Shown here: positions 1 to 64,000 of the stretch, in pieces
Numbering within the stretch: the first letter of the stretch is position 1
Layout: each line of letters begins with the position of its first letter
Source: an uncultured Chloroflexia bacterium
GTDB lineage: Bacteria > Chloroflexota > Limnocylindria > Limnocylindrales > CSP1-4
Assembly (NCBI GenBank): GCA_963740825.1
Contig: CAVUFD010000002.1
Location: 968,944-1,032,943, forward strand
Length of the DNA: 64,000 nucleotides
Direction of reading: 5' to 3'
Program-made: the position numbers and the translations under genes
Notes under the pieces: generated by a model
The model's database searches: none
What the model was told of the DNA's origin: nothing
Seen by the model: only the letters and a program-made list of their open reading frames with translations

Positions 1-189
1 GAGGCGGTCGAGGATCGGCAGGGTGAAGGCCGCCGTCTTGCCGGTGCCGGTCTGCGCGGCGGCGAGCACGTCGGTGCCCTGGAGGACGAGAGGGATCGCC
101 CGTTCCTGCACCGGCGTCGGCTCGGTGTACCCCTCTTCCGTGACGGTCCGCAACAGGATGTCGGACAGGCCTAGCTCATCGAAGCGCAA
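1..189 (-). CDS. DEAD/DEAH-box RNA helicase, RhlE-like; N-terminal part, truncated by window edge
   Basis: Not in ORF track. Manual translation from TTG at 189: [55 protein letters not shown] (Q motif, Walker A); GGAG upstream. Confidence 0.9.
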
Positions 190-327
190 GGTTGGTCGGG
201 TTCTCCAGATGGCGGTCGCATGGGCAGCGACCCGGTGGCGTATCTCGTATTCGGCGCGGCGCCCACCCGGCTGCGCGGGGGCGGCGGCTATCGCCGGTCG
301 CGCGGAGCATACCCGACAATGGCCCGG

Positions 328-828
328 ATGGGCGCACAGGGAACGCGCGCGATCGAGGCGGCGCGCCGCGCCGGGATCTCGTACTCGGTGCATGAATACG
401 CGCACGACGACCGCGCGACGCTGCGCGAAGGCGGCCGCGGCTATGCGCTCGAGGCGGTCGCGGCGCTGGACCTGATCCCGGCCCGGGTGTTCAAGACGCT
501 GGTCGTCTCGGTCGACGGACGGACCGGGATCGCGGCCGTGCCGGCGGATGCCGAGCTGGATCTGAAGGCGGTGGCCGATGCGCTGGGCGGCCGCAGGGCC
601 ACCATGGCCGACCCCGCCGAGGCCGAGCGGGCGACGGGCTACGTGCTGGGCGGGATCAGCCCGCTGGGGACGCGCCGGCGGCTTCCGACCGTGCTCGACG
701 CCTCTGGTGCGGACTGGCCGACCATCCACGTCTCCGCCGGGCGGCGTGGCCTCGACCTCGAGCTGGCCGCCGCCGATCTCCTGCGACTGACCGCGGGCGT
801 CGCGGCCCGGATCGCCCGTCGCGGCTGA
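328..828 (+). CDS. ybaK: YbaK/EbsC Cys-tRNA(Pro) deacylase
   Basis: [29 protein letters not shown] motifs; start re-called to ATG 328 (GACAAT-N7-ATG). Confidence 0.9.
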
Positions 829-836
829 GGCCGCGT

Positions 837-1649
837 CTACCCGGCGATCTCCGCCCGTTCCGTCCACAGGGCGGCGAGCACGAGCGCCCCGATCAGCCAG
901 AGCGCCACCACCACGACCGCCAGGTCCGGTCCGAGGCTCACGGTAGGCCCGCCCCCACCCCCACCGCCACCGGCCGACGTGTCGACGATCACCGCGGACG
1001 CCGCCGAGAACGGGAACCACTTGAACACCTCGGGCAGGAAGATCCCGGCGATGTTCTGGACCACCAGCAGCCCGATGCCGACGCCGATGCCCGCGAGCTG
1101 GCTGCGCGCGACGGTCGCGATCGCGAACCCGATCGCCGCCTCCATGGACAGCGCGAGCGACGCGCGGCCGATGAGCTCGGGCAGCGACAGGATGGCGGAC
1201 TGCTGGCCAGCGCCATCGAGCGACGCCCCGAGGATGGCCGAGCCGATCGCGGCCCCCAGGAGCGCCAGTGCGTAGGCGGCCAGGAACCCGACGACGACGA
1301 CCACGACGACGCCGAGATAGCCGACGAGCGTGTAGCGACTCCGGCTCTCGCCGCGGGCGATCGCCGCCTTGAGGGTCCCCCACGGCCATTCGGAGCCCGC
1401 GATGGCGGCCCCGAAGGTGAGCGCCAGGATCCCGCCCAGTCCCAGGACGAGCGAGGCCGCGTTCGTGTATGCGCCCGGAAAGGTCACGACCAAAAGCGCC
1501 GCGATCTTCGCCTGCGGGTTCTCCGATTGCTGCGAGCTGGCGATGAGCGCGAGGTACAGGAGCGCGACGAGGGCGACGAGCAGCAGGAACGTCACCCAGG
1601 TCGCGGGTCGCCGGACGAGCCTGCGCAGGTTGGCGCGCAGCAGCCTCAC
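837..1649 (-). CDS. ABC transporter permease (ABC-2 type)
   Basis: Several TM helices, [11 protein letters not shown] motif; GTG overlaps upstream TGA (GTGA). Confidence 0.85.
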
Positions 1650-2683
1650 GACTTCCACCCGGTCGGCTCGGGCTTGCTGCCGGGATCCGTGACCCACACC
1701 GTCGGCAGGGCGCCCGGACCGCCCGCTGCGTCGCCCGGCCCCCCGCCGACGTCGGGCCGCGACGCCGTCAGCTCCAGGAACAGCGATTCGAGGTTTGCGC
1801 CGCCCTCGATCCGCGACGCGAACACATCCGCACTCGCGAGCGCGCGGTTCAGCTCGGACGACTTCGCCGGGTCCACTTTCACGCTGATCCAGCCGGCCTC
1901 CGGACCGCCCTCGGGGGTCACCATCCCGGCGCCCGCGACGAGCGTGAGCACCTTCGCCGCCGTGGCGACCTCCGCGGGCGCCACCCGGATCCGGATCGAT
2001 CCCTCCTCGCGCAGCAGGGTCTCGACGGAGCCCTCGCGGATCAGCCGGCCGTGGCCGATGATCCCGACCACGTCCGCCAGCTGCTGGACCTCGGACAGGA
2101 TGTGGCTCGAGACGAACACGGTCTTGCCCGACGCGGCGAGCGCGCGCAGCGAATCGCGCATGCCGACGATCCCGGCCGGGTCGAGGCCGTTGGCCGGCTC
2201 GTCGAGCAGCAGCAGCTTCGGGTCGTTCAGCAGGGCAGCCGCGATCCCGAGCCGCTGCTTCATGCCCAGGGAATAGCCCGAGACCTTGTCCCTGCCGCGC
2301 TCGCCGAGGTTCACGAGCTCCAGGAGCTGGTCGATGCGCGCGTTCGTCACCGGCGCTCCCGTCGCCGCCAGCGCCCGCAGGTTCTCGCGGCCCGACAGGA
2401 ACGGGTAGAACGACGGGGACTCGATCAGGGCGCCGACCTCGAACAGGCGCTTGCGGTCGCGCCGTCCGAATGGCCGCCCCAGCAGCTCGACCCGCCCGCT
2501 GTCCGGCCGGATCAGGCCGGTGAGGATCCGCATCGTCGTGGTCTTGCCGGCCCCGTTCGGGCCGAGGAACCCGTACACGACGCCCGTCGGCACGCGCAGG
2601 TCCAGCCCGTCGAGCGCGACCTGGGATCCGTACTTCTTGGCGAGCCCCTCGGTCGCCAGCGCCACCCCAGGATCAGCCGTCAC
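1646..2683 (-). CDS. ABC transporter ATP-binding protein
   Basis: [27 protein letters not shown] switch; GGAGG upstream of GTG 2683. Confidence 0.95.
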
Positions 2684-3079
2684 CCTCGCCTCCCGCGAAC
2701 TCTCACGCACCTGGTCGGGGTGCGGCTACGCACCAAACGATAGCCCAGGGTTGATGACCTAAATGGCGGATGGCGGTCCCGGGATTGGAGGGGTTCACTA
2801 CAAACCCATCGGCGTGGCATACTTCCCCGGTCCAGGGGGATGCCCACCCGAACGCAGACAGGCCCACAACCGAAGAGCCGTCGTCACGGACAGGCACCTG
2901 TCGCGCCCCATCGGGTGGCCCGCCCACCCGGCCCCGGATCGTCCCAGGCGATCCACGTCGCCCGCCCTGCGGTTTCCGACGCGCCGCCCCCCGCCGCCCC
3001 TGCGCTGCCCCCGACGGCCACCACTCCCACCGTCGCCCTGCCCCATGCATGGCGTTCCGGCAGAGAGGAGGCAAGACGA

Positions 3080-3925
3080 TTGCCCGATAGCGAACGAGGC
3101 GCCCAGCGGGCGTCAACCAGGAAGCTCCGGTCCGCGCTGACCGTCGTCTTCGCCGCCCTCGTCATCGTGACCGCGATGAGCGCCACGGCCCCGCAGGCCC
3201 AGGCCGCGTCCCAGAAGGTCGTCATCGTCGTCGGTCCCGTCGGTTCCGCCACCGACAGCTACAAGCACGGTGCCCGCAAGCTCGCCGACAAGGCTCGCAG
3301 CTACGGCGCCCACGTGGTGGAGATCTACAGCCCCTACGCGACGTGGTCACGCGTCCACGACGCCGCCCAGGGCGCGAACCTGCTGATCTACCTCGGCCAC
3401 GGCAACGGCTGGCCCAGCCCGTATCACCCGTTCATGGACACGTCGAAGGACGGCATGGGCCTCAACGCCAGCTCCGGCCACGGCAACTCGAATACCAAGT
3501 ATTACGGCGAGTACTACATGGAGCGCCTCGGCCTCGCCTCCCACGCGGTGGTCGTGCTCAACCGCCTGTGCTACGCGTCGGGCAACAACGAGTGGGGCGC
3601 CGGCAACCCGAGCCTCAAGACCGCGAAGAAGCGGGTCGACAACTACGGGTTCGGGTTCATCAAGGGCGGCGCCCAGGCCGTCTTCGCCAGCGGGATCACC
3701 GACGTGGGCTACGTGCTGAAGGGCCTGTTCGCGGGCTCCAGGACGACGTCGATGTCGGACCTGTTCTGGAGCGACCCGACGCGGACTGTCCGGTACAAGG
3801 TCAGCTTCGACTCGAAGCGGATCAACGGGGTCTCGGCGCGCATGGACCCGTACAGGGCGCACCGCTACTACCGGTCGGTCGTCGGACGCCTCAACACGAC
3901 GGTGGGGGACTGGCGCAGCGGCTGA
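3080..3925 (+). CDS. Secreted protein with a caspase/CHAT-like His-Gly...Cys pattern
   Basis: TTG start after GAGAGGAGG; signal peptide ending AQA-A; IYLGHG and VVVLNRLCYASG segments. Confidence 0.7.
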   Translation: MPDSERGAQRASTRKLRSALTVVFAALVIVTAMSATAPQAQAASQKVVIVVGPVGSATDSYKHGARKLADKARSYGAHVVEIYSPYATWSRVHDAAQGANLLIYLGHGNGWPSPYHPFMDTSKDGMGLNASSGHGNSNTKYYGEYYMERLGLASHAVVVLNRLCYASGNNEWGAGNPSLKTAKKRVDNYGFGFIKGGAQAVFASGITDVGYVLKGLFAGSRTTSMSDLFWSDPTRTVRYKVSFDSKRINGVSARMDPYRAHRYYRSVVGRLNTTVGDWRSG

Positions 3926-3953
3926 TCCCCGGTCGCCCATCCGGATAGAACCA

Positions 3954-3987
3954 GGAACGGCGCCGCTCGTGAGGCCGGCGCCGTTCC
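3954..3987. terminator. Stem-loop between convergent genes (probable terminator)
   Basis: GGAACGGCGCCG-loop-CGGCGCCGTTCC, 12-bp perfect stem. Confidence 0.7.
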
Positions 3988-4027
3988 GATTCCCCTGACC
4001 GACGGGTTCACCGCCGGCGGGCGCCGA

Positions 4028-5299
4028 TCAGACGGGGGCGGCGATACCGGCCGGCACCGCGTCGCGCTCGGCGCGGAACAGGAACCAGGCCACGACCGCC
4101 GCGAGCAGCGCCACCGCGCCGCCGAGCGCGAACACGACGCGGATCCCGGTGACGTCGGCGAGGATGCCGGCCACCGCCATCGAGGCGATCGAGGCCGTCT
4201 GGATGGCGGCGTTGAGCGCGCCGGCGACCCGGCCTCGCGTCTCGTTCGTCGTCGCGCGCTGGACGATCGTCATCGTCGTCGCCTGGACCGGCATCACGAA
4301 CCAGCCGACGGCGAACATCAGGAGCAGCAGGGCCCACGGGCCGGGGGCGATCGACAGCAGGCCGACGCACACGGCCAGGCCGGCGATGCCGCCCACGAAC
4401 AGGCGCGGGATGCTGAACCGGGTCGCCAGGCCACCCATGACGCCGCCCGCGAGGATCATCGAGATGGTCTGGGCGCCCTCGAGCGGACCGGCCCAGGCCG
4501 GGCTCGCGCCGAGGTCGTCGACCAGGAACGGGATGAACAGCACGTTGATCGCGCCGACGCCGAGCATGACCACGGACACGCCGCCGAGTGCGGCCACCAG
4601 CCAGCGGGAGCGCCCGATGATGCGCAGCCCGTCCGCGACCGCGCCGCCCAGTCCCTGCGTCTTCGCCTTGGCGACGGCGAGCGCGTCCGGTCGGCCGAGC
4701 TCGCGTGTCACGCCGTAGACGAGCACGACCGACACGAGGAACGTCGCCGCGTCGATGACGATGACCGGCCACACGACGCCGGCCACGCCGGCGATCAGCC
4801 CGGTCACGCCGGCGCCGATGACGCCCGCCACCATGCGCGTGGCCTGGCCGATGGAGTTCGCGACCAGGAGGCCTTCGGCCGGGACGACGCGCGGCAGCAT
4901 CGCCATCCGGGCCGGCGAGAAGAAGGTGCCGATGACCGCCTGGATGCACGCGAGCGCGAACAGGAGGGCGACGGCGTCGCGGGTCGCCGCGAACACGATC
5001 CCCAGCACGACGACCGCCCGGAGGCTGTCGGCGGCGAGCATGATCCGCCGCCGGTCGTGGCGGTCGGCCCACGCCCCGGCGAACAGGCCGACGGTGACCG
5101 GCGGCAGCGCGACGAGGATCGACAGCAGCGCGATCGCCGCGGTCGAGCCGGTGAGGTCGAGGACCAACAGGAACAGGGCGAGGTAGGTCATCCCGTCCCC
5201 GATGTCCGAGATCGCCTGCGCGAGGTAGAGGCGCCGGAAGTCGGGGATGCGGAGCAGATCGCGGAAGCCGATCGCGGCCGCGGTGGGCTGGTCAGTCAT
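4028..5299 (-). CDS. MFS transporter (DHA3/MefA-like)
   Basis: DFRRLYLAQAISDIGD, GAWADRHDRRR motif A, about 12 TM; ATG overlaps regulator stop. Confidence 0.9.
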   Translation of the reverse strand: MTDQPTAAAIGFRDLLRIPDFRRLYLAQAISDIGDGMTYLALFLLVLDLTGSTAAIALLSILVALPPVTVGLFAGAWADRHDRRRIMLAADSLRAVVVLGIVFAATRDAVALLFALACIQAVIGTFFSPARMAMLPRVVPAEGLLVANSIGQATRMVAGVIGAGVTGLIAGVAGVVWPVIVIDAATFLVSVVLVYGVTRELGRPDALAVAKAKTQGLGGAVADGLRIIGRSRWLVAALGGVSVVMLGVGAINVLFIPFLVDDLGASPAWAGPLEGAQTISMILAGGVMGGLATRFSIPRLFVGGIAGLAVCVGLLSIAPGPWALLLLMFAVGWFVMPVQATTMTIVQRATTNETRGRVAGALNAAIQTASIASMAVAGILADVTGIRVVFALGGAVALLAAVVAWFLFRAERDAVPAGIAAPV

Positions 5300-5993
5300 C
5301 GTTCGCTCCATCGCTGTCGGGCTGGGGTGACGTGTCGTCTTCGTCGCCGTCGTCGGCCATCGCCGCGGGCCGGGGCATCGGATACACCGCGAACACCAGG
5401 CCGTACGCCTCGCCGTCGGGATCCGGGTCCTCGCCGAACTCGTCCTCGAGCGCCTTGATCCGCTCGCGGAGCTCCGCGGCCCGGGCGGGGGAGAGCCGGG
5501 CGAGACCCCGGGACAGGACCACGCGACGCTCGGCCGGGGCATCCTCGGCCGTGTCGATGACGCCACTCCGGATGGCCTCCTCGATCTCGTTGCGAGCCGT
5601 GTCGAACACCGTCACGAGGGTGTCGTGGAGGACCTGGCGCTGGGCCTCGGAGTCGCCGGCGAGGAGCCGTCGATCGAGCTGGAACGAGGTGGCGACGACG
5701 CGATAGCGCGTCTCGATGATCCCGGACACGATCCGCCGCTCGACGGGCCGGATGAGGTCGCGCTCGAGCAGCTGCTCGACGTGGTGGTAGAGGCGGGTCT
5801 GGGGCACGCCGATCTCGGCCGCCAGCTCCTTGACCGACCAGGCGGGGTCCTGGCGCTGGACCATCGTCTCGAGGATCCGGAGGCGGGTCGGGTCCGAGAT
5901 CGCGCGCAGGCTCTCGATGTCGCCGATCATCCGGACGTCCTGGGGCAGGAAGTCGGGATCGAGCGGGACTTGGTCACGCGGATCGCTTGACAT
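5292..5993 (-). CDS. ArsR-like winged-HTH regulator with C-terminal extension
   Basis: LRAISDPTRLRIL, SVKELAAEIGVPQTRLYHHVEQL; GGAG SD. Confidence 0.85.
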   Translation of the reverse strand: MSSDPRDQVPLDPDFLPQDVRMIGDIESLRAISDPTRLRILETMVQRQDPAWSVKELAAEIGVPQTRLYHHVEQLLERDLIRPVERRIVSGIIETRYRVVATSFQLDRRLLAGDSEAQRQVLHDTLVTVFDTARNEIEEAIRSGVIDTAEDAPAERRVVLSRGLARLSPARAAELRERIKALEDEFGEDPDPDGEAYGLVFAVYPMPRPAAMADDGDEDDTSPQPDSDGANDD

Positions 5994-6006
5994 TCGCTCT
6001 CCATAG

Positions 6007-6030
6007 ATCATTCAACAGAAGTTGAACGAT
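6007..6030. promoter_or_regulatory. Palindromic operator candidate upstream of the HTH-MFS operon
   Basis: ATCaTTCAAC-agaa-GTTGAAcGAT; minus-strand TTGACA at 6053-6058. Confidence 0.6.
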
Positions 6031-6106
6031 AGGATGCACGCTGAACGGCGGTTGTCAAGAGGGTTCCTCGCGCGCCGACAGCATGTCGATGCGGCACCAT
6101 GGGCGG

Positions 6107-6952
6107 ATGCCCGACCGGACCGCCAACGTCGATGATGGGTGGCGCGCCGTGCGCGCGGCCTCACCGGCCCTCGACGCGGGCGCCCGCCGCGGGCGGCTGA
6201 CGTTCCTCGGCCACTCGACGGTGCTGATCGAGGTCGACGACCTGCGCATCCTCACCGACCCGGTGCTGCGCGACGGGGTCGGCCCGGTGCGGCGGCAGGT
6301 GCAGGCGGTGCTGCCCGAGCTGTTCGCGGACCTCGACGCCGTGTTCATCAGCCACGGCCATCACGACCACCTCGACCCGCCCTCCCTGCGCCGCATCCCG
6401 GGCAAGCCGACGGTCATCGTCCCGCGCGGCTTCCGTCGCTTCGGCGAGCGCGCCGGCCTGGGCCCGGTCGAGGAGGTGGAGCCAGGTGACCGGCTGACGA
6501 TCGACCGCGTGCGATTCGAGGTCACCTACGCGGAGCACTCCGGCCGGCGCGAGCCGCTCGGGCCCAGCGGCCCGGCGATCGGCTGCGTGCTGGCTGGATC
6601 GCGAACCGTGTACTTCCCCGGCGACACCGACCTGTTCCCGGCGATGGGCGAGCTGGCGGGCAGGCTCGACGTCGCCATGCTCCCCGTGTGGGGCTGGGGC
6701 CCGACGATCGGCGAGGGGCACCTCAACCCGGTGCGCGCCGCGGCGGCGGCCGCCATCCTTCGAGCGCGACTGGCCGTCCCCATCCACTGGGGCACCTTCT
6801 ATCCCGCCGGGATGCGGCGGGTCGCGCCGGGGCCGTTCGACGAGCCCGGCCGCCAGTTCGCCACGGCGCTGGCGGGGTTCGCGCCCGATCTCGAGGCCCG
6901 CGTCCTGGCGCCGGGCGAAGGCCTGGACCTGCCCGAGCCCAAGTCACCCTAG
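6107..6952 (+). CDS. MBL-fold metallo-hydrolase (UlaG/NAPE-PLD-like)
   Basis: FLGHST, SHGHHDHLD, YFPGDT, PIHWGTF. Confidence 0.9.
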   Translation: MPDRTANVDDGWRAVRAASPALDAGARRGRLTFLGHSTVLIEVDDLRILTDPVLRDGVGPVRRQVQAVLPELFADLDAVFISHGHHDHLDPPSLRRIPGKPTVIVPRGFRRFGERAGLGPVEEVEPGDRLTIDRVRFEVTYAEHSGRREPLGPSGPAIGCVLAGSRTVYFPGDTDLFPAMGELAGRLDVAMLPVWGWGPTIGEGHLNPVRAAAAAAILRARLAVPIHWGTFYPAGMRRVAPGPFDEPGRQFATALAGFAPDLEARVLAPGEGLDLPEPKSP

Positions 6953-7027
6953 GCCCCGATCGCGAGGCGCGCCCAGCTGGCCACCGGTGGAAGCCATCCC
7001 TTCGTCCGGCACGGAGCCGGATCGGAC

Positions 7028-7170
7028 AGCTGCACGCCAGGCGTTCACTGCAGCGGTCGAACCGGCGATTCGCACGCCGAGCGTGCAAACCAGCGGTTGT
7101 CGGGCCCAGAACCGGCGAGTGGGTCGCGTGGCGTGCAGCTCAGCGGCGGAGCCGCTGCAGTGAACGCTGG
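7028..7170. repeat. Mosaic of inverted and 50-bp-spaced direct repeats with attC-like core
   Basis: 16-bp IR 7041-7056/7152-7167; 12-bp IR 7028-7039/7129-7140; GAACCGGCGA at 7059 and 7109. Confidence 0.6.
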
Positions 7171-7206
7171 GCGGTCAGCGCTGCTCGACCGCGCCCGAGA
7201 CGCGAC

Positions 7207-7230
7207 GAACCCCGCCGTTGCCGGCGGGTT
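7207..7230 (-). terminator. Stem-loop downstream of the 39-aa small ORF
   Basis: GAACCCGCCG-ttgc-CGGCGGGTTC, perfect 10-bp stem. Confidence 0.7.
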
Positions 7231-7255
7231 CACGCATGGGAGCGAGGAGCAGGGA

Positions 7256-7375
7256 TCAGCCGAACGCGACGTGCGCGACGATCCCGAGCGCGGTGAGGAA
7301 GATCACGAGGAGGAGCAGGAGGGCGGGGAAGACGCCGACCGCGTCGACTTCGAGATATTGGCTCTGTGCGGACAT
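7256..7375 (-). CDS. 39-aa single-TM small protein, below ORF-track cutoff
   Basis: MSAQSQYLEVDAVGVFPALLLLLVIFLTALGIVAHVAFG*; AAAGGAGA SD; downstream hairpin. Confidence 0.75.
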   Translation of the reverse strand: MSAQSQYLEVDAVGVFPALLLLLVIFLTALGIVAHVAFG

Positions 7376-7559
7376 CTGGCGTCTCCTTTCTGGTCCAGAT
7401 CAGCTGGCCGTCGGGGTGGCGGCCGATGACCAGAGATTGCCGCACGGCCGGTCCCGCACCCACCGTCGCGCGCCACGACGACTGGGCCACGAACGACCGC
7501 TCGTGCGATGGACGGATGACGATGTCCGAGGCCCGATGCGCACCGGCGCCAGGAACGGG

Positions 7560-8759
7560 TCAGCTCGCCCAGGCCACGTGCCACACCCGCCACAGGGCCG
7601 CGGGATCGGACAGCGGATCGCCGTGGACGAGGAGGAAGTCCGCCGGCCCGCCCTCGCGGATGACGCCGGCGTCCGGCTCGCCCAGCAGCTCGCCGCCACG
7701 CCAGGTGGCGCTGCCGAGCGCCTCCCACGGCTCGAGCCCGGCGGCAACCAGCTGCTCGACCTCCCAGGCGAGCTGGTTCGCCCGCGTCGAGCCGCCGCCG
7801 AAGTCGGTCCCGGTCGAGATCCGGACGCCGGCCCGATGCGCGATCCCCACCGAGGCCAGCGCCCGCTCGCGCCGCGCGGCCGTCCTCGCCCGGCCCTCGT
7901 CGCTCGCGAAGCGCGGCAGATCGGTGGTCGCGGCGAACGTCTGCCACGACGCCATGACCGACAGGGTCGAGACGAGCCGCACGCCGTTCCGCGCCATGGT
8001 CGCGGCGACCTCATCGTCGAGCTCGAACCCGTGCTCGAGCGCGTCCACGCCCGCCTCGGCCCCCGCGCGCGCCCCGGCGAGGTACCCGGAGTGGGCGGTG
8101 ACCCGCGCACCCCGCGCGTGGACCGCCGCGACCACCGCGCGGAGCGCCTCGACCGGCCACGGTGACGCGTCGAGGTCGGGCCCGTCGAGATAGAGCTTCA
8201 CCAGGTCGGCGCCGTCGTCGAGCTGCGCGATCGCCGCGGCGAGGAGCCCGTCGCCATCGGATGCCTCGATCGACAGCGCCGGCATCAGGCCGCTGGCCAT
8301 GATCCACGTCCCCGCCGCGCGCACGTGCGGGTAGCCGGGCCGGCCCCGCCATCGATCACGAATACCGATTGCGAGTGCCCGCTCGCGCCCGCCGTCCTCC
8401 GGGTCGGCACGCCGCACCGAGCCGACGTCGCGCGCCCAGCGCACGCCCGCCCGGGTCAGCAGCCGCGCGTTCGCCTCGGCGACGGCGAGCAGGCGCGCCG
8501 TTGGGTCCGAGCCGCGGTCGATCCAGTGCGCGCCGCCCGGCATCGTCAGGTGGCTGTGGGCATCGACCATCCCGGGCACGATCGTCGAGCCGGACGCGTC
8601 GACAACCTCGGTCGCTCCGCCATCACCGACCGGGCCTTCGTCGTCGGCGGGACGAATCCAGGCCACGCGCCCGTCATCGACCAGGATCGAAACGCCCCGC
8701 TCCAGCCGGTCGGTCCGCCCGTCGGCGAGCACCCCGTCACGGTAGAGGCGCGAAAACAC
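7560..8759 (-). CDS. Amidohydrolase family protein (imidazolonepropionase/prolidase-like)
   Basis: PGMVDAHSHL, VKLY, TAHS, EHG, GTDFG, G-x-I-x-x-G-x-x-AD. Confidence 0.9.
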   Translation of the reverse strand: MFSRLYRDGVLADGRTDRLERGVSILVDDGRVAWIRPADDEGPVGDGGATEVVDASGSTIVPGMVDAHSHLTMPGGAHWIDRGSDPTARLLAVAEANARLLTRAGVRWARDVGSVRRADPEDGGRERALAIGIRDRWRGRPGYPHVRAAGTWIMASGLMPALSIEASDGDGLLAAAIAQLDDGADLVKLYLDGPDLDASPWPVEALRAVVAAVHARGARVTAHSGYLAGARAGAEAGVDALEHGFELDDEVAATMARNGVRLVSTLSVMASWQTFAATTDLPRFASDEGRARTAARRERALASVGIAHRAGVRISTGTDFGGGSTRANQLAWEVEQLVAAGLEPWEALGSATWRGGELLGEPDAGVIREGGPADFLLVHGDPLSDPAALWRVWHVAWAS

Positions 8760-9208
8760 GGCTTGCGGCCCTCGCGCAGCATCTCGACCGCCTTCGCCAC
8801 GCGGCGCTTGCGCGTCTCCTCGTTCTTCGTGCCCTCGACGTTGAGCACGAACCAGCGGCGGTGGCTGTAGGACAGCCCGTCGAAGAACGCCCGCGCCGTC
8901 GGCTCGTCGTCGAGGGCCGCCGCCAGGTCGGGCGGGACCTCGACCTCGCGGGGGGCCGTGTCGAGGGCGACGTCCACCTCGACCTGGTCGCCCGCCTCGA
9001 CCCCGGCAGCGGTGCGGTGCTCGGCCGCGAGCGGAAGCATGAACACGTCCCCGTAGGCCGCGATCGTGCTGCGGTACGTGTAGCCGTTGATGGTCACGCT
9101 GACCGCCGGCCGCTTCTTCCCCTGGCCGAGCGCCTCGACGACCTCGGGCGGGACCGGGAACCCGGTCGCCGTGCGCCCCTCGAGCTGGATCGTCGTCGTG
9201 AATTGCAT
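8546..9208 (-). CDS. DUF1905 + YdeI/OmpD-associated protein; 3' end reads through about 214 nt into next gene
   Basis: RPAVSVTINGYTYRSTI, REVEVPPDLAAAL, FFDGLSYSHRRWF, TRKRRVAKAVEML; TACACT-N7-ATG. Confidence 0.85.
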   Translation of the reverse strand: MQFTTTIQLEGRTATGFPVPPEVVEALGQGKKRPAVSVTINGYTYRSTIAAYGDVFMLPLAAEHRTAAGVEAGDQVEVDVALDTAPREVEVPPDLAAALDDEPTARAFFDGLSYSHRRWFVLNVEGTKNEETRKRRVAKAVEMLREGRKPCFRASTVTGCSPTGGPTGWSGAFRSWSMTGAWPGFVPPTTKARSVMAERPRLSTRPARRSCPGWSMPTAT

Positions 9209-9259
9209 GTCGGGGAGTGTAACGCCGGGCCTTCGTGGCGCTCTAACTCGAATATGGAC

Positions 9260-9288
9260 TTGACAATATAGAAAGGCCGCATTAGAAA
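9260..9288 (+). promoter_or_regulatory. Housekeeping-type promoter for the DUF2089 operon
   Basis: TTGACA-N17-TAGAAA in an AT-rich island. Confidence 0.65.
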
Positions 9289-9324
9289 AGAGAAAGACAG
9301 GTTCACACACGACGAGGAACGCCA

Positions 9325-9786
9325 GTGCCGCATGATGTCATCGCCACCTGCCCGGTGTGCTCGGGCGAGCTCGCGGTCACGCGCCTTCGCTGCGGCGATT
9401 GCGGGACCGTCATCGAGGGCGAGTTCGGGGTCGGGCGGTTCGCCCGGCTGACCCGCGAGCAGACGCAGGTGCTCGAGAGCTTCCTCCGCAGCCGCGGCAA
9501 CCTCCGCGACATGGAGCGGGAGCTCGGGATCAGCTACCCCACGGTCCGGGCCCGTGTCGAGGCGCTCATCCGAGCGCTCGGCTTCGGCCCTCGGGACGAG
9601 GGGGAGGCACCGGCCACGGCAGCCGACGACCTCGACACGACCCTGGCGGACGCAGCACAGGCCCTCGCGTCCGCAGCCGAATCCATCCAGGCCGGACGGC
9701 GCGAGATCCTCGAGCAGCTGTCCCGCCACGAGCTGAGCGCCGAGGAGGCCGCGGAGGCCATCCGGGCGCTGGGGAGAACCCGATGA
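9325..9786 (+). CDS. DUF2089 family protein (Zn ribbon + HTH + C-terminal SHOCT-like helix pair)
   Basis: CPVC...CGDC, GNLRDMERELGISYPTVRAR, REILEQLSRHELSAEEA. Confidence 0.9.
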   Translation: MPHDVIATCPVCSGELAVTRLRCGDCGTVIEGEFGVGRFARLTREQTQVLESFLRSRGNLRDMERELGISYPTVRARVEALIRALGFGPRDEGEAPATAADDLDTTLADAAQALASAAESIQAGRREILEQLSRHELSAEEAAEAIRALGRTR

Positions 9787-11015
9787 CCGAGCTGACGTCC
9801 CAGGCCACCACCGTCCGCGAGCTCCCCATGGAGCCGCGCGGCGAGGTGGAGATCCTGCTGACCTCCAGCCGTGTCCGCCTGCGCGGCGTCGACCGCGACG
9901 TGTTCACCGTCCGCAGCCTCGGCGGCGAGGACCTCGAGGACGACTTCGAGATCGAGGGCACTCCGGGCAAGGTCCGGCTGCGCGACAGCGTGACCGGCTT
10001 CAAGCTCGGATCGATCCGGATCCGGACGAACCACCCGCCCGATCTCGAGGTCGAGGTCCCGCGGACGGCCGTCGTGTCGTTGCGCACCCTGAGCGGCGAC
10101 GTCGAGGCGACGGGGACGGCCGGCGAGAGCCGGTGGGCGACAGCGTCCGGTGACGTGCGCGTCCAGGTGGACGGTGGTCCGGTCACGGTCGAGTCGATGT
10201 CGGGCGACGTCGCCGTCGTCGCCACGGCGCCGATCGAGCTGCGCGCCCGGTCTGTGTCGGGCGACCTCGTGGTCAGCGGGCCCAGGTTCGACGCGCTGGC
10301 CGCCTCCTCGACCAGCGGCGACATCCGGGTCGACGCGGCCTTCGGCGACGCGCAGGACCACGTGATCAGCTCGGTCAGCGGCGACGTGGAGCTGACGACG
10401 TCCAGCCCGGTCCGCGTCGACACGCAGTCAGTCACCGGCGACGTCCGTGCCAGCGGGACCCGGTTCGCCGAGGGCGGCCGCGGCCGCCGCACGCTGGTCG
10501 TCGGCGAGGGCACGGTCGCCGTGTCGGTCCGCACGACCTCGGGTGACATCCAACTGCGCGGCGTCGCGGCGACGGACGCGTCGGTGCCCACGCCGCCGGT
10601 CCCGCCGCGGGCGCCCGCCGTCCCGCGCCCACCCGAGACGCCGGTCGCCCCGACCCCGCCGGCCCCGGCGAGCCCGCCGGTTGCGCCGGTCGTCGTGGTC
10701 GCCGAGGCCGAGGCGGCCCCCAACCTGGTGCGCCCGGCCGCACGCAACGCCGAGGACGCCGCGCGCGACGACGCCGGGCCGGACGACACAGCGGCGCCGG
10801 ACGGCGACGAGGCCGCCGGCGACGAGCCCGAGGTGGAGCCCGTCGCCGCGCGCGAGGCGCCGCTGAGCGCCGCGAGCGCGACCGATCGCCGCGAGGCCGC
10901 CAGGCTCGAGATCCTGCGGGCGCTCGAGCGCGGCGACCTCGACATCGAGTCCGCCTCGCACAGGCTCGAGATTCTCGAGGACGCGGGCCCCCGCTTCTTC
11001 CGGGGCTGGTGCTGA
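9783..11015 (+). CDS. DUF4097 (beta-strand repeat) protein with C-terminal SHOCT-like motif
   Basis: Repeated S-x-SGD-V motifs; RLEILRALERGDLDIESA; ATGA overlap. Confidence 0.85.
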   Translation: MTELTSQATTVRELPMEPRGEVEILLTSSRVRLRGVDRDVFTVRSLGGEDLEDDFEIEGTPGKVRLRDSVTGFKLGSIRIRTNHPPDLEVEVPRTAVVSLRTLSGDVEATGTAGESRWATASGDVRVQVDGGPVTVESMSGDVAVVATAPIELRARSVSGDLVVSGPRFDALAASSTSGDIRVDAAFGDAQDHVISSVSGDVELTTSSPVRVDTQSVTGDVRASGTRFAEGGRGRRTLVVGEGTVAVSVRTTSGDIQLRGVAATDASVPTPPVPPRAPAVPRPPETPVAPTPPAPASPPVAPVVVVAEAEAAPNLVRPAARNAEDAARDDAGPDDTAAPDGDEAAGDEPEVEPVAAREAPLSAASATDRREAARLEILRALERGDLDIESASHRLEILEDAGPRFFRGWC

Positions 11016-11016
11016 G

Positions 11017-11472
11017 ATGGGCGTCGACCCGTTCGACGAGGTCCTCCGCCTCGTGTCCGAAGGCCGGCTGACGGCCGAGGAGGCCGCGCCGATCCTCGCC
11101 GCCCTCGACGAGCGCGCCCCGTTCGCCGCGACCGACGGACCGGCCGGGACGCCACCGCCCTCGACGGGTCCCGGGTCGGAGCCGCCGGGCGGCTTCGGGC
11201 CGAACGTGCCGCCGGGATCCGAGCCCGGTGACGCGTCGCGAGCCAAGCGCGGCGGCGGCCCGAGCATCCTGCGCATCGAGGTCACCGACGCCGGCCGGCA
11301 GGTGGTCAACCTGCGCCTGCCGATCGCCGTGGGCAAGTTCGCCCTGGATCGCATCCCGGGCCTCCCCGCCGAACAGGTCACCCGCGTCCGCGAGGCACTG
11401 CTGTCCGGGTACCGCGGGTCCGTGCTCGAGGTCGACGACGAGGGCGACGGCGTGAGGATCGTGCTCGAATGA
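11017..11472 (+). CDS. SHOCT-like (YvlB N-terminal-like) domain protein
   Basis: DEVLRLVSEGRLTAEEAAPIL; LRIEVTD...VNLRLP. Confidence 0.75.
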   Translation: MGVDPFDEVLRLVSEGRLTAEEAAPILAALDERAPFAATDGPAGTPPPSTGPGSEPPGGFGPNVPPGSEPGDASRAKRGGGPSILRIEVTDAGRQVVNLRLPIAVGKFALDRIPGLPAEQVTRVREALLSGYRGSVLEVDDEGDGVRIVLE

Positions 11473-12842
11473 CCGCGCTCACCCTGGGCCGGGTCCGCAC
11501 CCTCCCGGTCCTCCGCTCGCTCGAGGCCCGGGACTTCCGGCTCCTGTGGGCCAGCGAGGCGATCTCCGTCGTCGGCGACCAGTTCCACTTCGTCGCCCTC
11601 TCGTGGCTCGTGATCTCGCTGACCGGCTCGGGCCTCGCCCTGGGCGCCGTGCTCATCGCGATCGCCGTGCCACGAGCGGTCCTGCTGCTGCCGTTCGGCG
11701 TCCTCGCCGACCGCCGACCGTCGAGGACCCTGATGCTCGCCGCGCACCTGATCCGCGGCGCAGTCGTGGGTGCCATCGCGGCGCTGGTCCTGACCGGGAC
11801 CGCGTCGATCCCGATGCTTGCGCTGCTGGGCGCGATCTTCGGCGCCGCCGACGCCCTCTACATGCCCGCCCAGCAGGCATTCCTGCCGCGGACGCTCGAG
11901 GCCGAGCGGCTGCCGTCCGCGAACGCGATGCTCCAGGGGACGTACCAGCTCGCCTCGATCGTCGGGCCGCCGATCGCGGGCGCGGTGATCGCCGTGTCCA
12001 CGACCGGGGTGGCGTTCGCCGTCGACGCGACGTCGTTCGTCCTGGCCGCGATCGTGATCGCGATGATCGGCCGGCCCGGGGCGGGCGTCCGGGCCGCGCT
12101 CGCCGGGCCCGCTCCCGCCGACGTCGCGGCCGCCGAGGCCGAGACTCCCCGAGCCGACGGTTCCGCAGTCGACGTTCCCGCCGACGCGGCGCACGAGCCG
12201 TTCCTCACCGCGATCGCCGGCGGGATCCGGTACGTGCTCGCGGATCGCGCCCTGCTGGTGACCATGGTCATCTCGCTGGTGTTGAACTTCGCGCTCAACG
12301 GACCGGTGCTGGTCGGCATGCCGTGGCTGGCCGACCAGCGGTTCGCCGCGGGCCCGGCGGGCCTCGGCCTGCTGGCGGCCTCGTGGGCCGCGGGCGCGCT
12401 GATCGGGGTGGTCGTGGCGGGCAGCATCCGGCTCGAGCGGCAGGGGCGCATCCTGCTCGGCGCGGTCGTCGTCTGCGGGGTCAGCGAGATCCTCGTCGGC
12501 GTGCTGCCCTCGATCGCCGGCGTGTGGCTGGTGCTCGCGCTGATGGGGGTGGCGATCGGCTACGCGAACATCGTCGCGATCTCGTGGATCCAGGGCCGCG
12601 TCGACCGCGCGATGATCGGCCGCGTGATGAGCCTGGTGATGCTGATGGGCGTCGGGATCACGCCCCTGTCGCTCGCCGTGTCGGGCGCCCTGATCGACCT
12701 CGACGCCACCGGGCTGTTCGTCGGCGCCGGGCTCCTGATCCTGCTCACCGCCGTCGTGTCGGCAGCGGTCGGGTTCGTGCGGCTGTTCGACGCGGCATCG
12801 ACGACGGCAGCGACGGTGTCCAGCCCCGCTCCCGGCCACTGA
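11469..12842 (+). CDS. MFS transporter
   Basis: DFRLLWASEAISVVGD, GVLADRRP, about 12 TM; ATGA overlap. Confidence 0.9.
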   Translation: MTALTLGRVRTLPVLRSLEARDFRLLWASEAISVVGDQFHFVALSWLVISLTGSGLALGAVLIAIAVPRAVLLLPFGVLADRRPSRTLMLAAHLIRGAVVGAIAALVLTGTASIPMLALLGAIFGAADALYMPAQQAFLPRTLEAERLPSANAMLQGTYQLASIVGPPIAGAVIAVSTTGVAFAVDATSFVLAAIVIAMIGRPGAGVRAALAGPAPADVAAAEAETPRADGSAVDVPADAAHEPFLTAIAGGIRYVLADRALLVTMVISLVLNFALNGPVLVGMPWLADQRFAAGPAGLGLLAASWAAGALIGVVVAGSIRLERQGRILLGAVVVCGVSEILVGVLPSIAGVWLVLALMGVAIGYANIVAISWIQGRVDRAMIGRVMSLVMLMGVGITPLSLAVSGALIDLDATGLFVGAGLLILLTAVVSAAVGFVRLFDAASTTAATVSSPAPGH

Positions 12843-12957
12843 GCGCAGCGACCGGCGCAGACTCGACGCCCATCTCCTCCATGCGGTCTGCGTTGATGCC
12901 GGCGCCGCCGCGCCTCGCCGTGACGGCCGGCTCGTGATGCTCCCACCTAGGGCGGGT

Positions 12958-13770
12958 CTACGCCCATGCTTCCGTGCGGATGGCCTCGATCGGGATGCCC
13001 GCGCCGCCCAGGACGTGTGTCGCGGCGTCGACCAGCGACGGATTGCCGCAGATGAAGGCGAGCGTCGCGCCGGGATCGACGTCGTACGTGGCGATGATGT
13101 CGGGCAGCAGCCCGTCGAGACGCCCGGTCGCGCCGCGCCAGCCCACATTGGCGGCATCGAATGGCCGCGAGACCGCCGGAACGTACGAGATGCGTCCAGC
13201 CGACTCCAACGCAGCGAGGCGCGCTTGCCCGGCGAGATCCGTTGCAAACGAGGCTCCGTGCACGATGACCGGGCGGGTCGCGGGCCGGCCAGCCGGCACG
13301 CCCTGGAGGTGTGTCTCGAGGATTGACAACAGAGGCGCGATCCCCGTGCCGGTACCCACGAGGAGCCGCCGTCTCGGGTCGGTCACATCGGCCGCAAACA
13401 GGCCCTTCGGTGGCCCGAGCCGAAGCCGGGCTCCGCGGTGCAGCTCCCAAAGCCGCGGCGTCAGCGCCCCGTCCGCAACGAGCCGAACGAGGAACTCGAG
13501 AGCATCGCCTTCATCCTGTGGGGACGAGGTTGAGTACGGGCGCTGGACGAAGCCGGTGCCTCCCTGGAGGCCGAGGGCGAAGTACTGGCCTGCCCTGAAT
13601 GAGGGGATGCCGCCGTCGGGTCGCACGAGGAGGCGGACGATCGTCGCGCCGACCGGCTCCCGATTGACGAGGGTCGCGTTCGGCTCCGTTGTTCCGGCCG
13701 ATCGCAGCCGCGGGGCGAGCGACGGGCGGCCGACGGTCTCGGACCGCTGATCGTGCATCCCGGCGCGCAT
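12958..13770 (-). CDS. Ferredoxin-NADP(+) reductase-like FAD/NAD(P) oxidoreductase
   Basis: FRAGQY, RPYSTSS, GTGTGIAP, FICGNP. Confidence 0.9.
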   Translation of the reverse strand: MRAGMHDQRSETVGRPSLAPRLRSAGTTEPNATLVNREPVGATIVRLLVRPDGGIPSFRAGQYFALGLQGGTGFVQRPYSTSSPQDEGDALEFLVRLVADGALTPRLWELHRGARLRLGPPKGLFAADVTDPRRRLLVGTGTGIAPLLSILETHLQGVPAGRPATRPVIVHGASFATDLAGQARLAALESAGRISYVPAVSRPFDAANVGWRGATGRLDGLLPDIIATYDVDPGATLAFICGNPSLVDAATHVLGGAGIPIEAIRTEAWA

Positions 13771-13771
13771 G

Positions 13772-14062
13772 TCAGGCGAGGGGTGCAAGCTCGTCGACGA
13801 CGGCCCGCGCTGCGTCGGCATCGGTGAACCAGGCGGCGTCGACCCAGGCGAAGTCGCGCCACTCGGGTCGCAGGTCGCGCTCGGGGACGATCGCGTCATT
13901 GGGGCAGACCGGGCGGCATGCCCCGCACTCGATGCAGCTCTCGGGGTCCACGTACATCTTGCGGTCGACCGCCAGGTCGCCCCAGATGCAGTCCACGGGA
14001 CACACGGAGACGCACGACTGGTCGGAGTGGTCGACGCACGGGGCGGCGATGACGTAGGCCAT
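13772..14062 (-). CDS. FdxA-type (7Fe-like) ferredoxin
   Basis: MAYVIAAPCVD...SCVSVCPVDCI...CIECGACRPVCP; GAGGAG SD. Confidence 0.92.
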   Translation of the reverse strand: MAYVIAAPCVDHSDQSCVSVCPVDCIWGDLAVDRKMYVDPESCIECGACRPVCPNDAIVPERDLRPEWRDFAWVDAAWFTDADAARAVVDELAPLA

Positions 14063-14144
14063 GAGAACGGCTCCTCGAGGCGGCTGCGATCCGTGGATGC
14101 GGCGCAGCCCTCTGTCTCGTAGCGGAGCGCATGCCCCGCGAGCC

Positions 14145-15545
14145 TCAGGATTCCTCGCCGACCCCGGCCTCTCGTGTGACCACGCTGTGGCTTCTCTCAT
14201 CCGCGTCTCGGCCGGCGGAGCCGGCAGGGGCCATCGCGCGCAGGACGACCGTGAAGCGCGCGCCGCCTCCGGCGGGCGAGCTCGCCTCGATGCTGCCGCC
14301 GTGTGCCTCCACGATGCGTCGCGCGATCGCCAGCCCCAGCCCCGTGCCACCCGAGCCGTGGCGCGTGGTGCCCGGCAGCCGGGTGAACGGCTGAAAGATC
14401 CGCTCGAGCTCCGCGGTCGGAATGCCCGGTCCGCCGTCCTCGACGTCGATCGTCACGCTGCGCCCCATGGTCAGGACGCGGACCGTGACCGGCGCGCCAG
14501 CGGGCGAGTGGTCCACCGCGTTGTCGATGAGGACGAGCAGGACCTGGACGATGCGGTCCGGGTCGGCCATCGACCAGGCCGCGCCTTCGCCCGCGTCGAC
14601 GTTGAGTGGCACGCCTCGTTCGGCGGCCATGGCCGCCGCTCCGCGGACGGTTTCGCGGGCAATCGAGGCGACGTCGACGGGCACCGGCGTGATCGTCGTC
14701 CGCATCTCGTCCCACGCCGATAGTTGCAGCAGGTCTCCGACAAGGCCGCCGAGCCGGTCGGACTCGCCGATGATGTCGGTGAGGAGCGGACCGCCGTCGG
14801 ATTCGACCAGGTCCTCACGCTGCAGCACCTCGGCATTGGCACGGATCAACGCGGCGGGTGTCCGAAGCTCGTGGGACGCGTCCGCAACGAACCGTCGCTG
14901 TGCGGCGAATCCCTCCCGGATGGGGCCGAGCGCCCGGTCGGTGACGAGCAGCGTGATCAGCGCGGCGGCGATCAGTCCCATCGCCCCGACGGTCACGACG
15001 GCGAGCACGAGGCTGCGCGACTGGCTGTCGTGCAGGTCGAGGACGAATCCGCCCTGGACGAACCCGACGATGGCGCCGTTGCGGATCACAGGAACGGTGA
15101 GCAGGCGGAAGCTGTGGCCACCTGCCTCGATCGTCCGCAGGTCTTCGCCGGCGGTCTTCGCTCCGGCGAGGACCTTCGCATCCGGCAGGCCCGCGATCGT
15201 CCGACCCGAGGGGTTCTGGACAACCTTGCCGGTTGGGTCGAGCACGAGCAGGAAGGTGTCCGCCGCAGCCGGGGGACGCTCGTCGGCCTCCGGGGTCTCG
15301 GTGCGATCCTCACCGTTCGTCGCTGTCCCGCCGTCGGTGGCCGACGTCTCCGCCGTCACGCCCGCCGCCTGGGCCGCGACCGCCGCCCGGAGCGCGTGGT
15401 CCACATCGGCATCGAGGGCGGCGAGGCCCATGATCGCCGTCGCGGAGCCCACCCCCACGACGAGCAGCGCCAGCAGGCCGAGCGTGACCGCGAACAGGCG
15501 CCGCCTGGTCCGGCGGACGAGCCGCTCGGAATGGCCGATCGCCAC
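14145..15545 (-). CDS. Membrane sensor histidine kinase (HisKA/HATPase)
   Basis: Two TM, FVADASHELRTP, NAVDH, DGGPGI, GTGLGLAI. Confidence 0.95.
   Translation of the reverse strand: MAIGHSERLVRRTRRRLFAVTLGLLALLVVGVGSATAIMGLAALDADVDHALRAAVAAQAAGVTAETSATDGGTATNGEDRTETPEADERPPAAADTFLLVLDPTGKVVQNPSGRTIAGLPDAKVLAGAKTAGEDLRTIEAGGHSFRLLTVPVIRNGAIVGFVQGGFVLDLHDSQSRSLVLAVVTVGAMGLIAAALITLLVTDRALGPIREGFAAQRRFVADASHELRTPAALIRANAEVLQREDLVESDGGPLLTDIIGESDRLGGLVGDLLQLSAWDEMRTTITPVPVDVASIARETVRGAAAMAAERGVPLNVDAGEGAAWSMADPDRIVQVLLVLIDNAVDHSPAGAPVTVRVLTMGRSVTIDVEDGGPGIPTAELERIFQPFTRLPGTTRHGSGGTGLGLAIARRIVEAHGGSIEASSPAGGGARFTVVLRAMAPAGSAGRDADERSHSVVTREAGVGEES
14185..14203 (-). promoter_or_regulatory. Candidate response-regulator site, copy 1 (upstream of ferredoxin)
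   Basis: CTGTGG-cttct-CTCATCCG; 15/19 identical to 16277-16295. Confidence 0.5.
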
Positions 15546-15549
15546 CGCG

Positions 15550-16224
15550 TCAGCCCTCGGCCTTGAGCGTGTACCCGACCCCGCGCACGGTCCGCAGACG
15601 GGTCGCCCGGTCGAGCTCGCCGAGCTTGCGCCGAAGGTAGGACACGTAGAGGTCGACCACGTTCGAATAGACGTCGGGCTCGGCGCCCCAGACCTGGTCG
15701 AGGATCTGCTGGCGGGTCACCACCTGGCCGGCATGCCGGATGAAGAAGCCGAGCAGGGCGAACTCGCGAGCCGACAGATCCACGGTCCGATCGCCGACGA
15801 CCGCGACGTGGCGGAGGCCGTCGAGGGCGAGGTCGCCCGCGGCGAGGCGTCCGTTGACCGCGGGAGCGGGCCGCCGGCCCAGGGCGCGCACGCGGGCCAG
15901 CAGCTCGGCGAACGCGAACGGCTTGGCGAGGTAGTCGTCGGCGCCGGCGTCGAGGCCGGCGACCCGGTCATCGACGGTGCCCAGCGCCGTGAGCATCAGC
16001 ACCGGCGCCGAAACCCCCTTGGCTCGGAGGAGCCGCAGCACGGTGACCCCGTCGATGTCCGGCAACAGTCGGTCAAGGACGATGACCTCGGGCTCGCTCT
16101 GCGTCGCCAGCGCGATGGCGCCGACCCCGTCCGGCGCGACGTCGACGATGTGGCGCTCGGCGACCAGGACGCGCTTGATCAGCGCGGCCATCTTCGGTTC
16201 GTCTTCCACCACGAGCACATGCAT
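15550..16224 (-). CDS. OmpR/PhoB-family response regulator
   Basis: VLVVEDE, VLDRLLP, GADDYLAKPF, LRTVRGVGY. Confidence 0.95.
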   Translation of the reverse strand: MHVLVVEDEPKMAALIKRVLVAERHIVDVAPDGVGAIALATQSEPEVIVLDRLLPDIDGVTVLRLLRAKGVSAPVLMLTALGTVDDRVAGLDAGADDYLAKPFAFAELLARVRALGRRPAPAVNGRLAAGDLALDGLRHVAVVGDRTVDLSAREFALLGFFIRHAGQVVTRQQILDQVWGAEPDVYSNVVDLYVSYLRRKLGELDRATRLRTVRGVGYTLKAEG

Positions 16225-16276
16225 CGGCTGCAGTCTGCGGGCCCGCGGGGGCAGGGTCGAGGGCCATTGGCCCTGT

Positions 16277-16295
16277 CTGTGGAACTTCTCATCCG
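16277..16295 (-). promoter_or_regulatory. Candidate response-regulator site, copy 2 (divergent promoter region)
   Basis: CTGTGG-aactt-CTCATCCG. Confidence 0.5.
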
Positions 16296-16367
16296 GGCCA
16301 TACCGGTCGTTTCGGGCGACGGCGCGACGATCGGAGCCGTTACCTCCCTGTACGGAGTCCGTCACCG

Positions 16368-16649
16368 ATGGTTCAGCGCGTCGCCCTGTTCATCGCCAGC
16401 CTTACCGCAGCCCTGGCCCTGGCGGCCGGCCTTGCCCTTAGCGGTCTCGCACCCGCCGCCGAACCGGCCCCGGTCATTGCCGAGGTGGCGCCGGCCGCCA
16501 CGGACGCTGCGCCCGAGCCGACCGTCCAGGTCGACACCGTCTACGTCACCCCGAAGGTCAAGCCCAAGCACGTCACGGTGAACCGGACCGTCAGGTCGGG
16601 CTCGACGGGCGAGGGAGAGCACGAGGGCGGGGGCGGGGACGACCGATGA
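16368..16649 (+). CDS. Small secreted or anchored protein with acidic/His tail
   Basis: N-terminal hydrophobic segment; ends RSGSTGEGEHEGGGGDDR; ATGA-coupled to next gene. Confidence 0.75.
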   Translation: MVQRVALFIASLTAALALAAGLALSGLAPAAEPAPVIAEVAPAATDAAPEPTVQVDTVYVTPKVKPKHVTVNRTVRSGSTGEGEHEGGGGDDR

Positions 16650-17092
16650 GGGAGCCCCGATCGGTGCGCGAAGATCCAGCCCGACCCCGAGACAGGTCGC
16701 GTCCGTCACCCGCGCGCCCCGTTCCGGCCCGCCCGGCCGGGGCACCGCGATCTGCCGCTCTGCCGAGGCCCGAGCCCGTTCGCAATCGGCCGGACCCAGG
16801 ATCCATGAGAATGCTGATCGTGTTCGGCGGGATCGCCTCCGCGTCGGCGCTCGCGGCGGCCATGATTCCATCGGTCGCGCCTCCGACCGACGCCGCTCGC
16901 GGTGGGTCGGCGCTGACCGCCGATCAGGCGATCGGCACGGTGGCGCCCGCACCATCGGTACGCCACGTCACCCGCTACGTCGTGCTGAAGCCCGGTCAGA
17001 CGGCACCACCCAACGCGCCCGTCCTCGTCCGCCCCACGCCGACGCCACGGGTCACCGTCGTCACCCGGACCCGACAGTCCGGGAAGCCGTGA
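16646..17092 (+). CDS. Small single-TM Pro/Thr-rich protein
   Basis: TM MLIVFGGIASASALAAAMI; ends VTVVTRTRQSGKP; coupled on both sides. Confidence 0.7.
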   Translation: MREPRSVREDPARPRDRSRPSPARPVPARPAGAPRSAALPRPEPVRNRPDPGSMRMLIVFGGIASASALAAAMIPSVAPPTDAARGGSALTADQAIGTVAPAPSVRHVTRYVVLKPGQTAPPNAPVLVRPTPTPRVTVVTRTRQSGKP

Positions 17093-18015
17093 TGGTCGCG
17101 AGCGACGTCGGCGGTGCCGCGTCTGCGGAACGCCCGATGATGGGTGGCCAGGTCTCGGTGCACCTGCGCGGCGTTCCCATGGGAGTCGCCGGGGCCGACC
17201 CGGCGGAGCGGGTCCTCGACCGGATCGCGGCGTGGGCGCATCGCCTCACGCGCTTCGAGCCCACCTCGGACCTGATGCGCCTCAACGGGGCAGGCGGTGC
17301 ATCCGTCCGCGTCGGCCCAACGCTGACCGCGGTGCTCGACTGGGCACGCGAGCTCGAGGGACGGACCGACGGGTACATCGATGTCGCGATGCTCGATGCC
17401 CGCGTCGCGGCTGAGGCTGGTGAGCCGATCGAACCTCCGGCAGCTGCTGCCAGACGCTGGTCGCTTCGCCGGTTGCCCCGTGGAGCGATCGTGGAGCGCC
17501 CGCCCGGCCTCCAATTCGACCTCGACGGCGTCGCGAAGGGGTGGCTTGCCGACCGCGCCCTGGCCATCGCGCCGGGGCAATCGGCGATGGTCGATGCCGA
17601 CGGCGACATCGCAGCTCGGATCGCCAGCGGTGACTCGTGGGCCGTCGGCGTGGCGGATCCGCGCGATCATCCGGACGGGCTGCTCGCGGTCGTGCGGCTG
17701 GCCGCGCCCGGCTCGTGCGGCACGATTGGGCTCGCCACGTCCGGGATCAGCGTCCACCGCTGGGATCGGGCGACCGGCCCCGCCCACCACCTTATCGATC
17801 CCGCGACCTGGCGGTCGGTCCAGACGGACGTCGTCCAGGCGACCGTCCTCGCGGAGAATGCGCGCCTGGCGGAGGGGTTCGCCAAAGTCGCGGTGATCTC
17901 CGGCGCCGCCGATGCCTTCGAGCTGGCGAGCCGCCCCGGCGTCCACGGGCTCCTTGTGCTCACGGCGACGGGCGAGGTCCGCGCGAGCGAAGGGATGGGC
18001 CGATGGCTGGCATGA
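17089..18015 (+). CDS. apbE: FAD:protein FMN transferase, no signal peptide visible
   Basis: TRFEPTSDL, DLDGVAKG, ATSG, HHLIDP. Confidence 0.92.
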   Translation: MMVASDVGGAASAERPMMGGQVSVHLRGVPMGVAGADPAERVLDRIAAWAHRLTRFEPTSDLMRLNGAGGASVRVGPTLTAVLDWARELEGRTDGYIDVAMLDARVAAEAGEPIEPPAAAARRWSLRRLPRGAIVERPPGLQFDLDGVAKGWLADRALAIAPGQSAMVDADGDIAARIASGDSWAVGVADPRDHPDGLLAVVRLAAPGSCGTIGLATSGISVHRWDRATGPAHHLIDPATWRSVQTDVVQATVLAENARLAEGFAKVAVISGAADAFELASRPGVHGLLVLTATGEVRASEGMGRWLA

Positions 18016-18692
18016 CGTATCGGGGCTTCGACTCGCGCACCTCGCTCACGCGCTGGGGCCTCGCGGCGGTGGCCATCGGGATCGTCGGTGGGGCGACGCT
18101 CCCGGGTGCGCTCGGTGGTGTCGCCGCCGTGGTGGACGGCAACCGGGCGAGTCTGCCGTGGCTGTTCGAGCGGTTGTTCGCGTTGCTCGCCTACCTGGCC
18201 TTCACCGGATCTGTGGTCTACGGCCTGCTGCTATCGACGAAGGTGCTCGACCACCTCGCCCATCGACCCGTCTCATTCCTGCTCCACAAGGACCTCGCCG
18301 CGATCGGCGTGGGCCTCGCCGGAATCCACGGAATGCTCCTCGGACTCGACCACACCGTGCCCTTCTCGTTGGCGCAGATCCTGGTGCCTGGCATCGCTCC
18401 CCACGCGACGCTCGCCGTGGCGTTCGGCCAGGTCGCCCTCTACCTCGCGCTCATCGTGACTGGCAGCTTCTACGTCCGTCGCCGAATCGGCCATCGGGCC
18501 TGGCGGGCGCTCCACTATCTGACATTCCTCGCCTTCATCGGCGCGACCGTCCACGGCCTTGCGGCGGGGACTGACAGCGCAGCGGGGTGGGCGCAGGGCA
18601 TGTACCTCGCTGCAGCGACGGTGGTCGCATTCCTGCTCGTCTATCGGATCGTTGTATCGATCGGTCAGCGGCTCGTGTCAGCCCCAGCGTGA
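18012..18692 (+). CDS. Ferric-reductase-like (MsrQ-like) di-heme b membrane protein
   Basis: Four TM His (LHKDL, IHGM, LHYL, VHGL); WRALHY; AGTD. Confidence 0.85.
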   Translation: MTYRGFDSRTSLTRWGLAAVAIGIVGGATLPGALGGVAAVVDGNRASLPWLFERLFALLAYLAFTGSVVYGLLLSTKVLDHLAHRPVSFLLHKDLAAIGVGLAGIHGMLLGLDHTVPFSLAQILVPGIAPHATLAVAFGQVALYLALIVTGSFYVRRRIGHRAWRALHYLTFLAFIGATVHGLAAGTDSAAGWAQGMYLAAATVVAFLLVYRIVVSIGQRLVSAPA

Positions 18693-18735
18693 CGCGGGCC
18701 TGTCGGCAGGACGAGCAGCCGACCGTGCGCTGCTA

Positions 18736-19995
18736 TCAGCCGACCCGAGCGTCGATGACCACGCGGCCGCCCTTGATGACGACCGTCGGCCGCTCGAGGA
18801 CCGTGACGTCGGCGAGCGGATCGCCATCGACCGCGACCAGGTCCGCGAACCGGCCCGGCGCCAGCGTGCCGACGCGGTCGGACCAGCCCATGCACTCGGC
18901 CGCCGCGACGGTCGCCGAGCGGATGGCGTCGATCGGCGACATCCCGCATCGCACGAACCAGGCGAACTGCTTCGCGACCAGGGCGTGCGGGTACACGCCG
19001 CTGTCGGTCCCGTAGACGATGCGCACGCCTCTTTCGACGGCCTTGCGCATGACCTCGACGCCAGTGTCCATCGACGCCGCCAGCTTGGCCATCGTCGCGA
19101 CCGGCCAGCGCTCGGCCTCGCCGTGCTCGAGCGCCCACTCGCCGTCGTACAGGTCGACCGAGTAGAAGGTACCGGTGTCGGCCAGCATCGCGATGACGTC
19201 GTCGTCGATCATCGAGCCGTGCTCCACCGACCGGGCGCCGGCCCGCATCGCCCGCCGGGCGCCCTCGGACGAGTGCGCGTGCACCGCGACGAACTTGCCG
19301 TAGTGGCCAGCCTCCTCGACCGCCGCCCGGACCTCGTCCTCGGACAGCTCGGGCGCGCCGGGGACGCCGCCCCGGGTCAGGACCGCGCCGGTGCCGATGC
19401 ACTTGACGAGGTCCGCGCCCCCGATCATGAGCCGCCGCACCCGCTCGCGGACCTCGGCCGGCGAGGTGACCACACCGAAGCGGAGGTCCTCGGGCAGCCG
19501 GATGTCGTGGGCGAGGCCGACGACGTCGCCGCCGCCCCACGGCGCCGTGATGAACGCGCCGGCGCCCTGCATCCGCGGGCCCTCGACGTCGCCCCTGTTG
19601 ATCGCGTCGCGCAGCGCGAGGTCGACGAATGCCCGGAACGTGCCGAGGTCGCGCACGCTGGTGAACCCGGCCTCGATGGTCTCGCGTGCATGGACGACGC
19701 CCAGCAGCGCGTCCTGGGCGGCCGACGTCGTCGTCGACGGCACGCCGGCCGTCTGCACCTCGCCGACGAGATGGCTGTGGGTGTCGATGAGACCCGGAAG
19801 CACTGTCAGGCCGCCGAGGTCGAGCAGCCGCGCGTCATCCGGCACGCCGTCGTCCGGACCCGCCACCGCCTCGACACGGGCGTCCCGCACGAGGATGGTC
19901 CGGTCGGGGACCTGCGATCCCGACTCCACGTCGAGCAGCCTCCCGACGCGGATCGCGACGGCCCGATCGGCGTCGGAAAAGGGGGATGTCGGCAT
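18736..19995 (-). CDS. Amidohydrolase, Xaa-Pro dipeptidase-like (M38)
   Basis: PGLIDTHSH, GADLVKC, VAVHAH, EHG, YGTDSGV. Confidence 0.9.
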   Translation of the reverse strand: MPTSPFSDADRAVAIRVGRLLDVESGSQVPDRTILVRDARVEAVAGPDDGVPDDARLLDLGGLTVLPGLIDTHSHLVGEVQTAGVPSTTTSAAQDALLGVVHARETIEAGFTSVRDLGTFRAFVDLALRDAINRGDVEGPRMQGAGAFITAPWGGGDVVGLAHDIRLPEDLRFGVVTSPAEVRERVRRLMIGGADLVKCIGTGAVLTRGGVPGAPELSEDEVRAAVEEAGHYGKFVAVHAHSSEGARRAMRAGARSVEHGSMIDDDVIAMLADTGTFYSVDLYDGEWALEHGEAERWPVATMAKLAASMDTGVEVMRKAVERGVRIVYGTDSGVYPHALVAKQFAWFVRCGMSPIDAIRSATVAAAECMGWSDRVGTLAPGRFADLVAVDGDPLADVTVLERPTVVIKGGRVVIDARVG

Positions 19996-20025
19996 CCCGC
20001 CATGCTAGCCGCGTACGATGGGTCC

Positions 20026-20607
20026 ATGAGGCTCCCCGTCCCGCCCGACCACCTCCCGTTCACCGGCGACCCGGACGCCGACGCCCTCATCGCGACCAAT
20101 CCGGTCGCGCTGCTCATCGGCTTCGCGCTCGACCAGCAGGTGACGGTGCAGAAGGCGTTCTCGGGGCCGCTGGAGCTGCAGCGACGGATCGGCACGCTCG
20201 ACGCGGCGACGATCGCGGCGATGGACCCCGAGGCCCTCGCGACGGTCTTCCGCACGCCCCCGGCGCTCCACCAATTCCCGGGCAACATGGCCGGCCGGGT
20301 CCAGGACCTGTGCGGGGCGATCGCGGAGCGCTACGACGGCGATGCGTCGCGGATCTGGACCGAGGCCGCCGATGCGAAGGACCTGGACCGGCGCCTGCGC
20401 GCGCTGCCGGGGATCGGCGAGATGAAGGCCGGCACGATCGTCGCGTTGCTGGGCATCCGGTACGGGATCAAGCCCGCGGGCTGGGAGGAGGTCCGCCCGA
20501 AGACGCCGACGCTCGGCGACGTGGACTCCCCGGAGGCGCTCGCCGAGTACCAGGCCGGCAAGCGGGCGCGCAAGGCCGAGGCGCGGGCGGCCCAGGGCAA
20601 GGCCTGA
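20026..20607 (+). CDS. HhH-GPD-type base excision repair protein
   Basis: LDQQVTVQKAF, LPGIGEMKA; TACGAT-N6-ATG. Confidence 0.85.
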   Translation: MRLPVPPDHLPFTGDPDADALIATNPVALLIGFALDQQVTVQKAFSGPLELQRRIGTLDAATIAAMDPEALATVFRTPPALHQFPGNMAGRVQDLCGAIAERYDGDASRIWTEAADAKDLDRRLRALPGIGEMKAGTIVALLGIRYGIKPAGWEEVRPKTPTLGDVDSPEALAEYQAGKRARKAEARAAQGKA

Positions 20608-20942
20608 TGGCCATCTCGGAGATCCTGGCGGTCGCCGCCACGCTCACGGGAATCCTGATGGCGCTGGCCCCATCGCTCCAGATCCGGCGGATGTTCCAGA
20701 CGCATTCCAGCCGCGACGTGTCGATCGGCTATCTCGCGCTCCTCGACCTCGGGTTCGTGATCTGGATCTCGTACGGCTTCTCGATCGGGAACCCGGCGCT
20801 GATCATCTCGAACGCGGCGTCCCTCTCGTTCATGACGATCACGATCCTGGTCGCGCTCAGCTTCCGGCGTGCCGCTGCGGACGCCGGCGAACCCCTCGCC
20901 GATCCCGTTGCGGACGCCGAAACGGCGGCCCCCCGGTCGTAG
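20607..20942 (+). CDS. SemiSWEET/PQ-loop family transporter
   Basis: APSLQIRR...SRDVS...WISYG...IISN, 3 TM; TGATG overlap. Confidence 0.8.
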   Translation: MAISEILAVAATLTGILMALAPSLQIRRMFQTHSSRDVSIGYLALLDLGFVIWISYGFSIGNPALIISNAASLSFMTITILVALSFRRAAADAGEPLADPVADAETAAPRS

Positions 20943-20972
20943 ACGGGAGGCCGCCGAGGAGCCTTGAGGCGG

Positions 20973-21764
20973 TCAGGCCGGCGCGGCTTCCTTCGCGCCG
21001 AGCGGCTCGCCGGTCTCGAGCAGGGTCTTGAGGCCCGCCGCGATGTACGGCCAGCCGCCCACGACCTCCTCGCGGGTGGCATCGCGACCCTCGAGGTCCT
21101 CGTGGATCACGGTCAGCTTCGAGACGCCGGGCCCGGCGTCGTCGATCTCGAACAGGATCTTCGACGGTGCGTCGGCGCGGACGGCCTCGGACCACAGCGC
21201 CTTGAACGTCATGGCCAGGCGGCGAGGCGGATCCGACGCGAGGATCACGCCCTCGATCGCCGGGTTGCCCTGGGTCCGGAACTCGTACGGGCTGCCGACG
21301 GCCCAGTCGGAGTGGACCGTGCTGCTGTAGTAGTACTTGAGCGTGAAGCTCGAGTCGGTGAGCGCCTGCCAGATGCGTTCCGGCGTGCTGCGGATGTAGG
21401 TCGTGAACACGTAGCGCGGGGGTGCGGCCACATCGGCGCCTTGCGCGGTCATCGGTGTCTCCAATGCGGTGCGAAGCTCGTCGAGGAGATCGGCGGCCCG
21501 GACCCGGTAACGGTCCAGCCAGCGATCGTGGATCCGGCGGATCGGGACGGGGTTGAGGTAATGGTGGCGCTCTCGCCCCACCTTCCGGCTCGTCACCAGC
21601 CCGGCCGCCTCGAGGACCCGCAAGTGCTTCATGACGCCGAACCGGGTCATCCCCGGCAGTGCCGCCTCCAGCTCTCCCAGCGTCTGGCCATCGCGCTCGA
21701 AGAGCCGGTCCAGCAGCGTCCGCCGATTGGCCTCGGCCAGCGCCCTGAACACCTTGTCGTCCAT
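20973..21764 (-). CDS. ArsR HTH - SRPBCC/AHSA1 fusion regulator
   Basis: VFRALAEANRRTLL...MKHLRVLEAAGLV; YIRSTPERIWQALT...GGWP. Confidence 0.9.
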   Translation of the reverse strand: MDDKVFRALAEANRRTLLDRLFERDGQTLGELEAALPGMTRFGVMKHLRVLEAAGLVTSRKVGRERHHYLNPVPIRRIHDRWLDRYRVRAADLLDELRTALETPMTAQGADVAAPPRYVFTTYIRSTPERIWQALTDSSFTLKYYYSSTVHSDWAVGSPYEFRTQGNPAIEGVILASDPPRRLAMTFKALWSEAVRADAPSKILFEIDDAGPGVSKLTVIHEDLEGRDATREEVVGGWPYIAAGLKTLLETGEPLGAKEAAPA

Positions 21765-21770
21765 GCCCAG

Positions 21771-21800
21771 ACAATAGGTGACCAAATAGTCACCTGTCAA
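21771..21800 (-). promoter_or_regulatory. Leaderless promoter with operator between -35 and -10
   Basis: TTGACA-N18-TATTGT-N6-ATG; palindrome AGGTGAC-caaata-GTCACCT at 21776-21795. Confidence 0.75.
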
Positions 21801-21848
21801 GCGCCTGCAGGGCTGCTCGAAAACGGGGTCGTGCTTCGCGCTACGAGA

Positions 21849-22364
21849 TCAAGAGCCAGGCGGCTCGCCTGGCCGAGTTCCATGGAGATCGCGCACCAGC
21901 CACACCACATCGCCGAGATCGTCCGTGGTGGTGTGGTCCCTGCGGAACCCGATCTTGTCGAGCACTCGGAGTGACGCCGCGTTCCAGGGTCGGACGGTCG
22001 ACCAGAGCCGGTGTCGACCCGTCGCGGCCGCGGCATCCACCAGAGCTTGCGCCGCCTCCGTTGCATAGCCGCGTCCATGGAACCGCCGAAGCAGCTCGTA
22101 CGCGATTTCCGGTTCGTCCAGGCTGCAACGTCCGACGATCAGCGCGCAGTAGCCGATCACGTCGCCTTCCGCGCGACGACAAATCGCGAGCGAACCGATC
22201 CCGATCTCGATCGTGAGATCCCGGAATCGCGCCAGCCGGGCCGTCGCCTCTTCGAGCGTCGGCGTGTCCTCCCCACGTTCGCCGATCAGCTCCCGGTACC
22301 AGACTGCGTCGCGCTCGTCGCGAAGCCGGAGGGTCAGCCGCTCGGTCTCGATGGCGAGCGACAT
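21849..22364 (-). CDS. GNAT N-acetyltransferase (RimJ/RimL-like)
   Basis: IETERLTLR, HGRGYATEA, NAASLRVLDKIGF. Confidence 0.9.
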   Translation of the reverse strand: MSLAIETERLTLRLRDERDAVWYRELIGERGEDTPTLEEATARLARFRDLTIEIGIGSLAICRRAEGDVIGYCALIVGRCSLDEPEIAYELLRRFHGRGYATEAAQALVDAAAATGRHRLWSTVRPWNAASLRVLDKIGFRRDHTTTDDLGDVVWLVRDLHGTRPGEPPGS

Positions 22365-22472
22365 CGGGCGCCAGGTCACCCAATGCATGGTACACGGCGC
22401 CGGAACGAAGACGTCATCGGCGTGCACCATGGCTGCGTGGAACCTGAGGAACCAGCGCAGCGTCGTCGACAC

Positions 22473-22907
22473 GTGCTTGTGGTCAGGCTGCTCCCACTCG
22501 TCGCCTGTGCGCTGCTCGTTGCCTGCAGCCCGGCGGGCGGGGGTTCATCAGGGGTCGGCCCATCGCCGGTGGCTTCAGTTGCCGGGGGCCCGCCCAGGGT
22601 GATGGGCACGATCACCGCGGGTCCTGTCTGCCCGGTCGAGCAGTCGCCGCCCGACCCGCAATGCGCGCCGCGCCGCGTCGAGGGTGCCGTGGTGGTCGCG
22701 ACGAACGCCAGCGGAGAGGAGGTCGGTCGAGTCACGAGTGCCGCCGATGGCTCCTACGACCTGGCCGTCACGGAAACCGGGTCCGTGGTCATCACGGCGC
22801 TGCCGGTCGCGGGCCTGATGGGAACGCCCTCGCCGGTGAGCCTGAGGTTGATCGCCCCTTCCGAGGTCCATCGCCTCGACCTCGAGTACGACACCGGGAT
22901 CCGCTGA
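22473..22907 (+). CDS. Lipoprotein with carboxypeptidase-regulatory-like beta-sandwich
   Basis: Lipobox-like LLVAC; AGPVCPVE...C; YDTGIR end. Confidence 0.7.
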   Translation: MLVVRLLPLVACALLVACSPAGGGSSGVGPSPVASVAGGPPRVMGTITAGPVCPVEQSPPDPQCAPRRVEGAVVVATNASGEEVGRVTSAADGSYDLAVTETGSVVITALPVAGLMGTPSPVSLRLIAPSEVHRLDLEYDTGIR

Positions 22908-23046
22908 GGCGAGCCCGTGGCGGGCCTCCGAGAGCGGCGCAGTCCGCTCGAGCGAACAGAAGCCTCATCGATCTTGCACGGCAGCCGTTAGCCCGACCAC
23001 GCCTGCGGTGAGGTGCGTATGTCGCCACGGCGACGAACCTCAGCCC

Positions 23047-23412
23047 ATGGCGACCTACACGGTGAACGACGCCGCCGTCGAACGAGCCCATCGGCTGATC
23101 GAGTCGCGTCAGTACGTGCTCGACAGCGACTGGGGCGACGTCCAGCCGACGGCCGAGGACGAGAACCGCTACCTCCGCACGCACTCGTGGGACGAGTTCG
23201 CCGAGTGGCACCTGGGCCTGACCGAAGGCGCCAACGACGGGACCAAGGCCCGCTACGCCTTCGTGTTCGGCGACCTCCGCCGGATCCACCGCTCCGGGAT
23301 CATCGCCTGCCATTTCCGGGCGGCCGAGTGGCGCCACAAGTCGATCGAGCTGGCCGCGCACGACCTGCTCCAGGCCCTCGACCGCAAGAGCGGGCTCATC
23401 GCCTCGGGCTAG
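23047..23412 (+). CDS. Conserved hypothetical protein
   Basis: GC-typical codon use; YVLDSDWG, WHLG, KARYAFVFGD. Confidence 0.7.
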   Translation: MATYTVNDAAVERAHRLIESRQYVLDSDWGDVQPTAEDENRYLRTHSWDEFAEWHLGLTEGANDGTKARYAFVFGDLRRIHRSGIIACHFRAAEWRHKSIELAAHDLLQALDRKSGLIASG

Positions 23413-23742
23413 CGGTCAGGCCCGTTCGTTGAAGACCGCCCTGTACTCGCGACACGAGTGCAGCCGCTCGCTGACTACGCCAGATACCCACCGAGCGAGC
23501 GCGAAGGCGCGATCTGGCCTGTCCTCGGCGCCATGGACTCGCCAGGCGAGTGGCCGGCGAAGCCGGGACCTCGATTGCTCGCCCAACACTCCTGGGATGG
23601 GGATCTGGCGGGTTCGACTGGCGACTGTGCTCACGGTGCGAACCGGCGGTGTGGTTATCCCTGGCGAAGCGAACGACCAGCACTCACGGCATGGGTACAG
23701 GGCGAAGAAGTGGCCCCGAGGAGCCCTCGAGTCCCGGGTGAC

Positions 23743-24156
23743 TCAGCTCTCCGGCTGGACCATCTCGCTCGCCAACCACACGAGTCCCGGGCATCGGCCG
23801 GCTTCGGGCGGCAGGGCCGACCGATCAAACTCCCCACCCCCGACACGGAGCGTGTCGCCCACCTTGCCCAGCGACCGGCCCTCCTCAAATAGGGTCGGCG
23901 TGCCGAGCGCATCCAGGCCGAGCGAGACCGTGGCCGGCCAGATCACCAGGTACGAGCCACCGCCATCGCCCATCGTGACGTAGAGGCAGCCCGCGCGGTT
24001 CTCGAGAACGCCGGTGAGGAGCGCCGCCATCCCGCCCGTGCTGGCGTCATGCGTGGGGAACACGATGCCCGCCGGTGTTCGTGGTGCCGGATCCGAGCCG
24101 CAGCCGAGACACGCCGCCGCGACGACGGCGGCCACGAGCCCCGTCCGGAGCGCCAT
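23743..24156 (-). CDS. Hypothetical lipoprotein
   Basis: AACLGC lipobox-like; start 2 nt after DUF3037 stop. Confidence 0.65.
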   Translation of the reverse strand: MALRTGLVAAVVAAACLGCGSDPAPRTPAGIVFPTHDASTGGMAALLTGVLENRAGCLYVTMGDGGGSYLVIWPATVSLGLDALGTPTLFEEGRSLGKVGDTLRVGGGEFDRSALPPEAGRCPGLVWLASEMVQPES

Positions 24157-24158
24157 CC

Positions 24159-24548
24159 TCAGCGTCGGACGAGCGTCCGGAACAGGTGCTCGAGGGTCGC
24201 CGCGGCGTCGTCGGTCAGGCCGGTATGGACCTCCGACGGCTGGATGATCGTCGACGACGGCGCGACCAGCCAGTGGAAGCGTTCGCCCATCGAGAGCGCG
24301 GCGATGGGGCCGGCGGCTCCGTCGCCATCGGCGATCCGGACGATCCCGTCGAGGTGCGCCCGGACGTTGTCGGGATCGCAGTCGGGAGCGAGCGCGGCCA
24401 GCACCGCTGGATCCAGCTCGACCTGCGCGCCCAGGAACCGATGGGGCCGGGACATCAGCACGATCCCCGCGTTGAACGCCTCGCCCCTGTCCACGCGCGG
24501 CACCACCCGCACGATCGCGTACTCGAACGGCTTACGCGGCCCGGGCAC
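24159..24548 (-). CDS. DUF3037 domain protein
   Basis: FEYAIVRVVPRVDRGEAFNAG, ERFHWLVAPSSTIIQ. Confidence 0.9.
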   Translation of the reverse strand: MPGPRKPFEYAIVRVVPRVDRGEAFNAGIVLMSRPHRFLGAQVELDPAVLAALAPDCDPDNVRAHLDGIVRIADGDGAAGPIAALSMGERFHWLVAPSSTIIQPSEVHTGLTDDAAATLEHLFRTLVRR

Positions 24549-25308
24549 GCTCGGCCTCCTCCACGAACGCCCGCGGGGCCTCGAGCCGCTGGACGAGATA
24601 GTCCACGTAGGCACGGCGGTGGGCATCGGGATCCGCGAGTCCGGACTCGGGCTGCAGCCAGTCGTCGGGGATGGCGGCCGCGAGCCCCTGGAGCAGCGCC
24701 GGCGTGACCATCGGCGCGAGGCGGGCGTCCGCCGCCTCGATCGACGACGCGAACGGCAGCAGCACGTGGTCCCGGATCGGATGGAACGGGCGCCGGGCAT
24801 GCTCCGCCGGATCGCGCCAGCTGTGGTGGATGTACAGCGCCGATCCGTGGTCGATCAGGTGAAGCCGACGATGCCACACGATGAGGTTCGGGTTGCGCGG
24901 CGTCCGGTCGACGTTGGTCGTGTAAGCGTCGAGCCAGACGATGGCGGCGGCCAGGTCCGGGTCCGGTGCCGGGCCCACGGCCGGCGCGAAGGCCAGGGCG
25001 CCGGGCAGGAAGTCGAGGCCGATGTTGGTGCCCGCCGACCGTTCGAGCAGGTCCTGGATCTCGCGGTTCGGCTCGGCCTTGGCGAGGGTGGCGTCGAGCT
25101 CGACGAGCACCTGGTCGGGCACGGGAAGCCCCAGATGGCGCGCGATCTCGCCGGCCAGCAGCTCCGCCACCAGCGCCTTCCGGCCGTGCCCCGCGCCGAG
25201 GAGCTTGACCACGTAGAGCCCGTCGTCGTCGGCCTCCACGAGCGCGGGCAAAGACCCGCCCTCGCGCAGGGGCGTCACGTACCGGGTCGCCGTCACGGTG
25301 CGGAGCAT
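24532..25308 (-). CDS. HipA-like family kinase
   Basis: LREGGSLP, YVVK, NVDRTPRNPN, LIDHG; TACACT-N7-ATG. Confidence 0.9.
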   Translation of the reverse strand: MLRTVTATRYVTPLREGGSLPALVEADDDGLYVVKLLGAGHGRKALVAELLAGEIARHLGLPVPDQVLVELDATLAKAEPNREIQDLLERSAGTNIGLDFLPGALAFAPAVGPAPDPDLAAAIVWLDAYTTNVDRTPRNPNLIVWHRRLHLIDHGSALYIHHSWRDPAEHARRPFHPIRDHVLLPFASSIEAADARLAPMVTPALLQGLAAAIPDDWLQPESGLADPDAHRRAYVDYLVQRLEAPRAFVEEAERARAA

Positions 25309-25366
25309 GAGCCGGAGTGTAGGTCCGTGGTCACGGCCCTTGTGCCGCGCGGCGTTCAGGACTATC

Positions 25367-25380
25367 GTTGCACGTGCAAC
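25367..25380. promoter_or_regulatory. Perfect 14-bp palindrome, MarR-like operator candidate
   Basis: GTTGCACGTGCAAC in a divergent intergenic region. Confidence 0.55.
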
Positions 25381-25435
25381 TATTGCCGCGAGCGGCCCGC
25401 AGTCGATCGGCCGCGACGGAGAACACCGACCCACC

Positions 25436-25834
25436 ATGGACACCGCCATCCACCTGGACCCGGCCATTCACGACGCCCTCGACCACAGCCAGACCGTCGA
25501 CATCAGCACGACCGGCCGGCGGACGGGCGAGCCCCGCCGGATCGAGATCGCCCTCCACAACATCCGCGGGCGCCTGGTCATCAGCGGCCGCCCCAGCCAC
25601 CGGACGCGGGCCTGGATCTACAACCTCGAGGCCGATCCCCGGCTGACCGTCCACCTCAAGCGCGGCGTGCAGGCGGATCTCGCGGGAACCGCACGGGTCG
25701 TCACCGACCCCGAGGAGCGCCGGGCGTTGCTGGTCGACGTCGCGCGCGCCTGGAACCGCACCGACGTCGAGCCGATGATCGAGCTCAGCCCGCTCATCGA
25801 GGTCCACATCCCGGGCTACGGTCCCGAGGTCTAG
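25436..25834 (+). CDS. Split beta-barrel deazaflavin(F420)-dependent oxidoreductase-like protein
   Basis: TTGRRTGEPR, WIYNLEADP. Confidence 0.75.
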   Translation: MDTAIHLDPAIHDALDHSQTVDISTTGRRTGEPRRIEIALHNIRGRLVISGRPSHRTRAWIYNLEADPRLTVHLKRGVQADLAGTARVVTDPEERRALLVDVARAWNRTDVEPMIELSPLIEVHIPGYGPEV

Positions 25835-25859
25835 AGCCGCCCGGCTACCCGGATCGTCG

Positions 25860-26318
25860 TCAGCCCTGCGGACTGGCGGCACCCTCCTCGGCCTCGAGCA
25901 GGGCCCGGAACCGCTCGAGCGAGGCCGGCAGCTCGGCGTTGATGCGCCGCTCGGCCTCGCGGGCGATGAACCCGAACAGGGGCGAGGTCGACAGGTCGAT
26001 CTCCAGGAAGATCCGCGTCGCGTCCGTGCCAACCGGATCGAGGCGCGTACGCACCTCGACGCTCAGCGGCCCGCCCGACCCGCCGATCACGAGCGCCGAC
26101 GGCGAGCGCAGCTGGCGGACCGTCCCGACGAACTCGGCGCCCGCGGCGGCGGCCGACAGCTTCAGCCGGACGCGGCTCCCGAGCGCCAGCGGCGGATCGA
26201 GGAGGGTGGCCGCGATCACCTCGGGGAGCCATCGGGGCAGGTCCTCGATGCGCGTGGCCACGCGGAACACCGGCTCCGGCGGATAGGGGATCTGGAGGGA
26301 AGCGCCGACACGGCCCAT
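25860..26318 (-). CDS. SRPBCC family protein
   Basis: PPEPVF...LPRWLP pattern; TAGGAT-N6-ATG. Confidence 0.75.
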   Translation of the reverse strand: MGRVGASLQIPYPPEPVFRVATRIEDLPRWLPEVIAATLLDPPLALGSRVRLKLSAAAAGAEFVGTVRQLRSPSALVIGGSGGPLSVEVRTRLDPVGTDATRIFLEIDLSTSPLFGFIAREAERRINAELPASLERFRALLEAEEGAASPQG

Positions 26319-26327
26319 CGGGGAATC

Positions 26328-27074
26328 CTACTCGGTCGGTGGGCGGTGCCCGGTGCCCGGGCCGCCGGGCTCGGTCAGGCGGTCGATGAGCCGGTCGATG
26401 GCCGCGTCGGACAGGCCCTGACGGCGCAGCAGGGCACGTGCGCCGCCGTGGGCGGCGTCGAGGTGGGCGAGTGCCTCGGCCATCAGCTCGGGCGCATTGT
26501 CGAGCTCGAGCGGCTCGTGGCGCCAGTCGGGCGGATCCACGCGCGACCGCGGCTCGGAGAAGAAGCCGGCGGTGAGCGCGTAGTCCTCGACGATCACCTC
26601 GGTCGGCACGCCCACGAGGTCGAGCAGCAGGGCGATGGCGACCCCGGTGCGATCCTTGCCGGCCGCACAGCCGATGATCGCGGGCAGGCCGCCGTCCCGC
26701 AGCAGGGCCCGTGCGATCTCGGCCAGCTGCCGTGCCCGCACGTCGAACACATGGCGGTACATGCCGGCGAGGCCGGCGTGCGGCGTCGGGTCGTCGGCGA
26801 GCAGCGGGATGCTCGTATAGCGGACCGTCCGGGATCGCCGGAAGGCGTTCGGCGAGCGATCGGCCTCGTCGGGCCAGCGCAGGTCGATGACCTGGCGCAC
26901 CCCGAGCGCGACGAGCTCGGCCTGCGCGTGGGCCGGGATCGAGGTGAGCTCGTCCGAGCGGAGGAGCGTCCGCCAGCGGGTCCGCCGGCCATCGCTCGCC
27001 GGGTACCCGCCGACGTCGCGCACGTTGCGCGTCCCCTCGAGCGGGAGGTGACGGGAGGGATCGGCGGCGGCCAT
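26328..27074 (-). CDS. Tyrosine-protein phosphatase (IphP/MptpB-like)
   Basis: NVRDVGGY, LLRSDEL, IDLRW, GCAAGKDRTG, DYALT. Confidence 0.9.
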   Translation of the reverse strand: MAAADPSRHLPLEGTRNVRDVGGYPASDGRRTRWRTLLRSDELTSIPAHAQAELVALGVRQVIDLRWPDEADRSPNAFRRSRTVRYTSIPLLADDPTPHAGLAGMYRHVFDVRARQLAEIARALLRDGGLPAIIGCAAGKDRTGVAIALLLDLVGVPTEVIVEDYALTAGFFSEPRSRVDPPDWRHEPLELDNAPELMAEALAHLDAAHGGARALLRRQGLSDAAIDRLIDRLTEPGGPGTGHRPPTE

Positions 27075-27457
27075 CGCCCTCAGGGTACCGGCGACCCCCC
27101 CGGCCGGCCGACCGAGGCACGTCGTGACGTTTGTCCACCCCGGGACATGACCTGTGGCCCTGTTGCCGCGTCGCGTCCCGGACCTACGGTACGGACATCG
27201 AACGGACCGCCAACACACGGACCACATCCGGCGGCGCGTCGACCTTCCGGCGGGATGCTGGGCGGCGGCGGAGCCGGGAAACCTGTCCATCCGGCGGTCC
27301 GTTCTCGATTCCCCGACCACCCCCGGACCCCGCGCCGATTGCGTCCACGCGCCGATGACCCTTGCATTCGCGTTGTAGAGTGCGCAACGAACTGGATCCG
27401 CATCGCGTCCAAGGGCGGACCATCGAGTCGATGGAGGCTTGCTGAGGGGCAGTTGAC

Positions 27458-28978
27458 GTGACGAACAGGGAACCCCGCTCACCGTTCGTGGCGGCGGCCC
27501 TGTCCCTCCTGTTCCCGGGCCTCGGGCAGTACGCGGCTGGTGCCCGCCGCCGCGGTGTCCTCATCGCCATCCCGGCGCTCGTCGTCCTGACGGCCATCAT
27601 CGGCTTCGGGATCGGAACCGTGCTGGGCGGAGGACCGCAGGCCGTGCTCGGCGTCCTTCTCAGTCCGCAGGTGCTGGTGGCGGTCGTCGCCGCCGACCTG
27701 CTGTGGCTTGCGTACCACGCGTTCGCGATCTTCGACGCCTGGCTCGTCGCACGCCAGGCGCGCCTCGATGTCGGCCGTCAGACCGGTCGCCTGGCGATCG
27801 TCGGCCTGCTCACGGTCCTCGCGGTGGCCACCTTCGGGCACGGCTCGGTCGCCGCGCTGGGGATGGAGACCGAGGACACCCTCACGGCCGTGTTCCGGGG
27901 CGACGACCCGAACGCCGACCCCAACGGCGACTGGGCCATCCCGGAGGCGAGCTTCGAGCCGGACGAGGAGGACTCGCCGACGCCACCTTCGCCCGGAACA
28001 CCGGCGCCCGTCATCGCCGGCGTGCCGCCGAGCCTGATCCCGACGCTGCCGCCGACGCCCTCGCCCCCGCCCGTCCCGGACTGGGCTCGCGACGGCCGAT
28101 TGAACATCCTGCTGGTGGGGTCCGACGCCGGCACGGGGCGCTGGCTGCTGCGGACGGACACGATGGTGCTGCTGAGCGTCGACATCGCGTCCGGGCAGGC
28201 GGCGATGTTCGGGATCCCGCGCAACCTCATCAACGTCCCGCTCGCCGGCGAGGACGCGAAGGCCTTCCCCGACGGACGGTTCCCGGGGCTCCTGAACGCG
28301 CTCTACGTCTACGCATGGGACCACCCGTCGCAGTTCCCGGGCGGCGATGCCCGCGGGTTCCGGGCGGTGACGGGCGCGATCCAGGAGCTGGTCGGAGTGC
28401 CGCTCGACGGGTTCGTCGCGGTGGACCTCCAGGGCTTCGTCCGGCTGGTCAACTCGGTGAACGGGCTGTGGATCCGGATCCCCGAGCCGCTGTTCGACGA
28501 CCACTACCCCAAGGTCGACGGGTCGGGCTACATCTCGATCTCGTTCAAGTCGGGCTGCCAGAAGCTCTCGGGGTCCGAGGCGCTCTCCTACGCTCGGTCG
28601 AGGCACCAGGACTCGGACTACGGCCGGATGCGCCGTCAGCAGCTGACGCTGCTCGCGCTGCGGCGGCAGCTGGACCCGATCTCGCTCCTCGAGAAGGTGC
28701 CGGAGATGCTGTCCATCGCGAAGGACGACCTGTGGACGACGATCAAGCGCAAGGACCTGCCGGGGCTCGCCGAGCTCGCCGCCAGCGTGCAGGCGCGCGA
28801 CGTCGAGCGCATGTACTTCACGCCGCCCGAGTACCCCGAGTACCTGACGACGGCGGACATCAAGCACATCCACCAGACCGTGCGGCACGTGTTCGACGGC
28901 GGCGGCGGAGGGTCCGGCGGGAGCGGTGGCGGCAACAGTGACGGCCTGAACAACCAGAAGCCCTGCCCGGACAAGTGA
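27458..28978 (+). CDS. LCP (LytR-CpsA-Psr) family protein with N-terminal TM segments
   Basis: NILLVGSD, RTDTMVL, GIPRN, ALSYARSR, SDYGRMRRQQ. Confidence 0.92.
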   Translation: MTNREPRSPFVAAALSLLFPGLGQYAAGARRRGVLIAIPALVVLTAIIGFGIGTVLGGGPQAVLGVLLSPQVLVAVVAADLLWLAYHAFAIFDAWLVARQARLDVGRQTGRLAIVGLLTVLAVATFGHGSVAALGMETEDTLTAVFRGDDPNADPNGDWAIPEASFEPDEEDSPTPPSPGTPAPVIAGVPPSLIPTLPPTPSPPPVPDWARDGRLNILLVGSDAGTGRWLLRTDTMVLLSVDIASGQAAMFGIPRNLINVPLAGEDAKAFPDGRFPGLLNALYVYAWDHPSQFPGGDARGFRAVTGAIQELVGVPLDGFVAVDLQGFVRLVNSVNGLWIRIPEPLFDDHYPKVDGSGYISISFKSGCQKLSGSEALSYARSRHQDSDYGRMRRQQLTLLALRRQLDPISLLEKVPEMLSIAKDDLWTTIKRKDLPGLAELAASVQARDVERMYFTPPEYPEYLTTADIKHIHQTVRHVFDGGGGGSGGSGGGNSDGLNNQKPCPDK

Positions 28979-29145
28979 CGGCGCGCCTGTCCCCGGGTCG
29001 ACAGGCCCGCTGAGGCGCCGCGCCACCGTCTCGTCCGGCCTGACGAGGCTGCTGTCGCGAATACGCCGAATTGCTGAGGGACGGGATTCGACGGATCGCG
29101 GACGATGAGCGTCGGCTCGTCGTTTTCGGGGAACGTTGATCGACC

Positions 29146-29745
29146 ATGCCCGCCCGCACCCAGCCGCGCCTCCAGGCGTTTCCGGCCGAGGACCTCGCGT
29201 TCCGGCGGTTCATCGCCGAGGCGTTCGCCGAGCTCCTCGAGGAGGTCGGCACGCGCCCCAACGGCCGACCCGAGGCCGCCGATCTCCAGTGGCGGCTGCG
29301 TGTCCGCTACCCATCGGCCGTCGTCCGGGAGCGCGACCCGCTGGCCGATCCGGGCGGCGAGGGGCAGGTGTGGTACGTCTACCGCTTCGGGAGCGTCCGG
29401 CCCGGACGCCGCTGGTGGGAGGAGCCGGGGCACGCCTGGGCCATCCTCGACGCGGACCGGTGCTTCGTCGAGGTGTCGACGTCGCTGGCCGAGATCGTCG
29501 AGGCGCCGCGGACGGCGATCATCGGGCAGCCGGTCGTGGCGTTTGCGAACCCCGGCGACGCGTCGGTCGGCTCGGACTTCGACGGGCTATGGCACCAGCT
29601 CCTCAATGACGGCGAGCTCCACGCGACGCTCCGCTTCTCGCGCGCCGACGGCTCGCCCCGGGAGATCGAGTACCACGTGACCCGTGACGGGGCGGGTCCG
29701 GAGCGGCACCTGGCGGTCGTGCGGGAGATCGACCCCAGGTCCTGA
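29146..29745 (+). CDS. PAS-domain-containing protein
   Basis: C-terminal ILDADRCFVEVS...IIGQP...HLAVVREI. Confidence 0.65.
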   Translation: MPARTQPRLQAFPAEDLAFRRFIAEAFAELLEEVGTRPNGRPEAADLQWRLRVRYPSAVVRERDPLADPGGEGQVWYVYRFGSVRPGRRWWEEPGHAWAILDADRCFVEVSTSLAEIVEAPRTAIIGQPVVAFANPGDASVGSDFDGLWHQLLNDGELHATLRFSRADGSPREIEYHVTRDGAGPERHLAVVREIDPRS

Positions 29746-29758
29746 GGCCCGGCGCCGG

Positions 29759-30208
29759 TCAGCGCGGCGGGTCGCCCTCGAAGGCGCGCTTGGCCCCGCC
29801 GACCGCCGCGCGCACGCCCCAGCCGGCCGGGATCGCCATCACGGCCTCGTGGACCCACCCGAACGGGCCCCACAGGCGCGATCGGAGCTCGGCCACCTGG
29901 TGCACCCACGTGCCCGTGCCGCGCTGGTCGAACGTGATGACGAGGGCGTTCTCCATGCCGAACGCGTCCGAGACGTGCACCTGGCGGGTGGGGCGACGGT
30001 GCTCGACGATCTCCCACTGCTCGACCGTGGGGATGCCGGCGAGCCTGGTGCGCTCGCGATAGATGGTGCCGACGCGGGCCGGCCCGGAGACATAGAGGAT
30101 CTCGCTCACGAACGGCACCCAGAGCGGCGTGCCCTCGATGTCGTCGTAGAGCTTCCAGACCTCGTCACGCGAGGCACCGACCAGCGCCTCGGCCTCGACC
30201 CTTCGCAT
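29759..30208 (-). CDS. SRPBCC family protein
   Basis: ASRDEVWKLYDD...PLWVP. Confidence 0.75.
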   Translation of the reverse strand: MRRVEAEALVGASRDEVWKLYDDIEGTPLWVPFVSEILYVSGPARVGTIYRERTRLAGIPTVEQWEIVEHRRPTRQVHVSDAFGMENALVITFDQRGTGTWVHQVAELRSRLWGPFGWVHEAVMAIPAGWGVRAAVGGAKRAFEGDPPR

Positions 30209-30352
30209 CGCTGGCCAGTATCCCAGAGCCCGCGAGACCGGCGCGAACCCGGGCGTCGGGGGACCGTGCCTGACGGTGGTCGAGCCGCGCGCCGAACACC
30301 TCCATGACAAGGGCCTCGCGCCTGCCGTCGACCGGTCGACGGAGCGGCGATT

Positions 30353-30386
30353 CATGACAGGAACTGGCACCATCTGCCGATAGGAT
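30353..30386 (+). promoter_or_regulatory. Putative WYL-activator-dependent promoter
   Basis: CATGACA-N5-TGGCACC; TGGCAC-N10-TAGGAT. Confidence 0.6.
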
Positions 30387-30423
30387 TCGGGATGTAGACA
30401 GGTCGATGTGGACGAGGTGTTCC

Positions 30424-30618
30424 ATGCTCACGATGTCGCTCATCGCAGAGGCCATCCAGGCAGATCGCGAGCGCGAGTTCCGTAACCGGCGGCCGCGCGT
30501 TGCGGGCGTCCCGTCGGGGCTTCGGCATCCGCGCCTGGAGCTCGAGCGGTTCGCGAACCGACGTCAGCCCGCCGAGACCGCCGTGGCCGGCACACCGGCG
30601 CTCGCCGGCTCCCGGTAG
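30424..30618 (+). CDS. 64-aa small protein, candidate WYL target
   Basis: MLTMSLIAEAIQADREREFR; GAGGTG SD; overlaps 3' end of WYL gene convergently. Confidence 0.55.
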   Translation: MLTMSLIAEAIQADREREFRNRRPRVAGVPSGLRHPRLELERFANRRQPAETAVAGTPALAGSR

Positions 30619-31571
30619 CGGGCGACAGTCTCGGCCGCCAGCGCGGCGATCTCGGCCCGTAGCTCCGGTGGCTCGAGCACCTCGATCGCGCCGCCGAGCG
30701 CGAGCAGGCGGCCGGCAACCTCGCGGGGCCAGTCGAGGGTCACCCGGATCCGGCGCCACGAATCGGGCTCCGGATCCGGCTCCTCGACGGCCAACGCGAG
30801 CACCGGGGCATCGATGACGTCCTCGAGCCAGCGGGTCGATGTGCGGCGGACGCGAAGGGTCACGTCGATGCGCGGCTGGTCGCGCTCGTAGGCGGTGATC
30901 GATTCGGACCAGTACGTTGCGAGGTCGAAACCCGCGGGGCGGACCGCCTTCTCCGGCAGCGGCTCGACGCCGCGGGCACGCGAGACGCGGTAGGTCCGGA
31001 TCTGGCCGTCGTGGCCGCCGACGAGGTACCACACGCCGGCCTTGAGCACGAGGCCGAGCGGGTCCAGGGTCCGGGTGACGATCGTGTCCGAGCGCGCGTA
31101 GTCGAGCTCCAGGCGCTGGCCGTCCCAGACGCACTGCGCGATCGCTGCCAGGTGGGGCACGTCCTCGCCGGCCCGGAACCAGCCGGCGGCGTCGAGGTGG
31201 AAGCGCTCGAGCAGGCGGCTGGCGCGCCCGCGCAGCTCCGTCGGCAGCGCCGCGAGGACCTTGAGCCGCGCCGCCGCGACGACCGTGCCGAGCCCGAGCT
31301 CGGCGGCCGGCCCGGGCAGGCCCGACAGGAACAGCGCGTCGGCCTCCTCGGTGGTCATGCCGGTCAGCCGGGTGCGGTAGCCGTCGACGAGGCGGATGCC
31401 GCCGTGGGGGCCGCGTTCCGCGAAGATCGGGACCCCGGCGGCGCCCAGCGCCTCGACGTCGCGGTGGATCGTGCGGACGGAGACCTCGAGCTCGCGGGCG
31501 AGCTCCGACGCGGTCATCCCGCCGCGCGCCTGGAGCAGCAGTAGGAGCGAGACGAGCCTCGACGCGCGCAT
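30564..31571 (-). CDS. YafY-like HTH + WYL transcription regulator
   Basis: MRASRLVSLLLLL, ELEVSVRTIHRDVEAL, PLGLVLKAGVWYLV, YRVSR. Confidence 0.95.
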   Translation of the reverse strand: MRASRLVSLLLLLQARGGMTASELARELEVSVRTIHRDVEALGAAGVPIFAERGPHGGIRLVDGYRTRLTGMTTEEADALFLSGLPGPAAELGLGTVVAAARLKVLAALPTELRGRASRLLERFHLDAAGWFRAGEDVPHLAAIAQCVWDGQRLELDYARSDTIVTRTLDPLGLVLKAGVWYLVGGHDGQIRTYRVSRARGVEPLPEKAVRPAGFDLATYWSESITAYERDQPRIDVTLRVRRTSTRWLEDVIDAPVLALAVEEPDPEPDSWRRIRVTLDWPREVAGRLLALGGAIEVLEPPELRAEIAALAAETVARYREPASAGVPATAVSAG

Positions 31572-31577
31572 GGCCAG

Positions 31578-31608
31578 ATGCTAGCAAAAGGCGCCACTCG
31601 GTGTCAGG
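31578..31608 (-). promoter_or_regulatory. WYL gene leaderless promoter with second copy of the 19-bp site
   Basis: CCTGACA-N5-TGGCGCC (31608-31590), then TAGCAT-N6-ATG. Confidence 0.6.
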
Positions 31609-31683
31609 TATCCCGGCGAGAACCGACGAGGTCGTCGGCGGACCATCGCCGGGCCCTCACGGGATCGGGTCTACGATCTGCGG

Positions 31684-33726
31684 GTGATCTCCGAGGACGC
31701 TCCCCAACCGGCCGACCACGAGGTGCCCGATGCTCACGCCGACGAGCCGGCGCCGGTGCCGCCCGTCGCTGAGGCGATCGAGGAACGCGCCGGGTTTCTC
31801 GCCCTCGACCTCGATCCACGGCTGCTCCACACGCTCGCGGACCTGGGCTATGAGGAGCCGACGCCGATCCAGATGGCGGCGATCCCGCCGCTGCTCGGTG
31901 GCAAGGACCTCCTCGCGGAGGCGCCCACCGGCACGGGCAAGACCGCGGCGTTCGCCCTGCCCGTCCTCAACCGGCTGTCGATCCGGCTCGACGAGCTCCG
32001 CGCGCGCGGCGAAGCGGCCGACGGCCGCGGCGCGCCCCGCTCGGGCGAGAAGGGGAGCCGGCCGCGGTCGCTCGTGCTGACGCCGACACGCGAGCTCGCG
32101 ATGCAGGTCGCCGAGGCGATGCACCGCTACGGTCGCGAGCTTGGGGCGCGGGTCGTGCCCGTCTACGGCGGTCAGCCGATCACCGCCCAACTCCACCGCC
32201 TCGGCCGGGGGGTCGACGTCATCGTCGCGACGCCGGGCCGCGCGGTGGACCACCTGGAACGTGGGTCGATCCGCCTCGACGAGGTCGAGACCGTCGTGCT
32301 CGACGAGGCCGACGAGATGCTCGACATGGGATTCGCCGACGACCTCGAGCGGATCCTGGGCTCGCTGCCCGAGGTCCACCAGACGGCGCTGTTCTCCGCC
32401 ACGATCTCGGCGCCGATCGCGCGACTGGCCGGCCGGCACCTGCGACACCCGGTCCAGGTCAGGGTGCAGTCCGAGGCGGCCGCCGGTGAGGCCTCGCGGG
32501 TGCGCCAGGTCGCGTACGTCGTCCGCCGGGCCGACAAGCTCGCCGCCCTCGGCCGCATCCTGGACGTCGAGGACGGGACAGCGACGCTGGTGTTCGCGCG
32601 CACGCGCGGCGAGGTCGACGACCTGGCCGAGGCGCTCAGCGGGCGCGGCCGCGACGCCGCCGCCCTGCACGGCGGCCTGGCGCAGGAGCAGCGCGACCGG
32701 ATCATGGGCCGCTTCCGCGACGGCGCCCTCGACGTCCTCGTCGCCACCGACGTCGCCGCGAGAGGCCTCGACATCGAGCAGGTGACGCACGTCGTGAACT
32801 ACGACGTGCCCTCGTCGCCCGACGTCTACGTCCACCGCATCGGCCGGACCGGGCGCGCCGGCCGCGAGGGCGTCGCCATCACCCTGGTGGAGCCGCGCGA
32901 GCACCGGCTGCTCCGCGACATCGAGCGGACGATCGGCGCGCCGCTCGAGATCGTCGGGCTGCCGACGGTCGCCGACGTGCGCGAGAAGCGGCTGGAGATC
33001 CTGCGTGGCACGCTGCGGCAGACGCTCCTCGGGGACGGCTTCGACCGCTACCGCGCGGTCGTCGAGCCGCTGTCGGACGAGTTCGACCTGGTCGACATCG
33101 CCCTCGCCGCGATCAGCCTCGCCGACGAGGGGGCCCGGGGTGCCGAGGACACGGTCGAGCTCGCGCCCGCCACGCTGCCGCCGGCGTTCGGGGACCGCGG
33201 AGCCGCGAATCGAAGCGGGCCCAATCGCCGCCCGAAGCCGGCCGTCGCCCGGGGTGCCACCCCGTGGGAGGCGCCGGGTCGCCGGCCGCCACAGCGGCAT
33301 GGCGCCCCGCCGCCGTACGGGGCTCCGCCGGCCGGCGCGGGCGAGGCCGGCGACGGGCGTCCGCAACGCCTCCATCGCCCGGTTCCGCACGGGGCCTCAG
33401 CGCCCGTACGGGGCTACCGGGTGAGCGGCTGGCGCGACGCAGAGGGCCGCCCGGTCATGCGATCGCCGCGCGGTGCACCCGCCAGCCCCGACGTCACTCG
33501 GCTGTTCGTCGGGGCGGGCCGGGCAGCGGGCATGCGGCCCGGGGACCTGGTCGGGGCGATCGCCAACGAGGCGGGGCTCTCCGGCGGGGACATCGGGGCG
33601 ATCCAGATCGCCGATGGCTTCTCGCTCGTGGACGTGCCGGCCGATGCCGCGGACCACGTGATCAGCGCGCTGCGCGGTGCGACGATCCGGGGCCAGAAGG
33701 TGAACGTCCGGCGCGAGCGCTACTGA
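31684..33726 (+). CDS. deaD: DEAD-box RNA helicase DeaD/CsdA with DbpA RNA-binding domain
   Basis: APTGTGKT, PTRELA, DEAD, SAT, HRIGRTGR; C-terminal LFVGAGR...GDLVGAIANE. Confidence 0.9.
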   Translation: MISEDAPQPADHEVPDAHADEPAPVPPVAEAIEERAGFLALDLDPRLLHTLADLGYEEPTPIQMAAIPPLLGGKDLLAEAPTGTGKTAAFALPVLNRLSIRLDELRARGEAADGRGAPRSGEKGSRPRSLVLTPTRELAMQVAEAMHRYGRELGARVVPVYGGQPITAQLHRLGRGVDVIVATPGRAVDHLERGSIRLDEVETVVLDEADEMLDMGFADDLERILGSLPEVHQTALFSATISAPIARLAGRHLRHPVQVRVQSEAAAGEASRVRQVAYVVRRADKLAALGRILDVEDGTATLVFARTRGEVDDLAEALSGRGRDAAALHGGLAQEQRDRIMGRFRDGALDVLVATDVAARGLDIEQVTHVVNYDVPSSPDVYVHRIGRTGRAGREGVAITLVEPREHRLLRDIERTIGAPLEIVGLPTVADVREKRLEILRGTLRQTLLGDGFDRYRAVVEPLSDEFDLVDIALAAISLADEGARGAEDTVELAPATLPPAFGDRGAANRSGPNRRPKPAVARGATPWEAPGRRPPQRHGAPPPYGAPPAGAGEAGDGRPQRLHRPVPHGASAPVRGYRVSGWRDAEGRPVMRSPRGAPASPDVTRLFVGAGRAAGMRPGDLVGAIANEAGLSGGDIGAIQIADGFSLVDVPADAADHVISALRGATIRGQKVNVRRERY

Positions 33727-33732
33727 GCGGCC

Positions 33733-34578
33733 CTACGTCGACCCTGTGCTCTGGTCGCGCAGGTAGCGCTCGATCTCGGTGATCAGGTCGTCGCCGGCGG
33801 GCAGCCGCGACTCGTCGACCATCGACTCCAGGCGCTCGACGTACTGGCGCGTGGTGTCGTCGGCGGCGGTCGCGGCGTCCAGGCGGATGCGCAGCTGACG
33901 CGCCTCGTCGGCGAGGTCGCCGCGGGGCAGCTCCACGTCGAGATGGCGCTCGATCGCGCGCATCAGCTCCACCGACGCCAGCGCGTACGGGCCCTGGACG
34001 TAGTGGGGGATCTGGGCGAAGTAGCCGACGGCCGGGATGCCCGCGTCCGAGACCGCCATCTCGAGCATCGACAGGGCGGCCGACGGCACGCGCAGGATGC
34101 CCGTCGGGCCGGCGGTGACGCCGCCACGCAGCAGGCCGGCCTCGGATTCCGTGCCCAGGATCGGCACCGGACGCGTGTGCGGCACCGCGGCGGGGATGGC
34201 GCCGAGGCTGATCCAGCCGCGCGCGCCGAGGCCCTGGAGGATCGTGACCACCGAGTCGGCGAGCAGGTGCCACCGGTCGTCCGGCTCGCTGCCGGTCAGC
34301 ACGAGCAGGTCGAGACCGCTGAACCGGGCGAGGCGGAGCGACACCTCGGGCCAGGCGAGCGACGTGAGGCGGCCGTCGCGGATCTCGAGGGTGGGGCGGC
34401 GCGACCGATAGTCGAACAGCTGGTCGGGGTCGAAGGTGGCGATCGGCTCGCCCTCGTCGCCGAGTATCGACAGCACGCTGGTCGCCGCCGTGCCCGCGTC
34501 GACCCAGCCGTCGAAGGCCGCCAGCACGATCGGATCGACGATCGCCGGCTGCGGCTCGGTGAGGTGGTAGAGCGCCAT
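33733..34578 (-). CDS. PAC2 family protein (proteasome-assembly-chaperone-like)
   Basis: AAFDGWVDAG, LFDYRSRRP, VPHTRP, AQIPHY. Confidence 0.9.
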   Translation of the reverse strand: MALYHLTEPQPAIVDPIVLAAFDGWVDAGTAATSVLSILGDEGEPIATFDPDQLFDYRSRRPTLEIRDGRLTSLAWPEVSLRLARFSGLDLLVLTGSEPDDRWHLLADSVVTILQGLGARGWISLGAIPAAVPHTRPVPILGTESEAGLLRGGVTAGPTGILRVPSAALSMLEMAVSDAGIPAVGYFAQIPHYVQGPYALASVELMRAIERHLDVELPRGDLADEARQLRIRLDAATAADDTTRQYVERLESMVDESRLPAGDDLITEIERYLRDQSTGST

Positions 34579-34679
34579 GGGCGAAGGATAACGGGGGCCG
34601 GTCGGCCCTCGACCGGGCACGGGATCGGGTGCATCCTGAGCGGGTGTCGGGGGTGTCCTCCGAGCTATGGGGTGTGCCG

Positions 34680-35177
34680 ATGTTTGGAACGATCCTGAAG
34701 GCGGTCAGCGTGGTGCTGGCGGCCTGGTTCACGTTCATGATCGCGGCCGCGATCTACGCCGCGACGAAGCGGCGCGACGTCGTGCCCGCGGATCCCGCGG
34801 CCGACGAGGTGGACCTCGTGGCGAGCTTCGGCCCGCTCGAGTTCCGCAGCGAGTCCGGCGCGTTCCGTGGCGGCTCGGTGACGACGATGTTCGGTGGCGG
34901 CGAGGTCGACCTGCGGGATGCGACCCTCGATCCGGCCGGTGCGACCCTCCACGTCAGCACCCTGTTCGGCGGCGGCAGCCTCGTGGTGCCGGAGACCTGG
35001 AACATCGAGACGAGCCTGAGCGGCATCGGCGGCGTGGGCGACATGCGGCCGAAGGTCGAGCGGTCCCCGGACGCGCCGACGCTGCGCGTCGAGGGCACCA
35101 ACTGGTTCGGCGGCTGGGGGATCACCTCGACGCCGCCGCGCGAGGAAGACGAGCTGCCGGAGCCGGTCACCGTCTGA
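34680..35177 (+). CDS. LiaF/DUF2154-like membrane-anchored protein
   Basis: N-terminal TM; FRGG...MFGGGEVDLRDA...LFGG...VP. Confidence 0.7.
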   Translation: MFGTILKAVSVVLAAWFTFMIAAAIYAATKRRDVVPADPAADEVDLVASFGPLEFRSESGAFRGGSVTTMFGGGEVDLRDATLDPAGATLHVSTLFGGGSLVVPETWNIETSLSGIGGVGDMRPKVERSPDAPTLRVEGTNWFGGWGITSTPPREEDELPEPVTV

Positions 35178-35236
35178 CCACCCTCGGGGAACAGGCGCGC
35201 CGCGAGCCGGACGACCGCCGGCCGGCGCCCTGATCC

Positions 35237-36517
35237 ATGCCGGGCAACGCGCCGACACGGATGGCGAGGCGTCGAGTACCTTCGGTCCCCGAACCGGAGG
35301 CCAAGCCCGTCACGATGATCCGGACGTCCCCGTTCCACGCCCGTACCTCGGCGCTCAACGAGACCGGCCTGTGGAGTCACTGGTCGGGGCACCTCGCCGC
35401 CGAGAAGTACGGCCTGTCGGACAAGTTCGAGTACTTCGCGGTGCGCAACGCGGCGGGGATCTTCGACACCTCGCCGCTGTTCAAGTACCGGTTCTCGGGC
35501 GCCGGCGCCGAGCGCTTCCTGGCCGGCGTGCTCGCCCGCGACCCGCGGACGCTCGCGCCCGGGCACGGCATGTACGCGATCTGGTGCGACGACCGCGGCT
35601 TCGTCGTCGAGGACGGCGTCCTGCTGCGCCACGCGAAGGACGAGTTCGTCCTGACCGCCGCCGAGCCCAACCTCGCCTACTTCCAGGACCTGGTGACGCG
35701 GCGCGACAAGGTGCACATCGAGGAGGTGTCCCAGGACTGGGCGGTGCTCAGCCTCCAGGGTCCGCGCGCCCGGCGCATCCTCGCCGGCGTCGAGCCCAGC
35801 GTCGAGGCGCTGCCGTACTTCGGGATCACCAGGGGCAAGGCCGGCGGATGCGAGGTCACGATCTCGAGGACCGGATACACGGGCGACCTGGGGTACGAAG
35901 TCTGGGTCAAGGCCGAGAATGCGCTGCCCGCGTGGGACGCGATCTGGGCGGCGACGCAGGGCCTGGGCGTGCTGCCGTTCGGCCTCCAGGCGCTGTACAT
36001 GACCCGGATCGAGGCGGGCTTGCTGCTGCTCGACGTCGACTTCGCGAACAGCCGGTTCGCCTGGACGGACGCCGACCGCGCGACGCCCCACGAGCTGGGT
36101 CTCGGCTGGATGCTCAAGGGCGTGGACACCGACGACCGCGCGTTCATCGGGCGCGACGCGATCCGGCGCGAGCTGGCCGGCAAGCCGTCGCGCTTCCGGA
36201 CCACCGGCATCGTCGTCGACTGGCGCGACTGGGACCGCATCCACGACGAGGCCGGCCTGATCCCGCCGAAGGACCACACGCCGGTCCAGGAGGAGATGTT
36301 CCTGTACGACGCCGACGGCGAGCAGGTGGGCTATGCGACGAGTTTCATGTACTCGCCGGTCCTCCAGCGGCACATCGGCATCGCCCGCGTGCCGGTCGAT
36401 GCGGCGAAGCCGGGCTCGCGCGTGTACCTCGAGGTCCCGGTGAGCCACCGCTACATCCACGTCGCCGCGGAGACGGCCCGGATGCCCCTCTACAACCCCG
36501 AGCGAAGGACGGCCTGA
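35237..36517 (+). CDS. Aminomethyltransferase (GcvT-like folate-binding) family protein; alternative start 35315
   Basis: AVRNAAGIFDTSPL, SRTGYTGDLGYE, RIEAG, YSPVL. Confidence 0.9.
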   Translation: MPGNAPTRMARRRVPSVPEPEAKPVTMIRTSPFHARTSALNETGLWSHWSGHLAAEKYGLSDKFEYFAVRNAAGIFDTSPLFKYRFSGAGAERFLAGVLARDPRTLAPGHGMYAIWCDDRGFVVEDGVLLRHAKDEFVLTAAEPNLAYFQDLVTRRDKVHIEEVSQDWAVLSLQGPRARRILAGVEPSVEALPYFGITRGKAGGCEVTISRTGYTGDLGYEVWVKAENALPAWDAIWAATQGLGVLPFGLQALYMTRIEAGLLLLDVDFANSRFAWTDADRATPHELGLGWMLKGVDTDDRAFIGRDAIRRELAGKPSRFRTTGIVVDWRDWDRIHDEAGLIPPKDHTPVQEEMFLYDADGEQVGYATSFMYSPVLQRHIGIARVPVDAAKPGSRVYLEVPVSHRYIHVAAETARMPLYNPERRTA

Positions 36518-36519
36518 CG

Positions 36520-38148
36520 ATGACGACGACCGACCACAGCTTCGACGCCATCGTCGTCGGCGGCGGCCACAACGGCCTCGTCAACGGCGCCTATCTCGCA
36601 AAGGCGGGGCTGCAGACCCTCGTCCTGGAGCGGCGCCCGATCGTCGGCGGCGCCGCGATCACCGAGGAGCTCTACCCGGGCCACTGGTTCACCACGTTCA
36701 GCTACGCGCTGAGCCTGCTGCGGCCGGACATCATCCAGGAGCTCGACCTCGTCAAGCACGGGTTCATGCCGCTCCTGATGTCGTCCACATTCGCGCCGAT
36801 GGAGAACGGCGACTACCTGCTGCTGGGCCAGGACCACGGCGTCAACCAGCGCGAGATCGCGCGCCACAGCCGGCACGACGCCGACGCCTACGACCGCTTC
36901 AACCACGACATGAACAAGGTCCTCCAGGCGCTCAAGCCGCTGCTCGACGCGCCGCCGCCGAACCTGTTCAGCGACGACCCCGAGGAGCTGATGGCGCTCG
37001 CCGGCCTGGGCGCCCGCTTCCGGTCCATGCCCAAGGACGTGCTCCACAACGCCGTCCGGCTGCTGACGGGGTCGGCCGCCGACTTCCTCGACGACTATTT
37101 CGAGTCGGACATCATCAAGGGCTACATGGCCTCGTCGGCGATCATCGGCACCAAGGTGGGGCCGTACTCGCAGGGGTCGGGGCTGGTGCTGCTCTACCAC
37201 CTGCTGGGCGAGCACGACGGCGAGTTCGGCGCCTGGGCGTTCCACAAGGGCGGCAACGGCGGGTTCACGCAGGTGCTGGCGCGCGCGGCGCGGTCGCTGG
37301 GGGCGGAGATCCGGCTCGAGGCGCCGGTGGTCGAGGTCAAGACGTCGGGCGGTCGGACGACCGGCGTCGCGCTCGAGGACGGCACCGAGTTCGAGGCGCC
37401 GATCGTCGTCTCGGCGCTCGACCCGCGGCGGACGTTCCTCGAGCTCGTGGACCCGCGTGAGCTGCCGACCGACCTCGTCGACGCGATCCGGCGTTTCCGG
37501 TTCCAGGGCACCTCGGCCAAGGTCAACTTCGCGCTCGACGGGCTGCCGGTGTACCCGTCGCTCGCCGCTCGCGAGGACCAGTACCGCGGCTTCACCAACA
37601 TCGGGCCGTCGATGGAGTACCTCGAGCGCGCGTTCGACGAGGCGAAGTACGGCCGGTACAGCAGCCGGCCCTACCTCGACTGCGCGATCCAGAGCACGAT
37701 CGACCCGGACATGGCGCCTCCCGGCAAGCACGTGATGTCGTGCTTCGTCCAGTACGCGCCGTACAAGCTGCGCGAGAGCGACTGGGACGCGGAGCGCCAG
37801 AACCTGGGCGACACGGTCCAGCGGACGCTCGAGTCGTTCTTCCCGGGCTTCGGCGACCTCGTGCTGCACCGGGAGGTCCGGACGCCGCTCGACATCGAGC
37901 GGATCGTGGGGCTGTCCGAGGGGAACATCTTCGCGGGCGAGTTCCTCGCGCCGCAGATGTACTTCTTCCGGCCCGCGCCGGGCTGGAGCGACTATCGAAC
38001 GCCGATCGACGGCTATTACCAGTGCGGCTCTGGCACGCACCCCGGCGGCTGCGTGATGGGTGCGCCCGGCAAGCTCGCCGCGATGCGGATCCTCAAGGAC
38101 CGCGAGCGCGCCCCGGAGCGCCCAGCTGCGGTCGCCGTCGCTCGCTGA
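36520..38148 (+). CDS. Phytoene-dehydrogenase-like NAD(P)/FAD oxidoreductase
   Basis: VVGGGHNGLV, LERR...VGGA, TPLDIE, GNIF, THPGG. Confidence 0.9.
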   Translation: MTTTDHSFDAIVVGGGHNGLVNGAYLAKAGLQTLVLERRPIVGGAAITEELYPGHWFTTFSYALSLLRPDIIQELDLVKHGFMPLLMSSTFAPMENGDYLLLGQDHGVNQREIARHSRHDADAYDRFNHDMNKVLQALKPLLDAPPPNLFSDDPEELMALAGLGARFRSMPKDVLHNAVRLLTGSAADFLDDYFESDIIKGYMASSAIIGTKVGPYSQGSGLVLLYHLLGEHDGEFGAWAFHKGGNGGFTQVLARAARSLGAEIRLEAPVVEVKTSGGRTTGVALEDGTEFEAPIVVSALDPRRTFLELVDPRELPTDLVDAIRRFRFQGTSAKVNFALDGLPVYPSLAAREDQYRGFTNIGPSMEYLERAFDEAKYGRYSSRPYLDCAIQSTIDPDMAPPGKHVMSCFVQYAPYKLRESDWDAERQNLGDTVQRTLESFFPGFGDLVLHREVRTPLDIERIVGLSEGNIFAGEFLAPQMYFFRPAPGWSDYRTPIDGYYQCGSGTHPGGCVMGAPGKLAAMRILKDRERAPERPAAVAVAR

Positions 38149-38809
38149 GAGAGCCCTCTCCCCCGGCGGCTCGCATGCGCACCGGGCGGGGCCGGGACAA
38201 TCCTGATCTCCGAGCCCCCAAGAGCTCGAGCCGCCCGTCTCGGCAACTCCGCTGGTCCCCCATCGACGACCCACCATCGTCATGACGCAACATGCCCTGG
38301 TACGGAACCCCGCGCCACGATGGTTGGTCGTGCAAACCGGCCAACGGCCATGGATGGACGCCCGGTACGACCATGTTTCGTGCTCGGCATGAGCACCGCA
38401 CCGATCACGATCCGGGATCGTGCACGGGAGACGCGAGGGATGGGCCGCGGTCGGGCGTGCGTGACGCGCCGATGCCGGCCGCCGATCCGAGGGCCATTTC
38501 GGTTTGGACGAGTGGTGGTCGTAGACGGCGAGCCGTGTCGCAACCTTGGTCGACGCCCAGCCGCGGCGGCGCCCCGAGCGCGGCCCTGGCACGGGAATGT
38601 GCCATCTGAGGCAGGTCGGAGCGTGGCCCTTGCGTCGAGTCGAGGTTCTGGCGCCGTGGCCCGCACGACATCAACCGATTTGGCACATATCCGGGTCAGG
38701 GCGCGTGGTGCATGTCCCGGCCTGTCAATTCTGGCCGAGCCCGGTCGTCGTGCTCCTGACAGGCGGTGCGACGGACGAGCCGCCGCAAGCGGCCAGGAGG
38801 ACCAGGAAG

Positions 38810-39142
38810 ATGGGCAACCACGTCATCCACGTCGAGGTCACGGGCAAGGACAGCGCCAAGCTGCAGACGTTCTACAAGGACGTCTTCGGCTGGACCTTCG
38901 ACACCACCAACCCGAACTACGGCATGGCCCGCTGGGACGACCTCTCGGCCGGCGTCGGCGCCGCCCAGGATGGCGGCCCGGGCCTCGTCACGTTCTACGT
39001 GCACTCGGACGACCCGAAAGGCGTGCTCGCCAAGGCCGAGGCGTCGGGCGGGCGGGTGATCATGCCGCTCACCGAGGTGGCGCCCGAGACCACGATCGCG
39101 CTGTTTGCGGATCCGGAGGGCCACGTCGTCGGCCTCATGTAG
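38810..39142 (+). CDS. VOC/glyoxalase family protein
   Basis: VIHVEV, FYKDVFGW, FADPEGHVVGL. Confidence 0.9.
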   Translation: MGNHVIHVEVTGKDSAKLQTFYKDVFGWTFDTTNPNYGMARWDDLSAGVGAAQDGGPGLVTFYVHSDDPKGVLAKAEASGGRVIMPLTEVAPETTIALFADPEGHVVGLM

Positions 39143-39193
39143 TCGTTCACCGCCAGCACGCGGCGCCGGCCGGCCAAGCCGTCCGGCGCCTCG

Positions 39194-39850
39194 TCATGCT
39201 TTCCGCGCGGACCGGCGAGGCCGCGGCGTCGAGAGGTAGTGGTGCCACAGGATCCGGGCCGCGACCGCCCGCCAGGGTCGCCATTCTTCGGCGAGCCCGA
39301 GCATCGCGGTCGCGTCGGGGCGGGCGTCGAGGCCGCGCAGCTCCGCAACCGCCTGGGCGAGCGCGATGTCGTGGACCGGCCAGGCGTCCGGGCGGAGCAG
39401 CACCATCAGCCGATAGATCGTCGAGGTCCACGGTCCGATCCCCGGTAGCGCGCTCAGCGCGGCGTCTACCGCGTCGTCGTCCAGGCGCGAGAGCCCGTCG
39501 ATGTCCAGGGAGCCCTCCTCGACGGCCGATGCCAGCGCACGGGCATGGCGCGCCTTCTGGCGGCTGAACCCGACGGCCAGCAGCTGGGCGTCGTCGAGCC
39601 GGAGCAGCGTCCGCGGCGTCAGCGGATCCGCCGCGACGCGCAGCCGGTCGAAGGCGGCCTGGGCCGACGCGAGCGACACCTGCTGCTCGAGGATCAGGTG
39701 CACGAGCGTCGGGAAGCCGGGCTCGCGGGCCCACAGCGGCGGCGGGCCGAAGCGCGCGACGACCGCCCCGAGCGCCGGGTCGGCGGCCGCGAGCTCCTCG
39801 ACGGCCGCGAGCAGCCGCGACGCCGTGAGCGGTTGCGGGACGGTGATCAC
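39194..39850 (-). CDS. DNA-3-methyladenine glycosylase II (AlkA/HhH-GPD)
   Basis: ILEQQVSLASA, LPGIGPWT, WPVHD, WRPWR. Confidence 0.9.
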   Translation of the reverse strand: MITVPQPLTASRLLAAVEELAAADPALGAVVARFGPPPLWAREPGFPTLVHLILEQQVSLASAQAAFDRLRVAADPLTPRTLLRLDDAQLLAVGFSRQKARHARALASAVEEGSLDIDGLSRLDDDAVDAALSALPGIGPWTSTIYRLMVLLRPDAWPVHDIALAQAVAELRGLDARPDATAMLGLAEEWRPWRAVAARILWHHYLSTPRPRRSARKA

Positions 39851-39892
39851 GCCTCCCTCAACACGGCACGGGCCATCGGCGTTGCATCGGCC

Positions 39893-40689
39893 TCAACCGC
39901 CGGCCCGGGCGAGCCCCGCGACGCGGTCGCGCAGGTCCGGGTGGATCGGCGGCAGCGCGCCGACGGCGGCGTTCGCGGCGGCGTGGGCGGCCGACGTGGT
40001 CGCGGGGATGGCGACCGTCACGCGCGGATCTGCGAGGCACCAGCGGAGCAGCGCCTCCGGCCAGCCGGACAGGCCGGCCGCGGCGAGCTCCGGCGGGAAT
40101 GGGCGGCGGAGCAGCTGCCCCTCGCCCAGCGGGCGCATCGCGATCACGCCCAGCCCGAGGTCCGCGGCGAGCGGCAGGATCCGGCCCGCGCTCTGGTCCT
40201 CGACCGGGTTGAACGGCACCTGGACGGCGTGGATCCGGCCGGAGCGCATGACGGTCTCGAGCTCCCCGAACGCGGACGGCTGGTACGTCGTCGCCCCGAG
40301 CCAGCCGATCGCCCCGGCCTCACGCTCGCGCTCCATCCAGGCGAGGTGCGAGCGCCACGCGACGAGGTTGTGGACCTGCAGCAGGTCGACCTTGCCGAAC
40401 CACCGGAGCTGGTCGGCGAACTGCCGGCGGCCGTCGGCGACGTCGGGGGTCCAGACCTTCTCGCCACGATCGCCTCGCCGCGCCCCGCCTCGAGCGCGGT
40501 CCCGAGACGCGCCTCCGACCGCCCGTACATCGGCGAGCTGTCGACGAGGCGGGTCCCTCCATCGAACGCGGCCGAAAGGACCTCGTTGACGTCGGCCTGC
40601 CGTTCGGCGGGCACGTCGAACGTCCGCCACGAGCCCAGGCCCACGACCGGGACCTCGAGCCCGGTCGCGAAGAGTGTCCGGGTCTCCAC
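39893..40689 (-). pseudogene. Aldo/keto reductase with a 1-nt deletion near 40460 (or sequencing error)
   Basis: Frame 1 GLGSW...DSSPMYG...EAIVA; frame 2 KVW...DLLQVHN...IAMRPL; adding one base restores IVATKVW. Confidence 0.85.
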
Positions 40690-40769
40690 GATCCCACCTT
40701 ACCGGCGACGCCCGGCCGCGGGGCCAGCCTGACCGAACGATGGGCCGATTGTTGAGTCGGGTACATAGG

Positions 40770-41237
40770 ATGGTCACCATGCTCCGCGCGTCGGTTCGCA
40801 TCCAGCGCGTCGTGGCGGCCCTCGCGGTCGCGATCCTCGCGTGCCTCGTCCTCGGCGGCTGCGGTCGCATCCTCGGCCCTCGCGAGTGGACGATGCAGGC
40901 GGCCCGCACGGACGGCAGCTCGTACGCGATCCGTGTCCGCGACGCGAGCGGGCGGATCGACAACGCCGAGATCGACCCGGTCGAGCCGGTTCCGGAGCTG
41001 GACGCACCGATGAACCCGCCCGGCGAGCCGAACGTCGTGCTCGTCCCGTGGACCGGCGGCGAGTGCGACGCGCAGACGGAGATCCTGATCGAGGGCAACG
41101 GCTCCGGGATCGTGATCTTGGTCTCGGCCACCAGCGATGCCAGCACCTGCACCGACGTCGGCGTCCCGCACATGCTGCGACTCCACGGCTCGGGCCCGCT
41201 CCCGGCGGGCGCCGTCCAGGTCAGGCAGGGACCGTAG
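40770..41237 (+). CDS. Hypothetical lipoprotein
   Basis: LVLGGC lipobox; W-x-GG-x-C...C pair. Confidence 0.65.
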   Translation: MVTMLRASVRIQRVVAALAVAILACLVLGGCGRILGPREWTMQAARTDGSSYAIRVRDASGRIDNAEIDPVEPVPELDAPMNPPGEPNVVLVPWTGGECDAQTEILIEGNGSGIVILVSATSDASTCTDVGVPHMLRLHGSGPLPAGAVQVRQGP

Positions 41238-41268
41238 GCCCAGCCCGATACGGTGCGGGCCGCCGGAT

Positions 41269-44022
41269 TCAGTCCGGGGTCCGCGCCTCGAGGATCGCGG
41301 CCCGGACGAGCGACGGGGTCGCGGGGACGCGGTCGATCCGGGCGCCCGTCGCGTGCCGGATCGCCGCCAGGATCGCGGGTGCCGTCGGGACCAGCGCGGG
41401 CTCGCCGACGCCCTTGGCGCCGAACGGGCCAGCCGGCTCTGCGTCCTCGACCAGGAGGCACTCGATCTCCGGCGCGTCCCCGATCGTGGGGATCAGGTAG
41501 TCGTGCAGGTTCTCCGTGCGACCAGGCACGTACGCCTCCATCAGCGCCATGCCCAGCCCCTGGACGATGCCGCCCTGGATCTGGCCCTCGACCAGCGTCG
41601 GGTTGATCGCCCGGCCGACGTCGTGGGCCGCGACGATGCGGCGCACCTTGACCGTCCCCAGGTCGAGGTCGACGTCCACCTCCGCGACCTGCGCGCCGAA
41701 GGCGTACGTCTCGTACGGGACGCCCTGGCCGTCGGCATCGAGCGGCGTGGTCTTCGGGTCGTACGAGCCGCGTCCCAGCACCACGCAGTCGCGACCCGCG
41801 GCCGGCAGCTCGCGCAGCTCCACGATCGAGACCGTCTCGCCGTCCCGCACGGCCACGCGCCCGCCATCGATCTCGAGCGTCGCGTGCTCCCCCGCCTCCG
41901 CGAGGGTCAGCAGCTTGCGGCGCAGGTCCGTGGCGGCGATGCGGGTCGCGTTCCCCGACACGAACGTCTGGCGCGAGGCCGAGGTCTTGCCGGCGTCGAG
42001 CGTGAGGTCCGTGTCGGGCCCGAGGCGGTCGACGTCGCCCACCGGCACGCCGAGGGCGTCGGCGGCGATCTGGGCGAGGATCGTGTTCGAGCCCTGGCCG
42101 ATGTCGGTGGCCCCGGAGAACAGGATCACGCTGCCGTCGGCCCGGATGCCGACCTCGATCTCCGACGGGTTCGGCAGCGACGTGTTGCCGATGCCGTACC
42201 ACATGGCCGCGACGCCGACGCCCCGGCGGACACGGCCGGTCGCGGCGTCGTTGACGGCCGTCGCCTCCGCCCGCAGCGCCAGCCACCGGGGCCGCAGGGC
42301 ATCGAGGCAGGCGGGCAGGCCGGCGCTCGCGGTGAGCTCCTGGGACGTCGCCGTCCGCGAGCCGGCGTGGAGCGCGTTGCGGGCGCGCAGCTCGAGCGGG
42401 TCGATGTCGAGCTGTTCGGCCAGATCGTCCAGCAGCGCCTCGTGCGCGATCGCCGCCTGCGGGACGCCGAAGCCGCGGAAGGCGCCAGCCGGGGGCCCGT
42501 TGGTGTAGACGGCCCGGCTGGTGCTGAGGACCGAGCGAACCTCGTACGGGCCCATCGCATGCACCGGGACGCGGCTGGCGACCGTCGGTCCCCACGAGGC
42601 GTAGGCGCCGGTGTCGAAGTCGGCGTGCACGCGGACGCCGGTGAGCCGCCCCTCCGCGTCGGCGCCGAACGTGGCCACGATCCGGGCCGGGTGACGCTTG
42701 GTCGTGGACGCCATCGACTCCGGCCGCGGGTAGGCGGCGCGCACCGGATGGTCGAGCAGGAGCGCGGCGATCGCGATCAGCGGCTGCAGCGACAGGTCGA
42801 GCTTGCCGCCGAACCCGCCGCCGCAGGCGCTCGGGATGACCCGCACCCGGTCCTCGGGCAGCCCGAGGACCAGCGCCAGCTCGTCGCGATCCATGTACGG
42901 CGTCTGGGTGGTCGCGAAGACCTCGACGCGCCCGTCCACCAGGCGGGCGGTGCCGGCCTCGGGCTCGATGTATGCGTGCTCGACGTAGGTCGTCTCGAAG
43001 GTCCCGCTCGCCGTCGCGGCCGCAGCCGCCAACTCCGCGTCCACGTCGCCCAGTCGGACGAGGCCCTCGATGAGCACGTTGCCGGGCGACGCCTCGTGGA
43101 GGCGGGGCGCCGCCGGGTCCAGCGCGGCATCGATGCCGATCAGCGGCGGCCGTGGCTCCCACACGATCGGCAGCTCGTCGTCGGCGATCGAGGCCACGGT
43201 CGCCGCGTCGCCCACGAGCGCAAGCACGGCCTCGCCCCGGTACCGGACGTAGCCCTCGGCGAGCACCGGCTGATCCTTGCCGGTCGCGTAGATCCCGTAC
43301 CGGTTCTGGCCGGGCACGTCGTCGGCGGACAGGATGCGGACGAGCCCCGGGTGCGCGGCCAGCACCGGCGCCAGGTCGCCGACCCGGAATCGGGCGTGGG
43401 CGTGGGGCGACCGGACCACGCGCAGGTGCCAGGCGCCGTCGGCCGGGAGGTCGTCGCCGAACCGCTCCGCACCCGTGACCTTGGCGAGCCCGTCGGTGCG
43501 GGCGATGCGCGCGCCGACCGCGGCACCGACGGCCGGGACGGGCACCTCCGCGACGGCGCCCGAGGCGGTGGCGCGAACCGCGTCGATGATCGAGGTGTAG
43601 CCGGTGCACCGGCAGAGCACGCCGCCGAGCCCGTCGAGGATCTCCGTCGGCGTCGGGCTCGGCGTGCGCGCGATCAGCTCGTCGGCCGCCATCAGCATCC
43701 CCGGCGTACACGCGCCGCACTGGGCGCCGCCGCAGGCGAGGAACGCGCGCTGGAGCGCCGACGGGCCGGCGGCGGCAGCGAGGCCCTCGACCGTCTCGAT
43801 GCGCCGGCCGTCCACCTGGCCCGCCGCGACCAGACAGGCGCAGACCTGCTCCCCGTCGAGCCGGACGGTGCACGCCCCGCAGTCGCCGGCGTTGCAGCCG
43901 ACCTTGGTACCGGTCAGGCCGAGGTCCTCGCGCAGCACGTCCACAAGGCGGCGCCGTCCGTCGGTCCGGATCTCCACGGCCCGCCCGTTGACCTTGAACC
44001 GGAGCACCGTGTCGGTGATCAC
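41269..44022 (-). CDS. Xanthine-dehydrogenase-family Mo subunit fused to an N-terminal 2x[2Fe-2S] domain (nicotinate-dehydrogenase-like)
   Basis: GCNAGDCGACTV, CGACTPG, CRCTGY, GGGFGGK, AFRGFG, KGVGEP. Confidence 0.92.
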   Translation of the reverse strand: MITDTVLRFKVNGRAVEIRTDGRRRLVDVLREDLGLTGTKVGCNAGDCGACTVRLDGEQVCACLVAAGQVDGRRIETVEGLAAAAGPSALQRAFLACGGAQCGACTPGMLMAADELIARTPSPTPTEILDGLGGVLCRCTGYTSIIDAVRATASGAVAEVPVPAVGAAVGARIARTDGLAKVTGAERFGDDLPADGAWHLRVVRSPHAHARFRVGDLAPVLAAHPGLVRILSADDVPGQNRYGIYATGKDQPVLAEGYVRYRGEAVLALVGDAATVASIADDELPIVWEPRPPLIGIDAALDPAAPRLHEASPGNVLIEGLVRLGDVDAELAAAAATASGTFETTYVEHAYIEPEAGTARLVDGRVEVFATTQTPYMDRDELALVLGLPEDRVRVIPSACGGGFGGKLDLSLQPLIAIAALLLDHPVRAAYPRPESMASTTKRHPARIVATFGADAEGRLTGVRVHADFDTGAYASWGPTVASRVPVHAMGPYEVRSVLSTSRAVYTNGPPAGAFRGFGVPQAAIAHEALLDDLAEQLDIDPLELRARNALHAGSRTATSQELTASAGLPACLDALRPRWLALRAEATAVNDAATGRVRRGVGVAAMWYGIGNTSLPNPSEIEVGIRADGSVILFSGATDIGQGSNTILAQIAADALGVPVGDVDRLGPDTDLTLDAGKTSASRQTFVSGNATRIAATDLRRKLLTLAEAGEHATLEIDGGRVAVRDGETVSIVELRELPAAGRDCVVLGRGSYDPKTTPLDADGQGVPYETYAFGAQVAEVDVDLDLGTVKVRRIVAAHDVGRAINPTLVEGQIQGGIVQGLGMALMEAYVPGRTENLHDYLIPTIGDAPEIECLLVEDAEPAGPFGAKGVGEPALVPTAPAILAAIRHATGARIDRVPATPSLVRAAILEARTPD

Positions 44023-44912
44023 CCCGCCACCTCGGCGATCGCGCGCCGGACCAGCGTGAGGGCCGCGTCCCAGCGGTAGTCGTTGGTGCCCCGGACGTCG
44101 TCGATCGGCGCCAGCGGGGACAGGTGCTCCATCGCCGGGATCGTCGCGAGGGCCAGACCCGCCCGCCGCCCGCGAAGCTCGCGCTCGAGGCCGCGCAGCC
44201 GCCGTGCCACCGGCGAGCAGGCACCGACCGCGACCCGGACATCGACGACGACGCCGTTGGCCACGACGAGCACGGCCGACACCGCGACGATCGAGATCAC
44301 CAGGTACGCGCGCGAGCCCAGCTTGAGGAACGTGGACCGGGCGACGCTCGCCGACCCGACATCGGCCGCCGCGGGGCCAGCGGCCGTGATCTTCGGCACC
44401 CGCAGGCCCGTCACGAGCTCGCCGGCCCGCAGGTCCGTGCGCCGGTTGCCGAGCACGAAGTCCGCGACCGGCACCACGCGCACGCCGTCGGCGGACGCGA
44501 CCTCGACCGACGCGTCCAGCGCGAGCAGGCTGGGCAGGCCGTCCGCCGCCGGCGAGGCGTTGACCACGTTGCCGCACACGGTCCCGGCGTTCTGGATCTG
44601 GCGTCCCCCGATCGTCCGGGCCGCCGCCCGCAGCCCGTCGAGCTCGGGCGGCAGCGCCGCCTCGGCCAGGTCCGTCCAGGTCGTCAATGCCGGGATCAGC
44701 CAGGCGTCCCCGCCGTCGGCCACGCCCCGGAGGCCGGGGAGCGCCGTGATGTCCAGCACGGGCCGGTCGATCGGCCGCGTGGCGTAGGCCGGGTAGACGT
44801 CGGTCCCGCCCGCGACGATCAGCCGCGGCTCCGAGGCCAGGATCGCGAGCGCCTCCTCGAGGCGGTCCGGACGCAGGTAGGGCGGGAGCGGGCTGGTGAC
44901 GCCGGCCGCCAC
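44019..44912 (-). CDS. Mo-hydroxylase FAD-binding subunit (CoxM/XdhB-like)
   Basis: AGGTD, QIQNAGTVCGN, SPAAD, PIDDVRG. Confidence 0.9.
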   Translation of the reverse strand: MAAGVTSPLPPYLRPDRLEEALAILASEPRLIVAGGTDVYPAYATRPIDRPVLDITALPGLRGVADGGDAWLIPALTTWTDLAEAALPPELDGLRAAARTIGGRQIQNAGTVCGNVVNASPAADGLPSLLALDASVEVASADGVRVVPVADFVLGNRRTDLRAGELVTGLRVPKITAAGPAAADVGSASVARSTFLKLGSRAYLVISIVAVSAVLVVANGVVVDVRVAVGACSPVARRLRGLERELRGRRAGLALATIPAMEHLSPLAPIDDVRGTNDYRWDAALTLVRRAIAEVAG

Positions 44913-44914
44913 GA

Positions 44915-45910
44915 TCAGGCCGCCACCCTCGGCAGGACGTCGCTCGCCAGTCGCTCGAGGTTCGCCGGGTCCCAGTTGAGGGGGTTGAGCACGAGGTGGT
45001 CGACGCCGCCCAGCGCCTCGACCTTGGCGCGGATCCGGTCGGCGACCTCCTCGGCCTCGCCCAGCAGGTAGTAGCGCTGCCAGTAGTCGAGGTCCATGCC
45101 CGAGTAGACCCGGAACAGCGGCGTCGCGTCCTCGGGGCGCTCGCCCGGCCGCAGGACGTGCACGAAGTTGGAGTACACGCGCGACATCTGCTCCGGCCTT
45201 CGCCCGTATTCGAGCATGTAGCGGCGGAGGTCGTCCCAGTCGCGGTCGACCATGTCCGCGGTCGCCGAGGAGTGGGGAACCCACGTCTTCGCGTACTTCG
45301 CGATCCGGCGCAGGACCGGCTCCACCGTCGGCACCTGCTGGCCGTAGATCTTCTCGGACGGTTGCGTGCCGCCGCCGATCCAGATCGGCGGATGCGGCCG
45401 CTGGGCGGGCTTGGGGTCGAGCGACAGGTCGTGCACGCGGTAGAAGCGGCCCTCGTATGTCACCTGGTCCTGGGTCCAGAGCGCGGTGATGAGCTCGAGC
45501 AGCTCGTTCATCCGCGCGCCGCGCTCCCGATGGGGGATGCCGACCGCCTCGAACTCGGCCTCCATCCAGCCCACGCCGACGCCCAGGATCGAGCGTCCGC
45601 CGGACAGCTGGTCGAGCGTCGCCCACTGCTTGGCAAACTGGACGGGCTCGCGGAAGGGGAGGACCAGGACGAGCGTGCCGAGCTGGATCGTGCGCGTGAC
45701 GCCCGACAGGGCCGCCAGCAGCGTGATCGGCTCGAGCCACGTCGTCCGGTAGGCGGGCGGGGCGACGAGCAGGTGGTCGATCAGCATCGCGGTCTCGAAG
45801 CCGAGGTCCTCGGCGCGCCGCAGGTAGGCACCCATCTCGGCGAGGGACGCGGTCTGGTCGCCCAGGGCGAACGATGGCAGCCGGAGCCCGTAGTGCATCT
45901 GCCCCGCCAT
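44915..45910 (-). CDS. LLM-class flavin/F420-dependent oxidoreductase
   Basis: IDHL, EPITLLAAL, TLDQLSGGR.ILGVGVGW, PIWIGG. Confidence 0.9.
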   Translation of the reverse strand: MAGQMHYGLRLPSFALGDQTASLAEMGAYLRRAEDLGFETAMLIDHLLVAPPAYRTTWLEPITLLAALSGVTRTIQLGTLVLVLPFREPVQFAKQWATLDQLSGGRSILGVGVGWMEAEFEAVGIPHRERGARMNELLELITALWTQDQVTYEGRFYRVHDLSLDPKPAQRPHPPIWIGGGTQPSEKIYGQQVPTVEPVLRRIAKYAKTWVPHSSATADMVDRDWDDLRRYMLEYGRRPEQMSRVYSNFVHVLRPGERPEDATPLFRVYSGMDLDYWQRYYLLGEAEEVADRIRAKVEALGGVDHLVLNPLNWDPANLERLASDVLPRVAA

Positions 45911-45924
45911 CGGCTCGCCCGCGC

Positions 45925-47100
45925 CTAGTGCCCGGCCGCCGCGATCCCCGGGCCCTTGACGACCTCGGGGGCGCGCCCGGCAGGCGGCGTGTTGCGGCTG
46001 CGGCCGACGGCCAGCTTGCCGTCGATCAGGATCATCCCGACCCCGGGCAGGTCGCCGATGGCCAGCGCGCCGAGCGCGGAGTCGGCCGCGGAGCCCTGTG
46101 GAGCGTCCACCAGTGCGATGTCGGCCTCGCGACCGACCGCGATCGTGCCGGTGTCGAGCCGATGGACGCGCGCCGTGTTGCCGGTGGCCAGGCACACGGC
46201 CAGCTCGGGGGCGATCCCGCCCAGGGATGCGAGGTGCCCCATCGTGCGCAGGATCCCGAGCGGGACCACGCCGGTGCCCGACGGGGCGTCGTTGCCGAGG
46301 ATCACCCGAGCCAGGGCGCCGGCCTCGCGTGCAAGGCCGATCGCGTGGAGCGCCGCCCGCCCGTTGCCGCAGTGGACGATCTCGATCGCCATCCCGCTCG
46401 CGACCAGCTGCTCGATGTCGGCATCGGGGAGGGCGGTCGTGCCGCCGTTGATGTGGCCGACGATGTCGGGGCGGGCCTCGAGCACGACGTCCGCGCGGAT
46501 GGCGCTCGACCCGGCGATGGACGGGCCGCCCGTGTGGAACGTGGACACCATGCCGTGCTGCCGTGCCCAGCCGAGCATGGGCGCGGCCTGGGCGCCCGTC
46601 TTCACCGAGCCGAGGCCCACCTCGCCGATCAGGTTGACGCCGGCCGCGGCGAGCTCGGCAAAGTCCGCCTCCTCGAGGCCGAGCTCGAGGATCGGCGCGC
46701 CCGCGTGGACCTTGACGCCGGCCGGCCGGACGTTGGCGAACGCCCGAACCGCGACGATCGCCAGCGCCTTGAGCCCGACGAGGTCTTTCGGCCGCCCCGG
46801 GAGGTGGACCTCGCCCGCCGAGATCATCGAGGTCACGCCGCCGTGGAGCTCGGACTCGATGAAGTCGGTGGTGCGCTGGCGCGGCGTCCAGTCGCCGAAG
46901 ACCGGGTGCACGTGGGAGTCGATGAGGCCCGGGAACGCCGTCACGCCCTTGCCGTCGATCACGACGTCGGCGTCCTCGTCGAGGGCACGGCCGACGGCCG
47001 TGATCCGACCGTCCTCGATCAGGATCGAGTCGGCGTCCAGCAGCGGCGCCTCGATGTCGCCCGAGACGACCTCGCCCAGGCCCGCGATCAGCGTACGCAT
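45925..47100 (-). CDS. ena: Enamidase-like amidohydrolase
   Basis: VSGDI, PGLIDSHVH, PRQ, HGGVT, PGRPKD, HTGG, HINGG, GNDAPSGTG, SRNTPP, as recalled for Eubacterium barkeri enamidase. Confidence 0.85.
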   Translation of the reverse strand: MRTLIAGLGEVVSGDIEAPLLDADSILIEDGRITAVGRALDEDADVVIDGKGVTAFPGLIDSHVHPVFGDWTPRQRTTDFIESELHGGVTSMISAGEVHLPGRPKDLVGLKALAIVAVRAFANVRPAGVKVHAGAPILELGLEEADFAELAAAGVNLIGEVGLGSVKTGAQAAPMLGWARQHGMVSTFHTGGPSIAGSSAIRADVVLEARPDIVGHINGGTTALPDADIEQLVASGMAIEIVHCGNGRAALHAIGLAREAGALARVILGNDAPSGTGVVPLGILRTMGHLASLGGIAPELAVCLATGNTARVHRLDTGTIAVGREADIALVDAPQGSAADSALGALAIGDLPGVGMILIDGKLAVGRSRNTPPAGRAPEVVKGPGIAAAGH

Positions 47101-47119
47101 CGGGCTCGCACGGGCGGCG

Positions 47120-47692
47120 TCAATGGAGCCCGTCGCTGCCGACGGCGTCCTCGGCCTTGAGGCCGCCCACGCGGGCGTGCGGCCGGCCGCCGTTGGTCAC
47201 GGCCAGCGCGACCAGCAGCTCGTCGGCCATCGGCGCGTCGGGGACGCAGATCTCCATCGCGTCGAAATGGGATCGGACGAGCATCGCCTTGACGTGGTGG
47301 ACGGGGATGTCGAGGTGGCTGCCGATGCCACCGCGCTTCTTGACCGACGGCAGGATCGAGACGCCATCCACGAGGCTGCGGACGGGTGCCCCGAACTTGG
47401 GGTGGAGCACCGCCGCGACGTGCTCGAGCTCGCCGTGCTCACCGACGATGCCGCCTTTGCCATATGCCTCCACCTGGTCGCCCAGGGCCGCCTTGCACCG
47501 CCGCATCAGCTCGTCGCCCAGGGTCTCGCCGGCGTCGATGAGCTGGGAGATGTCCTCGGAGTAGACGCCGGCATACGGGTTGTTCAGCACCGCGGCGACG
47601 GCGACGCGGCGCAGCGGCCTCTCGAGGTCGCGGCAGCCCTCGCTGTGGATCTCCTCCGTGAACGTGACCCATTTGCGGACGTCGACGGCCAC
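47120..47692 (-). CDS. Amino acid synthesis family protein (DUF1185)
   Basis: AAVLNNPYAG, AYGKGGIVG..GELEH, VRSHFD, PHARVG. Confidence 0.9.
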   Translation of the reverse strand: MAVDVRKWVTFTEEIHSEGCRDLERPLRRVAVAAVLNNPYAGVYSEDISQLIDAGETLGDELMRRCKAALGDQVEAYGKGGIVGEHGELEHVAAVLHPKFGAPVRSLVDGVSILPSVKKRGGIGSHLDIPVHHVKAMLVRSHFDAMEICVPDAPMADELLVALAVTNGGRPHARVGGLKAEDAVGSDGLH

Positions 47693-47878
47693 GCCTGCTC
47701 ACCTCTTCCGATGCTGTGCGGGAGCGATCCGTTGATCATCCGGGGTCGCACGGCCTCCGTGCAAGGCGACGAACGACGCAGGGCGCCGCCGCCAGTGGCG
47801 GGGATTGAACCTGCAGCCTCCTTGGACCACCTTTAGTCGGCGAAGCGCCCAACCAGGGCGTCGCAGACGAGGGGCCTG

Positions 47879-48430
47879 ATGCGGGCACCGCTGGTGGAGC
47901 GAGCGAGGCAGGGCGACGACGTCGCCTTCGGCGAGCTCGTCGACGCCGACGGGGACCGCTGCTTCGCGATCGCCTATCGGATCCTGCGCGATCACGAAGC
48001 CGCCCAGGACGCCGTGCAGCAGGCATTCCTGCTGGCGTGGCGGGACCTGCCCAAGCTGCGGGACGTCGAGCGCTACGACGTCTGGCTGCATCGCCTGCTC
48101 GTGAACGCATGCTACGAGGAATCCCGCCGCCAGCGACGGTGGACGAGCCGGATCAAGGTGCTGCCGGTCGACGGACCGGAGGTGCCAGATTCGACGGTCT
48201 CGGTCGACGACCGCGACCTCCTCGATCGCGCGTTCGCGCGACTCACTCCGCAGCACCGCGCGGTGTTCGTGCTCCACCACTACGCCGGGCTGCCGGTCGC
48301 CACGATCGCCCAGGTCGTCGGCGTCCCGGTCGGCACGGTCAAGTCCCGTCTTCACCACGCGACCCGCTCCCTGCGAGCGTCGGTCGCCGTCGATTCCATC
48401 CTCGACTCAGCGGAGATCCAGTCGGCATGA
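47879..48430 (+). CDS. ECF sigma factor (copy 1)
   Basis: GDDVAF, AQDAVQQAFL, WLHRLLVNAC, GTVKSRLHHA. Confidence 0.95.
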   Translation: MRAPLVERARQGDDVAFGELVDADGDRCFAIAYRILRDHEAAQDAVQQAFLLAWRDLPKLRDVERYDVWLHRLLVNACYEESRRQRRWTSRIKVLPVDGPEVPDSTVSVDDRDLLDRAFARLTPQHRAVFVLHHYAGLPVATIAQVVGVPVGTVKSRLHHATRSLRASVAVDSILDSAEIQSA

Positions 48431-49821
48431 GCGCGCCCCGTGATCCGGACGTCGTCCTGGCCGCATGGCTGGACGACGGCCCGGCGGAACTTCCGTCCTC
48501 GACGCGACGCGCGATCTCGACTGCCGTCCGGACGACACCCCAGGCGCGAGCCGGCTTCGGCTTGCCCGCGTGGAGGCCAACCCAGATGTCCCGATTCCTC
48601 ATGCTTGCCAGCGTCGCCGCGGTCATCGCGGTGGCCGTCGGCGTGTTCGCCAACGCCGCGCCGCGGCCCTCCGGCGTCATTGGCGTGCCCGCCGTGACGC
48701 CGGACACGGCGACACCCTCGCCGTCGCCGTTCATCAGCACGGCTGACTGGCTGCCGCTCTCGTCCACGCGGTACGGCTACGAGATCGCTTATCCGCCCAA
48801 TTGGACTGCCCGTCAGTCGGTCAGAGCCTGGTCCATCGACTACGACAAGAACGCCTGGAACAGCCCGGCGGCCGACCACCTCGACGGGGGGGATGTGCTC
48901 GTCACCGCGTTCGCGGCGGACATCCCGCCGGGGACATCCGCCGATGCGTGGATCTCGTCCTACCTCTCGCCGGAGCCCGTCGGCGAGGGATCGCCTTCGC
49001 CGTGCACCCACACGTCGATCACGCTTGCGACGACGCAGGTCGACGGGCATCCCGTCGCCTTCTGGCGGGAGGATGCAGCGGAGGGCTGCGCGGGCACCTT
49101 CGCCTTCGTTGTCGTTGACGGACGTATCCATGTCTTCAGCATCTGGCGGAGCGGTCGGGACGCGTTGCTCGAGGCCATGCTCTCGACGGTCACCTTCGGA
49201 ACGGGCGCGCTCGACACGTCCACCTGGACGACCTACAGCTCGGCCCGGTACACCTTCGGGAACGACCCAACGATCGGACACCCCGCGGACTGGGTCGTGC
49301 GCCCGAGCGACCACGACTGGACCTTCGATTCGGACGGACTCGATCCGGCGAGCACGGGTCTCGAGTCGTTCACCAACCCCGAGGACACCGTGCGCGTGAG
49401 TGCCTGGAACGTCCCGAGGGCTCCGTCCGAAGGAGAGATGTATGGCGCCACTGCGTCGGACGGATGGCGGAACGTCGAGCCGTGGGTCCAGTCGTACTGC
49501 GAGCGGACCGGCGACACACCCTGTACGGGCATCCACCAGCGAGCCGTGCCGCTGTGCCTCGAGAACAGGGATTGCCATCCGGGCCTCCTGGTGCCGTTCC
49601 AGAACGACGTCCAGGCGTTCTTCACGAACGGGGGTAAGGGCGCGCCGATGACGGTGGTGGCCGTCTGGCGGGGACCGACCGATCCGACCACGGCGCCGTA
49701 CGGCGGTTCGCGGCAGCTCCTCGAGGCCTTCCTGTCGACCATGGACGTGCAGGCCACCGAGGAGTCGCCCTTCCAGGAATCGCGCGACGCCGCCGCCAGC
49801 TTCGCGGCGAGCGCCCCCTAG
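48427..49821 (+). CDS. Membrane anti-sigma-like protein (copy 1) with duplicated extracytoplasmic module
   Basis: ATGA-coupled to sigma; AAWLDDGP, TM, PT linker; two W-x-x-x-SS-x-RY...P-x-x-W repeats. Confidence 0.75.
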   Translation: MSAPRDPDVVLAAWLDDGPAELPSSTRRAISTAVRTTPQARAGFGLPAWRPTQMSRFLMLASVAAVIAVAVGVFANAAPRPSGVIGVPAVTPDTATPSPSPFISTADWLPLSSTRYGYEIAYPPNWTARQSVRAWSIDYDKNAWNSPAADHLDGGDVLVTAFAADIPPGTSADAWISSYLSPEPVGEGSPSPCTHTSITLATTQVDGHPVAFWREDAAEGCAGTFAFVVVDGRIHVFSIWRSGRDALLEAMLSTVTFGTGALDTSTWTTYSSARYTFGNDPTIGHPADWVVRPSDHDWTFDSDGLDPASTGLESFTNPEDTVRVSAWNVPRAPSEGEMYGATASDGWRNVEPWVQSYCERTGDTPCTGIHQRAVPLCLENRDCHPGLLVPFQNDVQAFFTNGGKGAPMTVVAVWRGPTDPTTAPYGGSRQLLEAFLSTMDVQATEESPFQESRDAAASFAASAP

Positions 49822-49822
49822 C

Positions 49823-51046
49823 TCAGTCCGGGAACGCCTCCGGCCCGCGCTCGGACAGCTCGCGCGCGTGCGCCTCGGCGTCCTCGGGCGGCAGCCATGA
49901 ATAGGGGTAGTTCGGGTCGTCGAGGTCCATGGCCGCCTGCGTGACGTGCAGCGGGTGGAACGTGTCCACCATCACCGCGAGCTCCTCGGTCGCCTCCTTG
50001 CCTATCGATGCCTCGGCGGTGCCCGGGTGCGGGCCGTGCGGGATCCCGGCCGGGTGGAGGGTGAACGAGGCGATGTCGACCCCACGCCGGCTCATGAAGT
50101 TGCCGGCGACGTAGTAGATGACCTCGTCGCTGTTGATGTTCGAGTGGTTGTAGGGCGCCGGGATCGCGAGCGGGTGGTAGTCGAACTTGCGGGGCACGAA
50201 CGAGCACACGACGAAGTTCCGGGCCTGGAACGTCTGGTGGACGGGCGGGGGCTGGTGCACCCGGCCCGTGATCGGCTGGAAGTCCGCGATGTCGAACCGG
50301 AACGGCCACAGGTAGCCGTCCCAGCCGACGACGTCGAACGGGTGGTGCCGATAGTGGTAGGCCGTGATGCGGTCGCTCGAGCGGACGTCGATGACGTAGT
50401 CGCCGTGCTCGTCGAGCGGCTCGCGGAACTCGGGCGAGTGGAGGTCGCGCTGCCCGTACGGCGAGTGCTCCAGCAGCTGCCCATAGTCGTTGCGGTAGCG
50501 CTTGGGCGGCTCGATCTCGGAGGGCGCCTCGAGGTACAGGATCCGCTGGTCGGAGCCCGGGTCCGGATCCAGCCGCCACGTGGTGCCGATCGGCAGCACC
50601 AGGTAGTCGCCGGGGTGGTAGGCGAGGTCGCCGAAGACCGTCCGGCAGACACCCGTTCCTTCGTGGACGAACAGCATCTCGTCCGCGATCCCGTTGCGAT
50701 AGAAGCGGTTCTCGGGCATCGGCCCGGCCGGTCGGACGATCCCGAACACCACGTCGTGGTTGAAGTACAGCGGGACCCGGCCGGTGAGCACGTCGCCCTT
50801 CGGGGGGACGGCGCCGGTGTTCGTGAGGCGGTGGCGATGGAGGCCGTCGTCCGCCGCCTGGAGGTCGATCCGCGGGCCCGGTTCGAGGTGGTGCGTCCGC
50901 GTCGGCGGCGTCAGGTGGTAGAGGAGGGAGCTTCGCCCGGTGAACCCCTCGACCCCGAACAGCTCCTCCGCGTGCAGGCTCCCGTCGGCCGCCCGGTGCT
51001 GGGTGTGCCGCGTGGGCGGGATGGAGCCTCGCGAGACGTAGTACAT
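49823..51046 (-). CDS. hmgA: Homogentisate 1,2-dioxygenase
   Basis: EGF.G.SSLLYH, GWDG, HQPPPVH, PYNHSN.NSDE, HP.G.PHGP, VMVDT. Confidence 0.95.
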   Translation of the reverse strand: MYYVSRGSIPPTRHTQHRAADGSLHAEELFGVEGFTGRSSLLYHLTPPTRTHHLEPGPRIDLQAADDGLHRHRLTNTGAVPPKGDVLTGRVPLYFNHDVVFGIVRPAGPMPENRFYRNGIADEMLFVHEGTGVCRTVFGDLAYHPGDYLVLPIGTTWRLDPDPGSDQRILYLEAPSEIEPPKRYRNDYGQLLEHSPYGQRDLHSPEFREPLDEHGDYVIDVRSSDRITAYHYRHHPFDVVGWDGYLWPFRFDIADFQPITGRVHQPPPVHQTFQARNFVVCSFVPRKFDYHPLAIPAPYNHSNINSDEVIYYVAGNFMSRRGVDIASFTLHPAGIPHGPHPGTAEASIGKEATEELAVMVDTFHPLHVTQAAMDLDDPNYPYSWLPPEDAEAHARELSERGPEAFPD

Positions 51047-51050
51047 GCGC

Positions 51051-51081
51051 GACTGGCCTCCTCGGGGTGAGGAGGCCAGTC
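51051..51081. promoter_or_regulatory. 13-bp perfect hairpin covering the hmgA SD
   Basis: GACTGGCCTCCTC-ggggt-GAGGAGGCCAGTC; minus-strand GAGGAGG is 10 nt from ATG. Confidence 0.7.
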
Positions 51082-51091
51082 TACCGACGCG

Positions 51092-51801
51092 TTACGGCTG
51101 GCGGACGAACGGGCCGGACTTCTCGAAAACGACGCCCCTGACGAATGCCTCGACGGCGCTGGGTGCCGGCGACACCGCGTGGACCGTGAACTCCGCCGAG
51201 CCAGGTTCGCCCCGACCGACGTCGAACTCGATCCTGCCGTTCGACCACCGCGCGTAGATCCGCCGGCCGTCGACCGGATCGATTGTCCATGTCTCCGGGC
51301 TGAACGCCTCATCGACGCCGGTGCTCACGATCCACTGATTCCCGCGGACCTCCATCTTCGTTCGGAACGTGTGCCGCCGCGGATGCCCAGGATCGTGTCG
51401 ATGATGGCGTCCCTCTCGCTCTGGGCGAGGGTCGGGTCGTCCGCGAGGCGAGCGAGGATGCCTGCCACCGGCTGCGGCGTCCCCAGGTACACGCCATCGG
51501 GGATGATCTGGCTCGGTGCGGGTGTCGGCGGCGGCGCCCCCGCGACCCGGCTGTCCGTCCGGGACGCGATGAGCAGCCCGCCGACGGTGGCGGCCACGAC
51601 GATCGCGGTGGCCGCCCCGAACAGGGCGATGCGATTCATGGTCTGAAACCTCCGGGGCACGCGCGAGGCGCGCCGCTGTAGGATCGAGGGGAACGCCGCC
51701 AGCACGGTGCTGAGCACCGGCGACGGGGCGATGTCGGGATCGGCCTCGAGCCAGTCCGCGACGCTGGGCTCGAAGTCGGGGTCAGTCGGGTATCGGCTCA
51801 T
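51092..51801 (-). pseudogene. Anti-sigma-like protein (copy 2) with apparent 1-nt deletion near 51369
   Basis: MSRYPTDPDF...WLEADP...TM; continues in the frame of ORF 51092-51355 (FRTKMEVRGNQW). Confidence 0.7.
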
Positions 51802-52365
51802 GCCGGTCGCTCCTCGGACGTCGCGAGCGAGCGTCCGTCGTGGTCGAGCACGGCCCGCAGCTGACGGACCGCGTAGTGGAGTCGGGACCGCGCGGTCCCT
51901 TCGGGGATGCCCAGGGTCACCGCGATCTCCGTGAGCGGATACCCCAGGTGGTGGTGCAGGACGACGACCGCCCGCTGCTCCGGTGTCAGCCGGCGGAAGG
52001 CGCCTTCGAGCTCGTCCCGGGCGGCGACGGAGCGCGCCACGTCCGGTTCGAGCGAGGTGTCGGTGGGGATGACCCGGATGCGCGCGACCCACCGCCGTTC
52101 GGTGCGGGCCTCTGCGTAACACGCATTGACGACCAGGCGGTGCAGCCAGGCGGTGCAGCCAGGCGTCGAAGCGCTCGGGGTCGCGCAGCGTCGGGAGGTC
52201 GCGCCAGGCGCCGAGCAGCGCCTGCTGCGAGGCATCCTGGGCGCGATGCGGGTCGCGCAGGATCCGGTACGCGAGCCGGTAGCAGCCGTCGACGGACTCG
52301 GCCGCCAAGGCCGCGAAGGCCTCCTGGTCGCCGCCCATCGCCCGCTCCACCAGCCCCACTCGCAT
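51798..52365 (-). pseudogene. ECF sigma factor (copy 2) frameshifted by a 13-bp tandem duplication
   Basis: GDQEAF...FDAWLHRL in one frame, VVNACY...GTARSRLHYA in another. Confidence 0.9.
52133..52165. repeat. 13-bp tandem duplication, CCAGGCGGTGCAG x2 + CCAGGCG
   Basis: Read directly from the sequence. Confidence 0.95.
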
Positions 52366-52435
52366 CGGGATCCTCGGGTGTCGCGCGACCCTCCGGCCGC
52401 GTCACCGAGTATGGAGCCGGCTCGGGCAGATTCGT

Positions 52436-53554
52436 TCAGCCCCTGACGTCGGCACCCCGGTCGAGCCGGATCCGGACCCTGACCGTCCGATCGGCGCGAA
52501 CGGTCACGTCCGCGCGACCCACGACGACCCAGCCTGCATCGCGGGGCAGCGGTGCCTCGATCACCATCGTGTGCTCGCCGACCTGGCACGGGACCTGGAA
52601 CCGGCCGTCGTCGCCCACGCCGTAGCCCATGTCGCCACCGCCGCAGGAGCCCGGGCCATCGCTGCGGCCATCGACCATCAGGTTGTTGTAGCCGGGCGCC
52701 GATCCGTCGGCGAGCGTGACGATTCCCCGGACGGTGCCGAACGGCAGCAGGGCGGCCCCGGTGCCGTCCGACACGACCTCGAGCATCTCGGGCGCGATGC
52801 CCAGCGCCTTGACGTAGTGGTCGACGATGTGGCGCGGCGCATCCGGGTTGGCGCTCGAGATCTCGACCTCGACCACGTTGCGGACGATGTCCACGCCGAC
52901 CCCTTCGCCCTTCGCGTCGAGCTCCGCGAACCAGCTCCAGTCGATCTGATCCTGCACCGCCCGCAGCTCGCGCTCCGACCACCGGACCTGGCGGGCGACG
53001 ATCGGCTTGGCGACGGCGCCGACCTCGTTGAGCGCGGCGAGATGGCCCTCCGGGTCGGCGGTCCAGAGGGTGACGACGACGTGGTTCGGCTGGTCGGTGT
53101 ACACGCCGCCGAACTGGTCTACGTGCGACGCCGCGTACCGCCGGACGAATTCGACGGCAGCCTCGTAGGCGTGCTGGCGGCTGCCGAACTCGGCCTCTTC
53201 TTCCGGAAGCATGGGGACGTCCAGCGCCTCCATCCGGGCGCGCGGATCGGCGGCAACCTGCTCCACCCAGGCGAGGTCGGAGCGCAGGCCGAAGAGCTGC
53301 CGCTGGCGCATGGCGTATTCGATGTCCGCGGGCAGCCCCGACGGGATCGGCTCGAGCGATGCCGCTGGATCCGGGGCCTCGGATGGCGATGGCACCGCCG
53401 GCGATGCCGTCGCTGCCTCGAGCGAGGTTGGTGCCACCGACATCGGCGAACCCGGCGACGCCGCGCGGCTGCAGCCGATCAGGGCGATGCCGGTCGCGAC
53501 GAACAGCGGGACGGTCATGCCGACCCGTCGCCTCGAGCTGACGCGATCGTTCAT
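52436..53554 (-). CDS. Lipoprotein, paralog 1 (protease-prodomain-like region + beta-sandwich)
   Basis: ALIGC lipobox; GLRSDLAWV, FGGVY, GVGVDIVRNVVEVEISSANP. Confidence 0.75.
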   Translation of the reverse strand: MNDRVSSRRRVGMTVPLFVATGIALIGCSRAASPGSPMSVAPTSLEAATASPAVPSPSEAPDPAASLEPIPSGLPADIEYAMRQRQLFGLRSDLAWVEQVAADPRARMEALDVPMLPEEEAEFGSRQHAYEAAVEFVRRYAASHVDQFGGVYTDQPNHVVVTLWTADPEGHLAALNEVGAVAKPIVARQVRWSERELRAVQDQIDWSWFAELDAKGEGVGVDIVRNVVEVEISSANPDAPRHIVDHYVKALGIAPEMLEVVSDGTGAALLPFGTVRGIVTLADGSAPGYNNLMVDGRSDGPGSCGGGDMGYGVGDDGRFQVPCQVGEHTMVIEAPLPRDAGWVVVGRADVTVRADRTVRVRIRLDRGADVRG

Positions 53555-53557
53555 TGT

Positions 53558-54712
53558 CTAGCCCTTGATGTCCGCGCCCGGAACGAGTCGGATCCGGAGA
53601 TTGGTCGTCTCGTCGGCGCGGACCGTGAATGTGGCCTCGCCGACGGTCACCATCTCCTCGGGCCGCAGGTAGTAGATGTTGTCGAAGCGAGCATCCGGAC
53701 CCGGCGCCCGCAGGCTGATCGTCCAGTCGCCGCGCGTGCAGAGCAGGGTCAGGTGGCCGGTGCGGGCGACTCCGGGGCCCGAGATCCCGGGCGGGACGCA
53801 CGCGCCGGCGTGCTCGGGCGTTGTCTGGACGAGCTGGTCGTTCGGACCCGGACGTTTCCCATCGGCAGTGACGACGGTGGCCTCGAGGGTGCCGCTCGAC
53901 ATGAGCGCGACGCCGGTTCCATCCGATTCGACCTCGATCATCTCGGGTGGAATCCCGAGCTCCTTGGCGTAGTGATCGGCGATGAGGCGCGGCGCCTTGG
54001 GGTTGGCGCTCGAGATCTCGACCTCGACCACATTTCCCTCGATGTGGGCGCCCACGCCCTGGGGATCAGCGTCGATCCGCTTGAACCAGTCCCAGCTGCG
54101 ACTGATCTTCCTCTTGACCGCGTTGAGCTCGGTGAGCGACCAGCGGACCGGCAACGCGACGATCGGCGCGTCCTGGCCGGCGATGTCGAGCATCGCGGCG
54201 AGATGAGCGTCGACGTTCCGCGTCCAGAGCGTGGCGATTCGGTCGTTCAGGTTGTCGAGATAGAGCCCGCCGAACTCGGCCTCGTGGTCTGAGGCGTAGC
54301 GATTCACGAGGCCGACAAATGGCTGGACTCCAGACTGGCGGGCCAGCATCGACGCCTCCTCGGACGGGACCATCGGAAATCCCCAGTAGCGCTGGGATGT
54401 GGGATCGGCGTCGACCTGGAGGATCCACTCCACGTCCGCCCGGAGGCCCATCTGTCGTCGCTCGACGATGGCGTTGGCGACCCAGTCCGGCACGGCCGAT
54501 GGCATGGGTTCGGGCGTTGGCGATGCCTCGGCCAATGGCGCGGCCGCGACGACCGACGGCGATGGCGCAGCCTCGATGGTCGGCACGTGCGATGCAAGCG
54601 CCGCTCCGGTCGCGATGGCGGAGGCGTCGGGCTGGCTGCAGCCCGCGACGAGCACGATGGTCGCGAGCCAGCCGCCGAGCGCCAATCGACCGAGGAGCGA
54701 TCGAGACCTCAT
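53558..54712 (-). CDS. Lipoprotein, paralog 2
   Basis: LVAGC lipobox; GLRADVEWI, FGGLY, GVGAHIEGNVVEVEISSANP. Confidence 0.75.
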   Translation of the reverse strand: MRSRSLLGRLALGGWLATIVLVAGCSQPDASAIATGAALASHVPTIEAAPSPSVVAAAPLAEASPTPEPMPSAVPDWVANAIVERRQMGLRADVEWILQVDADPTSQRYWGFPMVPSEEASMLARQSGVQPFVGLVNRYASDHEAEFGGLYLDNLNDRIATLWTRNVDAHLAAMLDIAGQDAPIVALPVRWSLTELNAVKRKISRSWDWFKRIDADPQGVGAHIEGNVVEVEISSANPKAPRLIADHYAKELGIPPEMIEVESDGTGVALMSSGTLEATVVTADGKRPGPNDQLVQTTPEHAGACVPPGISGPGVARTGHLTLLCTRGDWTISLRAPGPDARFDNIYYLRPEEMVTVGEATFTVRADETTNLRIRLVPGADIKG

Positions 54713-54775
54713 CGCCGGGACCCTCCGAGCGGACGTTCCCGGCTACGACCCGCGAGGGGACCCGTGCGTGACGCG

Positions 54776-55429
54776 TCAGGCCGGTTGGGAAGTTCCTGCG
54801 GAGGCCGGATCGTCGAAGTCGAGGCGGACGAGGAGTCGCGGCAGGCCGGCGCTGCGGGCCGCCGTCTCGAGGACGCGGTGGAAGCCCGCCTGGTCGAACA
54901 TCGAGGCGATGCCGACGAACGCGAAGCCGACGTCGACGCGCCCGCCGGCCGGATCGATCGGGTACGCCTCGACGCCGGGCGCACCGGCCTCGCGGGCGGC
55001 CTGGACCACGTGCTCGAGCAGCGCCCGCGCGACGCCCCGCCGACGGTAGCCGACGCGGATCCGGAAGCAGCCGATCGCCCACACCGGCTCGTCGTCGATC
55101 GAGGGGATCGTCCTCGACCGGACGAGCCGCGGCGCCTCCGTGCGGACAACGACCCCGCACCAGCCGACCGGCTCGTCGCCGAGATAGGCGAGGAACCCGG
55201 GCGGCACGTCGAGCTCGAGCTGCGCCCGGAGCGCGGCCGGGCGGCTCCCGGGTGCCGCGGTGCCGTATCCGCTGGCCTGGCCTCGCCAGGGCTGGCACCA
55301 GCAACCCTTGTCGTCATCGCCCCCGAGGATCAGCGCGATGTCGTCCCAGCGATCGGCGGTGGCAGGAACGATAACCAGGTCGGCGGCGATGGATCGACCC
55401 TCGGACGCCTGTCGGCCCGTCGTGCTCAC
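54776..55429 (-). CDS. GNAT acetyltransferase
   Basis: CWC, VGWC, YRRRGVARALL, VEAYP, FDQAGF; GTGA-coupled to fahA. Confidence 0.85.
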   Translation of the reverse strand: MSTTGRQASEGRSIAADLVIVPATADRWDDIALILGGDDDKGCWCQPWRGQASGYGTAAPGSRPAALRAQLELDVPPGFLAYLGDEPVGWCGVVVRTEAPRLVRSRTIPSIDDEPVWAIGCFRIRVGYRRRGVARALLEHVVQAAREAGAPGVEAYPIDPAGGRVDVGFAFVGIASMFDQAGFHRVLETAARSAGLPRLLVRLDFDDPASAGTSQPA

Positions 55430-56451
55430 GACGGTCGCGCCACCACCGGCGTCACGAGCCGCCCCAGCCGCTCGATCTCCAGCACGACCTCGTCGCCCGG
55501 CTCCAGGTAGCGGCCGAGGGTCTCCTCCCGGATCTCGAGCAGGCAGCCGCCGCCGACGGTCCCGCTGCCGAGGATCTCGCCCGGACGCAGGTGCACGTCG
55601 GCCGAGGCCCGCGCCACCATCTGCCCGAACGCGTAGTGCGCGCTGGACCAGGTCCCGCTGGTGGTCTCGACCGACCGGCCATCGTGCGTCCGGACCGTCG
55701 CCACCATCGCGAGGTCCGGTCCCGTCGCGCCCGGAGACCGCCGGTCCGCGAGCTCGTCCGGCGTGACCAGCCACGGCCCGATGGAGACCCCGAAGTCCTT
55801 GCCCTTGGCCGGCCCGAGGCGGAGCACGCTCTCGTCGCGCTGGAGGTCGCGCGCGGACCAGTCGTTCAGCACGAAGTAGCCGCCGATCGCGTCCTCGCCG
55901 CGCTCCTCGGCGAGATCGATCGCCGGGGTGTCGATCAAGGCCCCGACCTCCAGCTCGTAGTCGAGCTCGGACGACTCGCGCGGCGCCCAGATGGGATCGC
56001 CGGCCCCGCGGAGCTCGGCCACGTTGGAGAAGTAGAAGATCGGCAGGCGGTACCACGCCTCGGGGATCGTCTGGTCGCGTCGCTCCCACATCGTGCGGAC
56101 GTGTCGCTCGAACGCGTAGAAGTCGCGGAACGATGGCGGGCGGAGGATCGGGGGGCCGAAGGCCAGGTCGGCGGCGTCGAAGACGGCGTCGTCGCCGTCG
56201 CGCGGGACGAAAGGCTCGACGAGGTCCGCCAGGCCGGCGATGCGCAGGCCGTTGCCGAGGTGGTCGTCGAGCGTGGTCACCGGCCGGCGGTGCAGGGCGC
56301 TGTCGTGGGCGAGGTTCGAGTTCGCGGCGATGGCGCGCCGGCGAGCGACCTCGAGGTCGACCCAGCGCAGGCCGCCGGAATCGAGCGCCGCCGCCAGGCG
56401 CCAGTCGGCCCCTGCGGCGGCATGTCGTTCCCGGACGTGGGCGAGACGCAT
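55426..56451 (-). CDS. fahA: Fumarylacetoacetate hydrolase family protein (probable fumarylacetoacetase)
   Basis: RDFYAFERH, PIFYFSN, LDYELE, NDWSARD.Q, KGKDF, GSGT; lies between hppD and hmgA. Confidence 0.8.
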   Translation of the reverse strand: MRLAHVRERHAAAGADWRLAAALDSGGLRWVDLEVARRRAIAANSNLAHDSALHRRPVTTLDDHLGNGLRIAGLADLVEPFVPRDGDDAVFDAADLAFGPPILRPPSFRDFYAFERHVRTMWERRDQTIPEAWYRLPIFYFSNVAELRGAGDPIWAPRESSELDYELEVGALIDTPAIDLAEERGEDAIGGYFVLNDWSARDLQRDESVLRLGPAKGKDFGVSIGPWLVTPDELADRRSPGATGPDLAMVATVRTHDGRSVETTSGTWSSAHYAFGQMVARASADVHLRPGEILGSGTVGGGCLLEIREETLGRYLEPGDEVVLEIERLGRLVTPVVARPS

Positions 56452-56542
56452 CGCCCGAGTCTAGCGAAGGATGCGGCGGGCCCGGATCGTCTCCGTCAGG
56501 TTCGCGATCCAGCCAGGCCCGCCGCGAGGAGCGGGATGTTGG

Positions 56543-57439
56543 CTACTTGATCACCTTGCCTTCGGCGTCGACCACGTACCACTTGCCACCGAGGCCCTGG
56601 CCCTTGGTGTCGCCCGCGGCGGTGTCGCCGGCGAAGTAGTAGAGCGGCTGGCCATAGAAGGTGACCTGCTTGGCCTGGTTGTCGTCGCGCGTGATCGCGG
56701 CGAAGTCCTCGGCGTCGAGGCCGGTCCCGAGGGTGGGCGCGCCGTCGGAGGTGAGCGCCGGCCAGTTGGCCAGGCAGTCGCCCGTGCAGTTGGACTTGCC
56801 ACCGGAGTCAGCCGAGAACGCGTAGAGCGTCAGGCCCTTGTCGCCCCCGACGAGGATCTTGCCCAGCGGGTTGTCCGCGAGGTCGACCTGCACGCCGCCC
56901 GCCGCCGCCGACGGCTCGGCGCTGGCCGCCGGGGACGCTTCTGCGCCGATCATGTTGCCGTCGGCACCGACCACGAACCACTTGCCGCCGACGCCCTGGC
57001 CGTTCGTCTGGTTCGGCGCGGTGTCCTTGGCGAAGTAGTACACGGGGTGGCCGTAGAAGGCGATCTGCATGGTGCCGTCGTCGCGAGTGATCAGGGTGAA
57101 GTCTTCGGCGTCGAGGCCAGTGCCCAGGGTCGGCGCGGCGTCCGAGGTCAGCGGCGGCCAGTTGGTGGCGCAGTCGTCGTTGCAGACCGACTTGCCGGCG
57201 GCGGCTGCGTCTGGCGTGAAGACATACAGGGTCTTCCCGGTGCCGTCCGCGAGGACCTTGCCGAGCGTCGAGTCCGCGAGGTTGATGGTGACGCCGCCGG
57301 CGGCGGCCGACGGGCTCGCTGCGGCGGGTGTCGGCGCCTGTGCGCTCGGCGCGGCGGTGCCGCCGGTCGTCGAGGCTGAGCAGGCCGCGAGGACCATGCC
57401 CAGGGCAAAGAGCGGCGCGGCCGCTCGGATGGTTCGCAT
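56543..57439 (-). CDS. COG4315 lipoprotein with secreted Y-X4-D repeats (two modules)
   Basis: LAAC lipobox; TLYVFTPD...C...C...NWP, YYFAKD, GQGVGGKW, all duplicated. Confidence 0.9.
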   Translation of the reverse strand: MRTIRAAAPLFALGMVLAACSASTTGGTAAPSAQAPTPAAASPSAAAGGVTINLADSTLGKVLADGTGKTLYVFTPDAAAAGKSVCNDDCATNWPPLTSDAAPTLGTGLDAEDFTLITRDDGTMQIAFYGHPVYYFAKDTAPNQTNGQGVGGKWFVVGADGNMIGAEASPAASAEPSAAAGGVQVDLADNPLGKILVGGDKGLTLYAFSADSGGKSNCTGDCLANWPALTSDGAPTLGTGLDAEDFAAITRDDNQAKQVTFYGQPLYYFAGDTAAGDTKGQGLGGKWYVVDAEGKVIK

Positions 57440-57483
57440 CGTGAGGGTCTCCTGTCCGTATGTGGCTCGGTGACAGGGACCTC

Positions 57484-57509
57484 TACGCCGAGGGTCTTGC
57501 GCCGGTTTC
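57484..57509 (-). promoter_or_regulatory. ECF-type promoter candidate for the COG4315 gene
   Basis: GAAACC-N16-CGTA on minus strand. Confidence 0.5.
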
Positions 57510-57512
57510 GGC

Positions 57513-57977
57513 CTAGCCGGGCTTGACGGCCATCAGCCAGATCAGGATCAGCAGGCCGGAGCCGCCGATCAGCGCGAGCGCCTCCGGGCGCCGGTTGTCG
57601 AGCCGGGCGACGAGCTCCGCATCATCGAGCCGCGGGGTCTTCTCGGTGCCGTCGAGCCCGTCACGGAGCGTGTAGTAGAAGCCGGCGCCGACGATGTACA
57701 TGAGCAGGATCACGACGACGATGACGACGTACGAGGCGACGACCCAGGGCGCCGTCAGCCAGCCGACCGACGCGGCCGCCCCCAGGCCACCGATCCCGAG
57801 CAGGAGGAACCCGAGGTACATCAGCTGGTTCCCGCGCGACGACAGGCCGAGGAGCGCCGCGACCACGCCGCGGTCGGGCTCGCCGCGGATCCGGAACGAG
57901 ACCCACATCGAGACGCCATGCGCCACCAGGAACAGGGCAAAGCCGACCAGGTGCAGTGCCACCAGCCACGAGTACAT
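57513..57977 (-). CDS. DUF2269-like 4-TM membrane protein
   Basis: WLVALHLV, four TM, WLMAVKP end. Confidence 0.75.
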   Translation of the reverse strand: MYSWLVALHLVGFALFLVAHGVSMWVSFRIRGEPDRGVVAALLGLSSRGNQLMYLGFLLLGIGGLGAAASVGWLTAPWVVASYVVIVVVILLMYIVGAGFYYTLRDGLDGTEKTPRLDDAELVARLDNRRPEALALIGGSGLLILIWLMAVKPG

Positions 57978-58117
57978 CGGCGTCCTCCGGTGCAGGGCTC
58001 GACACGCCCAGTTTGGCGGGTGACGGAACCTCTCGCGCCTTCAAATGAACGCTCCTCGCGACGAGGTGACCAGTAGAGTTGGACGGCGCCCCCGCTCGGC
58101 GCACCAGAGGCCGAGCA

Positions 58118-58672
58118 GTGGATCGCGATCTCGTCGAGGCGGCCCAACGCGGCGACAGGGAGGCATTCGTCGACCTGGTTCGTCCGCGCGCCGACCACCT
58201 CTACGCGGTCGCACAGCGGATCCTCCGCGACGTCGATCGGGCCGAGGATGCTGCACAGGACGCGCTGGTGATCGCCTGGCGTGACCTGCGGGCACTCCGC
58301 GATCCGGACCAATTCGACGCGTGGCTGCAGAAGGTCCTGATCAACGTCTGCATCCGACACGCGGGCCGGGAACGGCGTCGCTTGGCGAACCTCCGAGCGC
58401 TGCCGATCGACGGACCGGTGGCGCCCGACCCGGACATCATCACGATCGCCGATCGGGATCAGCTCGAGCGTGGGTTCCGCCGGCTATCGGCCGATCAACG
58501 GGTCGTCCTCACCCTGCACCATTTCGCGGGCTATGCCCCGGGCGAGATCGCCGAGATCCTCGGTGTCCCGCCGGGGACGGTCCGCTCGCGACTTCACAAC
58601 GCCCATCGCGCCCTGCGGGCCGCCCTCGAGGCGGACGCGCGCGCCCAGGTCCTCGGAGGTCGTCCGGCATGA
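58118..58672 (+). CDS. ECF sigma factor (copy 3)
   Basis: GDREAF, AEDAAQDAL, WLQKVLINVC, GTVRSRLHNA. Confidence 0.95.
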   Translation: MDRDLVEAAQRGDREAFVDLVRPRADHLYAVAQRILRDVDRAEDAAQDALVIAWRDLRALRDPDQFDAWLQKVLINVCIRHAGRERRRLANLRALPIDGPVAPDPDIITIADRDQLERGFRRLSADQRVVLTLHHFAGYAPGEIAEILGVPPGTVRSRLHNAHRALRAALEADARAQVLGGRPA

Positions 58673-59541
58673 CTCGCGAGCGGGACATCGAGCGCCTCCT
58701 CGACGCCTGGTTCGCCGATGGCCCGGCGCAGCTCGCCGACCACGTCTTCGATGAGGCCGTCGGGCGCGTCCACCGCCAACGCCAGCGACCCGCGTGGCGC
58801 TTCCTGTGGAAGGAGCTCCATGTGACCACCCAGCTCAAGGTCGCGCTCGGCGCGGCCGCCGTCATCGTCGTCTTCGTCGCGGGCTTCGCCATGCTCGGGC
58901 CCGGTGGCCGGATCGGTGGGGTCGACCTCCCGACCGCGTCTCCAGCGCCATCGCCGTCGCGGACCCCATCGCCGCCGCCGCTGCCCGACGGGCGCCTGAA
59001 CGCCGGTGACTACGCCCTGCGTGCGCTGCCGGACGACCCCATGGCCTTCACCATCACGGCCCCCGGCGGCTGGACGGGCTACGGCGGGTTCTTCATCGGT
59101 GGCCCCAGCCTGTCGGATGCCCCGAGCGGGATCGGGATCTCCGTCAACCACGACCCGCAGGTGGTCACCGACCCGTGCGACTCATCCGTGCACACGCCTT
59201 CCCCTGCGTCGAGCGTGCCGTCCATCGACGACCTGGTCGCGGCGATCTCCGCCCGCGGGGACATCGAGGTCTCCGGGGTGACGGACGCCGAGCTCGCCGG
59301 CTACTCAGGCAAGCGCTTCGATGTGCAGTTCCCGGCGGAGCTGGCGTGCGCCAAACACTACCTGTTCGCGGAGCCGAAGGGCCTGTACGCGAACGGCCCG
59401 GCGAACCATTGGCGGGTCTGGCTGGTCGACGTCGACGGTGAGACAGCTGTCGTCGTGCTCCTCGATTACGCGGGAACGCCGACGGCGGACCGCGACTCGG
59501 CGCAGGCGGCGATCAATTCGATCCGGATCACGCGCCAGTAG
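58669..59541 (+). CDS. Membrane anti-sigma-like protein (copy 3)
   Basis: ATGA-coupled to sigma; DAWFADGP, TM, PT linker, extracytoplasmic domain. Confidence 0.75.
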   Translation: MTRERDIERLLDAWFADGPAQLADHVFDEAVGRVHRQRQRPAWRFLWKELHVTTQLKVALGAAAVIVVFVAGFAMLGPGGRIGGVDLPTASPAPSPSRTPSPPPLPDGRLNAGDYALRALPDDPMAFTITAPGGWTGYGGFFIGGPSLSDAPSGIGISVNHDPQVVTDPCDSSVHTPSPASSVPSIDDLVAAISARGDIEVSGVTDAELAGYSGKRFDVQFPAELACAKHYLFAEPKGLYANGPANHWRVWLVDVDGETAVVVLLDYAGTPTADRDSAQAAINSIRITRQ

Positions 59542-59694
59542 CGCGCCTGGCTGCCGAACGGGCGGGCCTCCGGTCCGCCCGTCCGGCGCCGCGTTCCGAG
59601 GGTCGGTTCCGACGCTCGCACTGCCGGTCGATGCGCACCCGACCGGTCCATGCCCACCCCGGGGTTCGCGGCGCGAGGATTCGCGTTTATCGGA

Positions 59695-59716
59695 TCGTTC
59701 CAGGTACGCGGAACGA
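59695..59716. repeat. Inverted copy of the TCGTTCC-N8-GGAACGA palindrome
   Basis: Reverse complement TCGTTCCGCGTACCTGGAACGA is 19/22 identical to the array unit. Confidence 0.75.
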
Positions 59717-59781
59717 GGTGCCGCAGCACGCCGGCAGCCGATACGTGGCGGTGCAACCTCGATCGTCAGGATGGCGTCGTC

Positions 59782-60099
59782 ATGGCCAGGCGGAACGGCA
59801 CCGGGATCGCGCTGCTCGCCGACGAGACCAGGCGACGAATCGTCGCGCTGCTCGCCGCGCAGCCGCGCCGGTCGTCGGCGATTGCGGCGGAGCTCGGGTT
59901 GAGCCGCCCAGCGACGAGCCGCCAGCTCCGGCTCCTCGAGGAAGCCGGACTGATCTGGGCGTTTCGGTCGCGCCTTGACGGTCGCGGCATCGTCTACCGC
60001 ATCAACCCGTCGGCGCACGGCCGGATCATCGCGTGGCTCGCCGGCACCGAGGTCGGGCTGCCGGGATCGGGTCAGTCCAGCCGAAGTCGTTCCGCTTGA
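59782..60099 (+). CDS. ArsR/SmtB-family HTH regulator
   Basis: LLADETRRRIVALL, SRPATSRQLRLLEEAGLI. Confidence 0.85.
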   Translation: MARRNGTGIALLADETRRRIVALLAAQPRRSSAIAAELGLSRPATSRQLRLLEEAGLIWAFRSRLDGRGIVYRINPSAHGRIIAWLAGTEVGLPGSGQSSRSRSA

Positions 60100-60290
60100 T
60101 TGCCAACGTCGTTCCGCGTGCTTGGAACGACCGCGATCCTGCACTTGCTCGCCCTGCGGACGCGCCGTCGCCCACGGGCACCCGTGGTCGTTCCGCGTGA
60201 TTGGAACGACCGCGATGCTGCACTTGCTGGCCCTGCGGACGCGCCGTCGCCCACCGGCACCCAAGGTCGTTCCGCGTGATTGGAACGACC
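60086..60290. repeat. 79-bp-period tandem repeat with a palindromic head (REP/operator-like)
   Basis: GTCGTTCCGCGTG(A/C)TTGGAACGACC at 60108, 60187, 60266; degenerate copy at 60086; units differ at 6 of 79 positions. Confidence 0.9.
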
Positions 60291-60363
60291 AGGAATCAGC
60301 GCAGGTGCGCGCTGCCGACCGACGGTCGAGGGCGAGCGACCTCCGCCAGGCGAGCGACCTCGG

Positions 60364-61560
60364 CTAGAGGTTCCCGCGCCGCGCCTGTTCCAGCTCGATC
60401 GCCTCGAACAGCGCCTTGAAGTTGCCCACGCCGAAGCCCCGCGAGCCGTGGCGCTCGATGATCTCGAAAAAGAACGTCGGGCGGTCCTGGATCGGCCGGG
60501 TGAAGATCTGGAGGAGGTAGCCCTCCTCGTCGCGGTCGGCCTCGATCCCCAGCTCCTCGAGCACGTCCATCGGGACCCCGACGTCGCCCACGCGGTCGCC
60601 CAGCGACTCGTAGTAGGCGTGGGGCATGCCCAGGAACTCGACGCCGTTGTCCCGCAGCCGGCGCACCGTGCCCACGATGTCCTCGGTCCGCAGCGCGACG
60701 TGCTGCACGCCGGGCGTGTGGTACCAGTCGAGGAACTCCTGGATCTGGCTCTTCTTCTTGCCCGTGGCGGGCTCGTTGATCGGGAACTTCACCCGGCCGT
60801 TGCCGTTGGTCATGACCTTCGACATGAGCGCGCTGTAGTCGGTGTGGATGACCTTGTCGTCGTAGTGGATGAGCTGGGCGAAGCCGAACACGTCGCGGTA
60901 GTAGTCCACGAACCGGTTCATGTCGCCGAGCCCGACGTTGCCGACGCAGTGGTCCACCTCGAGCAGGCTGAGGCCCGATGCGGCCCTGGCCGGCCTCTTG
61001 ACCTTGCGATAGCCCGGCGCGAAGGCGCCATGGTAGTCGCGACGGTCGACGAAGCTGTGGCGCACCTCGCCGTAGGTCCAGACCGCGCTTCGTCGCAGGA
61101 CCCCTTCCTCGCCGCCGTCGAGCTCGACCGGCTCCATCGCGGACCGGGCGCCGCGGGAGGTGGTCTCGCGCCACGACGCCGCCGAGTCCTTGACCGCGAA
61201 CGCGATGTCCCGGACGCCGTCGCCGTGGGCGCGCACGTGCTCGGCGATCTCGCCGTCGGGCGTGAGCGGCGCCGTCAGCACGATCCGGATGTCGTGATGC
61301 TGCATGACGTAGCTGGCCCGGTCGCGGACGCCGGTCTCGAGCCCCGAGAAGGCGACCGGCGTGAAGCCCCAGAGCGCGCGGAAGTAGGCGGACGCCTGGC
61401 GGGCGTTGCCCACCCAGAACTCGACGTGGTCGATGCCGTCGAGCGGCAGGAAGTCCTTGGCCTCCGCGAACGCGTCGGCGTTGAGATGAGCTCCCGACTG
61501 GTTGGCGACGGGCGTGCCGACCGGGCCGGCCTGGCCCGGGCGCGAGGCTGTATCGGTCAT
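60364..61560 (-). CDS. hppD: 4-hydroxyphenylpyruvate dioxygenase
   Basis: IDHVEFWVGNA, HGDGVRDIAF, DHCVGN, QHVAL, LLQIFT, FFEIIER, GFGVGNFKALF. Confidence 0.97.
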   Translation of the reverse strand: MTDTASRPGQAGPVGTPVANQSGAHLNADAFAEAKDFLPLDGIDHVEFWVGNARQASAYFRALWGFTPVAFSGLETGVRDRASYVMQHHDIRIVLTAPLTPDGEIAEHVRAHGDGVRDIAFAVKDSAASWRETTSRGARSAMEPVELDGGEEGVLRRSAVWTYGEVRHSFVDRRDYHGAFAPGYRKVKRPARAASGLSLLEVDHCVGNVGLGDMNRFVDYYRDVFGFAQLIHYDDKVIHTDYSALMSKVMTNGNGRVKFPINEPATGKKKSQIQEFLDWYHTPGVQHVALRTEDIVGTVRRLRDNGVEFLGMPHAYYESLGDRVGDVGVPMDVLEELGIEADRDEEGYLLQIFTRPIQDRPTFFFEIIERHGSRGFGVGNFKALFEAIELEQARRGNL

Positions 61561-61722
61561 GGGGGCGCTCCGTGTCTTCCGTAGGCTGCCGGCGGCGCCT
61601 GCGCGCAGCGGGATGGTCAGTGGCCCCCAACGATGCCCCTGCCCGTTTGGCGGGTCAAGCGCCGCTGAGGGTCGACGGTCGTCGTCACGATCCCGAAAGG
61701 ATGTCGACGGCAGGATCGATCC

Positions 61723-62025
61723 ATGAGCTCCAACGACAACGGGCGCGCCGAGGCTCGAACCCGAGCCAACCGCCGGCTGCGCAGGATGACGATCGGGACG
61801 ACGATGCTCGGCCTGGCGGCGACGGGCACCCTCGGCTGGCTGGCCGGCGTCACCGACAACGGGACGACGGCGATCGGGGCCGAGACGGCGATCGTGACGG
61901 ACTCCACGTTCGCGTCGACCGGATCCATCTCCTCGACGACCACGACGTCGACGACGCGCGCCGCGACCGCCCCGACGGTGACCACGACCACCGGCAGTGG
62001 CCATGCATCGAGCGGCGGCTCGTGA
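61723..62025 (+). CDS. Small Thr/Ser-rich exported protein with RR-containing signal-like N-terminus
   Basis: RANRRLRR + hydrophobic segment; ends TTTTGSGHASSGGS. Confidence 0.75.
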   Translation: MSSNDNGRAEARTRANRRLRRMTIGTTMLGLAATGTLGWLAGVTDNGTTAIGAETAIVTDSTFASTGSISSTTTTSTTRAATAPTVTTTTGSGHASSGGS

Positions 62026-62026
62026 C

Positions 62027-62980
62027 GTGATCGACCAGGTCGAATGGCGAGCGCTCGGGACGGGGGTCCGCGTGGTCGTGCTCAACGGGGACCTGCCGGC
62101 GGCTCGTGCCGCGGTGGACGGCGTGCTCGCGGACGCCGACCTGGCGTACAGCCGGTTCCGGGCCGACTCCGAGCTCACGGGCGTCAACGCGCAGGCGGGC
62201 CGGACGGTCGTTGTCAGCGCCACCCTCGCTCGGGCGATCGATGGCGCCCTCGATGCGGCGCGCCGCACCGGCGGGGCGGTCGACCCCACCGTCGGCCGCG
62301 CCATGCGCCTCATCGGCTATGACCGTGACTTCGACCTGATCGCGGGCTCAAGGCGCCCCCTTGAGCTCCACATGGAGCCCGTACCGGGCTGGTCGGTGGT
62401 CTCGTTCGACGCTCGGCGCCGCTCGCTCCGCGTGCCTCGGGGCGTCGAGCTCGATCTCGGGTCCACCGGCAAGGGGCTCGCCGCCGACCGTGCGGCAGGG
62501 TCCGCCTTGACGGCTGCCGGCCCGGGAGCCGGCGTCCTCGTCAGCCTGGGCGGGGATATCTCGACCGCGGGCCTGGCTCCCGATGGTGGCTGGCGGATCC
62601 TCATCGTCGAGGACAGTCGGACGCCCCCCGATGGCGACGGCGAGCTGATCGCGATCCACCAGGGAGCCGTCGCGACGTCGAGCACCACGGTGCGACGCTG
62701 GCAGTCGCTCGACGGGGTCAGCGTCCACCACATCGTCGACCCGCGCACGGGTACCCCGGCTTCGACGCATTGGCGCACCGCCTCGGTCGTGGCCGCCAGT
62801 GCGGAGCTGGCCAACGCGGCGTCGACCGCCGCGATCGTCATGGGCGATGCCGCGCCGGACTGGCTGCGTGACAACGGCGTGGCGGCCCGTCTCGTGGCGA
62901 ACGACGGCGGCGTGACCCGCCTCGGCGGATGGCCGGCGCCCGACGGGATGGTCGCGGGCTCCGCTCCGTCATCGGACTGA
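62027..62980 (+). CDS. apbE: FAD:protein FMN transferase, no signal peptide visible
   Basis: SRFRADSEL, DLGSTGKG, SLGGD, ATSS, HHIVDPRTG. Confidence 0.92.
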   Translation: MIDQVEWRALGTGVRVVVLNGDLPAARAAVDGVLADADLAYSRFRADSELTGVNAQAGRTVVVSATLARAIDGALDAARRTGGAVDPTVGRAMRLIGYDRDFDLIAGSRRPLELHMEPVPGWSVVSFDARRRSLRVPRGVELDLGSTGKGLAADRAAGSALTAAGPGAGVLVSLGGDISTAGLAPDGGWRILIVEDSRTPPDGDGELIAIHQGAVATSSTTVRRWQSLDGVSVHHIVDPRTGTPASTHWRTASVVAASAELANAASTAAIVMGDAAPDWLRDNGVAARLVANDGGVTRLGGWPAPDGMVAGSAPSSD

Positions 62981-63019
62981 AAGGTCCCGGACGCGACACT
63001 CGGCGCGAAACCGTTACCA

Positions 63020-63056
63020 GGGCGCGGGGTCACGTTCCTCCTTCGACCCCGCGCCC
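63020..63056. other. Intra-operon stem-loop with pyrimidine loop
   Basis: GGGCGCGGGGTC-acgttcctccttc-GACCCCGCGCCC, 12-bp stem. Confidence 0.7.
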
Positions 63057-63073
63057 GTCCTCCGGAGACGCCT

Positions 63074-63676
63074 TTGATGTTCGACCAGGTCCTGTGGTTC
63101 GCCACCCGAGGCGCGGGCGCGGTGTCGCTGATGATGTTCACCGCGGCGACCTGTCTCGGGCTCGTGACGGTGACCCGGTTCCAGGCGGCGGGCTGGCCCC
63201 GCTTCTTCAACTACGAGATGCACCGGCGGGTATCCCTGCTGTCGATCGTGTTCCTCGCGGTCCACGTCCTGGCTGCTGTCTTCGACCCGTTCACATCCCT
63301 GGGGCTCGGCGCGGCCCTGGTGCCCCTCGCATCGACGTACCGGCCCCTCCCGGTCGCCCTCGGCGTCATCGCCCTCTACCTGTTCGTCGCGCTGATCGCG
63401 ACGAGCCTCCTGCGCAAGCACATCGGCCAGCGGACCTGGCGCCTCGTCCACTGGTCGTCGTACGCGATGTGGCCGCTGGCCGTGCTCCACGGGCTGACCG
63501 CGGGCACCGACGGCTGGTCGACGTGGATGCTTGGCATCGACGTCCTGTGCGTCTCGGCGGTCGCGGCCTGCCTCGCCTGGCGGGTGATGGCCGGCAATCC
63601 AAATCGGAGCCAGCTCGCCGGCATCGTCGCGACGTCGTCGTTGGATGCCCGGGCGCCACGACGGAAGGCCCGATGA
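63074..63676 (+). CDS. Ferric-reductase-like (MsrQ-like) di-heme b membrane protein
   Basis: WFATRGAG, MHRR, VHVL, WRLVHW, LHGLTAGTD. Confidence 0.88.
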   Translation: MMFDQVLWFATRGAGAVSLMMFTAATCLGLVTVTRFQAAGWPRFFNYEMHRRVSLLSIVFLAVHVLAAVFDPFTSLGLGAALVPLASTYRPLPVALGVIALYLFVALIATSLLRKHIGQRTWRLVHWSSYAMWPLAVLHGLTAGTDGWSTWMLGIDVLCVSAVAACLAWRVMAGNPNRSQLAGIVATSSLDARAPRRKAR

Positions 63677-64000
63677 CCGTGCGCCTCCTCGCCGGCCCGG
63701 CCCTCACGGCCGGTCCCGAGTCGCTCGCCGGGCACCGAGACCGCCTCGGGCTCATCCCCCAGCAAACCGCGATCTCGGCAACCACGGCCATGCTCGAGGC
63801 GTCCGGCCTGCTGGGCCGCGGCGGAGCCGCCTTCCCCGTCGCCCGCAAGTGGGCCGCGGTCGCCGAGCGTCGGTACGGCGACGCGATCGTCCTGGCCAAC
63901 GGCGCCGAGGGCGAGCCCCTGTCGGTGAAGGACCGGGTTCTGATGGCGACCCGACCGCATCTGGTGCTCGATGGCGCGGAGCTGGCGGCCGACGCCGTGG
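63673..64000 (+). CDS. NuoF-like (Complex I 51-kDa) flavoprotein, partial
   Basis: SGLLGRGGAAFP, NGAEGEP..VKD, PHLVLDG; ATGA overlap; runs off window. Confidence 0.9.
   Translation, partial: MTVRLLAGPALTAGPESLAGHRDRLGLIPQQTAISATTAMLEASGLLGRGGAAFPVARKWAAVAERRYGDAIVLANGAEGEPLSVKDRVLMATRPHLVLDGAELAADAV

Follow-up and report, generated by a model that had tools for sequence, protein, structure and literature searches.

The locus at positions 12958-18692 encodes a conserved yet uncharacterised membrane electron-transfer unit that lacks the usual flavin-carrying substrate and is defined by its gene content, order, coupling and predicted topology and by the conservation of a four-gene core: two small membrane proteins (sp1 and sp2), an ApbE-family protein and a cytochrome b. 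We propose, tentatively, that the cassette as a whole is a regulated membrane redox module combining an outward metal-reducing chain with a cytoplasmic ApbE. The window, the whole 64-kb stretch of DNA analysed, comes from a soil/freshwater member of the Chloroflexota, class Limnocylindria, rather than from an actinobacterium. Eight open reading frames are present where an earlier note on this DNA had placed them:

12958..13770, minus strand: FNR-type flavoprotein reductase, about 270 aa (Pfam FAD_binding_6 and NAD_binding_1)
13772..14062, minus strand: 7Fe (3Fe-4S + 4Fe-4S) FdxA-type ferredoxin, 96 aa (Pfam Fer4)
14145..15545, minus strand: sensor histidine kinase (Pfam HisKA and HATPase_c)
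15550..16224, minus strand: OmpR/PhoB-family response regulator (Pfam Response_reg and Trans_reg_C)
16225..16367, no strand: divergent control region, 143 bp (alignment of 56 intergenic regions)
16368..16649, plus strand: sp1, single-pass, 93 aa (hydropathy, codon-position test)
16646..17092, plus strand: sp2, single-pass, 148 aa (hydropathy, codon-position test, AF2)
17092..18015, plus strand: ApbE-family protein, 307 aa (Pfam ApbE, 126 bits)
18003..18692, plus strand: six-helix di-heme cytochrome b, FRD type (MsrQ/NOX/STEAP-like), 229 aa (weak PF01794, AF2)

The tight coupling claimed earlier for both strands was borne out. A GGAG ribosome-binding site precedes sp1, which overlaps sp2 at an ATGA; sp2 and ApbE overlap at a TGATG, and ApbE and the cytochrome by 13 nt or, with a cytochrome start at 18012, at an ATGA. 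On the opposite strand, 4 nt separate the regulator from the kinase and 1 nt the ferredoxin stop from the FNR, which starts at 13770; the kinase-ferredoxin spacing is wider, at 82 nt. In comparisons with five close relatives, substitutions in sp1 and sp2 clustered at third codon positions (e.g. 9/6/29, 7/3/30) and gaps were, with one exception, multiples of three, also within the Arg/Pro-rich N-tail of sp2, and we therefore regard both as real genes. Across a survey of 80 related and 11 distant loci, sp1, sp2, ApbE and cytochrome b formed the invariant unit. In 72/74 Limnocylindria loci the first three preceded the cytochrome, and ten distant loci kept the same order with a cytochrome identity of 38-43% and different flanks; the eleventh is an incomplete contig with ApbE and cytochrome only. 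The two-component system adjoined the cassette, divergent from the ApbE operon, in all 71 of 71 Limnocylindria loci and was also divergent in two distant lineages, so that the proposed linkage of the two strands held in a neighbourhood survey. An arrangement found in dozens of genomes is far beyond chance.

The cytochrome has six hydrophobic helices, with His95 and His109 in helix 3 and His171 and His184 in helix 5 (codons at 18285, 18327, 18513 and 18552); the pairs are spaced 14 and 13, and all four residues, the transmembrane histidines noted earlier, are invariant. The window protein matched PF01794 only weakly (16.6 bits, below the Pfam threshold), and 59/89 representatives of its family matched the domain. 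In the PDB its AF2 model (pLDDT 84) was closest in fold to STEAP2, SpNOX and STEAP1, with weak scores (E 0.02-0.2, TM 0.38-0.48). Taken together, the six helices, the His spacing, the family-wide PF01794 matches and the STEAP/NOX folds place the modelled protein in the FRD superfamily, and its two hemes would carry electrons across the membrane.

At the outer face, the acceptor would be held by the small proteins. sp1 is predicted to be N-in with one transmembrane pass, followed by a conserved strand (VQVDTVYV.P, 16524-16547) and an acidic C-terminal tail of Gly, Glu, His and Asp (16608-16646); distant sp1 proteins have a like architecture with much longer tails, and the tail is D/E/H/Y-rich in every lineage. 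In sp2, a cytoplasmic Arg/Pro-rich N-tail and a juxtamembrane RPDP motif (16787-16798) accompany the transmembrane helix (residues 54-77), an extended outward segment containing LKPGQTAPP (16985-17011) and an invariant C-terminal T-R-Q-S-G-K-P (17069-17089). The helix is the sole structure predicted by AF2, the conserved tail being extended (pLDDT 76-85), and all 160 sp2 homologues are annotated as hypothetical and are without Pfam domains. The conserved parts of both proteins are thus predicted to face outward, and the acidic tail of sp1 and the sp2 peptide may together hold the acceptor. By analogy with eukaryotic FRD metalloreductases and from the composition of the tails, this is most likely a metal cation, e.g. 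Fe(III) or Cu(II), and the cassette would probably be an outward metal-reducing chain. Neighbouring genes that hint at metal, an anecdotal part of the basis for a metal acceptor, are FUR and NicO in L089 and a PCYCGC protein and a P-type ATPase fragment in L095. In another lineage the cytochrome itself contains an acidic His-rich insert, in its first outer loop, and again neighbours a signal-less ApbE.

The earlier note had proposed that ApbE flavinylates an extracytosolic part of sp1 or sp2 and that the flavinylated peptide is the terminal carrier outside the membrane. ApbE is always encoded together with the small proteins and coupled to them in translation, short terminal peptides can be ApbE substrates (PMC12052999), 4% of apbE genomes are 'orphan', with substrates unknown (PMC8238504), and sp2 ends in an invariant T-x-[QP]-S-G (also T-[RK]-x-S-G across cassettes, and T-R-x-S in the distant L085, L089 and L090), all of which would suit this proposal. 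However, as the same note had recorded, ApbE is without a signal peptide: its maximum 19-residue hydropathy is 1.53, there is no transmembrane segment and the reading frame has no possible upstream extension. Neither an export signal nor a transmembrane helix was found in ApbE at any locus examined (80 in Limnocylindria, 11 distant), and a cytoplasmic enzyme conflicts with the predicted outward position of the conserved sp1 and sp2 segments, which lie beyond an N-in helix. The absence of FMN_bind and [ST]GA[ST] from the small proteins was likewise confirmed, Pfam searches of sp1 and sp2 giving no match. No conserved D-x-x-[ST]-G-A-[ST]-like site occurs in any of the eight cluster proteins, the SGST of the window sp1 (16596-16607) is not conserved and, at the acceptor position of the motif, the sp2 tail lacks a hydroxyl residue. 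The absence of a flavinylation substrate applies to the 64-kb window, the part of the host genome analysed, and a canonical substrate may be encoded elsewhere in that genome. We therefore consider an extracytosolic flavinylated carrier rather improbable.

ApbE may instead act in the cytoplasm, as documented cytosolic ApbEs do (PMC12052999), transferring FMN to a non-canonical site on a cassette partner or acting as a flavin bridge between ferredoxin and the inner heme. The enzyme fully retains the catalytic His motif HHLIDP (17785-17802) and a DLDG.AKG motif, but PDB alignments to the Salmonella, Treponema pallidum and Vibrio cholerae proteins show AEGFAK (17869-17886) at metal site 1 in place of the canonical AD..(A/D)T, an Asp to Glu and a Thr to Lys change. 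The E..K signature is shared by 67 cassette ApbEs, distant ones among them. In Ftp_Tp of T. pallidum the corresponding ligands are D280 and T284, and mutagenesis identified the metal ligands as the only residues critical for transfer (PMC4767422), which makes the catalytic competence of the cassette ApbE uncertain. A further explanation, which we consider unlikely, is that the protein has lost its transferase role, keeps FAD and binds the cytochrome from the cytoplasmic side as a flavin entry subunit, replacing the dehydrogenase domain of NOX and STEAP. The clade-wide substitutions and the lack of a target motif in the cluster are consistent with this, as are the exposed isoalloxazine ring of ApbE-bound FAD (PMC12052999) and the position of ApbE as the sole cytoplasmic protein common to all cassettes. 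However, the idea is inferred from two substitutions, and the intact HHLIDP and DLDG.AKG motifs argue for kept catalysis. To our knowledge, there is also no precedent for an ApbE as a redox subunit.

Under the preferred scheme of an outward chain with a cytoplasmic ApbE, electrons would enter at the cytoplasmic face; in most Limnocylindria, NAD(P)H would supply the FNR-type flavoprotein and this in turn the 7Fe ferredoxin. The ferredoxin has Cys at 9, 17, 21, 25, 43, 46, 49 and 53 and scored 94 bits against FdxA_Actino (cut-off 125); the NCBIfam matches of the FNR, MmoC, BenC, Fpr and Fre, were each below cut-off. Both genes follow the kinase in 55/71 Limnocylindria loci, ferredoxin alone in 4 (59/71 with ferredoxin in all) and neither in 12, and no ferredoxin or FNR was found in the 11 distant loci. 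This input is thus accessory, and the chain is not self-contained as first described. The FNR is the least conserved part and the most often lost, with 41-85% identity among loci that have it; even in the closest relatives it is absent (L006, L008) or merely 50% identical (L005). One possibility, fairly unlikely in our view, is that the two proteins have another job, e.g. general NADPH-ferredoxin supply under the same two-component system, and that the cytochrome is fed by the quinol pool or another donor. Their patchy distribution, the turnover of the FNR in the closest relatives and the 82-nt gap would fit, and MsrQ-type proteins can use quinols (PMC8238504). On the other hand, the pair, where found, keeps its position and orientation after the kinase, and cytochromes of this family occur fused to comparable donors: in the distant P0175, which still follows the small genes and ApbE, the cytochrome continues C-terminally into Pyr_redox_2, Rubredoxin_C and Fer2_BFD, an NAD(P)H reductase plus [2Fe-2S] domain that would be the donor in that one case, and 1437 MsrQ-like clusters contain PF01794 proteins fused to PF00175 (PMC8238504), which shows donors of this kind to be usual for the fold. 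A route from NAD(P)H through ferredoxin to the cytochrome is therefore plausible; of the earlier claim, a cytosolic NAD(P)H/Fe-S type of donor is supported by the fusions and the self-contained chain is not supported.

The kinase is predicted to have two transmembrane helices (14-46 and 176-209) enclosing an extracytoplasmic sensor domain of ~130 aa with a conserved DTFLLVLDP..G..NPSG motif, and the divergent OmpR-type system may sense an envelope signal. The regulator (71-94% identity across loci) best matched the NCBIfam models RppA, CopR/CusR-type, PhoB and HprR, all below cut-off (HprR 165 bits). A conserved block of ~46 bp at 16254-16299 reads GGTCGAGGGCC-N5-GGCCCTGTCTGTGGA-N2-TTCTCATCCGGGCC; neither an Rfam family match nor a sigma-70 consensus was found in the control region. 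The two-component system probably controls both operons through this block of the shared promoter region. In Escherichia coli, the HprRS genes are likewise divergent from an operon ending in MsrQ, and one known partner of MsrQ is Fre, a flavin reductase of the FNR family. The layout in common, the match of the regulator to the CopR/CusR/HprR group and the FNR-type partner could point to an oxidative-damage response of the envelope, in which an oxidant is sensed and the cytochrome feeds not a metal but a repair reductase that is extracytoplasmic and encoded elsewhere. We regard this as improbable: no gene for an MsrP-like molybdoenzyme was present at the loci surveyed, the MsrQ equivalog model gave 17 bits (cut-off 130), and this reading accounts neither for ApbE nor for the acidic and basic small proteins.

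Several known systems resemble the locus in part. It shares with E. coli MsrPQ/HprRS/Fre an FRD-family cytochrome b divergent from an OmpR-family two-component system and a soluble FNR-family flavoprotein as cytoplasmic donor, but at the E. coli locus ApbE, a ferredoxin and the acidic and basic small subunits are all missing, and the cassette has no MsrP-type molybdoenzyme and is far below the MsrQ cut-off. A signal-less ApbE acting inside the cell is known from Klebsiella pneumoniae, where it flavinylates soluble fumarate reductase (reviewed in PMC12052999); that substrate has a canonical FMN_bind motif, whereas none is encoded near the cassette, whose ApbE has a membrane cytochrome as its partner. 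The NOX/STEAP/Fre1 metalloreductases of eukaryotes and bacteria offer the best-matching transmembrane fold, albeit with weak sequence and structural scores, similarly spaced His pairs and an electron route, which may apply to the cassette as well, in which cytosolic NAD(P)H feeds a flavin and then two hemes, and the acceptor lies outside; unlike them, it has no fused dehydrogenase domain, and its flavin component is an ApbE-family protein rather than an FNR-like FAD domain. The MsrQ-like flavinylation-associated clusters (Meheust et al., 2021, eLife; PMC8238504), from a survey that initially retained solely ApbE and FMN-binding components with signal peptides, are mainly actinobacterial, whereas the present host is a Chloroflexota. 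Their substrate is a secreted FMN_bind protein bearing [ST]GA[ST]; the present locus lacks FMN_bind, DUF2271 and DUF3570 and has two small membrane proteins without annotation in the place of the substrate, its ApbE is cytoplasmic and altered at the metal site, and its reductase is a separate gene paired with a 7Fe ferredoxin. The clusters and the cassette both have an apbE gene next to a six-helix, two-heme cytochrome of the PF01794 type and an associated FNR-type NAD-binding module, for both outward electron transfer, possibly iron reduction, is proposed, and we read the cassette as a variant of these systems.

The analysis revealed a conserved, co-encoded set comprising a cytoplasmic ApbE-family protein, a cytochrome b of the ferric-reductase-domain (FRD) type and two bitopic small proteins, sp1 and sp2, whose conserved parts are predicted to face outward. 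In Limnocylindria this cassette is accompanied by a dedicated two-component system and usually by a ferredoxin/FNR pair. In the window, which has a G+C content of 72%, the genes are arranged as follows:

15550-16224, minus strand: OmpR-type response regulator
14145-15545, minus strand: histidine kinase with two TM segments
13772-14062, minus strand: FdxA-type 7Fe ferredoxin, 96 amino acids
12958-13770, minus strand: FNR-type FAD/NAD(P)H flavoprotein
16368-16649, plus strand: sp1
16646-17092, plus strand: sp2
17092-18015, plus strand: ApbE
18003-18692, plus strand: cytochrome b

On the minus strand the regulator is followed by the kinase, an 82-nt gap, the ferredoxin, 1 nt and the FNR, and an intergenic region of 143 bp separates this strand from the divergent cassette, in which sp1, sp2, apbE and the cytochrome gene are coupled through ATGA, TGATG and 13-nt overlaps. 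The overlap of the ApbE and cytochrome genes is present in the window and in every related locus. FAD_binding_6 and NAD_binding_1 domains (Pfam) were found in the FNR-type protein, in keeping with the plant-type FNR family, and the ferredoxin carries the 3Fe/4Fe Cys pattern; it scored 94 bits against the FdxA_Actino model, under the cut-off of 125, and is therefore FdxA-like and not an equivalog. The sp1 and sp2 reading frames are genuine, as their differences from five close relatives concentrate at third codon positions and their indels are largely in-frame, with one exception; the Arg/Pro-rich N-tail of sp2 shows the same third-position bias and in-frame indels as the rest of the gene.

Almost all of the related loci came from metagenome-assembled genomes (MAGs) of Chloroflexia, Chloroflexota and Candidatus Limnocylindrales/Limnocylindria, and the close survey took in 80 loci from Limnocylindria, with cytochrome identities of 56-92%. 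Where the flank was sufficient, sp1, sp2 and ApbE lay upstream of the cytochrome in 72 of 74 loci, and the regulator and kinase were divergent from the cassette in all of the 71 (71/71), which supports the description of the system in the earlier note as regulated. The kinase was followed by both ferredoxin and FNR in 55 of these 71 loci, and by ferredoxin alone in four, while 12 had neither. Of all the components FNR shows the weakest conservation, and two of the closest relatives lack it. The check on whether the two halves of the cluster are unlinked in relatives thus gave a divided answer, as this is true only for the ferredoxin/FNR pair, in a minority of loci, and not for the two-component system. 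Ten distant loci (38-43% cytochrome identity, 59-70% G+C) keep the four genes in the same order, with a small protein that has an acidic tail, a second one that is basic and Pro-rich, an ApbE without a signal and then the cytochrome. A two-component system adjoins some of these cassettes (L085, L086 and L089) and was not seen within the available flanks of L088 and L091-L094, while the L087 contig stops just upstream of its cassette; neither ferredoxin nor FNR was found in any of the ten.

The outer flanks vary between Limnocylindria loci. An MFS_3 (EntS-like) transporter gene adjoins the cluster in the window (11469-12842) and in many Limnocylindria loci, and in one distant lineage (L091:7492-8814, L092, L093 and L094) an MFS_3 gene follows the cytochrome gene in the same direction at a distance of 18 nt. 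It was excluded as a member of the system, as the transporters share only 27% identity between lineages and their presence here may be a coincidence. The window also encodes, upstream of its MFS gene, a small SHOCT-like protein and a 'toastrack' protein of the DUF4097 type (9357-11472); in two relatives (L002 and L004) this block begins with a DUF2089 zinc-ribbon regulator, forming a conserved three-gene unit. Elsewhere in the window are a HipA_2 kinase (24532-25467), a WYL-domain regulator (30564-31580) and a group of neighbouring genes for aromatic-amino-acid breakdown (49823-62316), namely a fumarylacetoacetase-family hydrolase, a 4-hydroxyphenylpyruvate-dioxygenase-like protein and an ORF with a weak homogentisate-dioxygenase-like match. 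One surveyed contig (L006, CAWHHI010000006.1) belongs to a MAG titled Gemmatimonadaceae; its cytochrome is 87% identical to that of the window, it is syntenic with the Limnocylindria loci and it is probably mis-binned.

The window cytochrome scored below threshold on both models of its proposed superfamily, with 16.6 bits against PF01794 (cut-off 28) and 17 bits against the MsrQ equivalog (cut-off 130); however, PF01794 matched 59 of 89 sampled representatives of a family that numbers 3035 representatives, both at E<=0.001. Six TM helices were evident in the hydropathy profile and in the AF2 model (pLDDT 84, long helices). The earlier note had pointed to four TM His residues in this protein and these were confirmed, as the pairs H95/H109 in helix 3 and H171/H184 in helix 5, spaced by 14 and 13 residues, do not vary among 40 homologues and are almost invariant among 89. 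The top five Foldseek matches were STEAP2, SpNOX (three entries) and STEAP1, with probabilities of 0.99-1.0 but weak E-values (0.02-0.2) and TM scores (0.38-0.48), and a profile search against the PDB matched the NOX of S. pneumoniae, SpNOX (E 0.026). A search for an exact match to the cytochrome in its 226-aa version gave none, since the annotated gene begins at 18003, and a metagenome scan found no relatives.

ApbE itself is readily recognized, with a score of 126.1 bits against PF02424 (Pfam cut-off 25.6) over profile positions 1-258 of 266, matches to ApbE/Ftp entries in the PDB at E about 1e-9, and alignment with the solved enzymes of Salmonella, T. pallidum and V. cholerae. The catalytic residue of the V. 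cholerae enzyme is His257, within an H-H-[IL]-I-D-P motif (PMC12052999); HHLIDP occurs in 76 of the 85 motif-carrying cassette ApbEs, with none in the frame read at four further loci, and the window ApbE retains the D-L-x-G-x-[AG]-K-G motif as DLDGVAKG. The metal site is altered. Its site-1 ligands in the E. coli enzyme are an Asp and a Thr, D280/T284 (PMC4767422), and the motif around them is AD..(A/D)T in the enzymes studied so far (ADGWDT in Salmonella, ADALAT in T. pallidum, ADGLAT in V. cholerae), whereas the window ApbE reads AEGFAK (17869-17886), placing Glu and Lys at the aligned ligand positions. The E..K signature is present in 67 cassette ApbEs, including every distant ApbE read; AE..AK was found, for example, in L050, L079, L083, L085-L091, L094 and L095. 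We regard AE..AK as a clade signature that may reflect altered metal dependence or altered activity. The window ApbE has no hydrophobic segment, including at its N-terminus, its reading frame cannot be extended upstream, and the ApbEs of relatives are all likewise signal-less. A lipoprotein or secretion signal is typical of ApbE and not obligatory, since cytosolic ApbEs are known (PMC12052999), and the protein must act in the cytoplasm. A few genes in long-read MAGs are broken by frameshifts (the L005 ApbE at about 7091-8000, and the regulator and ApbE of L086), and one gene call, P0124, is a chimera of an ApbE C-terminus and a cytochrome; all of these are assembly indels or pseudogenes and should not be taken for fusions.

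ApbE-dependent flavinylation is the known bacterial means of wiring electrons beyond the cytoplasm, and the substrates of ApbE are thought to be extracellular and to share one short motif. No D-x-x-[ST]-G-A-[ST] site was conserved among the eight cluster proteins. The absence of FMN_bind, of [ST]GA[ST] sites in the small proteins and of an ApbE signal peptide, as described in the earlier note, all held on closer analysis: sp1 and sp2 gave no match to FMN_bind or any other Pfam family, FMN_bind or related domains were found in none of 20 further window ORFs searched with Pfam, and FMN_bind, DUF2271 and DUF3570 are absent from the precomputed Pfam lists of related loci. The sole match to the flavinylation motif within the 64-kb window is DQSTGST at the C-terminus of a PAC2-family (proteasome-assembly-chaperone-like) ORF (33733-34704, minus strand); this protein is unrelated and the match is most likely coincidental. 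Several other candidate sites were considered and rejected. SGST in the window sp1 and GGAT at the N-terminus of the cytochrome are not conserved, SGGT of the kinase sits in its ATP-binding domain, and none of the conserved cytoplasmic Ser/Thr residues of the cytochrome (T13, S78/T79, S92) is invariant across the wider family. Export of ApbE through a programmed frameshift fusion with sp2 was also rejected, as the sequence lacks a slippery site and the way the two genes join differs between loci.

As no canonical site is conserved in any cluster protein, either ApbE would modify a non-canonical site on a partner or, through its altered metal site, it would serve as a flavin-holding subunit. 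A more specific version, which we put forward as an improbable one, is that the cytoplasm-facing ApbE, whose metal site is remodelled, links FMN covalently to the FRD cytochrome b or one of the two small subunits at a site other than D-x-x-[ST]-G-A-[ST]. This would build a bacterial 'split NOX/STEAP' that has a covalent bridging flavin, is fed by ferredoxin and passes electrons to a metal which an acidic tail binds on the outer side. If true, neither a non-canonical substrate of ApbE nor a flavinylated complex with an FRD-type cytochrome would have a precedent.

In sp1 an N-in anchor helix is followed by a short conserved strand, VQVDTVYV.P, and an acidic tail of Gly, Glu, His and Asp, which is strikingly acidic in the distant loci (for example EEEYEEEYEEEYEEEYEVEEPEEGDSD and REHEAREHHEDKAKEARDHEDDDD). 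In sp2 a basic Pro-rich N-tail terminating in RPDP.P[LM]R precedes a single TM helix, and the outward segment carries YV.L.PGQTAPP and an invariant C-terminal T-x-[QP]-S-G; the distant sp2 proteins end in TRQSGG, TKPSGKP, TRTS, TRMS or TRAS. All 160 sp2 homologues found (160/160) are annotated 'hypothetical'. One distant lineage has a longer sp2 of 208-233 aa (L087:615-1286; L091:5125-5757; L094:7001-7702), with two copies of YVYL.PG..AP, a long Pro/Thr-rich spacer and then the conserved T-[RK]-P-S-G end. A Tat signal in sp2 was rejected as the twin-arginine motif is absent, and the two proteins were rejected as paralogues because hhalign aligned their TM helices only. A cryptic folded domain in sp2 was likewise rejected, as AF2 predicted the TM helix alone, with the conserved tail extended (pLDDT 76-85). 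The model suggests that this tail is a peptide that folds onto a partner.

Three kinds of gene fusion set the direction of the predicted electron path. In the distant locus L090 the cytochrome gene again follows those of the small proteins and ApbE, and its product continues at the C-terminus into Pyr_redox_2, Rubredoxin_C and a BFD-type [2Fe-2S] domain. This architecture shows a predicted NAD(P)H/Fe-S input to the cytochrome and places its C-terminus, and with six helices its N-terminus, in the cytoplasm. PF00175 is fused to PF01794 in 1437 of 1797 MsrQ-like clusters (PMC8238504), and the separate FNR gene here is a split version of that fusion. The proposed route from NAD(P)H through FNR and ferredoxin to cytochrome b is therefore plausible and backed by fusions, but it is an accessory, lineage-specific input that lies outside the invariant system; the flavinylated peptide that the earlier note placed at the outer end of the chain clashes with the predicted topology. 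In five cytochrome homologues of one lineage (P0149, P0188, P0211, P0224 and P0241) an insert of ~170 aa occupies the first outer loop, between helices 1 and 2, and includes a run rich in acidic residues and His, for example DDEHEDDEHEDGKHEDDEHEGDEQHEQ. An acidic element of the kind provided in trans by sp1 therefore belongs at the outer face of the cytochrome. P0224 (L095:904-2073) lies directly after a signal-less AE..AK ApbE and is adjoined by a PCYCGC protein and a P-type ATPase fragment.

We propose that NAD(P)H would reduce the flavin of FNR, that the 7Fe ferredoxin would bring single electrons to the cytoplasmic face, and that the two predicted hemes would conduct them outward to an acceptor bound jointly by the tail of sp1, which is acidic, and the extended, basic peptide of sp2, with ApbE acting as modifier or as flavin holder. 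The most economical guess, on thin evidence, is that this acceptor might be a metal cation, given the example of Fre and STEAP within the FRD family, the D, E and H content of the tails and the occasional metal-homeostasis neighbours.

In the divergent intergenic region a block of ~46 bp (16254-16299), GGTCGAGGGCC-N5-GGCCCTGTCTGTGGA-N2-TTCTCATCCGGGCC, is conserved in 56 loci at fixed spacing to both start codons and contains a short GGGCC/GGCCC palindrome. It is a good candidate for the operator of the regulator, or for a promoter element. No Rfam match to a leader riboswitch or other known RNA was obtained, and a scan for consensus promoters and terminators gave nothing useful.

A published survey noted that 4% of apbE genomes are without a known substrate, and it discarded signal-peptide-less ApbEs (PMC8238504). 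The cassette is a concrete and widely conserved instance of this gap, in which an ApbE that is cytoplasmic and changed at its metal site is tied to a NOX/STEAP-like cytochrome b and to two small membrane proteins without annotation, in Limnocylindria, an abundant but uncultured class of soil and freshwater. Its study may uncover a novel substrate of ApbE or show that the ApbE fold can act without catalysis, and could define a minimal bacterial metalloreductase and provide a function for two annotation-less protein families; the fusions render the electron path directly testable with few recombinant proteins. A literature search found no paper describing the cassette. Its layout parallels that of E. 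coli hprRS-msrPQ with Fre, but MsrP is missing here. The nearest described kind is the MsrQ-like flavinylation-associated clusters (PMC8238504, PMC11334425), with which the cassette shares the pairing of apbE with PF01794 and an FNR-type donor. However, it lacks the secreted FMN_bind substrate and secreted ApbE that define those clusters, and adds to them two families of small proteins that have no annotation and an alteration of the ApbE metal site that is particular to this clade.

Follow-up and report, generated by a model that had tools for sequence, protein, structure and literature searches.

To our knowledge, the WYL-domain activators studied so far come from Actinomycetota and Proteobacteria. 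PafBC of mycobacteria, a heterodimer of tandem paralogs, activates about 150 genes by 'sigma adaptation' from a one-sided promoter element (PMC8635444, PMC11804915), with residues R46 and R50 of PafB reading the G bases of the GTC triplet (PMC8635444). SiwR of M. smegmatis is a homodimer whose 19-bp imperfect palindrome is located between -35 and -10, with the -26 region being required; it binds this operator without ligand, binds ssDNA via its WYL domain and has adjacent, divergent targets of the DinB superfamily (DinB_2/DUF664) (PMC10693628). DriD of Caulobacter and DdaA of Acinetobacter are likewise homodimeric WYL activators that recognize a GTC pseudo-palindrome, and each controls a small damage-induced protein, DidA and AciT respectively (PMC9186387, PMC13004042, PMC13010146). 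The DriD site, ATACGAC-N7-GTCGTAT, spans 21 bp (PMC13004042). Target promoters of PafBC, SiwR and DriD are devoid of a -35 element, and in each the interval between the site and the -10 hexamer is fixed (PMC8635444, PMC10693628, PMC13004042). The dimeric wHTH-WYL-WCX proteins CapW and BrxR are repressors of adjoining phage-defence operons (PMC11662680, PMC9122601); they occupy ~20-bp palindromes in the promoters of their own genes and are released from them by ssDNA (PMC11662680). Other WYL factors have different ligands, for instance c-di-GMP (PMC11880434).

We analysed a 64-kb stretch of DNA from an uncultured Chloroflexia bacterium (hereafter, the window) in which a preliminary description had placed a WYL regulator gene between two copies of a 19-bp site, one of them in front of a 64-codon open reading frame (ORF) that converges on the regulator. 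Both sites lie at the positions given there, and their distances to the presumed -10 hexamers (TGGCAC-10 nt-TAGGAT and TGGCGC-7 nt-TAGCAT) read as described. The features of the locus are collected in Table 1. We consider it moderately probable that the locus is explained in full as a two-gene module, in which the WYL protein activates the promoter of the small ORF through the palindrome.

Table 1. Features of the locus, numbered from the first nucleotide of the window; operators and promoter hexamers are predicted.
Feature	Position	Strand	Remarks
SRPBCC (Polyketide_cyc2) gene	29759-30208	-	beyond the small ORF
Operator O1, CATGACA-GGAAC-TGGCACC	30353-30371	+	19-bp imperfect palindrome before the small ORF; extended match 30350-30374
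-10 hexamer TAGGAT, small-ORF promoter	30381-30386	+	9 nt past the operator 7-mer, equal to 10 nt past TGGCAC
Shine-Dalgarno GAGGTG	30414-30419	+	4 nt before the small-ORF ATG
Small ORF, 64 aa, MLTMSLIAEAIQADREREFRNRRPRVAGVPSGLRHP...	30424-30618	+	conserved N-terminal helix, variable Arg/Pro-rich tail
WYL regulator gene, 335 aa	30564-31571	-	wHTH (HTH_11) + WYL + WCX; ATG at 31571
-10 hexamer TAGCAT, WYL gene promoter	31578-31583	-	preceded by TGC (extended -10); ATG 6 nt on
Operator O2, CCTGACA-CCGAG-TGGCGCC	31590-31608	-	left half intact, right half decayed
deaD (DEAD-box helicase) gene	31684-33726	divergent from the WYL gene	upstream of the WYL gene

The regulator was correctly recognized as a WYL protein: Pfam finds HTH_11 at residues 9-58 (5e-15), WYL at 139-203 (1e-16) and WCX at 233-314 (2e-12). 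PADLOC returns just generic WYL/Cas-associated models, with the generic WYL model at 7e-45, and NCBIfam yields only weak HTH matches far under cut-off. The nearest solved structures are those of DriD (4e-7) and, with remote similarity, M. smegmatis PafB (2e-5). Across 80 loci, the recognition helix (VS[VE]RTIHRDVEAL) hardly varies, and neither does the motif RTYRVSR, which is present in 78. This motif (residues 192-198) aligns to RSWRLDR of DriD and RTFRLSR of PafB. Y158, R167, R192 and R195 align to the DriD ssDNA contacts Y168, R178, R204 and R207, so that four of six key contact residues are identical, while DriD R176 is not conserved (V165 in the window). In a phmmer alignment to chain AY of 7p5x, R33-T-I-H-R37-D pairs with R46-M-F-E-R50-D of PafB. 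The regulator thus shares with PafBC not only the wHTH-WYL-WCX architecture but also the arginine pair for GTC and the WYL arginine motif, and its predicted half-site contains GTC or GGC. Unlike PafBC, it is encoded by one WYL gene rather than a pafB-pafC tandem, has a two-sided palindrome with two sites in 64 kb, and belongs to the phylum Chloroflexota; its source is of the Limnocylindria type rather than an actinobacterium. Because a single WYL gene accompanies a two-sided palindrome, the protein presumably acts as a homodimer with both HTHs on DNA.

Scanning the window for TGACA-N5-TGGCRCC, as the preliminary description had suggested, returns O1 and O2 and nothing else, compared with a shuffle expectation of 0.03 and with two or more matches in 0 of 100 shuffles. 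Because this pattern had been taken from O1 and O2 themselves, we made an independent test with a 25-nt weight matrix built from operators of other genomes, leaving out the window and its two closest relatives. O1 obtains the top score of the window (27.4 bits) and O2 the second (13.0 bits), followed by a third match at 6.6 bits. In 100 simulated 64-kb sequences, the best match averages 6.3 bits (maximum 20.5) and the second-best 3.5 bits (maximum 11.3). Judged by these scores the O1/O2 pair is not due to chance, even though O2, at 13 bits, may no longer be bound. A generic repeat finder applied to 30150-31750 did not single out O1 and O2 among many GC-rich chance repeats.

It is hardly credible that the two sites are ordinary promoter elements, that is -35-like TGACA boxes alike by coincidence and served by no dedicated factor. 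CTGACA-18-TAGCAT would indeed make a plausible stand-alone sigma-70-type promoter, and the first search pattern was defined after the sites had been seen. However, the matrix from other genomes picks precisely O1 and O2 in 64 kb, and the element is a palindrome of 19-25 bp, often a perfect one, which a -35 box does not need. Furthermore, a metagenome scan for the palindrome followed by N9 and TAnnnT finds a WYL homolog directly adjoining in about half of at least 120 loci, although the matches listed include many low-GC chance matches and are no basis for defining a regulon. We rejected the coincidence of two -35 boxes on the grounds of the independent matrix and the conservation of the palindrome.

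The family consensus is the palindrome CATGACA-N5-TGTCATG, written in full from the weight matrix as ATACATGACA-N5-TGTCATGTAT, and it is often perfect in related loci; compared with it, O1 and O2 are degenerate copies. Among 72 related Limnocylindria loci, the palindrome is found upstream of the WYL gene in 67 (~40 nt from the gene), downstream of it and before the convergent small ORF in 61; 58 loci have it in both places. Elsewhere in these loci (7 kb per genome, 464 kb altogether) there are just 7 further matches. More distant clades have a full palindrome at the position equivalent to O2, for example CATGACAcgcagTGTCATG in locus L022. The N10 geometry of the site in front of the small ORF had been called PafBC-like, which holds; a one-sided PafBC box the site is not, since the palindrome is two-sided, as for a dimer. 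By its description it resembles the site of SiwR, also a single-gene wHTH-WYL-WCX factor, in being a 19-bp imperfect palindrome between the -35 and -10 positions; the palindrome here ends 9 nt before the -10. The half-site and the spacer differ from those of DriD (N5 versus N7).

The arrangement extends beyond Chloroflexota. Gaiellaceae relatives have one operator between divergent genes, in the order operator-N9-TAGGCT-6 nt-ATG, ahead of a leaderless ORF of 44-51 aa. In Actinomadura, operator-N9-CAGGAT-7 nt-ATG stands ahead of a convergent SDR gene. Read from their layouts, both are the same module in another phylum, Actinomycetota.

At the small-ORF promoter, the distance between operator and -10 is constant to the base: 60 of 61 loci have a TAnnnT or [GC]AnnnT hexamer exactly nine nucleotides past the operator. 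Counted from the hexamer, the arrangement is TG[G/T]CA[T/G]-N10-[T/G/C]AnnnT in the same 60 of 61, with TGGCAC-N10-TAGGAT in the window. The bases within N9 and the length of the 5'UTR vary across loci, unlike the length of N9 itself. Transcription is predicted to start near 30393, which would place the palindrome centre near -31, the proximal half at about -28 to -22 and the whole operator at roughly -40 to -22. Reading the window sequence 16-19 nt upstream of this -10 reveals no TTGACA-like hexamer, the TGACA half of O1 being 21 nt away. The PafBC consensus quoted in the preliminary description agrees with the published one, tGTCgg(N10)tA(N3)T (PMC8635444), and the spacing of TGKCAK-N10-TAnnnT is the same and invariant in the family. 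A GTC-type element 10 nt before TAnnnT without a -35 is thus common to this promoter and those of PafBC, the DNA-damage promoters of mycobacteria, and the fixed distance, the missing -35 and the small-protein target are also found with DriD. Because the PafBC spacing is fixed and no usable -35 is present, we consider activation, as by PafBC, SiwR or DriD, more likely than repression. The constancy of N9 could in part be a legacy of common descent and not the work of selection. We know of no established promoter rules for Chloroflexota. In mycobacteria, promoters with only a -10 element are intrinsically active; if this also applies to Chloroflexota, the absent -35 is no proof of activator dependence.

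The regulator's own promoter is built differently, as had been proposed: the -10 follows the operator 7-mer after N8 in most of the family and after N6 in the window, versus N9 at the target. Counted from the hexamer, the distance in the window is N7, which does not fit the PafBC motif. A promoter scan identifies CTGACA-18-TAGCAT here (9 of 12 matches plus the TG, with 0 hits in 50 shuffles), and its -35-like CTGACA (31607-31602) coincides with the left half of O2. Throughout the family, 5-7 nt separate the -10 hexamer from the WYL start codon (ATG or GTG). In the window the ATG follows the hexamer after only 6 nt, so the mRNA is predicted to be leaderless. Since the right half of O2 has decayed and 18 nt lie between its left half and the -10, the WYL gene in this lineage probably has an ordinary -35/-10 promoter and a leaderless transcript. 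Residual binding at O2 would be expected to dampen rather than boost the gene.

This last arrangement also suits a repressor of the CapW/BrxR type, for which the unliganded protein would block both promoters and the ligand would derepress both genes. Placement of an autoregulatory site right on the core promoter of the regulator gene is typical of a repressor, and we count this in favour of such a reading. Furthermore, the operator covers the -35 region and spacer of both promoters, where polymerase could be blocked, the left half of O2 is at the same time a good -35, and CapW and BrxR share the domain architecture and the ~20-bp palindrome in the regulator's own promoter region. We nevertheless find repression unlikely. 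At the small-ORF promoters nothing like a -35 hexamer is found 16-19 nt from the -10, and the TGACA half is 21 nt away from it; a repressor would thus find little to compete with. A steric block needs no base-exact spacing, yet the spacing is that of the activator PafBC and holds base for base in 60 of 61 loci, as well as in Actinomycetota relatives with other layouts and targets. The PDB search with the regulator matches DriD and PafB but no CapW or BrxR chain at E-values up to 1. The geometry of the promoter suggests activation, and no defence genes flank the regulator in the window.

Whether activated or repressed, the small ORF is a real protein-coding gene by its pattern of conservation, conserved and unannotated. 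We detected its relatives in related loci by tblastn and HMM searches. Pairwise differences at the three codon positions number 2115, 1705 and 3122, and codons changed by a single base comprise 1436 synonymous and 960 non-synonymous cases. The start codon is kept, nearly every orthologous locus has GAGG or GGAG ahead of it, indels leave the frame open, and the amino acids are conserved even where the DNA has diverged. Conservation is confined to the first ~25-35 codons. The microprotein of unknown kind that had been proposed at O1 is thus substantiated by its coding status, its Shine-Dalgarno sequence and the synonymous excess, and its gene is invariably found facing the downstream operator.

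For the small protein and five of its relatives, searches of Pfam (E up to 10), NCBIfam and PADLOC give no match. In a profile search of 1.84 billion representatives, we obtained 279 small-protein representatives at 50% identity, all of them short and stand-alone, and no link to a known domain; 125 small-protein clusters are labelled 'hypothetical protein' and have no Pfam domain. An AF2 model from 109 sequences shows a helix at residues 2-21 with a pLDDT of about 82 and low confidence for the rest. The consensus is M..ELARII.ADRERE....R.R, and the protein is a soluble, highly charged helix without a hydrophobic segment. The predicted product is a small cytoplasmic protein in which a single conserved, charged helix is joined to a basic, disordered tail, and it most likely works by binding another macromolecule. 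It has no detectable similarity to the cell-division inhibitors DidA and AciT; and where SiwR controls divergent DinB-superfamily enzyme genes, the gene here is a convergent small ORF without known domain. No DinB-like gene is found near the regulator in the loci inspected, the neighbours in the window being the SRPBCC gene, the DEAD-box helicase gene and the small ORF. A search of the literature gave no WYL regulator that has such a small ORF as its partner.

The convergent overlap that had been noted is real and amounts to 55 nt of coding sequence; the 3' ends of the two genes overlap in 29 of 42 loci. Because of this overlap with the 3' end of the WYL mRNA, the absence of a terminator in a scan of 30100-31800, and the conservation of just the first ~25-35 codons, one may ask whether the downstream element is an antisense or regulatory RNA against the WYL mRNA, its ORF having no functional protein. 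We judge this very improbable: the Shine-Dalgarno and start codon are conserved and the frame is maintained through indels, third-position and synonymous changes are in excess, protein conservation outlasts DNA divergence, and an Rfam scan of the whole 64-kb window gives no family at gathering score. Antisense pairing is moreover not the conserved function, since the coding sequences do not overlap in 13 of 42 loci and the small gene is divergent in Gaiellaceae. An antisense role and a protein role could coexist.

A palindrome has no intrinsic direction, and on the opposite strands O1 lies ~145 nt before the SRPBCC start and O2 ~76 nt before the deaD start. O1 could on this basis control the SRPBCC gene and O2 the divergent deaD gene, with the small ORF incidental, but the chance of this appears slight. 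Neither neighbour is kept across the family, whereas operator and small ORF are. DeaD is adjacent only in the sub-clade of the window, the upstream gene elsewhere being PAC2-like. In locus L017 operator and small ORF persist, with a different gene next in line; conversely, L014 retains the SRPBCC gene but has lost the small ORF, and its site, overlapping the end of the WYL gene, is merely vestigial (19.5 bits). Each neighbour also has its own -10 hexamer 6-8 nt before its start codon and 64-130 nt from the operators. We rejected both as regulated genes because they are not conserved with the operator and their own -10 hexamers are far off.

Returning to the activator, we propose that a dimeric wHTH-WYL-WCX factor recognizes the 19-bp palindrome at its own promoter and at the promoter of the convergent gene for the 64-aa protein. 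At the latter, the proximal half (TGGCACC; consensus TGTCATG) would take the place of the PafBC-type '-26 element', nine nucleotides before the -10, and the factor would hold RNA polymerase with the housekeeping sigma on a promoter with only a -10 element, as do PafBC, SiwR and DriD. Activation would follow once a ligand, probably a single-stranded nucleic acid, binds the WYL domain. With no terminator found between the convergent genes, transcripts of the induced small gene would extend antisense into the regulator gene and might provide negative feedback. Binding to the sites, activation, a nucleic-acid ligand and induction by DNA damage are argued here from analogy with PafBC, SiwR and DriD, and the feedback and the role of the microprotein are inferred.

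The regulator and its linked microprotein are a new pair of the WYL-activator type. With them, the same promoter logic (a GTC-type element, a fixed -10 distance and no -35) is met in uncultured soil Chloroflexota, here in a palindromic, presumably homodimeric form with spacing that is base-exact in dozens of genomes. This supports the suggestion of the PafBC and SiwR papers that activation resembling sigma adaptation is widespread. The family also offers a compact natural spacing series, from N9 at the target through N8, the distance at most own promoters, to N6 and a decayed half-site in the window. From this locus we define an unannotated family of small proteins with 279 clusters at 50% identity, and because its gene adjoins the regulator gene in every locus checked, the two are a ready-made pair for studies of the WYL switch in abundant soil bacteria. 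A more speculative extension, which we put forward tentatively, is that two or more phyla share a WYL stress switch with the helix-only microprotein as its dedicated output, a new class of induced effector or feedback partner, and with an antisense brake on the regulator built in. If so, the microprotein might bind, for example, RNA polymerase, the regulator, the ribosome or the machinery of cell division, and the module of Limnocylindria and Gaiellaceae would be minimal and self-contained, sensing and responding by itself, in contrast to the large regulons of PafBC, DriD and DdaA.

In three soil metatranscriptome runs, unstranded contigs from related strains, for which DNA carry-over is possible, overlie portions of the WYL gene but in no case the small ORF. 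One such contig of 224 nt, likewise unstranded and open to DNA carry-over, extends to 31616, upstream of the predicted transcription start of the WYL gene.

In the window, the small open reading frame (ORF) and the gene for the WYL regulator are convergent and their coding regions share 55 nt. Re-reading the sequence recovered both 19-bp sites of the preliminary description, with their hexamers and spacings (10 nt and 7 nt), as well as the 55-nt overlap, the two genes ending at 30618 and 30564. The sites are called here O1 (operator before the small ORF) and O2 (operator before the WYL gene).

Features of the WYL locus and its flanks in the window
Feature	Coordinates	Strand	Remark
Lone half-site CATGACA	30303-30309		50 bp upstream of O1; matching right half absent
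O1, CATGACA-GGAAC-TGGCACC	30353-30371	+	sequence reading
-10 of small ORF, TAGGAT	30381-30386	+	10 bases past TGGCAC
ATG with TAG directly after (start-stop)	30393-30398		A is the predicted small-gene mRNA start
GAGGTG before small ORF	30414-30419	+	sequence reading
Small ORF, 64 codons	ATG 30424, end 30618	+	Pfam: no domain
O2, CCTGACA-CCGAG-TGGCGCC	31608-31590	-	sequence reading
-10 of WYL gene, TAGCAT	31583-31578	-	7 bases past TGGCGC; ATG 6 bases on
WYL gene, 335 aa	ATG 31571, end 30564	-	Pfam HTH_11, WYL, WCX
Polyketide_cyc2/SRPBCC gene	29759-30208	-	flank; Pfam; ATG 30208
Stretch with extended -10 of SRPBCC gene, TGGGATACT	30206-30225	-	ATG 8 nt past it
DeaD-type DEAD-box helicase gene	31684-33726	+	flank; Pfam; GTG start 31684
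TACGAT before DeaD gene	31672-31677	+	GTG six bases after
PAC2-like gene	33733-34620	-	label from reading its product's sequence

Within the 64-kb window, the pattern first proposed, TGACA-N5-TGGCRCC, matched these two sites only, against a shuffle expectation of 0.03 (two or more matches in 0 of 100 shuffles). The pattern having been taken from the two sites in the first place, independent evidence was sought. Searching a genome collection with the WYL protein gave 80 loci (numbered with L below), 72 of them (59-95% identity) in metagenome-assembled genomes labelled Limnocylindria, Limnocylindrales or Chloroflexota and the remaining eight (about 50% identity) in Gaiellaceae and two other actinomycetes; this places the window in Chloroflexota rather than among the actinobacteria. 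In the related loci a palindrome, CATGACA-N5-TGTCATG, perfect in many genomes, stands just upstream of the WYL start codon, and a second copy lies 130-350 nt past the stop codon. The upstream copy is present in 67 of the 72 loci, the downstream copy in 61 and both in 58, with only 7 other operator matches in 464 kb. A 25-nt weight matrix, built from operators of other genomes with the window and its two nearest relatives left out, ranked O1 (27.4 bits) and O2 (13.0 bits) as the top two matches in the window, followed by a third at 6.6 bits; in simulated 64-kb sequences the best match averaged 6.3 bits and the second-best 3.5 bits (maximum 11.3). Judged by the matrix and by the loci carrying both copies, the proposed two-site bracketing is a conserved architecture rather than a coincidence. 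In one clade an additional or displaced operator lies 1-1.7 kb downstream of the WYL gene (L021 5213, L033 5673, L046 5057, L050 5128, L065 5047, L069 4985) and might mark a further target.

Read on the opposite strand to the WYL gene, the related loci always show the same order after the downstream operator: a -10-like hexamer, a 30-70 nt leader containing GAGG or GGAG, then an ORF 45-90 codons long. Using tblastn and a hidden Markov model (HMM), we found the microprotein of the window in the closer loci and, in more distant clades, an N-terminus still recognisable as related (window, MLTMSLIAEAIQADREREFRNRRPR...; L040, MHDLELARLIHADREREVARDLRVR...; L071, MLNLELARIVVAERRRTTDERVRQ...); 47 of 55 candidate small ORFs scored at least 10 bits. 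Among 19 orthologs, pairwise differences at codon positions 1, 2 and 3 numbered 2115, 1705 and 3122, and single-base codon changes were synonymous in 1436 cases and non-synonymous in 960. Independent gene callers had annotated 125 clusters at 90% identity, all as 'hypothetical protein' without a Pfam domain. Homologs, synonymous excess and annotated clusters together establish the 64-aa ORF as a gene. An exhaustive profile search gave 279 representatives at 50% identity; every one is a short protein and none is embedded in a longer chain. Two distant ones, checked on their contigs, were convergent to an HTH_11/WYL/WCX gene with a gap of 7 nt. An AlphaFold2 model made with 109 sequences has a single helix predicted with confidence, at residues 2-21 (pLDDT ~82), followed by a tail of low confidence; the product is small, highly charged and probably soluble, and strong constraint is limited to its first ~25-35 residues. 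Metatranscriptome contigs from soil (related strains; unstranded and possibly including DNA) covered parts of the WYL gene and none fell on the small ORF. The start-stop at the predicted small-gene mRNA start is not kept in the closest relatives (L001: GTG TCA).

Across 61 loci, the -10 of the small ORF begins exactly 9 nt past the proximal 7-mer of the operator (N9). It reads TAnnnT in 42 loci, another 18 have [G/C]AnnnT in the same place, and the last is a doubtful 4-mismatch match; the distance is thus shared by 60 of 61, and both the nine spacer bases and the leader length are variable. If the count starts at the hexamer, the promoter reads TG[G/T]CA[T/G]-N10-TAnnnT, with the spacing of the PafBC consensus tGTCgg(N10)tA(N3)T (PMC8635444). 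Between the distal half, TGACA, and the -10 there are 21 nt, and no TTGACA-like hexamer occurs at 16-19 nt, so the small-ORF promoters lack a usable -35, like those of the WYL activators PafBC, SiwR and DriD. If the -10 is set at -12 to -7, the proximal half spans about -28 to -22, the '-26 element' with which the HTH of PafB makes contact (PMC8635444) and the region that SiwR needs (PMC10693628). The WYL gene's own promoters differ in spacing, as had been noted for the window: of 70 loci, 35 have N8, and the larger clade to which the window belongs has N6-N7. In L001-L005, L019 and the window, the right half of this operator has decayed to TGGCGCC or a similar sequence and the spacing has become shorter, which places CTGACA 17-18 nt from an extended -10; a promoter scan of the region, which gave no hit in shuffles, reported this pair (9 of 12 matches) and no other sigma-70-like promoter. 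Throughout the family the WYL start codon lies 5-7 nt past the -10, and the regulator mRNA is therefore predicted to be leaderless.

Among solved structures, two activators come closest to the regulator, DriD with an E-value of 4e-7 and PafB of M. smegmatis with 2e-5; no CapW or BrxR chain matched at E up to 1. In an alignment to 7p5x chain AY, R33 and R37 of the window pair with R46 and R50, which in PafB reportedly read both guanines of a GTC triplet (PMC8635444); the operator half-site holds GTC (GGC in the window). Over the 80 loci the recognition helix VS[V/E]RTIHRDVEAL hardly varies, in agreement with the conservation of the operator. The residues Y158, R167, R192 and R195 align with the DriD ssDNA contacts Y168, R178, R204 and R207, and DriD R176 is not conserved.

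We consider activation of the small-gene promoter by the WYL factor the best-supported reading, and a rather probable one, mainly because the spacing is kept exact to the base in two phyla, in three gene arrangements and for targets that differ. A dimeric WYL factor would bind the palindromes and, like PafBC, SiwR and DriD, switch on the -35-less promoter through stereospecific RNA polymerase contacts. The chief rival, a repressor like CapW or BrxR, would fit an operator occupying the region where a repressor would sit, and these proteins likewise bind palindromes in their own promoters (PMC11662680); we regard it as unlikely, and the present locus differs from theirs in having no defence context. 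It also differs from PafBC in its single gene and palindromic site, from DriD in its site, and from SiwR in having no DinB-type neighbours, identity with SiwR not being demonstrable. By analogy, the working mode would be nearest to SiwR and DriD, with PafBC spacing; three things are new: a microprotein partner that is conserved, a fixed convergent layout with two operators, and the presence of such a system in Chloroflexota. The inducing signal would, again by analogy, be ssDNA, and the DriD-didA and DdaA-aciT pairs suggest a damage-induced effector role for the microprotein; no sequence similarity or membrane segment backs a division-inhibitor role. Self-regulation in the window's lineage is probably weak or negative, since the remaining half-site coincides with the -35. 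A scan of 30100-31800 found no terminator-like site and the 3' ends of the two genes overlap in 29 of 42 loci, so induced small-gene transcription would be expected to run antisense into the regulator gene.

The operator moves with the WYL gene and small ORF, not with the SRPBCC or deaD neighbours. DeaD adjoins the WYL gene only in the window's sub-clade; in other clades the gene upstream resembles the PAC2-like gene of the window (in L022, L024, L026, L028-L032 and L042 it ends ...IERFLRDRGGEST..), and DeaD seems to have entered between the WYL gene and this upstream neighbour in the window's lineage. L017 retains operator and small ORF with a different gene beyond them, and L014 has lost the small ORF and keeps SRPBCC behind its own promoter, its sole remaining downstream site being vestigial (19.5 bits) and overlapping the WYL gene end. 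Both SRPBCC and deaD are preceded by a -10 of their own, a few bases ahead of the start codon. That of SRPBCC is kept as CTCTGGGATACT in L001-L016, which makes this gene a near-leaderless unit independent of O1; the stretch GATCGTAGnCCCGAT (31672-31686) is kept in L001-L005, and the DeaD gene is probably leaderless too.

Other layouts occur outside this group. In Gaiellaceae (L072-L076 around 2940-3000; also L112, L119, L129, L139, L161, L187 and L191; regulator ~52% identity), one operator lies between divergent genes, and the far strand reads operator-N9-TAGGCT-6 nt-ATG into a leaderless 44-51 aa ORF (MSDEQQQPELAQVTELQREERRLERLRLV...), the same kind of charged-helix microprotein in another layout and phylum. 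In Actinomadura rayongensis (L078, 4870-4921), CCTGACG-TCGGC-TGTCATG-N9-CAGGAT-7 nt-ATG precedes a convergent leaderless 304-aa SDR-like gene, with no small ORF. A metagenome scan for CATGACA-N5-TGKCAKG-N9-TAnnnT returned at least 120 loci (L081-L200). About half of the 120 listed have a WYL homolog directly at the site (39-68% identity, GC 0.5-0.73), so operator and geometry belong to a large WYL clade. Among the matches listed, in the commonest arrangement the site is followed at N9 by a -10 and, ~6 nt further, by the start of the WYL gene itself; elsewhere, the regulator's own promoter thus uses the N9 that Limnocylindria reserve for the small ORF.

Follow-up and report, generated by a model that had tools for sequence, protein, structure and literature searches.

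The window analysed here, a 64-kb stretch of DNA from a soil bacterium, carries a compact set of five genes that we read as one upper nicotinate operon of the Eubacterium barkeri/Azorhizobium type, in which a luciferase-like (LLM) oxidoreductase would serve as a non-orthologous and probably F420H2-dependent replacement for 6-hydroxynicotinate reductase (Hnr); taken as a whole, this reading stands about an even chance of being correct. In E. barkeri, nicotinate dehydrogenase (Ndh) produces 6-hydroxynicotinate, the ferredoxin-dependent Hnr converts this to tetrahydro-oxonicotinate, and enamidase (Ena) then hydrolyses it. The gene content of the window suggests the known nicotinate pathway with one module exchanged, making the operon a candidate new variant.

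According to ORF calls across the window, the five genes are tightly packed on the minus strand between 41269 and 47692, and all are backed by both a codon-position GC plot and a GC3 log-odds gene caller. The original prediction had described DUF1185, enamidase, LLM, FAD, and 2Fe-2S plus Mo genes as close-set in one strand, and coordinates and gene calls bear this out:

47120-47692, minus strand: AA_synth/DUF1185 protein (PF06684), 190 aa; the operon begins with this gene
45925-47100, minus strand: enamidase homolog (PDB 2vun), 391 aa
44915-45898, minus strand: LLM oxidoreductase of the TIGR03619 class (PF00296, TIGR03619), 327 aa
44019-44912, minus strand: molybdenum hydroxylase FAD-binding subunit (PF00941 and PF03450), 297 aa
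41269-44022, minus strand: fused 2Fe-2S and Mo subunit (Fer2, Fer2_2, Ald_Xan_dh_C, MoCoBD_1, MoCoBD_2), 917 aa
47693-47878: presumed promoter region, the 186-bp divergent intergenic stretch between the operon and the ECF sigma-factor gene
47879-48430, plus strand: ECF sigma-factor gene, diverging from the operon

From DUF1185 to the fused subunit, the intergenic distances are 19, 26 (or 14), 2, and -4 nt, the last reflecting a 4-nt overlap of the fused-subunit gene start with the FAD gene stop. An alternative LLM start at 45910 would give a protein of 331 aa; the orthologs are 327 aa long. Neither a sigma-70-like promoter nor an intrinsic terminator was found in 40600-48400. The same cassette recurs in the same order in independent contigs with different flanks, and thus its arrangement is not due to chance.

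The last two genes encode a predicted nicotinate 6-hydroxylase (dehydrogenase), with a Pfam domain set—FAD, 2Fe-2S, and Mo—that is complete for the nicotinate dehydrogenase lineage. Against the PDB, the fused FeS-Mo subunit matches the E. barkeri subunits NdhL, NdhM, and NdhS (3hrd_A, 263 bits; 3hrd_B, 243; 3hrd_D, 142), which at a sum of about 648 bits form its best summed PDB relative; D. gigas MOP scores 391 bits. Matches of the FAD subunit include 4zoh_B (7e-28) and 3hrd_C, the nicotinate dehydrogenase FAD subunit (1e-14). The FAD subunit is 46-58% identical to those of other enamidase loci, and the fused subunit is 53-64% identical, over its full length, to the likewise fused proteins encoded beside Hnr in Alphaproteobacteria and Acidobacteriota. 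With identities of 46-64% to their Hnr-adjacent counterparts, the two subunits indicate that the clusters differ essentially in the reductase module.

Evidence for the hydrolytic step comes from the 391-aa protein, which PDB 2vun (the E. barkeri 'ENAMIDASE') matches over residues 2-380 with 54% identity (E=2.3e-129). In an alignment of eight enamidase sequences that includes the one from E. barkeri, residues H63, H65, E160, H189, H216, and D271 are invariant, and these we take to be the metal-ligand and catalytic positions of the amidohydrolase barrel (HxH, Glu, His, His, Asp). The product of 45925-47100 is thus an enamidase ortholog, predicted to convert 1,4,5,6-tetrahydro-6-oxonicotinate to 2-formylglutarate and NH3. 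The DUF1185 protein covers all of PF06684 (228.8 bits; profile positions 1-175 of 175) and matches PDB entries 2qtp (7e-54) and 3byq (6e-31). Homologs are found in 57 of 81 enamidase loci, and LLM-type and Hnr-type clusters alike keep DUF1185 together with enamidase as a conserved partner.

The exchanged module is the reductase. No tblastn match to Hnr or to its associated ApbE-like gene was obtained in the 64 kb with two divergent Hnr queries (Bacillota and acidobacterial Hnr/ApbE-like), in keeping with the earlier remark that no Hnr was recognisable. Hnr is an Fe-S protein of about 490-506 aa whose ApbE-like partner falls within NF003322, and entries of the family bear source names such as '6-hydroxynicotinate reductase' and 'hnr', which confirms its identity. 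Mutual exclusion of LLM and Hnr beside ena homologs, which the original prediction had put forward as a check, was found in a set of 81 enamidase loci that span many phyla and were inspected with flanks of up to 10 kb: 7 carry LLM only, 46 carry Hnr only (45 of these with the ApbE-like gene), and none carries both. In the other 28, both genes are missing from the 10-kb flanks; a cluster is thus not complete in every case. Fisher's test gives p = 0.002 for the exclusion, a value that overstates the case, given that the LLM association represents roughly two independent events on the enamidase tree: one large clade from Chloroflexota and Methylomirabilota, and one actinomycetotal locus.

Metagenomes extend this pattern. 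Among 37 LLM loci with at least 2.5 kb of upstream sequence, 34 carry Ena and DUF1185 (Ena was not found upstream in the other 3) and none carries Hnr; likewise, all four long contigs with LLM carry Ena and DUF1185, and none has Hnr. None of the 7 LLM-type loci from genomes and none of the 80 LLM loci from metagenomes has Hnr. Restricted to loci with adequate flanks (7 genome and 37 metagenome), it occurs in 0/44 LLM loci versus 46/74 LLM-less loci. This swap, which recurs across hundreds of environmental genomes, suggests that the LLM protein performs a known step of the nicotinate pathway as an enzyme not described before.

The window operon shares its enamidase and a molybdenum hydroxylase of NdhF/S/L/M kinship with the E. 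barkeri cluster (NdhFSLM, Hnr, Ena) and with the aerobic clusters that correspond to it in Azorhizobium and Bradyrhizobiaceae (PMC3511419). DUF1185 also accompanies Ena in proteobacterial, acidobacterial, and Bacillota nicotinate clusters, as it does here, although the window operon has one copy whereas 34 of the 46 Hnr loci have two tandem paralogs. In the window operon, as in Alphaproteobacteria, one polypeptide combines the FeS and Mo subunits, which in E. barkeri are split into NdhS/L/M. In contrast to the E. barkeri type, a TIGR03619 LLM stands in the place of Hnr and the ApbE-like protein, and neither Hgd nor the later fermentation genes are present.

In a Pfam scan of the operon and 46 neighbouring ORFs, covering all but about 6 predicted ORFs and some uncalled stretches (about 12.9-14.1 kb and 16.3-18.7 kb), no Hgd, Hmd, mutase, or aldehyde dehydrogenase for 2-formylglutarate was seen, in agreement with the earlier statement that hydroxymethylglutarate dehydrogenase was not recognisable. 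An operon with no recognisable enzyme for 2-formylglutarate invites the reading that LLM acts after enamidase, as an F420-dependent aldehyde/alcohol oxidoreductase, with the ring reductase encoded elsewhere; it would then either reduce 2-formylglutarate to 2-(hydroxymethyl)glutarate, as a substitute for Hgd, or oxidise it. Among characterised F420-dependent LLM enzymes, several do act as dehydrogenases of alcohols or sugars (FGD, Adf, hydroxymycolate dehydrogenase), and these turn up in the PDB matches of the window protein. However, it is Hnr and the ApbE-like protein that go missing where LLM occurs, and not a downstream enzyme, and most Hnr-type clusters also have no conserved downstream enzyme, with an aldehyde dehydrogenase in only a few. 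The actinomycetotal locus L077, moreover, has both LLM and an aldehyde dehydrogenase directly after Ena, and no other candidate for a ring reductase was seen in about 45 LLM cassettes. A role after enamidase is thus unlikely, though it is the strongest of the competing explanations.

The LLM protein itself is probably F420-dependent, as its family assignment suggests. It scores 209.7 bits against TIGR03619 (cutoff 166.9) and 180 bits against PF00296, and all Ena-linked orthologs, at 186-219 bits, lie above the trusted cutoff of this F420-class model. Models of FMN-dependent monooxygenases remain below their cutoffs (RutA, 44.7 versus 498; SfnG, 98.8 versus 383; SsuD, 62.6 versus 518). PDB sequence and profile searches return FMN (SfnG, luciferases) and F420 (FGD1, Mer, Adf) enzymes with similar scores, and Foldseek, run with an AlphaFold model (pLDDT 78), likewise scores FMN- and F420-dependent enzymes alike, the model reaching a TM of 0.65-0.76 to FGD1, Mer, and Adf. 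Pfam scans of the window revealed no F420 biosynthesis genes; a second predicted F420 enzyme lies at 25436-25834 (PF04075, 36.8 bits versus a cutoff of 22). Chloroflexi are confirmed producers of F420, and F420H2 reductases with the LLM fold are known that hand hydride on to enones and enoates or, in the case of picrate reductase, to an aromatic ring (PMC8498797). The F420H2-dependent luciferase-like hydride transferases (LLHT: picrate reductase Fht/NpdI, methylene-H4MPT reductase Mer, and the dehydrogenases FGD/Adf), whose TIM-barrel LLM fold the window protein is modelled to have, offer a precedent for reducing an electron-poor ring or an activated C=C bond by hydride transfer (PMC8498797). 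Pyridones are not known as substrates of any characterised LLHT member, nor is any such member known from nicotinate catabolism, and the Ena-linked subfamily has insertions of its own; a literature search turned up no publication that connects F420 with nicotinate breakdown.

An FMNH2-dependent monooxygenase could alternatively attack the pyridone or pyridine oxidatively, in a different chemistry or on a different N-heterocycle. LLM monooxygenases that open N-heterocycles do exist, RutA acting on uracil and PyrA on pyridine, and, as in the window, they combine the LLM fold with an N-heterocycle operon that includes a hydrolase; the best PDB and Foldseek matches of the window protein also include SfnG, luciferases, and RutA. 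Yet RutA/PyrA types depend on FMNH2 and O2 with a dedicated flavin reductase, and such a partner is neither in the LLM cassette nor conserved beside it (window and loci L001, L082-L084, and L104). The RutA and SfnG models fell short where the F420-class TIGR03619 passed; the molybdenum hydroxylase is orthologous to its Hnr-cluster counterparts; and the hydrolase, unlike that of the RutA/PyrA systems, is a true enamidase ortholog, 54% identical to a THON-specific enzyme with catalytic positions kept, which needs a reduced ring. We consider such a monooxygenase improbable, at roughly one chance in eight.

Three arrangements of the trio of LLM, DUF1185, and enamidase are found, spread over Chloroflexota, Methylomirabilota, and Actinomycetota, and in all of them LLM directly adjoins DUF1185 or Ena. 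Ena-linked LLMs have two insertions in common and are without one that generic TIGR03619 paralogs possess, and even the 40%-identical actinomycetotal LLM has these subfamily indels. Retention of both adjacency and indels across three phyla, together with the 0/44 versus 46/74 distribution of Hnr, makes it quite unlikely that LLM is carried along as a conserved passenger, or serves a side function in regulation or detoxification, while a canonical Hnr is encoded at a distance, even though the flanks inspected extend to 10 kb at most and genes can spread, Hnr lying 8-10 kb from Ena in Bradyrhizobium loci.

Under the preferred reading of LLM as the ring reductase, the FAD and fused FeS-Mo subunits would convert nicotinate to 6-hydroxynicotinate, as homology and orthology with the Hnr-linked clusters indicate. 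LLM would then reduce the 6-pyridone ring at C4 with hydride whose most likely donor is F420H2, and this conjugate, ene-reductase-like reaction would yield 1,4,5,6-tetrahydro-6-oxonicotinate. LLM would thus stand in for Hnr, a ferredoxin-dependent Fe-S flavoenzyme, as well as for the ApbE-like protein; we infer this step from gene context and mutual exclusion. Ring opening to 2-formylglutarate and ammonia would follow through enamidase, given its full-length homology to the solved enzyme, with DUF1185 as a putative conserved accessory of that step; speculatively, its Bacillus chorismate-mutase-like fold may allow it to handle an enamine or imine intermediate. Oxidation or reduction of 2-formylglutarate would belong to later steps encoded elsewhere. 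Genes for a nicotinamidase-type isochorismatase and a nucleoside hydrolase lie beside some LLM cassettes and favour nicotinate over a related N-heterocycle. Of the two options that the original prediction had left side by side, replacement of Hnr by LLM is thus strengthened by the comparative evidence of mutual exclusion, while a related N-heterocycle is disfavoured by these flanks.

Extended to the whole family, the proposal is that the Ena-linked members of TIGR03619, as a subfamily, reduce 6-hydroxynicotinate with F420H2, that DUF1185 is an obligatory partner of the enamidase step, and that nicotinate is converted to 2-formylglutarate and NH3 in a redox-neutral manner; we hold this tentatively, at a little short of an even chance. 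If true, pyridine-ring (vitamin B3) catabolism would gain its first F420-dependent enzyme, a simple hydride transferase in place of an Fe-S/ferredoxin enzyme, and F420 would have a defined physiological role in soil Chloroflexota and Methylomirabilota.

Open reading frames (ORFs) in the window, at 72% G+C, are crowded with spurious frames. A codon-position GC plot and a GC3 log-odds gene caller nevertheless agree on five consecutive minus-strand genes at 41269-47692, with coordinates set from inspection of start codons and from ortholog lengths:

47120-47692, minus strand, DUF1185 protein, a full-length member of PF06684
45925-47100, minus strand, enamidase (Ena) homolog, matching PDB 2VUN
44915-45898, minus strand, luciferase-like oxidoreductase (LLM); orthologs are 327 aa, and a possible upstream ATG lies at 45910
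44019-44912, minus strand, FAD subunit, from the gene callers and Pfam
41269-44022, minus strand, fused 2Fe-2S/Mo subunit of 917 aa, from the gene callers and Pfam

The genes are separated by 19, 26, 2, and -4 nt and thus form an operon-like unit. Pfam and NCBIfam verified each of the named domains, and the five-gene set of the original prediction therefore stands. A scan of 40600-48400 for sigma-70 promoters and intrinsic terminators, which is uninformative for this taxon, found none.

The enamidase homolog matches the Eubacterium barkeri enzyme (2VUN) over its full length (E=2e-129, 54% identity), with the next PDB match at 1e-7, and the HxH, Glu, His, His, and Asp positions of its barrel do not vary among the aligned sequences, the E. 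barkeri protein included. Judged by its sequence, the product is a true enamidase and not a generic amidohydrolase. Two other amidohydrolase-superfamily genes in the window, at 7560-8759 (minus) and 18736-19995 (minus), are by context not enamidase orthologs. The best single-chain PDB match of the 917-aa subunit is the aldehyde oxidoreductase of D. gigas (391 bits), and three chains of E. barkeri nicotinate dehydrogenase (Ndh) jointly cover it (263 + 243 + 142 bits); together with the FAD subunit, it is a predicted molybdenum hydroxylase of the nicotinate dehydrogenase lineage. Two relatives of the DUF1185 protein have solved structures, and both are uncharacterised.

Enamidase acts on 1,4,5,6-tetrahydro-6-oxonicotinate and not on the aromatic 6-pyridone; hence, a two-electron reduction of the ring must come first. 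In E. barkeri and in the proteobacterial clusters, this step is carried out by 6-hydroxynicotinate reductase (Hnr), and to our knowledge no enzyme other than this complex ferredoxin-dependent Fe-S flavoenzyme is known to reduce the ring in the Hnr/enamidase route. Two divergent queries each for Hnr and its ApbE-like partner gave no tblastn match in the 64 kb. A canonical ApbE at 61982-62980 was rejected as such a partner because Hnr partners are of the weakly ApbE-like NF003322 type, which has no tblastn match in the window, and this protein is a full ApbE (172.7 bits); it is a flavin transferase, followed by a ferric-reductase-like transmembrane protein (61982-63676, plus strand).

An enamidase alignment was scanned against one genome per GTDB species and found 80 loci, distributed over Chloroflexota, Methylomirabilota/Rokubacteria, Acidobacteriota, Alpha- and Betaproteobacteria, Bacillota, Thermodesulfobacteriota, Actinomycetota, and other groups. 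When all six-frame ORFs from 81 loci were clustered by single linkage, they merged into one giant cluster, and this approach was dropped; instead, defined queries were compared by targeted BLAST with the six-frame ORFs of the 81 loci, with flanks of up to 10 kb. In one Bacillota locus and one acidobacterial locus, a protein of 490-506 aa, which in the Bacillota copy carries a 4Fe-4S dicluster at its N terminus, is encoded between the Ndh genes and DUF1185/Ena and is followed by an ApbE-like protein (NF003322). NCBIfam holds no model naming Hnr; the family is identified as Hnr because several sources name its close relatives '6-hydroxynicotinate reductase' or 'hnr'. The layout also fits the published description of proteobacterial clusters, which encode the initial three enzymes of the pathway together with an ABC transporter and two conserved unknowns (PMC3511419).

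Hnr is present in 46 of the 81 loci and an LLM ortholog in seven, while 28 have neither, some of these being short contigs and others loci whose neighbours differ. The mutual exclusion of LLM and Hnr beside ena homologs, proposed in the original prediction as a check, is borne out, with both genes in 0/81 loci (Fisher p = 0.002), albeit resting on roughly two evolutionary events and not on 7 or 44, since the LLM-linked sequences on the enamidase tree form one clade (Chloroflexota and Methylomirabilota) plus a single actinomycetotal locus. With their counterparts immediately adjoining Hnr in Alphaproteobacteria and Acidobacteriota, the window's FAD and fused FeS-Mo subunits share 46-64% identity; both cluster types therefore share hydroxylase, enamidase, and DUF1185, and differ in having either LLM or the Hnr/ApbE-like pair. 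The ApbE-like NF003322/PRK04334 family, annotated as 'hypothetical', accompanies Hnr in 45 of the 46 loci (among L011-L081; e.g., L045:6705-9061 and L055:13505-15867), the sole exception (L032) being a 4.9-kb contig.

Three loci from Kaistia and Bosea (L028, L034, and L069) present another arrangement, comprising Ena, two DUF1185 paralogs, an isochorismatase, MarR, an ABC transporter, a PanE/ApbA-like reductase, and an FAD/NAD(P)-binding oxidoreductase. Gene content was taken from Pfam on L028, which L034 and L069 match in layout. No Hnr, LLM, or molybdenum hydroxylase occurs within 10 kb, and this arrangement may be a third solution to ring reduction.

Approached from the LLM side, the cassette recurs in different flanks on the long contigs of three orthologs (75-76% identity) and in L001, a locus found via its enamidase, whose LLM is 85% identical. 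One of these cassettes encodes the FAD, FeS, and Mo parts as a single protein of 1245 aa (L082:10989-14726). A further relative (P0122, 529 aa, LLM 96% identical) is called as a fusion of LLM with an FAD domain, possibly through a frameshift or read-through. Scanning metagenomes with an LLM alignment added 80 loci (65-94% identity). Where at least 2.5 kb of upstream sequence was available, Ena and DUF1185 are present in 34/37 loci and Hnr in 0/37; a Mo-subunit homolog is found in 54 of the 57 loci with at least 1.5 kb downstream. There are more than 8000 enamidase and at least 3470 LLM matches, mostly from metagenomes, and best-match names among the matches listed point to Chloroflexota, specifically Candidatus Limnocylindrales (82-83% identity).

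Three gene orders are seen. The Chloroflexota have DUF1185-Ena-LLM-FAD-FeSMo. The Methylomirabilota type (within L100-L164, e.g., L104, L114, and L157, and in L006 and L008) comprises a branched-chain-type ABC transporter, DUF169, Ena, (DUF1015), DUF1185, LLM, and a stand-alone Mo large subunit. This subunit is only 30-34% identical to that of the window, and these loci showed no FAD or FeS gene next to it; the hydroxylase may come from a different lineage. In the actinomycetotal locus L077, genes for an LLM (40% identical), DUF1185, Ena, an aldehyde dehydrogenase, and a solute-binding protein are accompanied by separate genes for Mo, FeS, and FAD subunits on the opposite strand. Every Ena-linked LLM scores above the TIGR03619 cutoff. 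Compared with generic TIGR03619 paralogs of the same contigs, these LLMs have two insertions in common and lack one that the paralogs carry, and thus constitute one specialised subfamily.

Genes of the isochorismatase (nicotinamidase) family or for inosine/uridine-type nucleoside hydrolases directly adjoin some LLM cassettes (L082:14723-15313; L083:17474-18418; L084:14712-15659; L153:2818-3549). These neighbours suggest nicotinamide or (nicotinamide) ribosides as the feedstock of the cassette; such flanks fit pyridine-nucleotide breakdown and favour nicotinate itself as the substrate.

In the proposed mechanism, LLM would take over ring reduction, delivering a hydride to C4, the beta-carbon of the C6 lactam enone system, with subsequent protonation at C5. 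The window LLM scores 209.7 against a trusted cutoff of 166.9 for TIGR03619, which NCBI labels F420-dependent, and PDB phmmer, a profile search, and AlphaFold (pLDDT 78) with Foldseek match it about equally to FMN and F420 enzymes. F420H2 is the likely hydride donor because an F420-class model covers the subfamily, the cassette has no partner of the flavin reductase kind, and Chloroflexi make F420. Precedent for such hydride transfer comes from known LLM-fold F420H2 reductases, among them picrate reductase, an aromatic-ring hydride transferase, and enzymes that reduce enones and enoates (PMC8498797).

A downstream role as 2-formylglutarate oxidoreductase is unlikely, as the gene that LLM excludes is Hnr and not a downstream enzyme, and L077 carries both LLM and an aldehyde dehydrogenase. 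There is a small chance that LLM is an FMNH2 monooxygenase like RutA or PyrA; against this, it falls far under the cutoffs of the FMN-dependent RutA, SsuD, and SfnG models, the cassette has no reductase partner, and the enamidase substrate must have a reduced ring. Least probable is that LLM is a passenger with hnr elsewhere in the genome, beyond the flanks of up to 10 kb, since LLM is kept across all three gene orders with subfamily-specific indels.

The flanks of the cassette in the window are unrelated to it. On the upstream side is a divergently oriented gene for an ECF sigma factor, rejected as a component because it does not adjoin the cassette in related loci; downstream are a small convergent ORF, a frameshifted aldo-keto reductase, and a DNA glycosylase. 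The aldo-keto reductase (39893-40689, minus) is split over two frames, its N-terminal part (40456-40689) covering Pfam positions 2-59 and its C-terminal part (39893-40465) positions 99-198, a frameshift reflecting either a pseudogene or a sequencing error. Farther upstream are scattered genes resembling homogentisate 1,2-dioxygenase (49823-51046, minus; weak N-terminal match), fumarylacetoacetate hydrolase (55426-56451, minus), and 4-hydroxyphenylpyruvate dioxygenase (60364-61560, minus), which probably serve tyrosine/homogentisate catabolism, unrelated to the nicotinate cassette. A HipA-like kinase gene (PF20613) adjoins a DUF3037 gene at 24159-25308 (minus), a possible toxin-antitoxin-like pair. 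Pfam scans of 46 neighbouring ORFs, with about six predicted ORFs and some uncalled stretches lying outside them, revealed no gene for F420 biosynthesis or for a protein like hydroxymethylglutarate dehydrogenase (Hgd). A small FDOR-A-like ORF at 25436-25834 (plus) matches PF04075, the F420H2-dependent quinone reductase family (36.8 bits; cutoff 22); being the second protein of the window predicted to depend on F420, it hints at F420 use by the organism.

Full-text literature searches gave no link of F420 or LLM enzymes to nicotinate or 6-hydroxynicotinate catabolism and nothing on F420 with Limnocylindria, and a 2021 review of F420 lists no catabolic enzyme for either compound (PMC8498797). 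The logic of the pathway is already known; the proposed reductase module is new. If the proposal is correct, a single-subunit hydride transferase doing the job of Hnr would be a clean non-orthologous displacement, LLM would be useful as a biocatalyst for regioselective pyridone reduction, and one of many orphan F420-class LLM enzymes would gain a concrete metabolic function. Given its abundance in soil metagenomes, the cassette could matter for how niacin and the products of NAD breakdown are turned over in soil.
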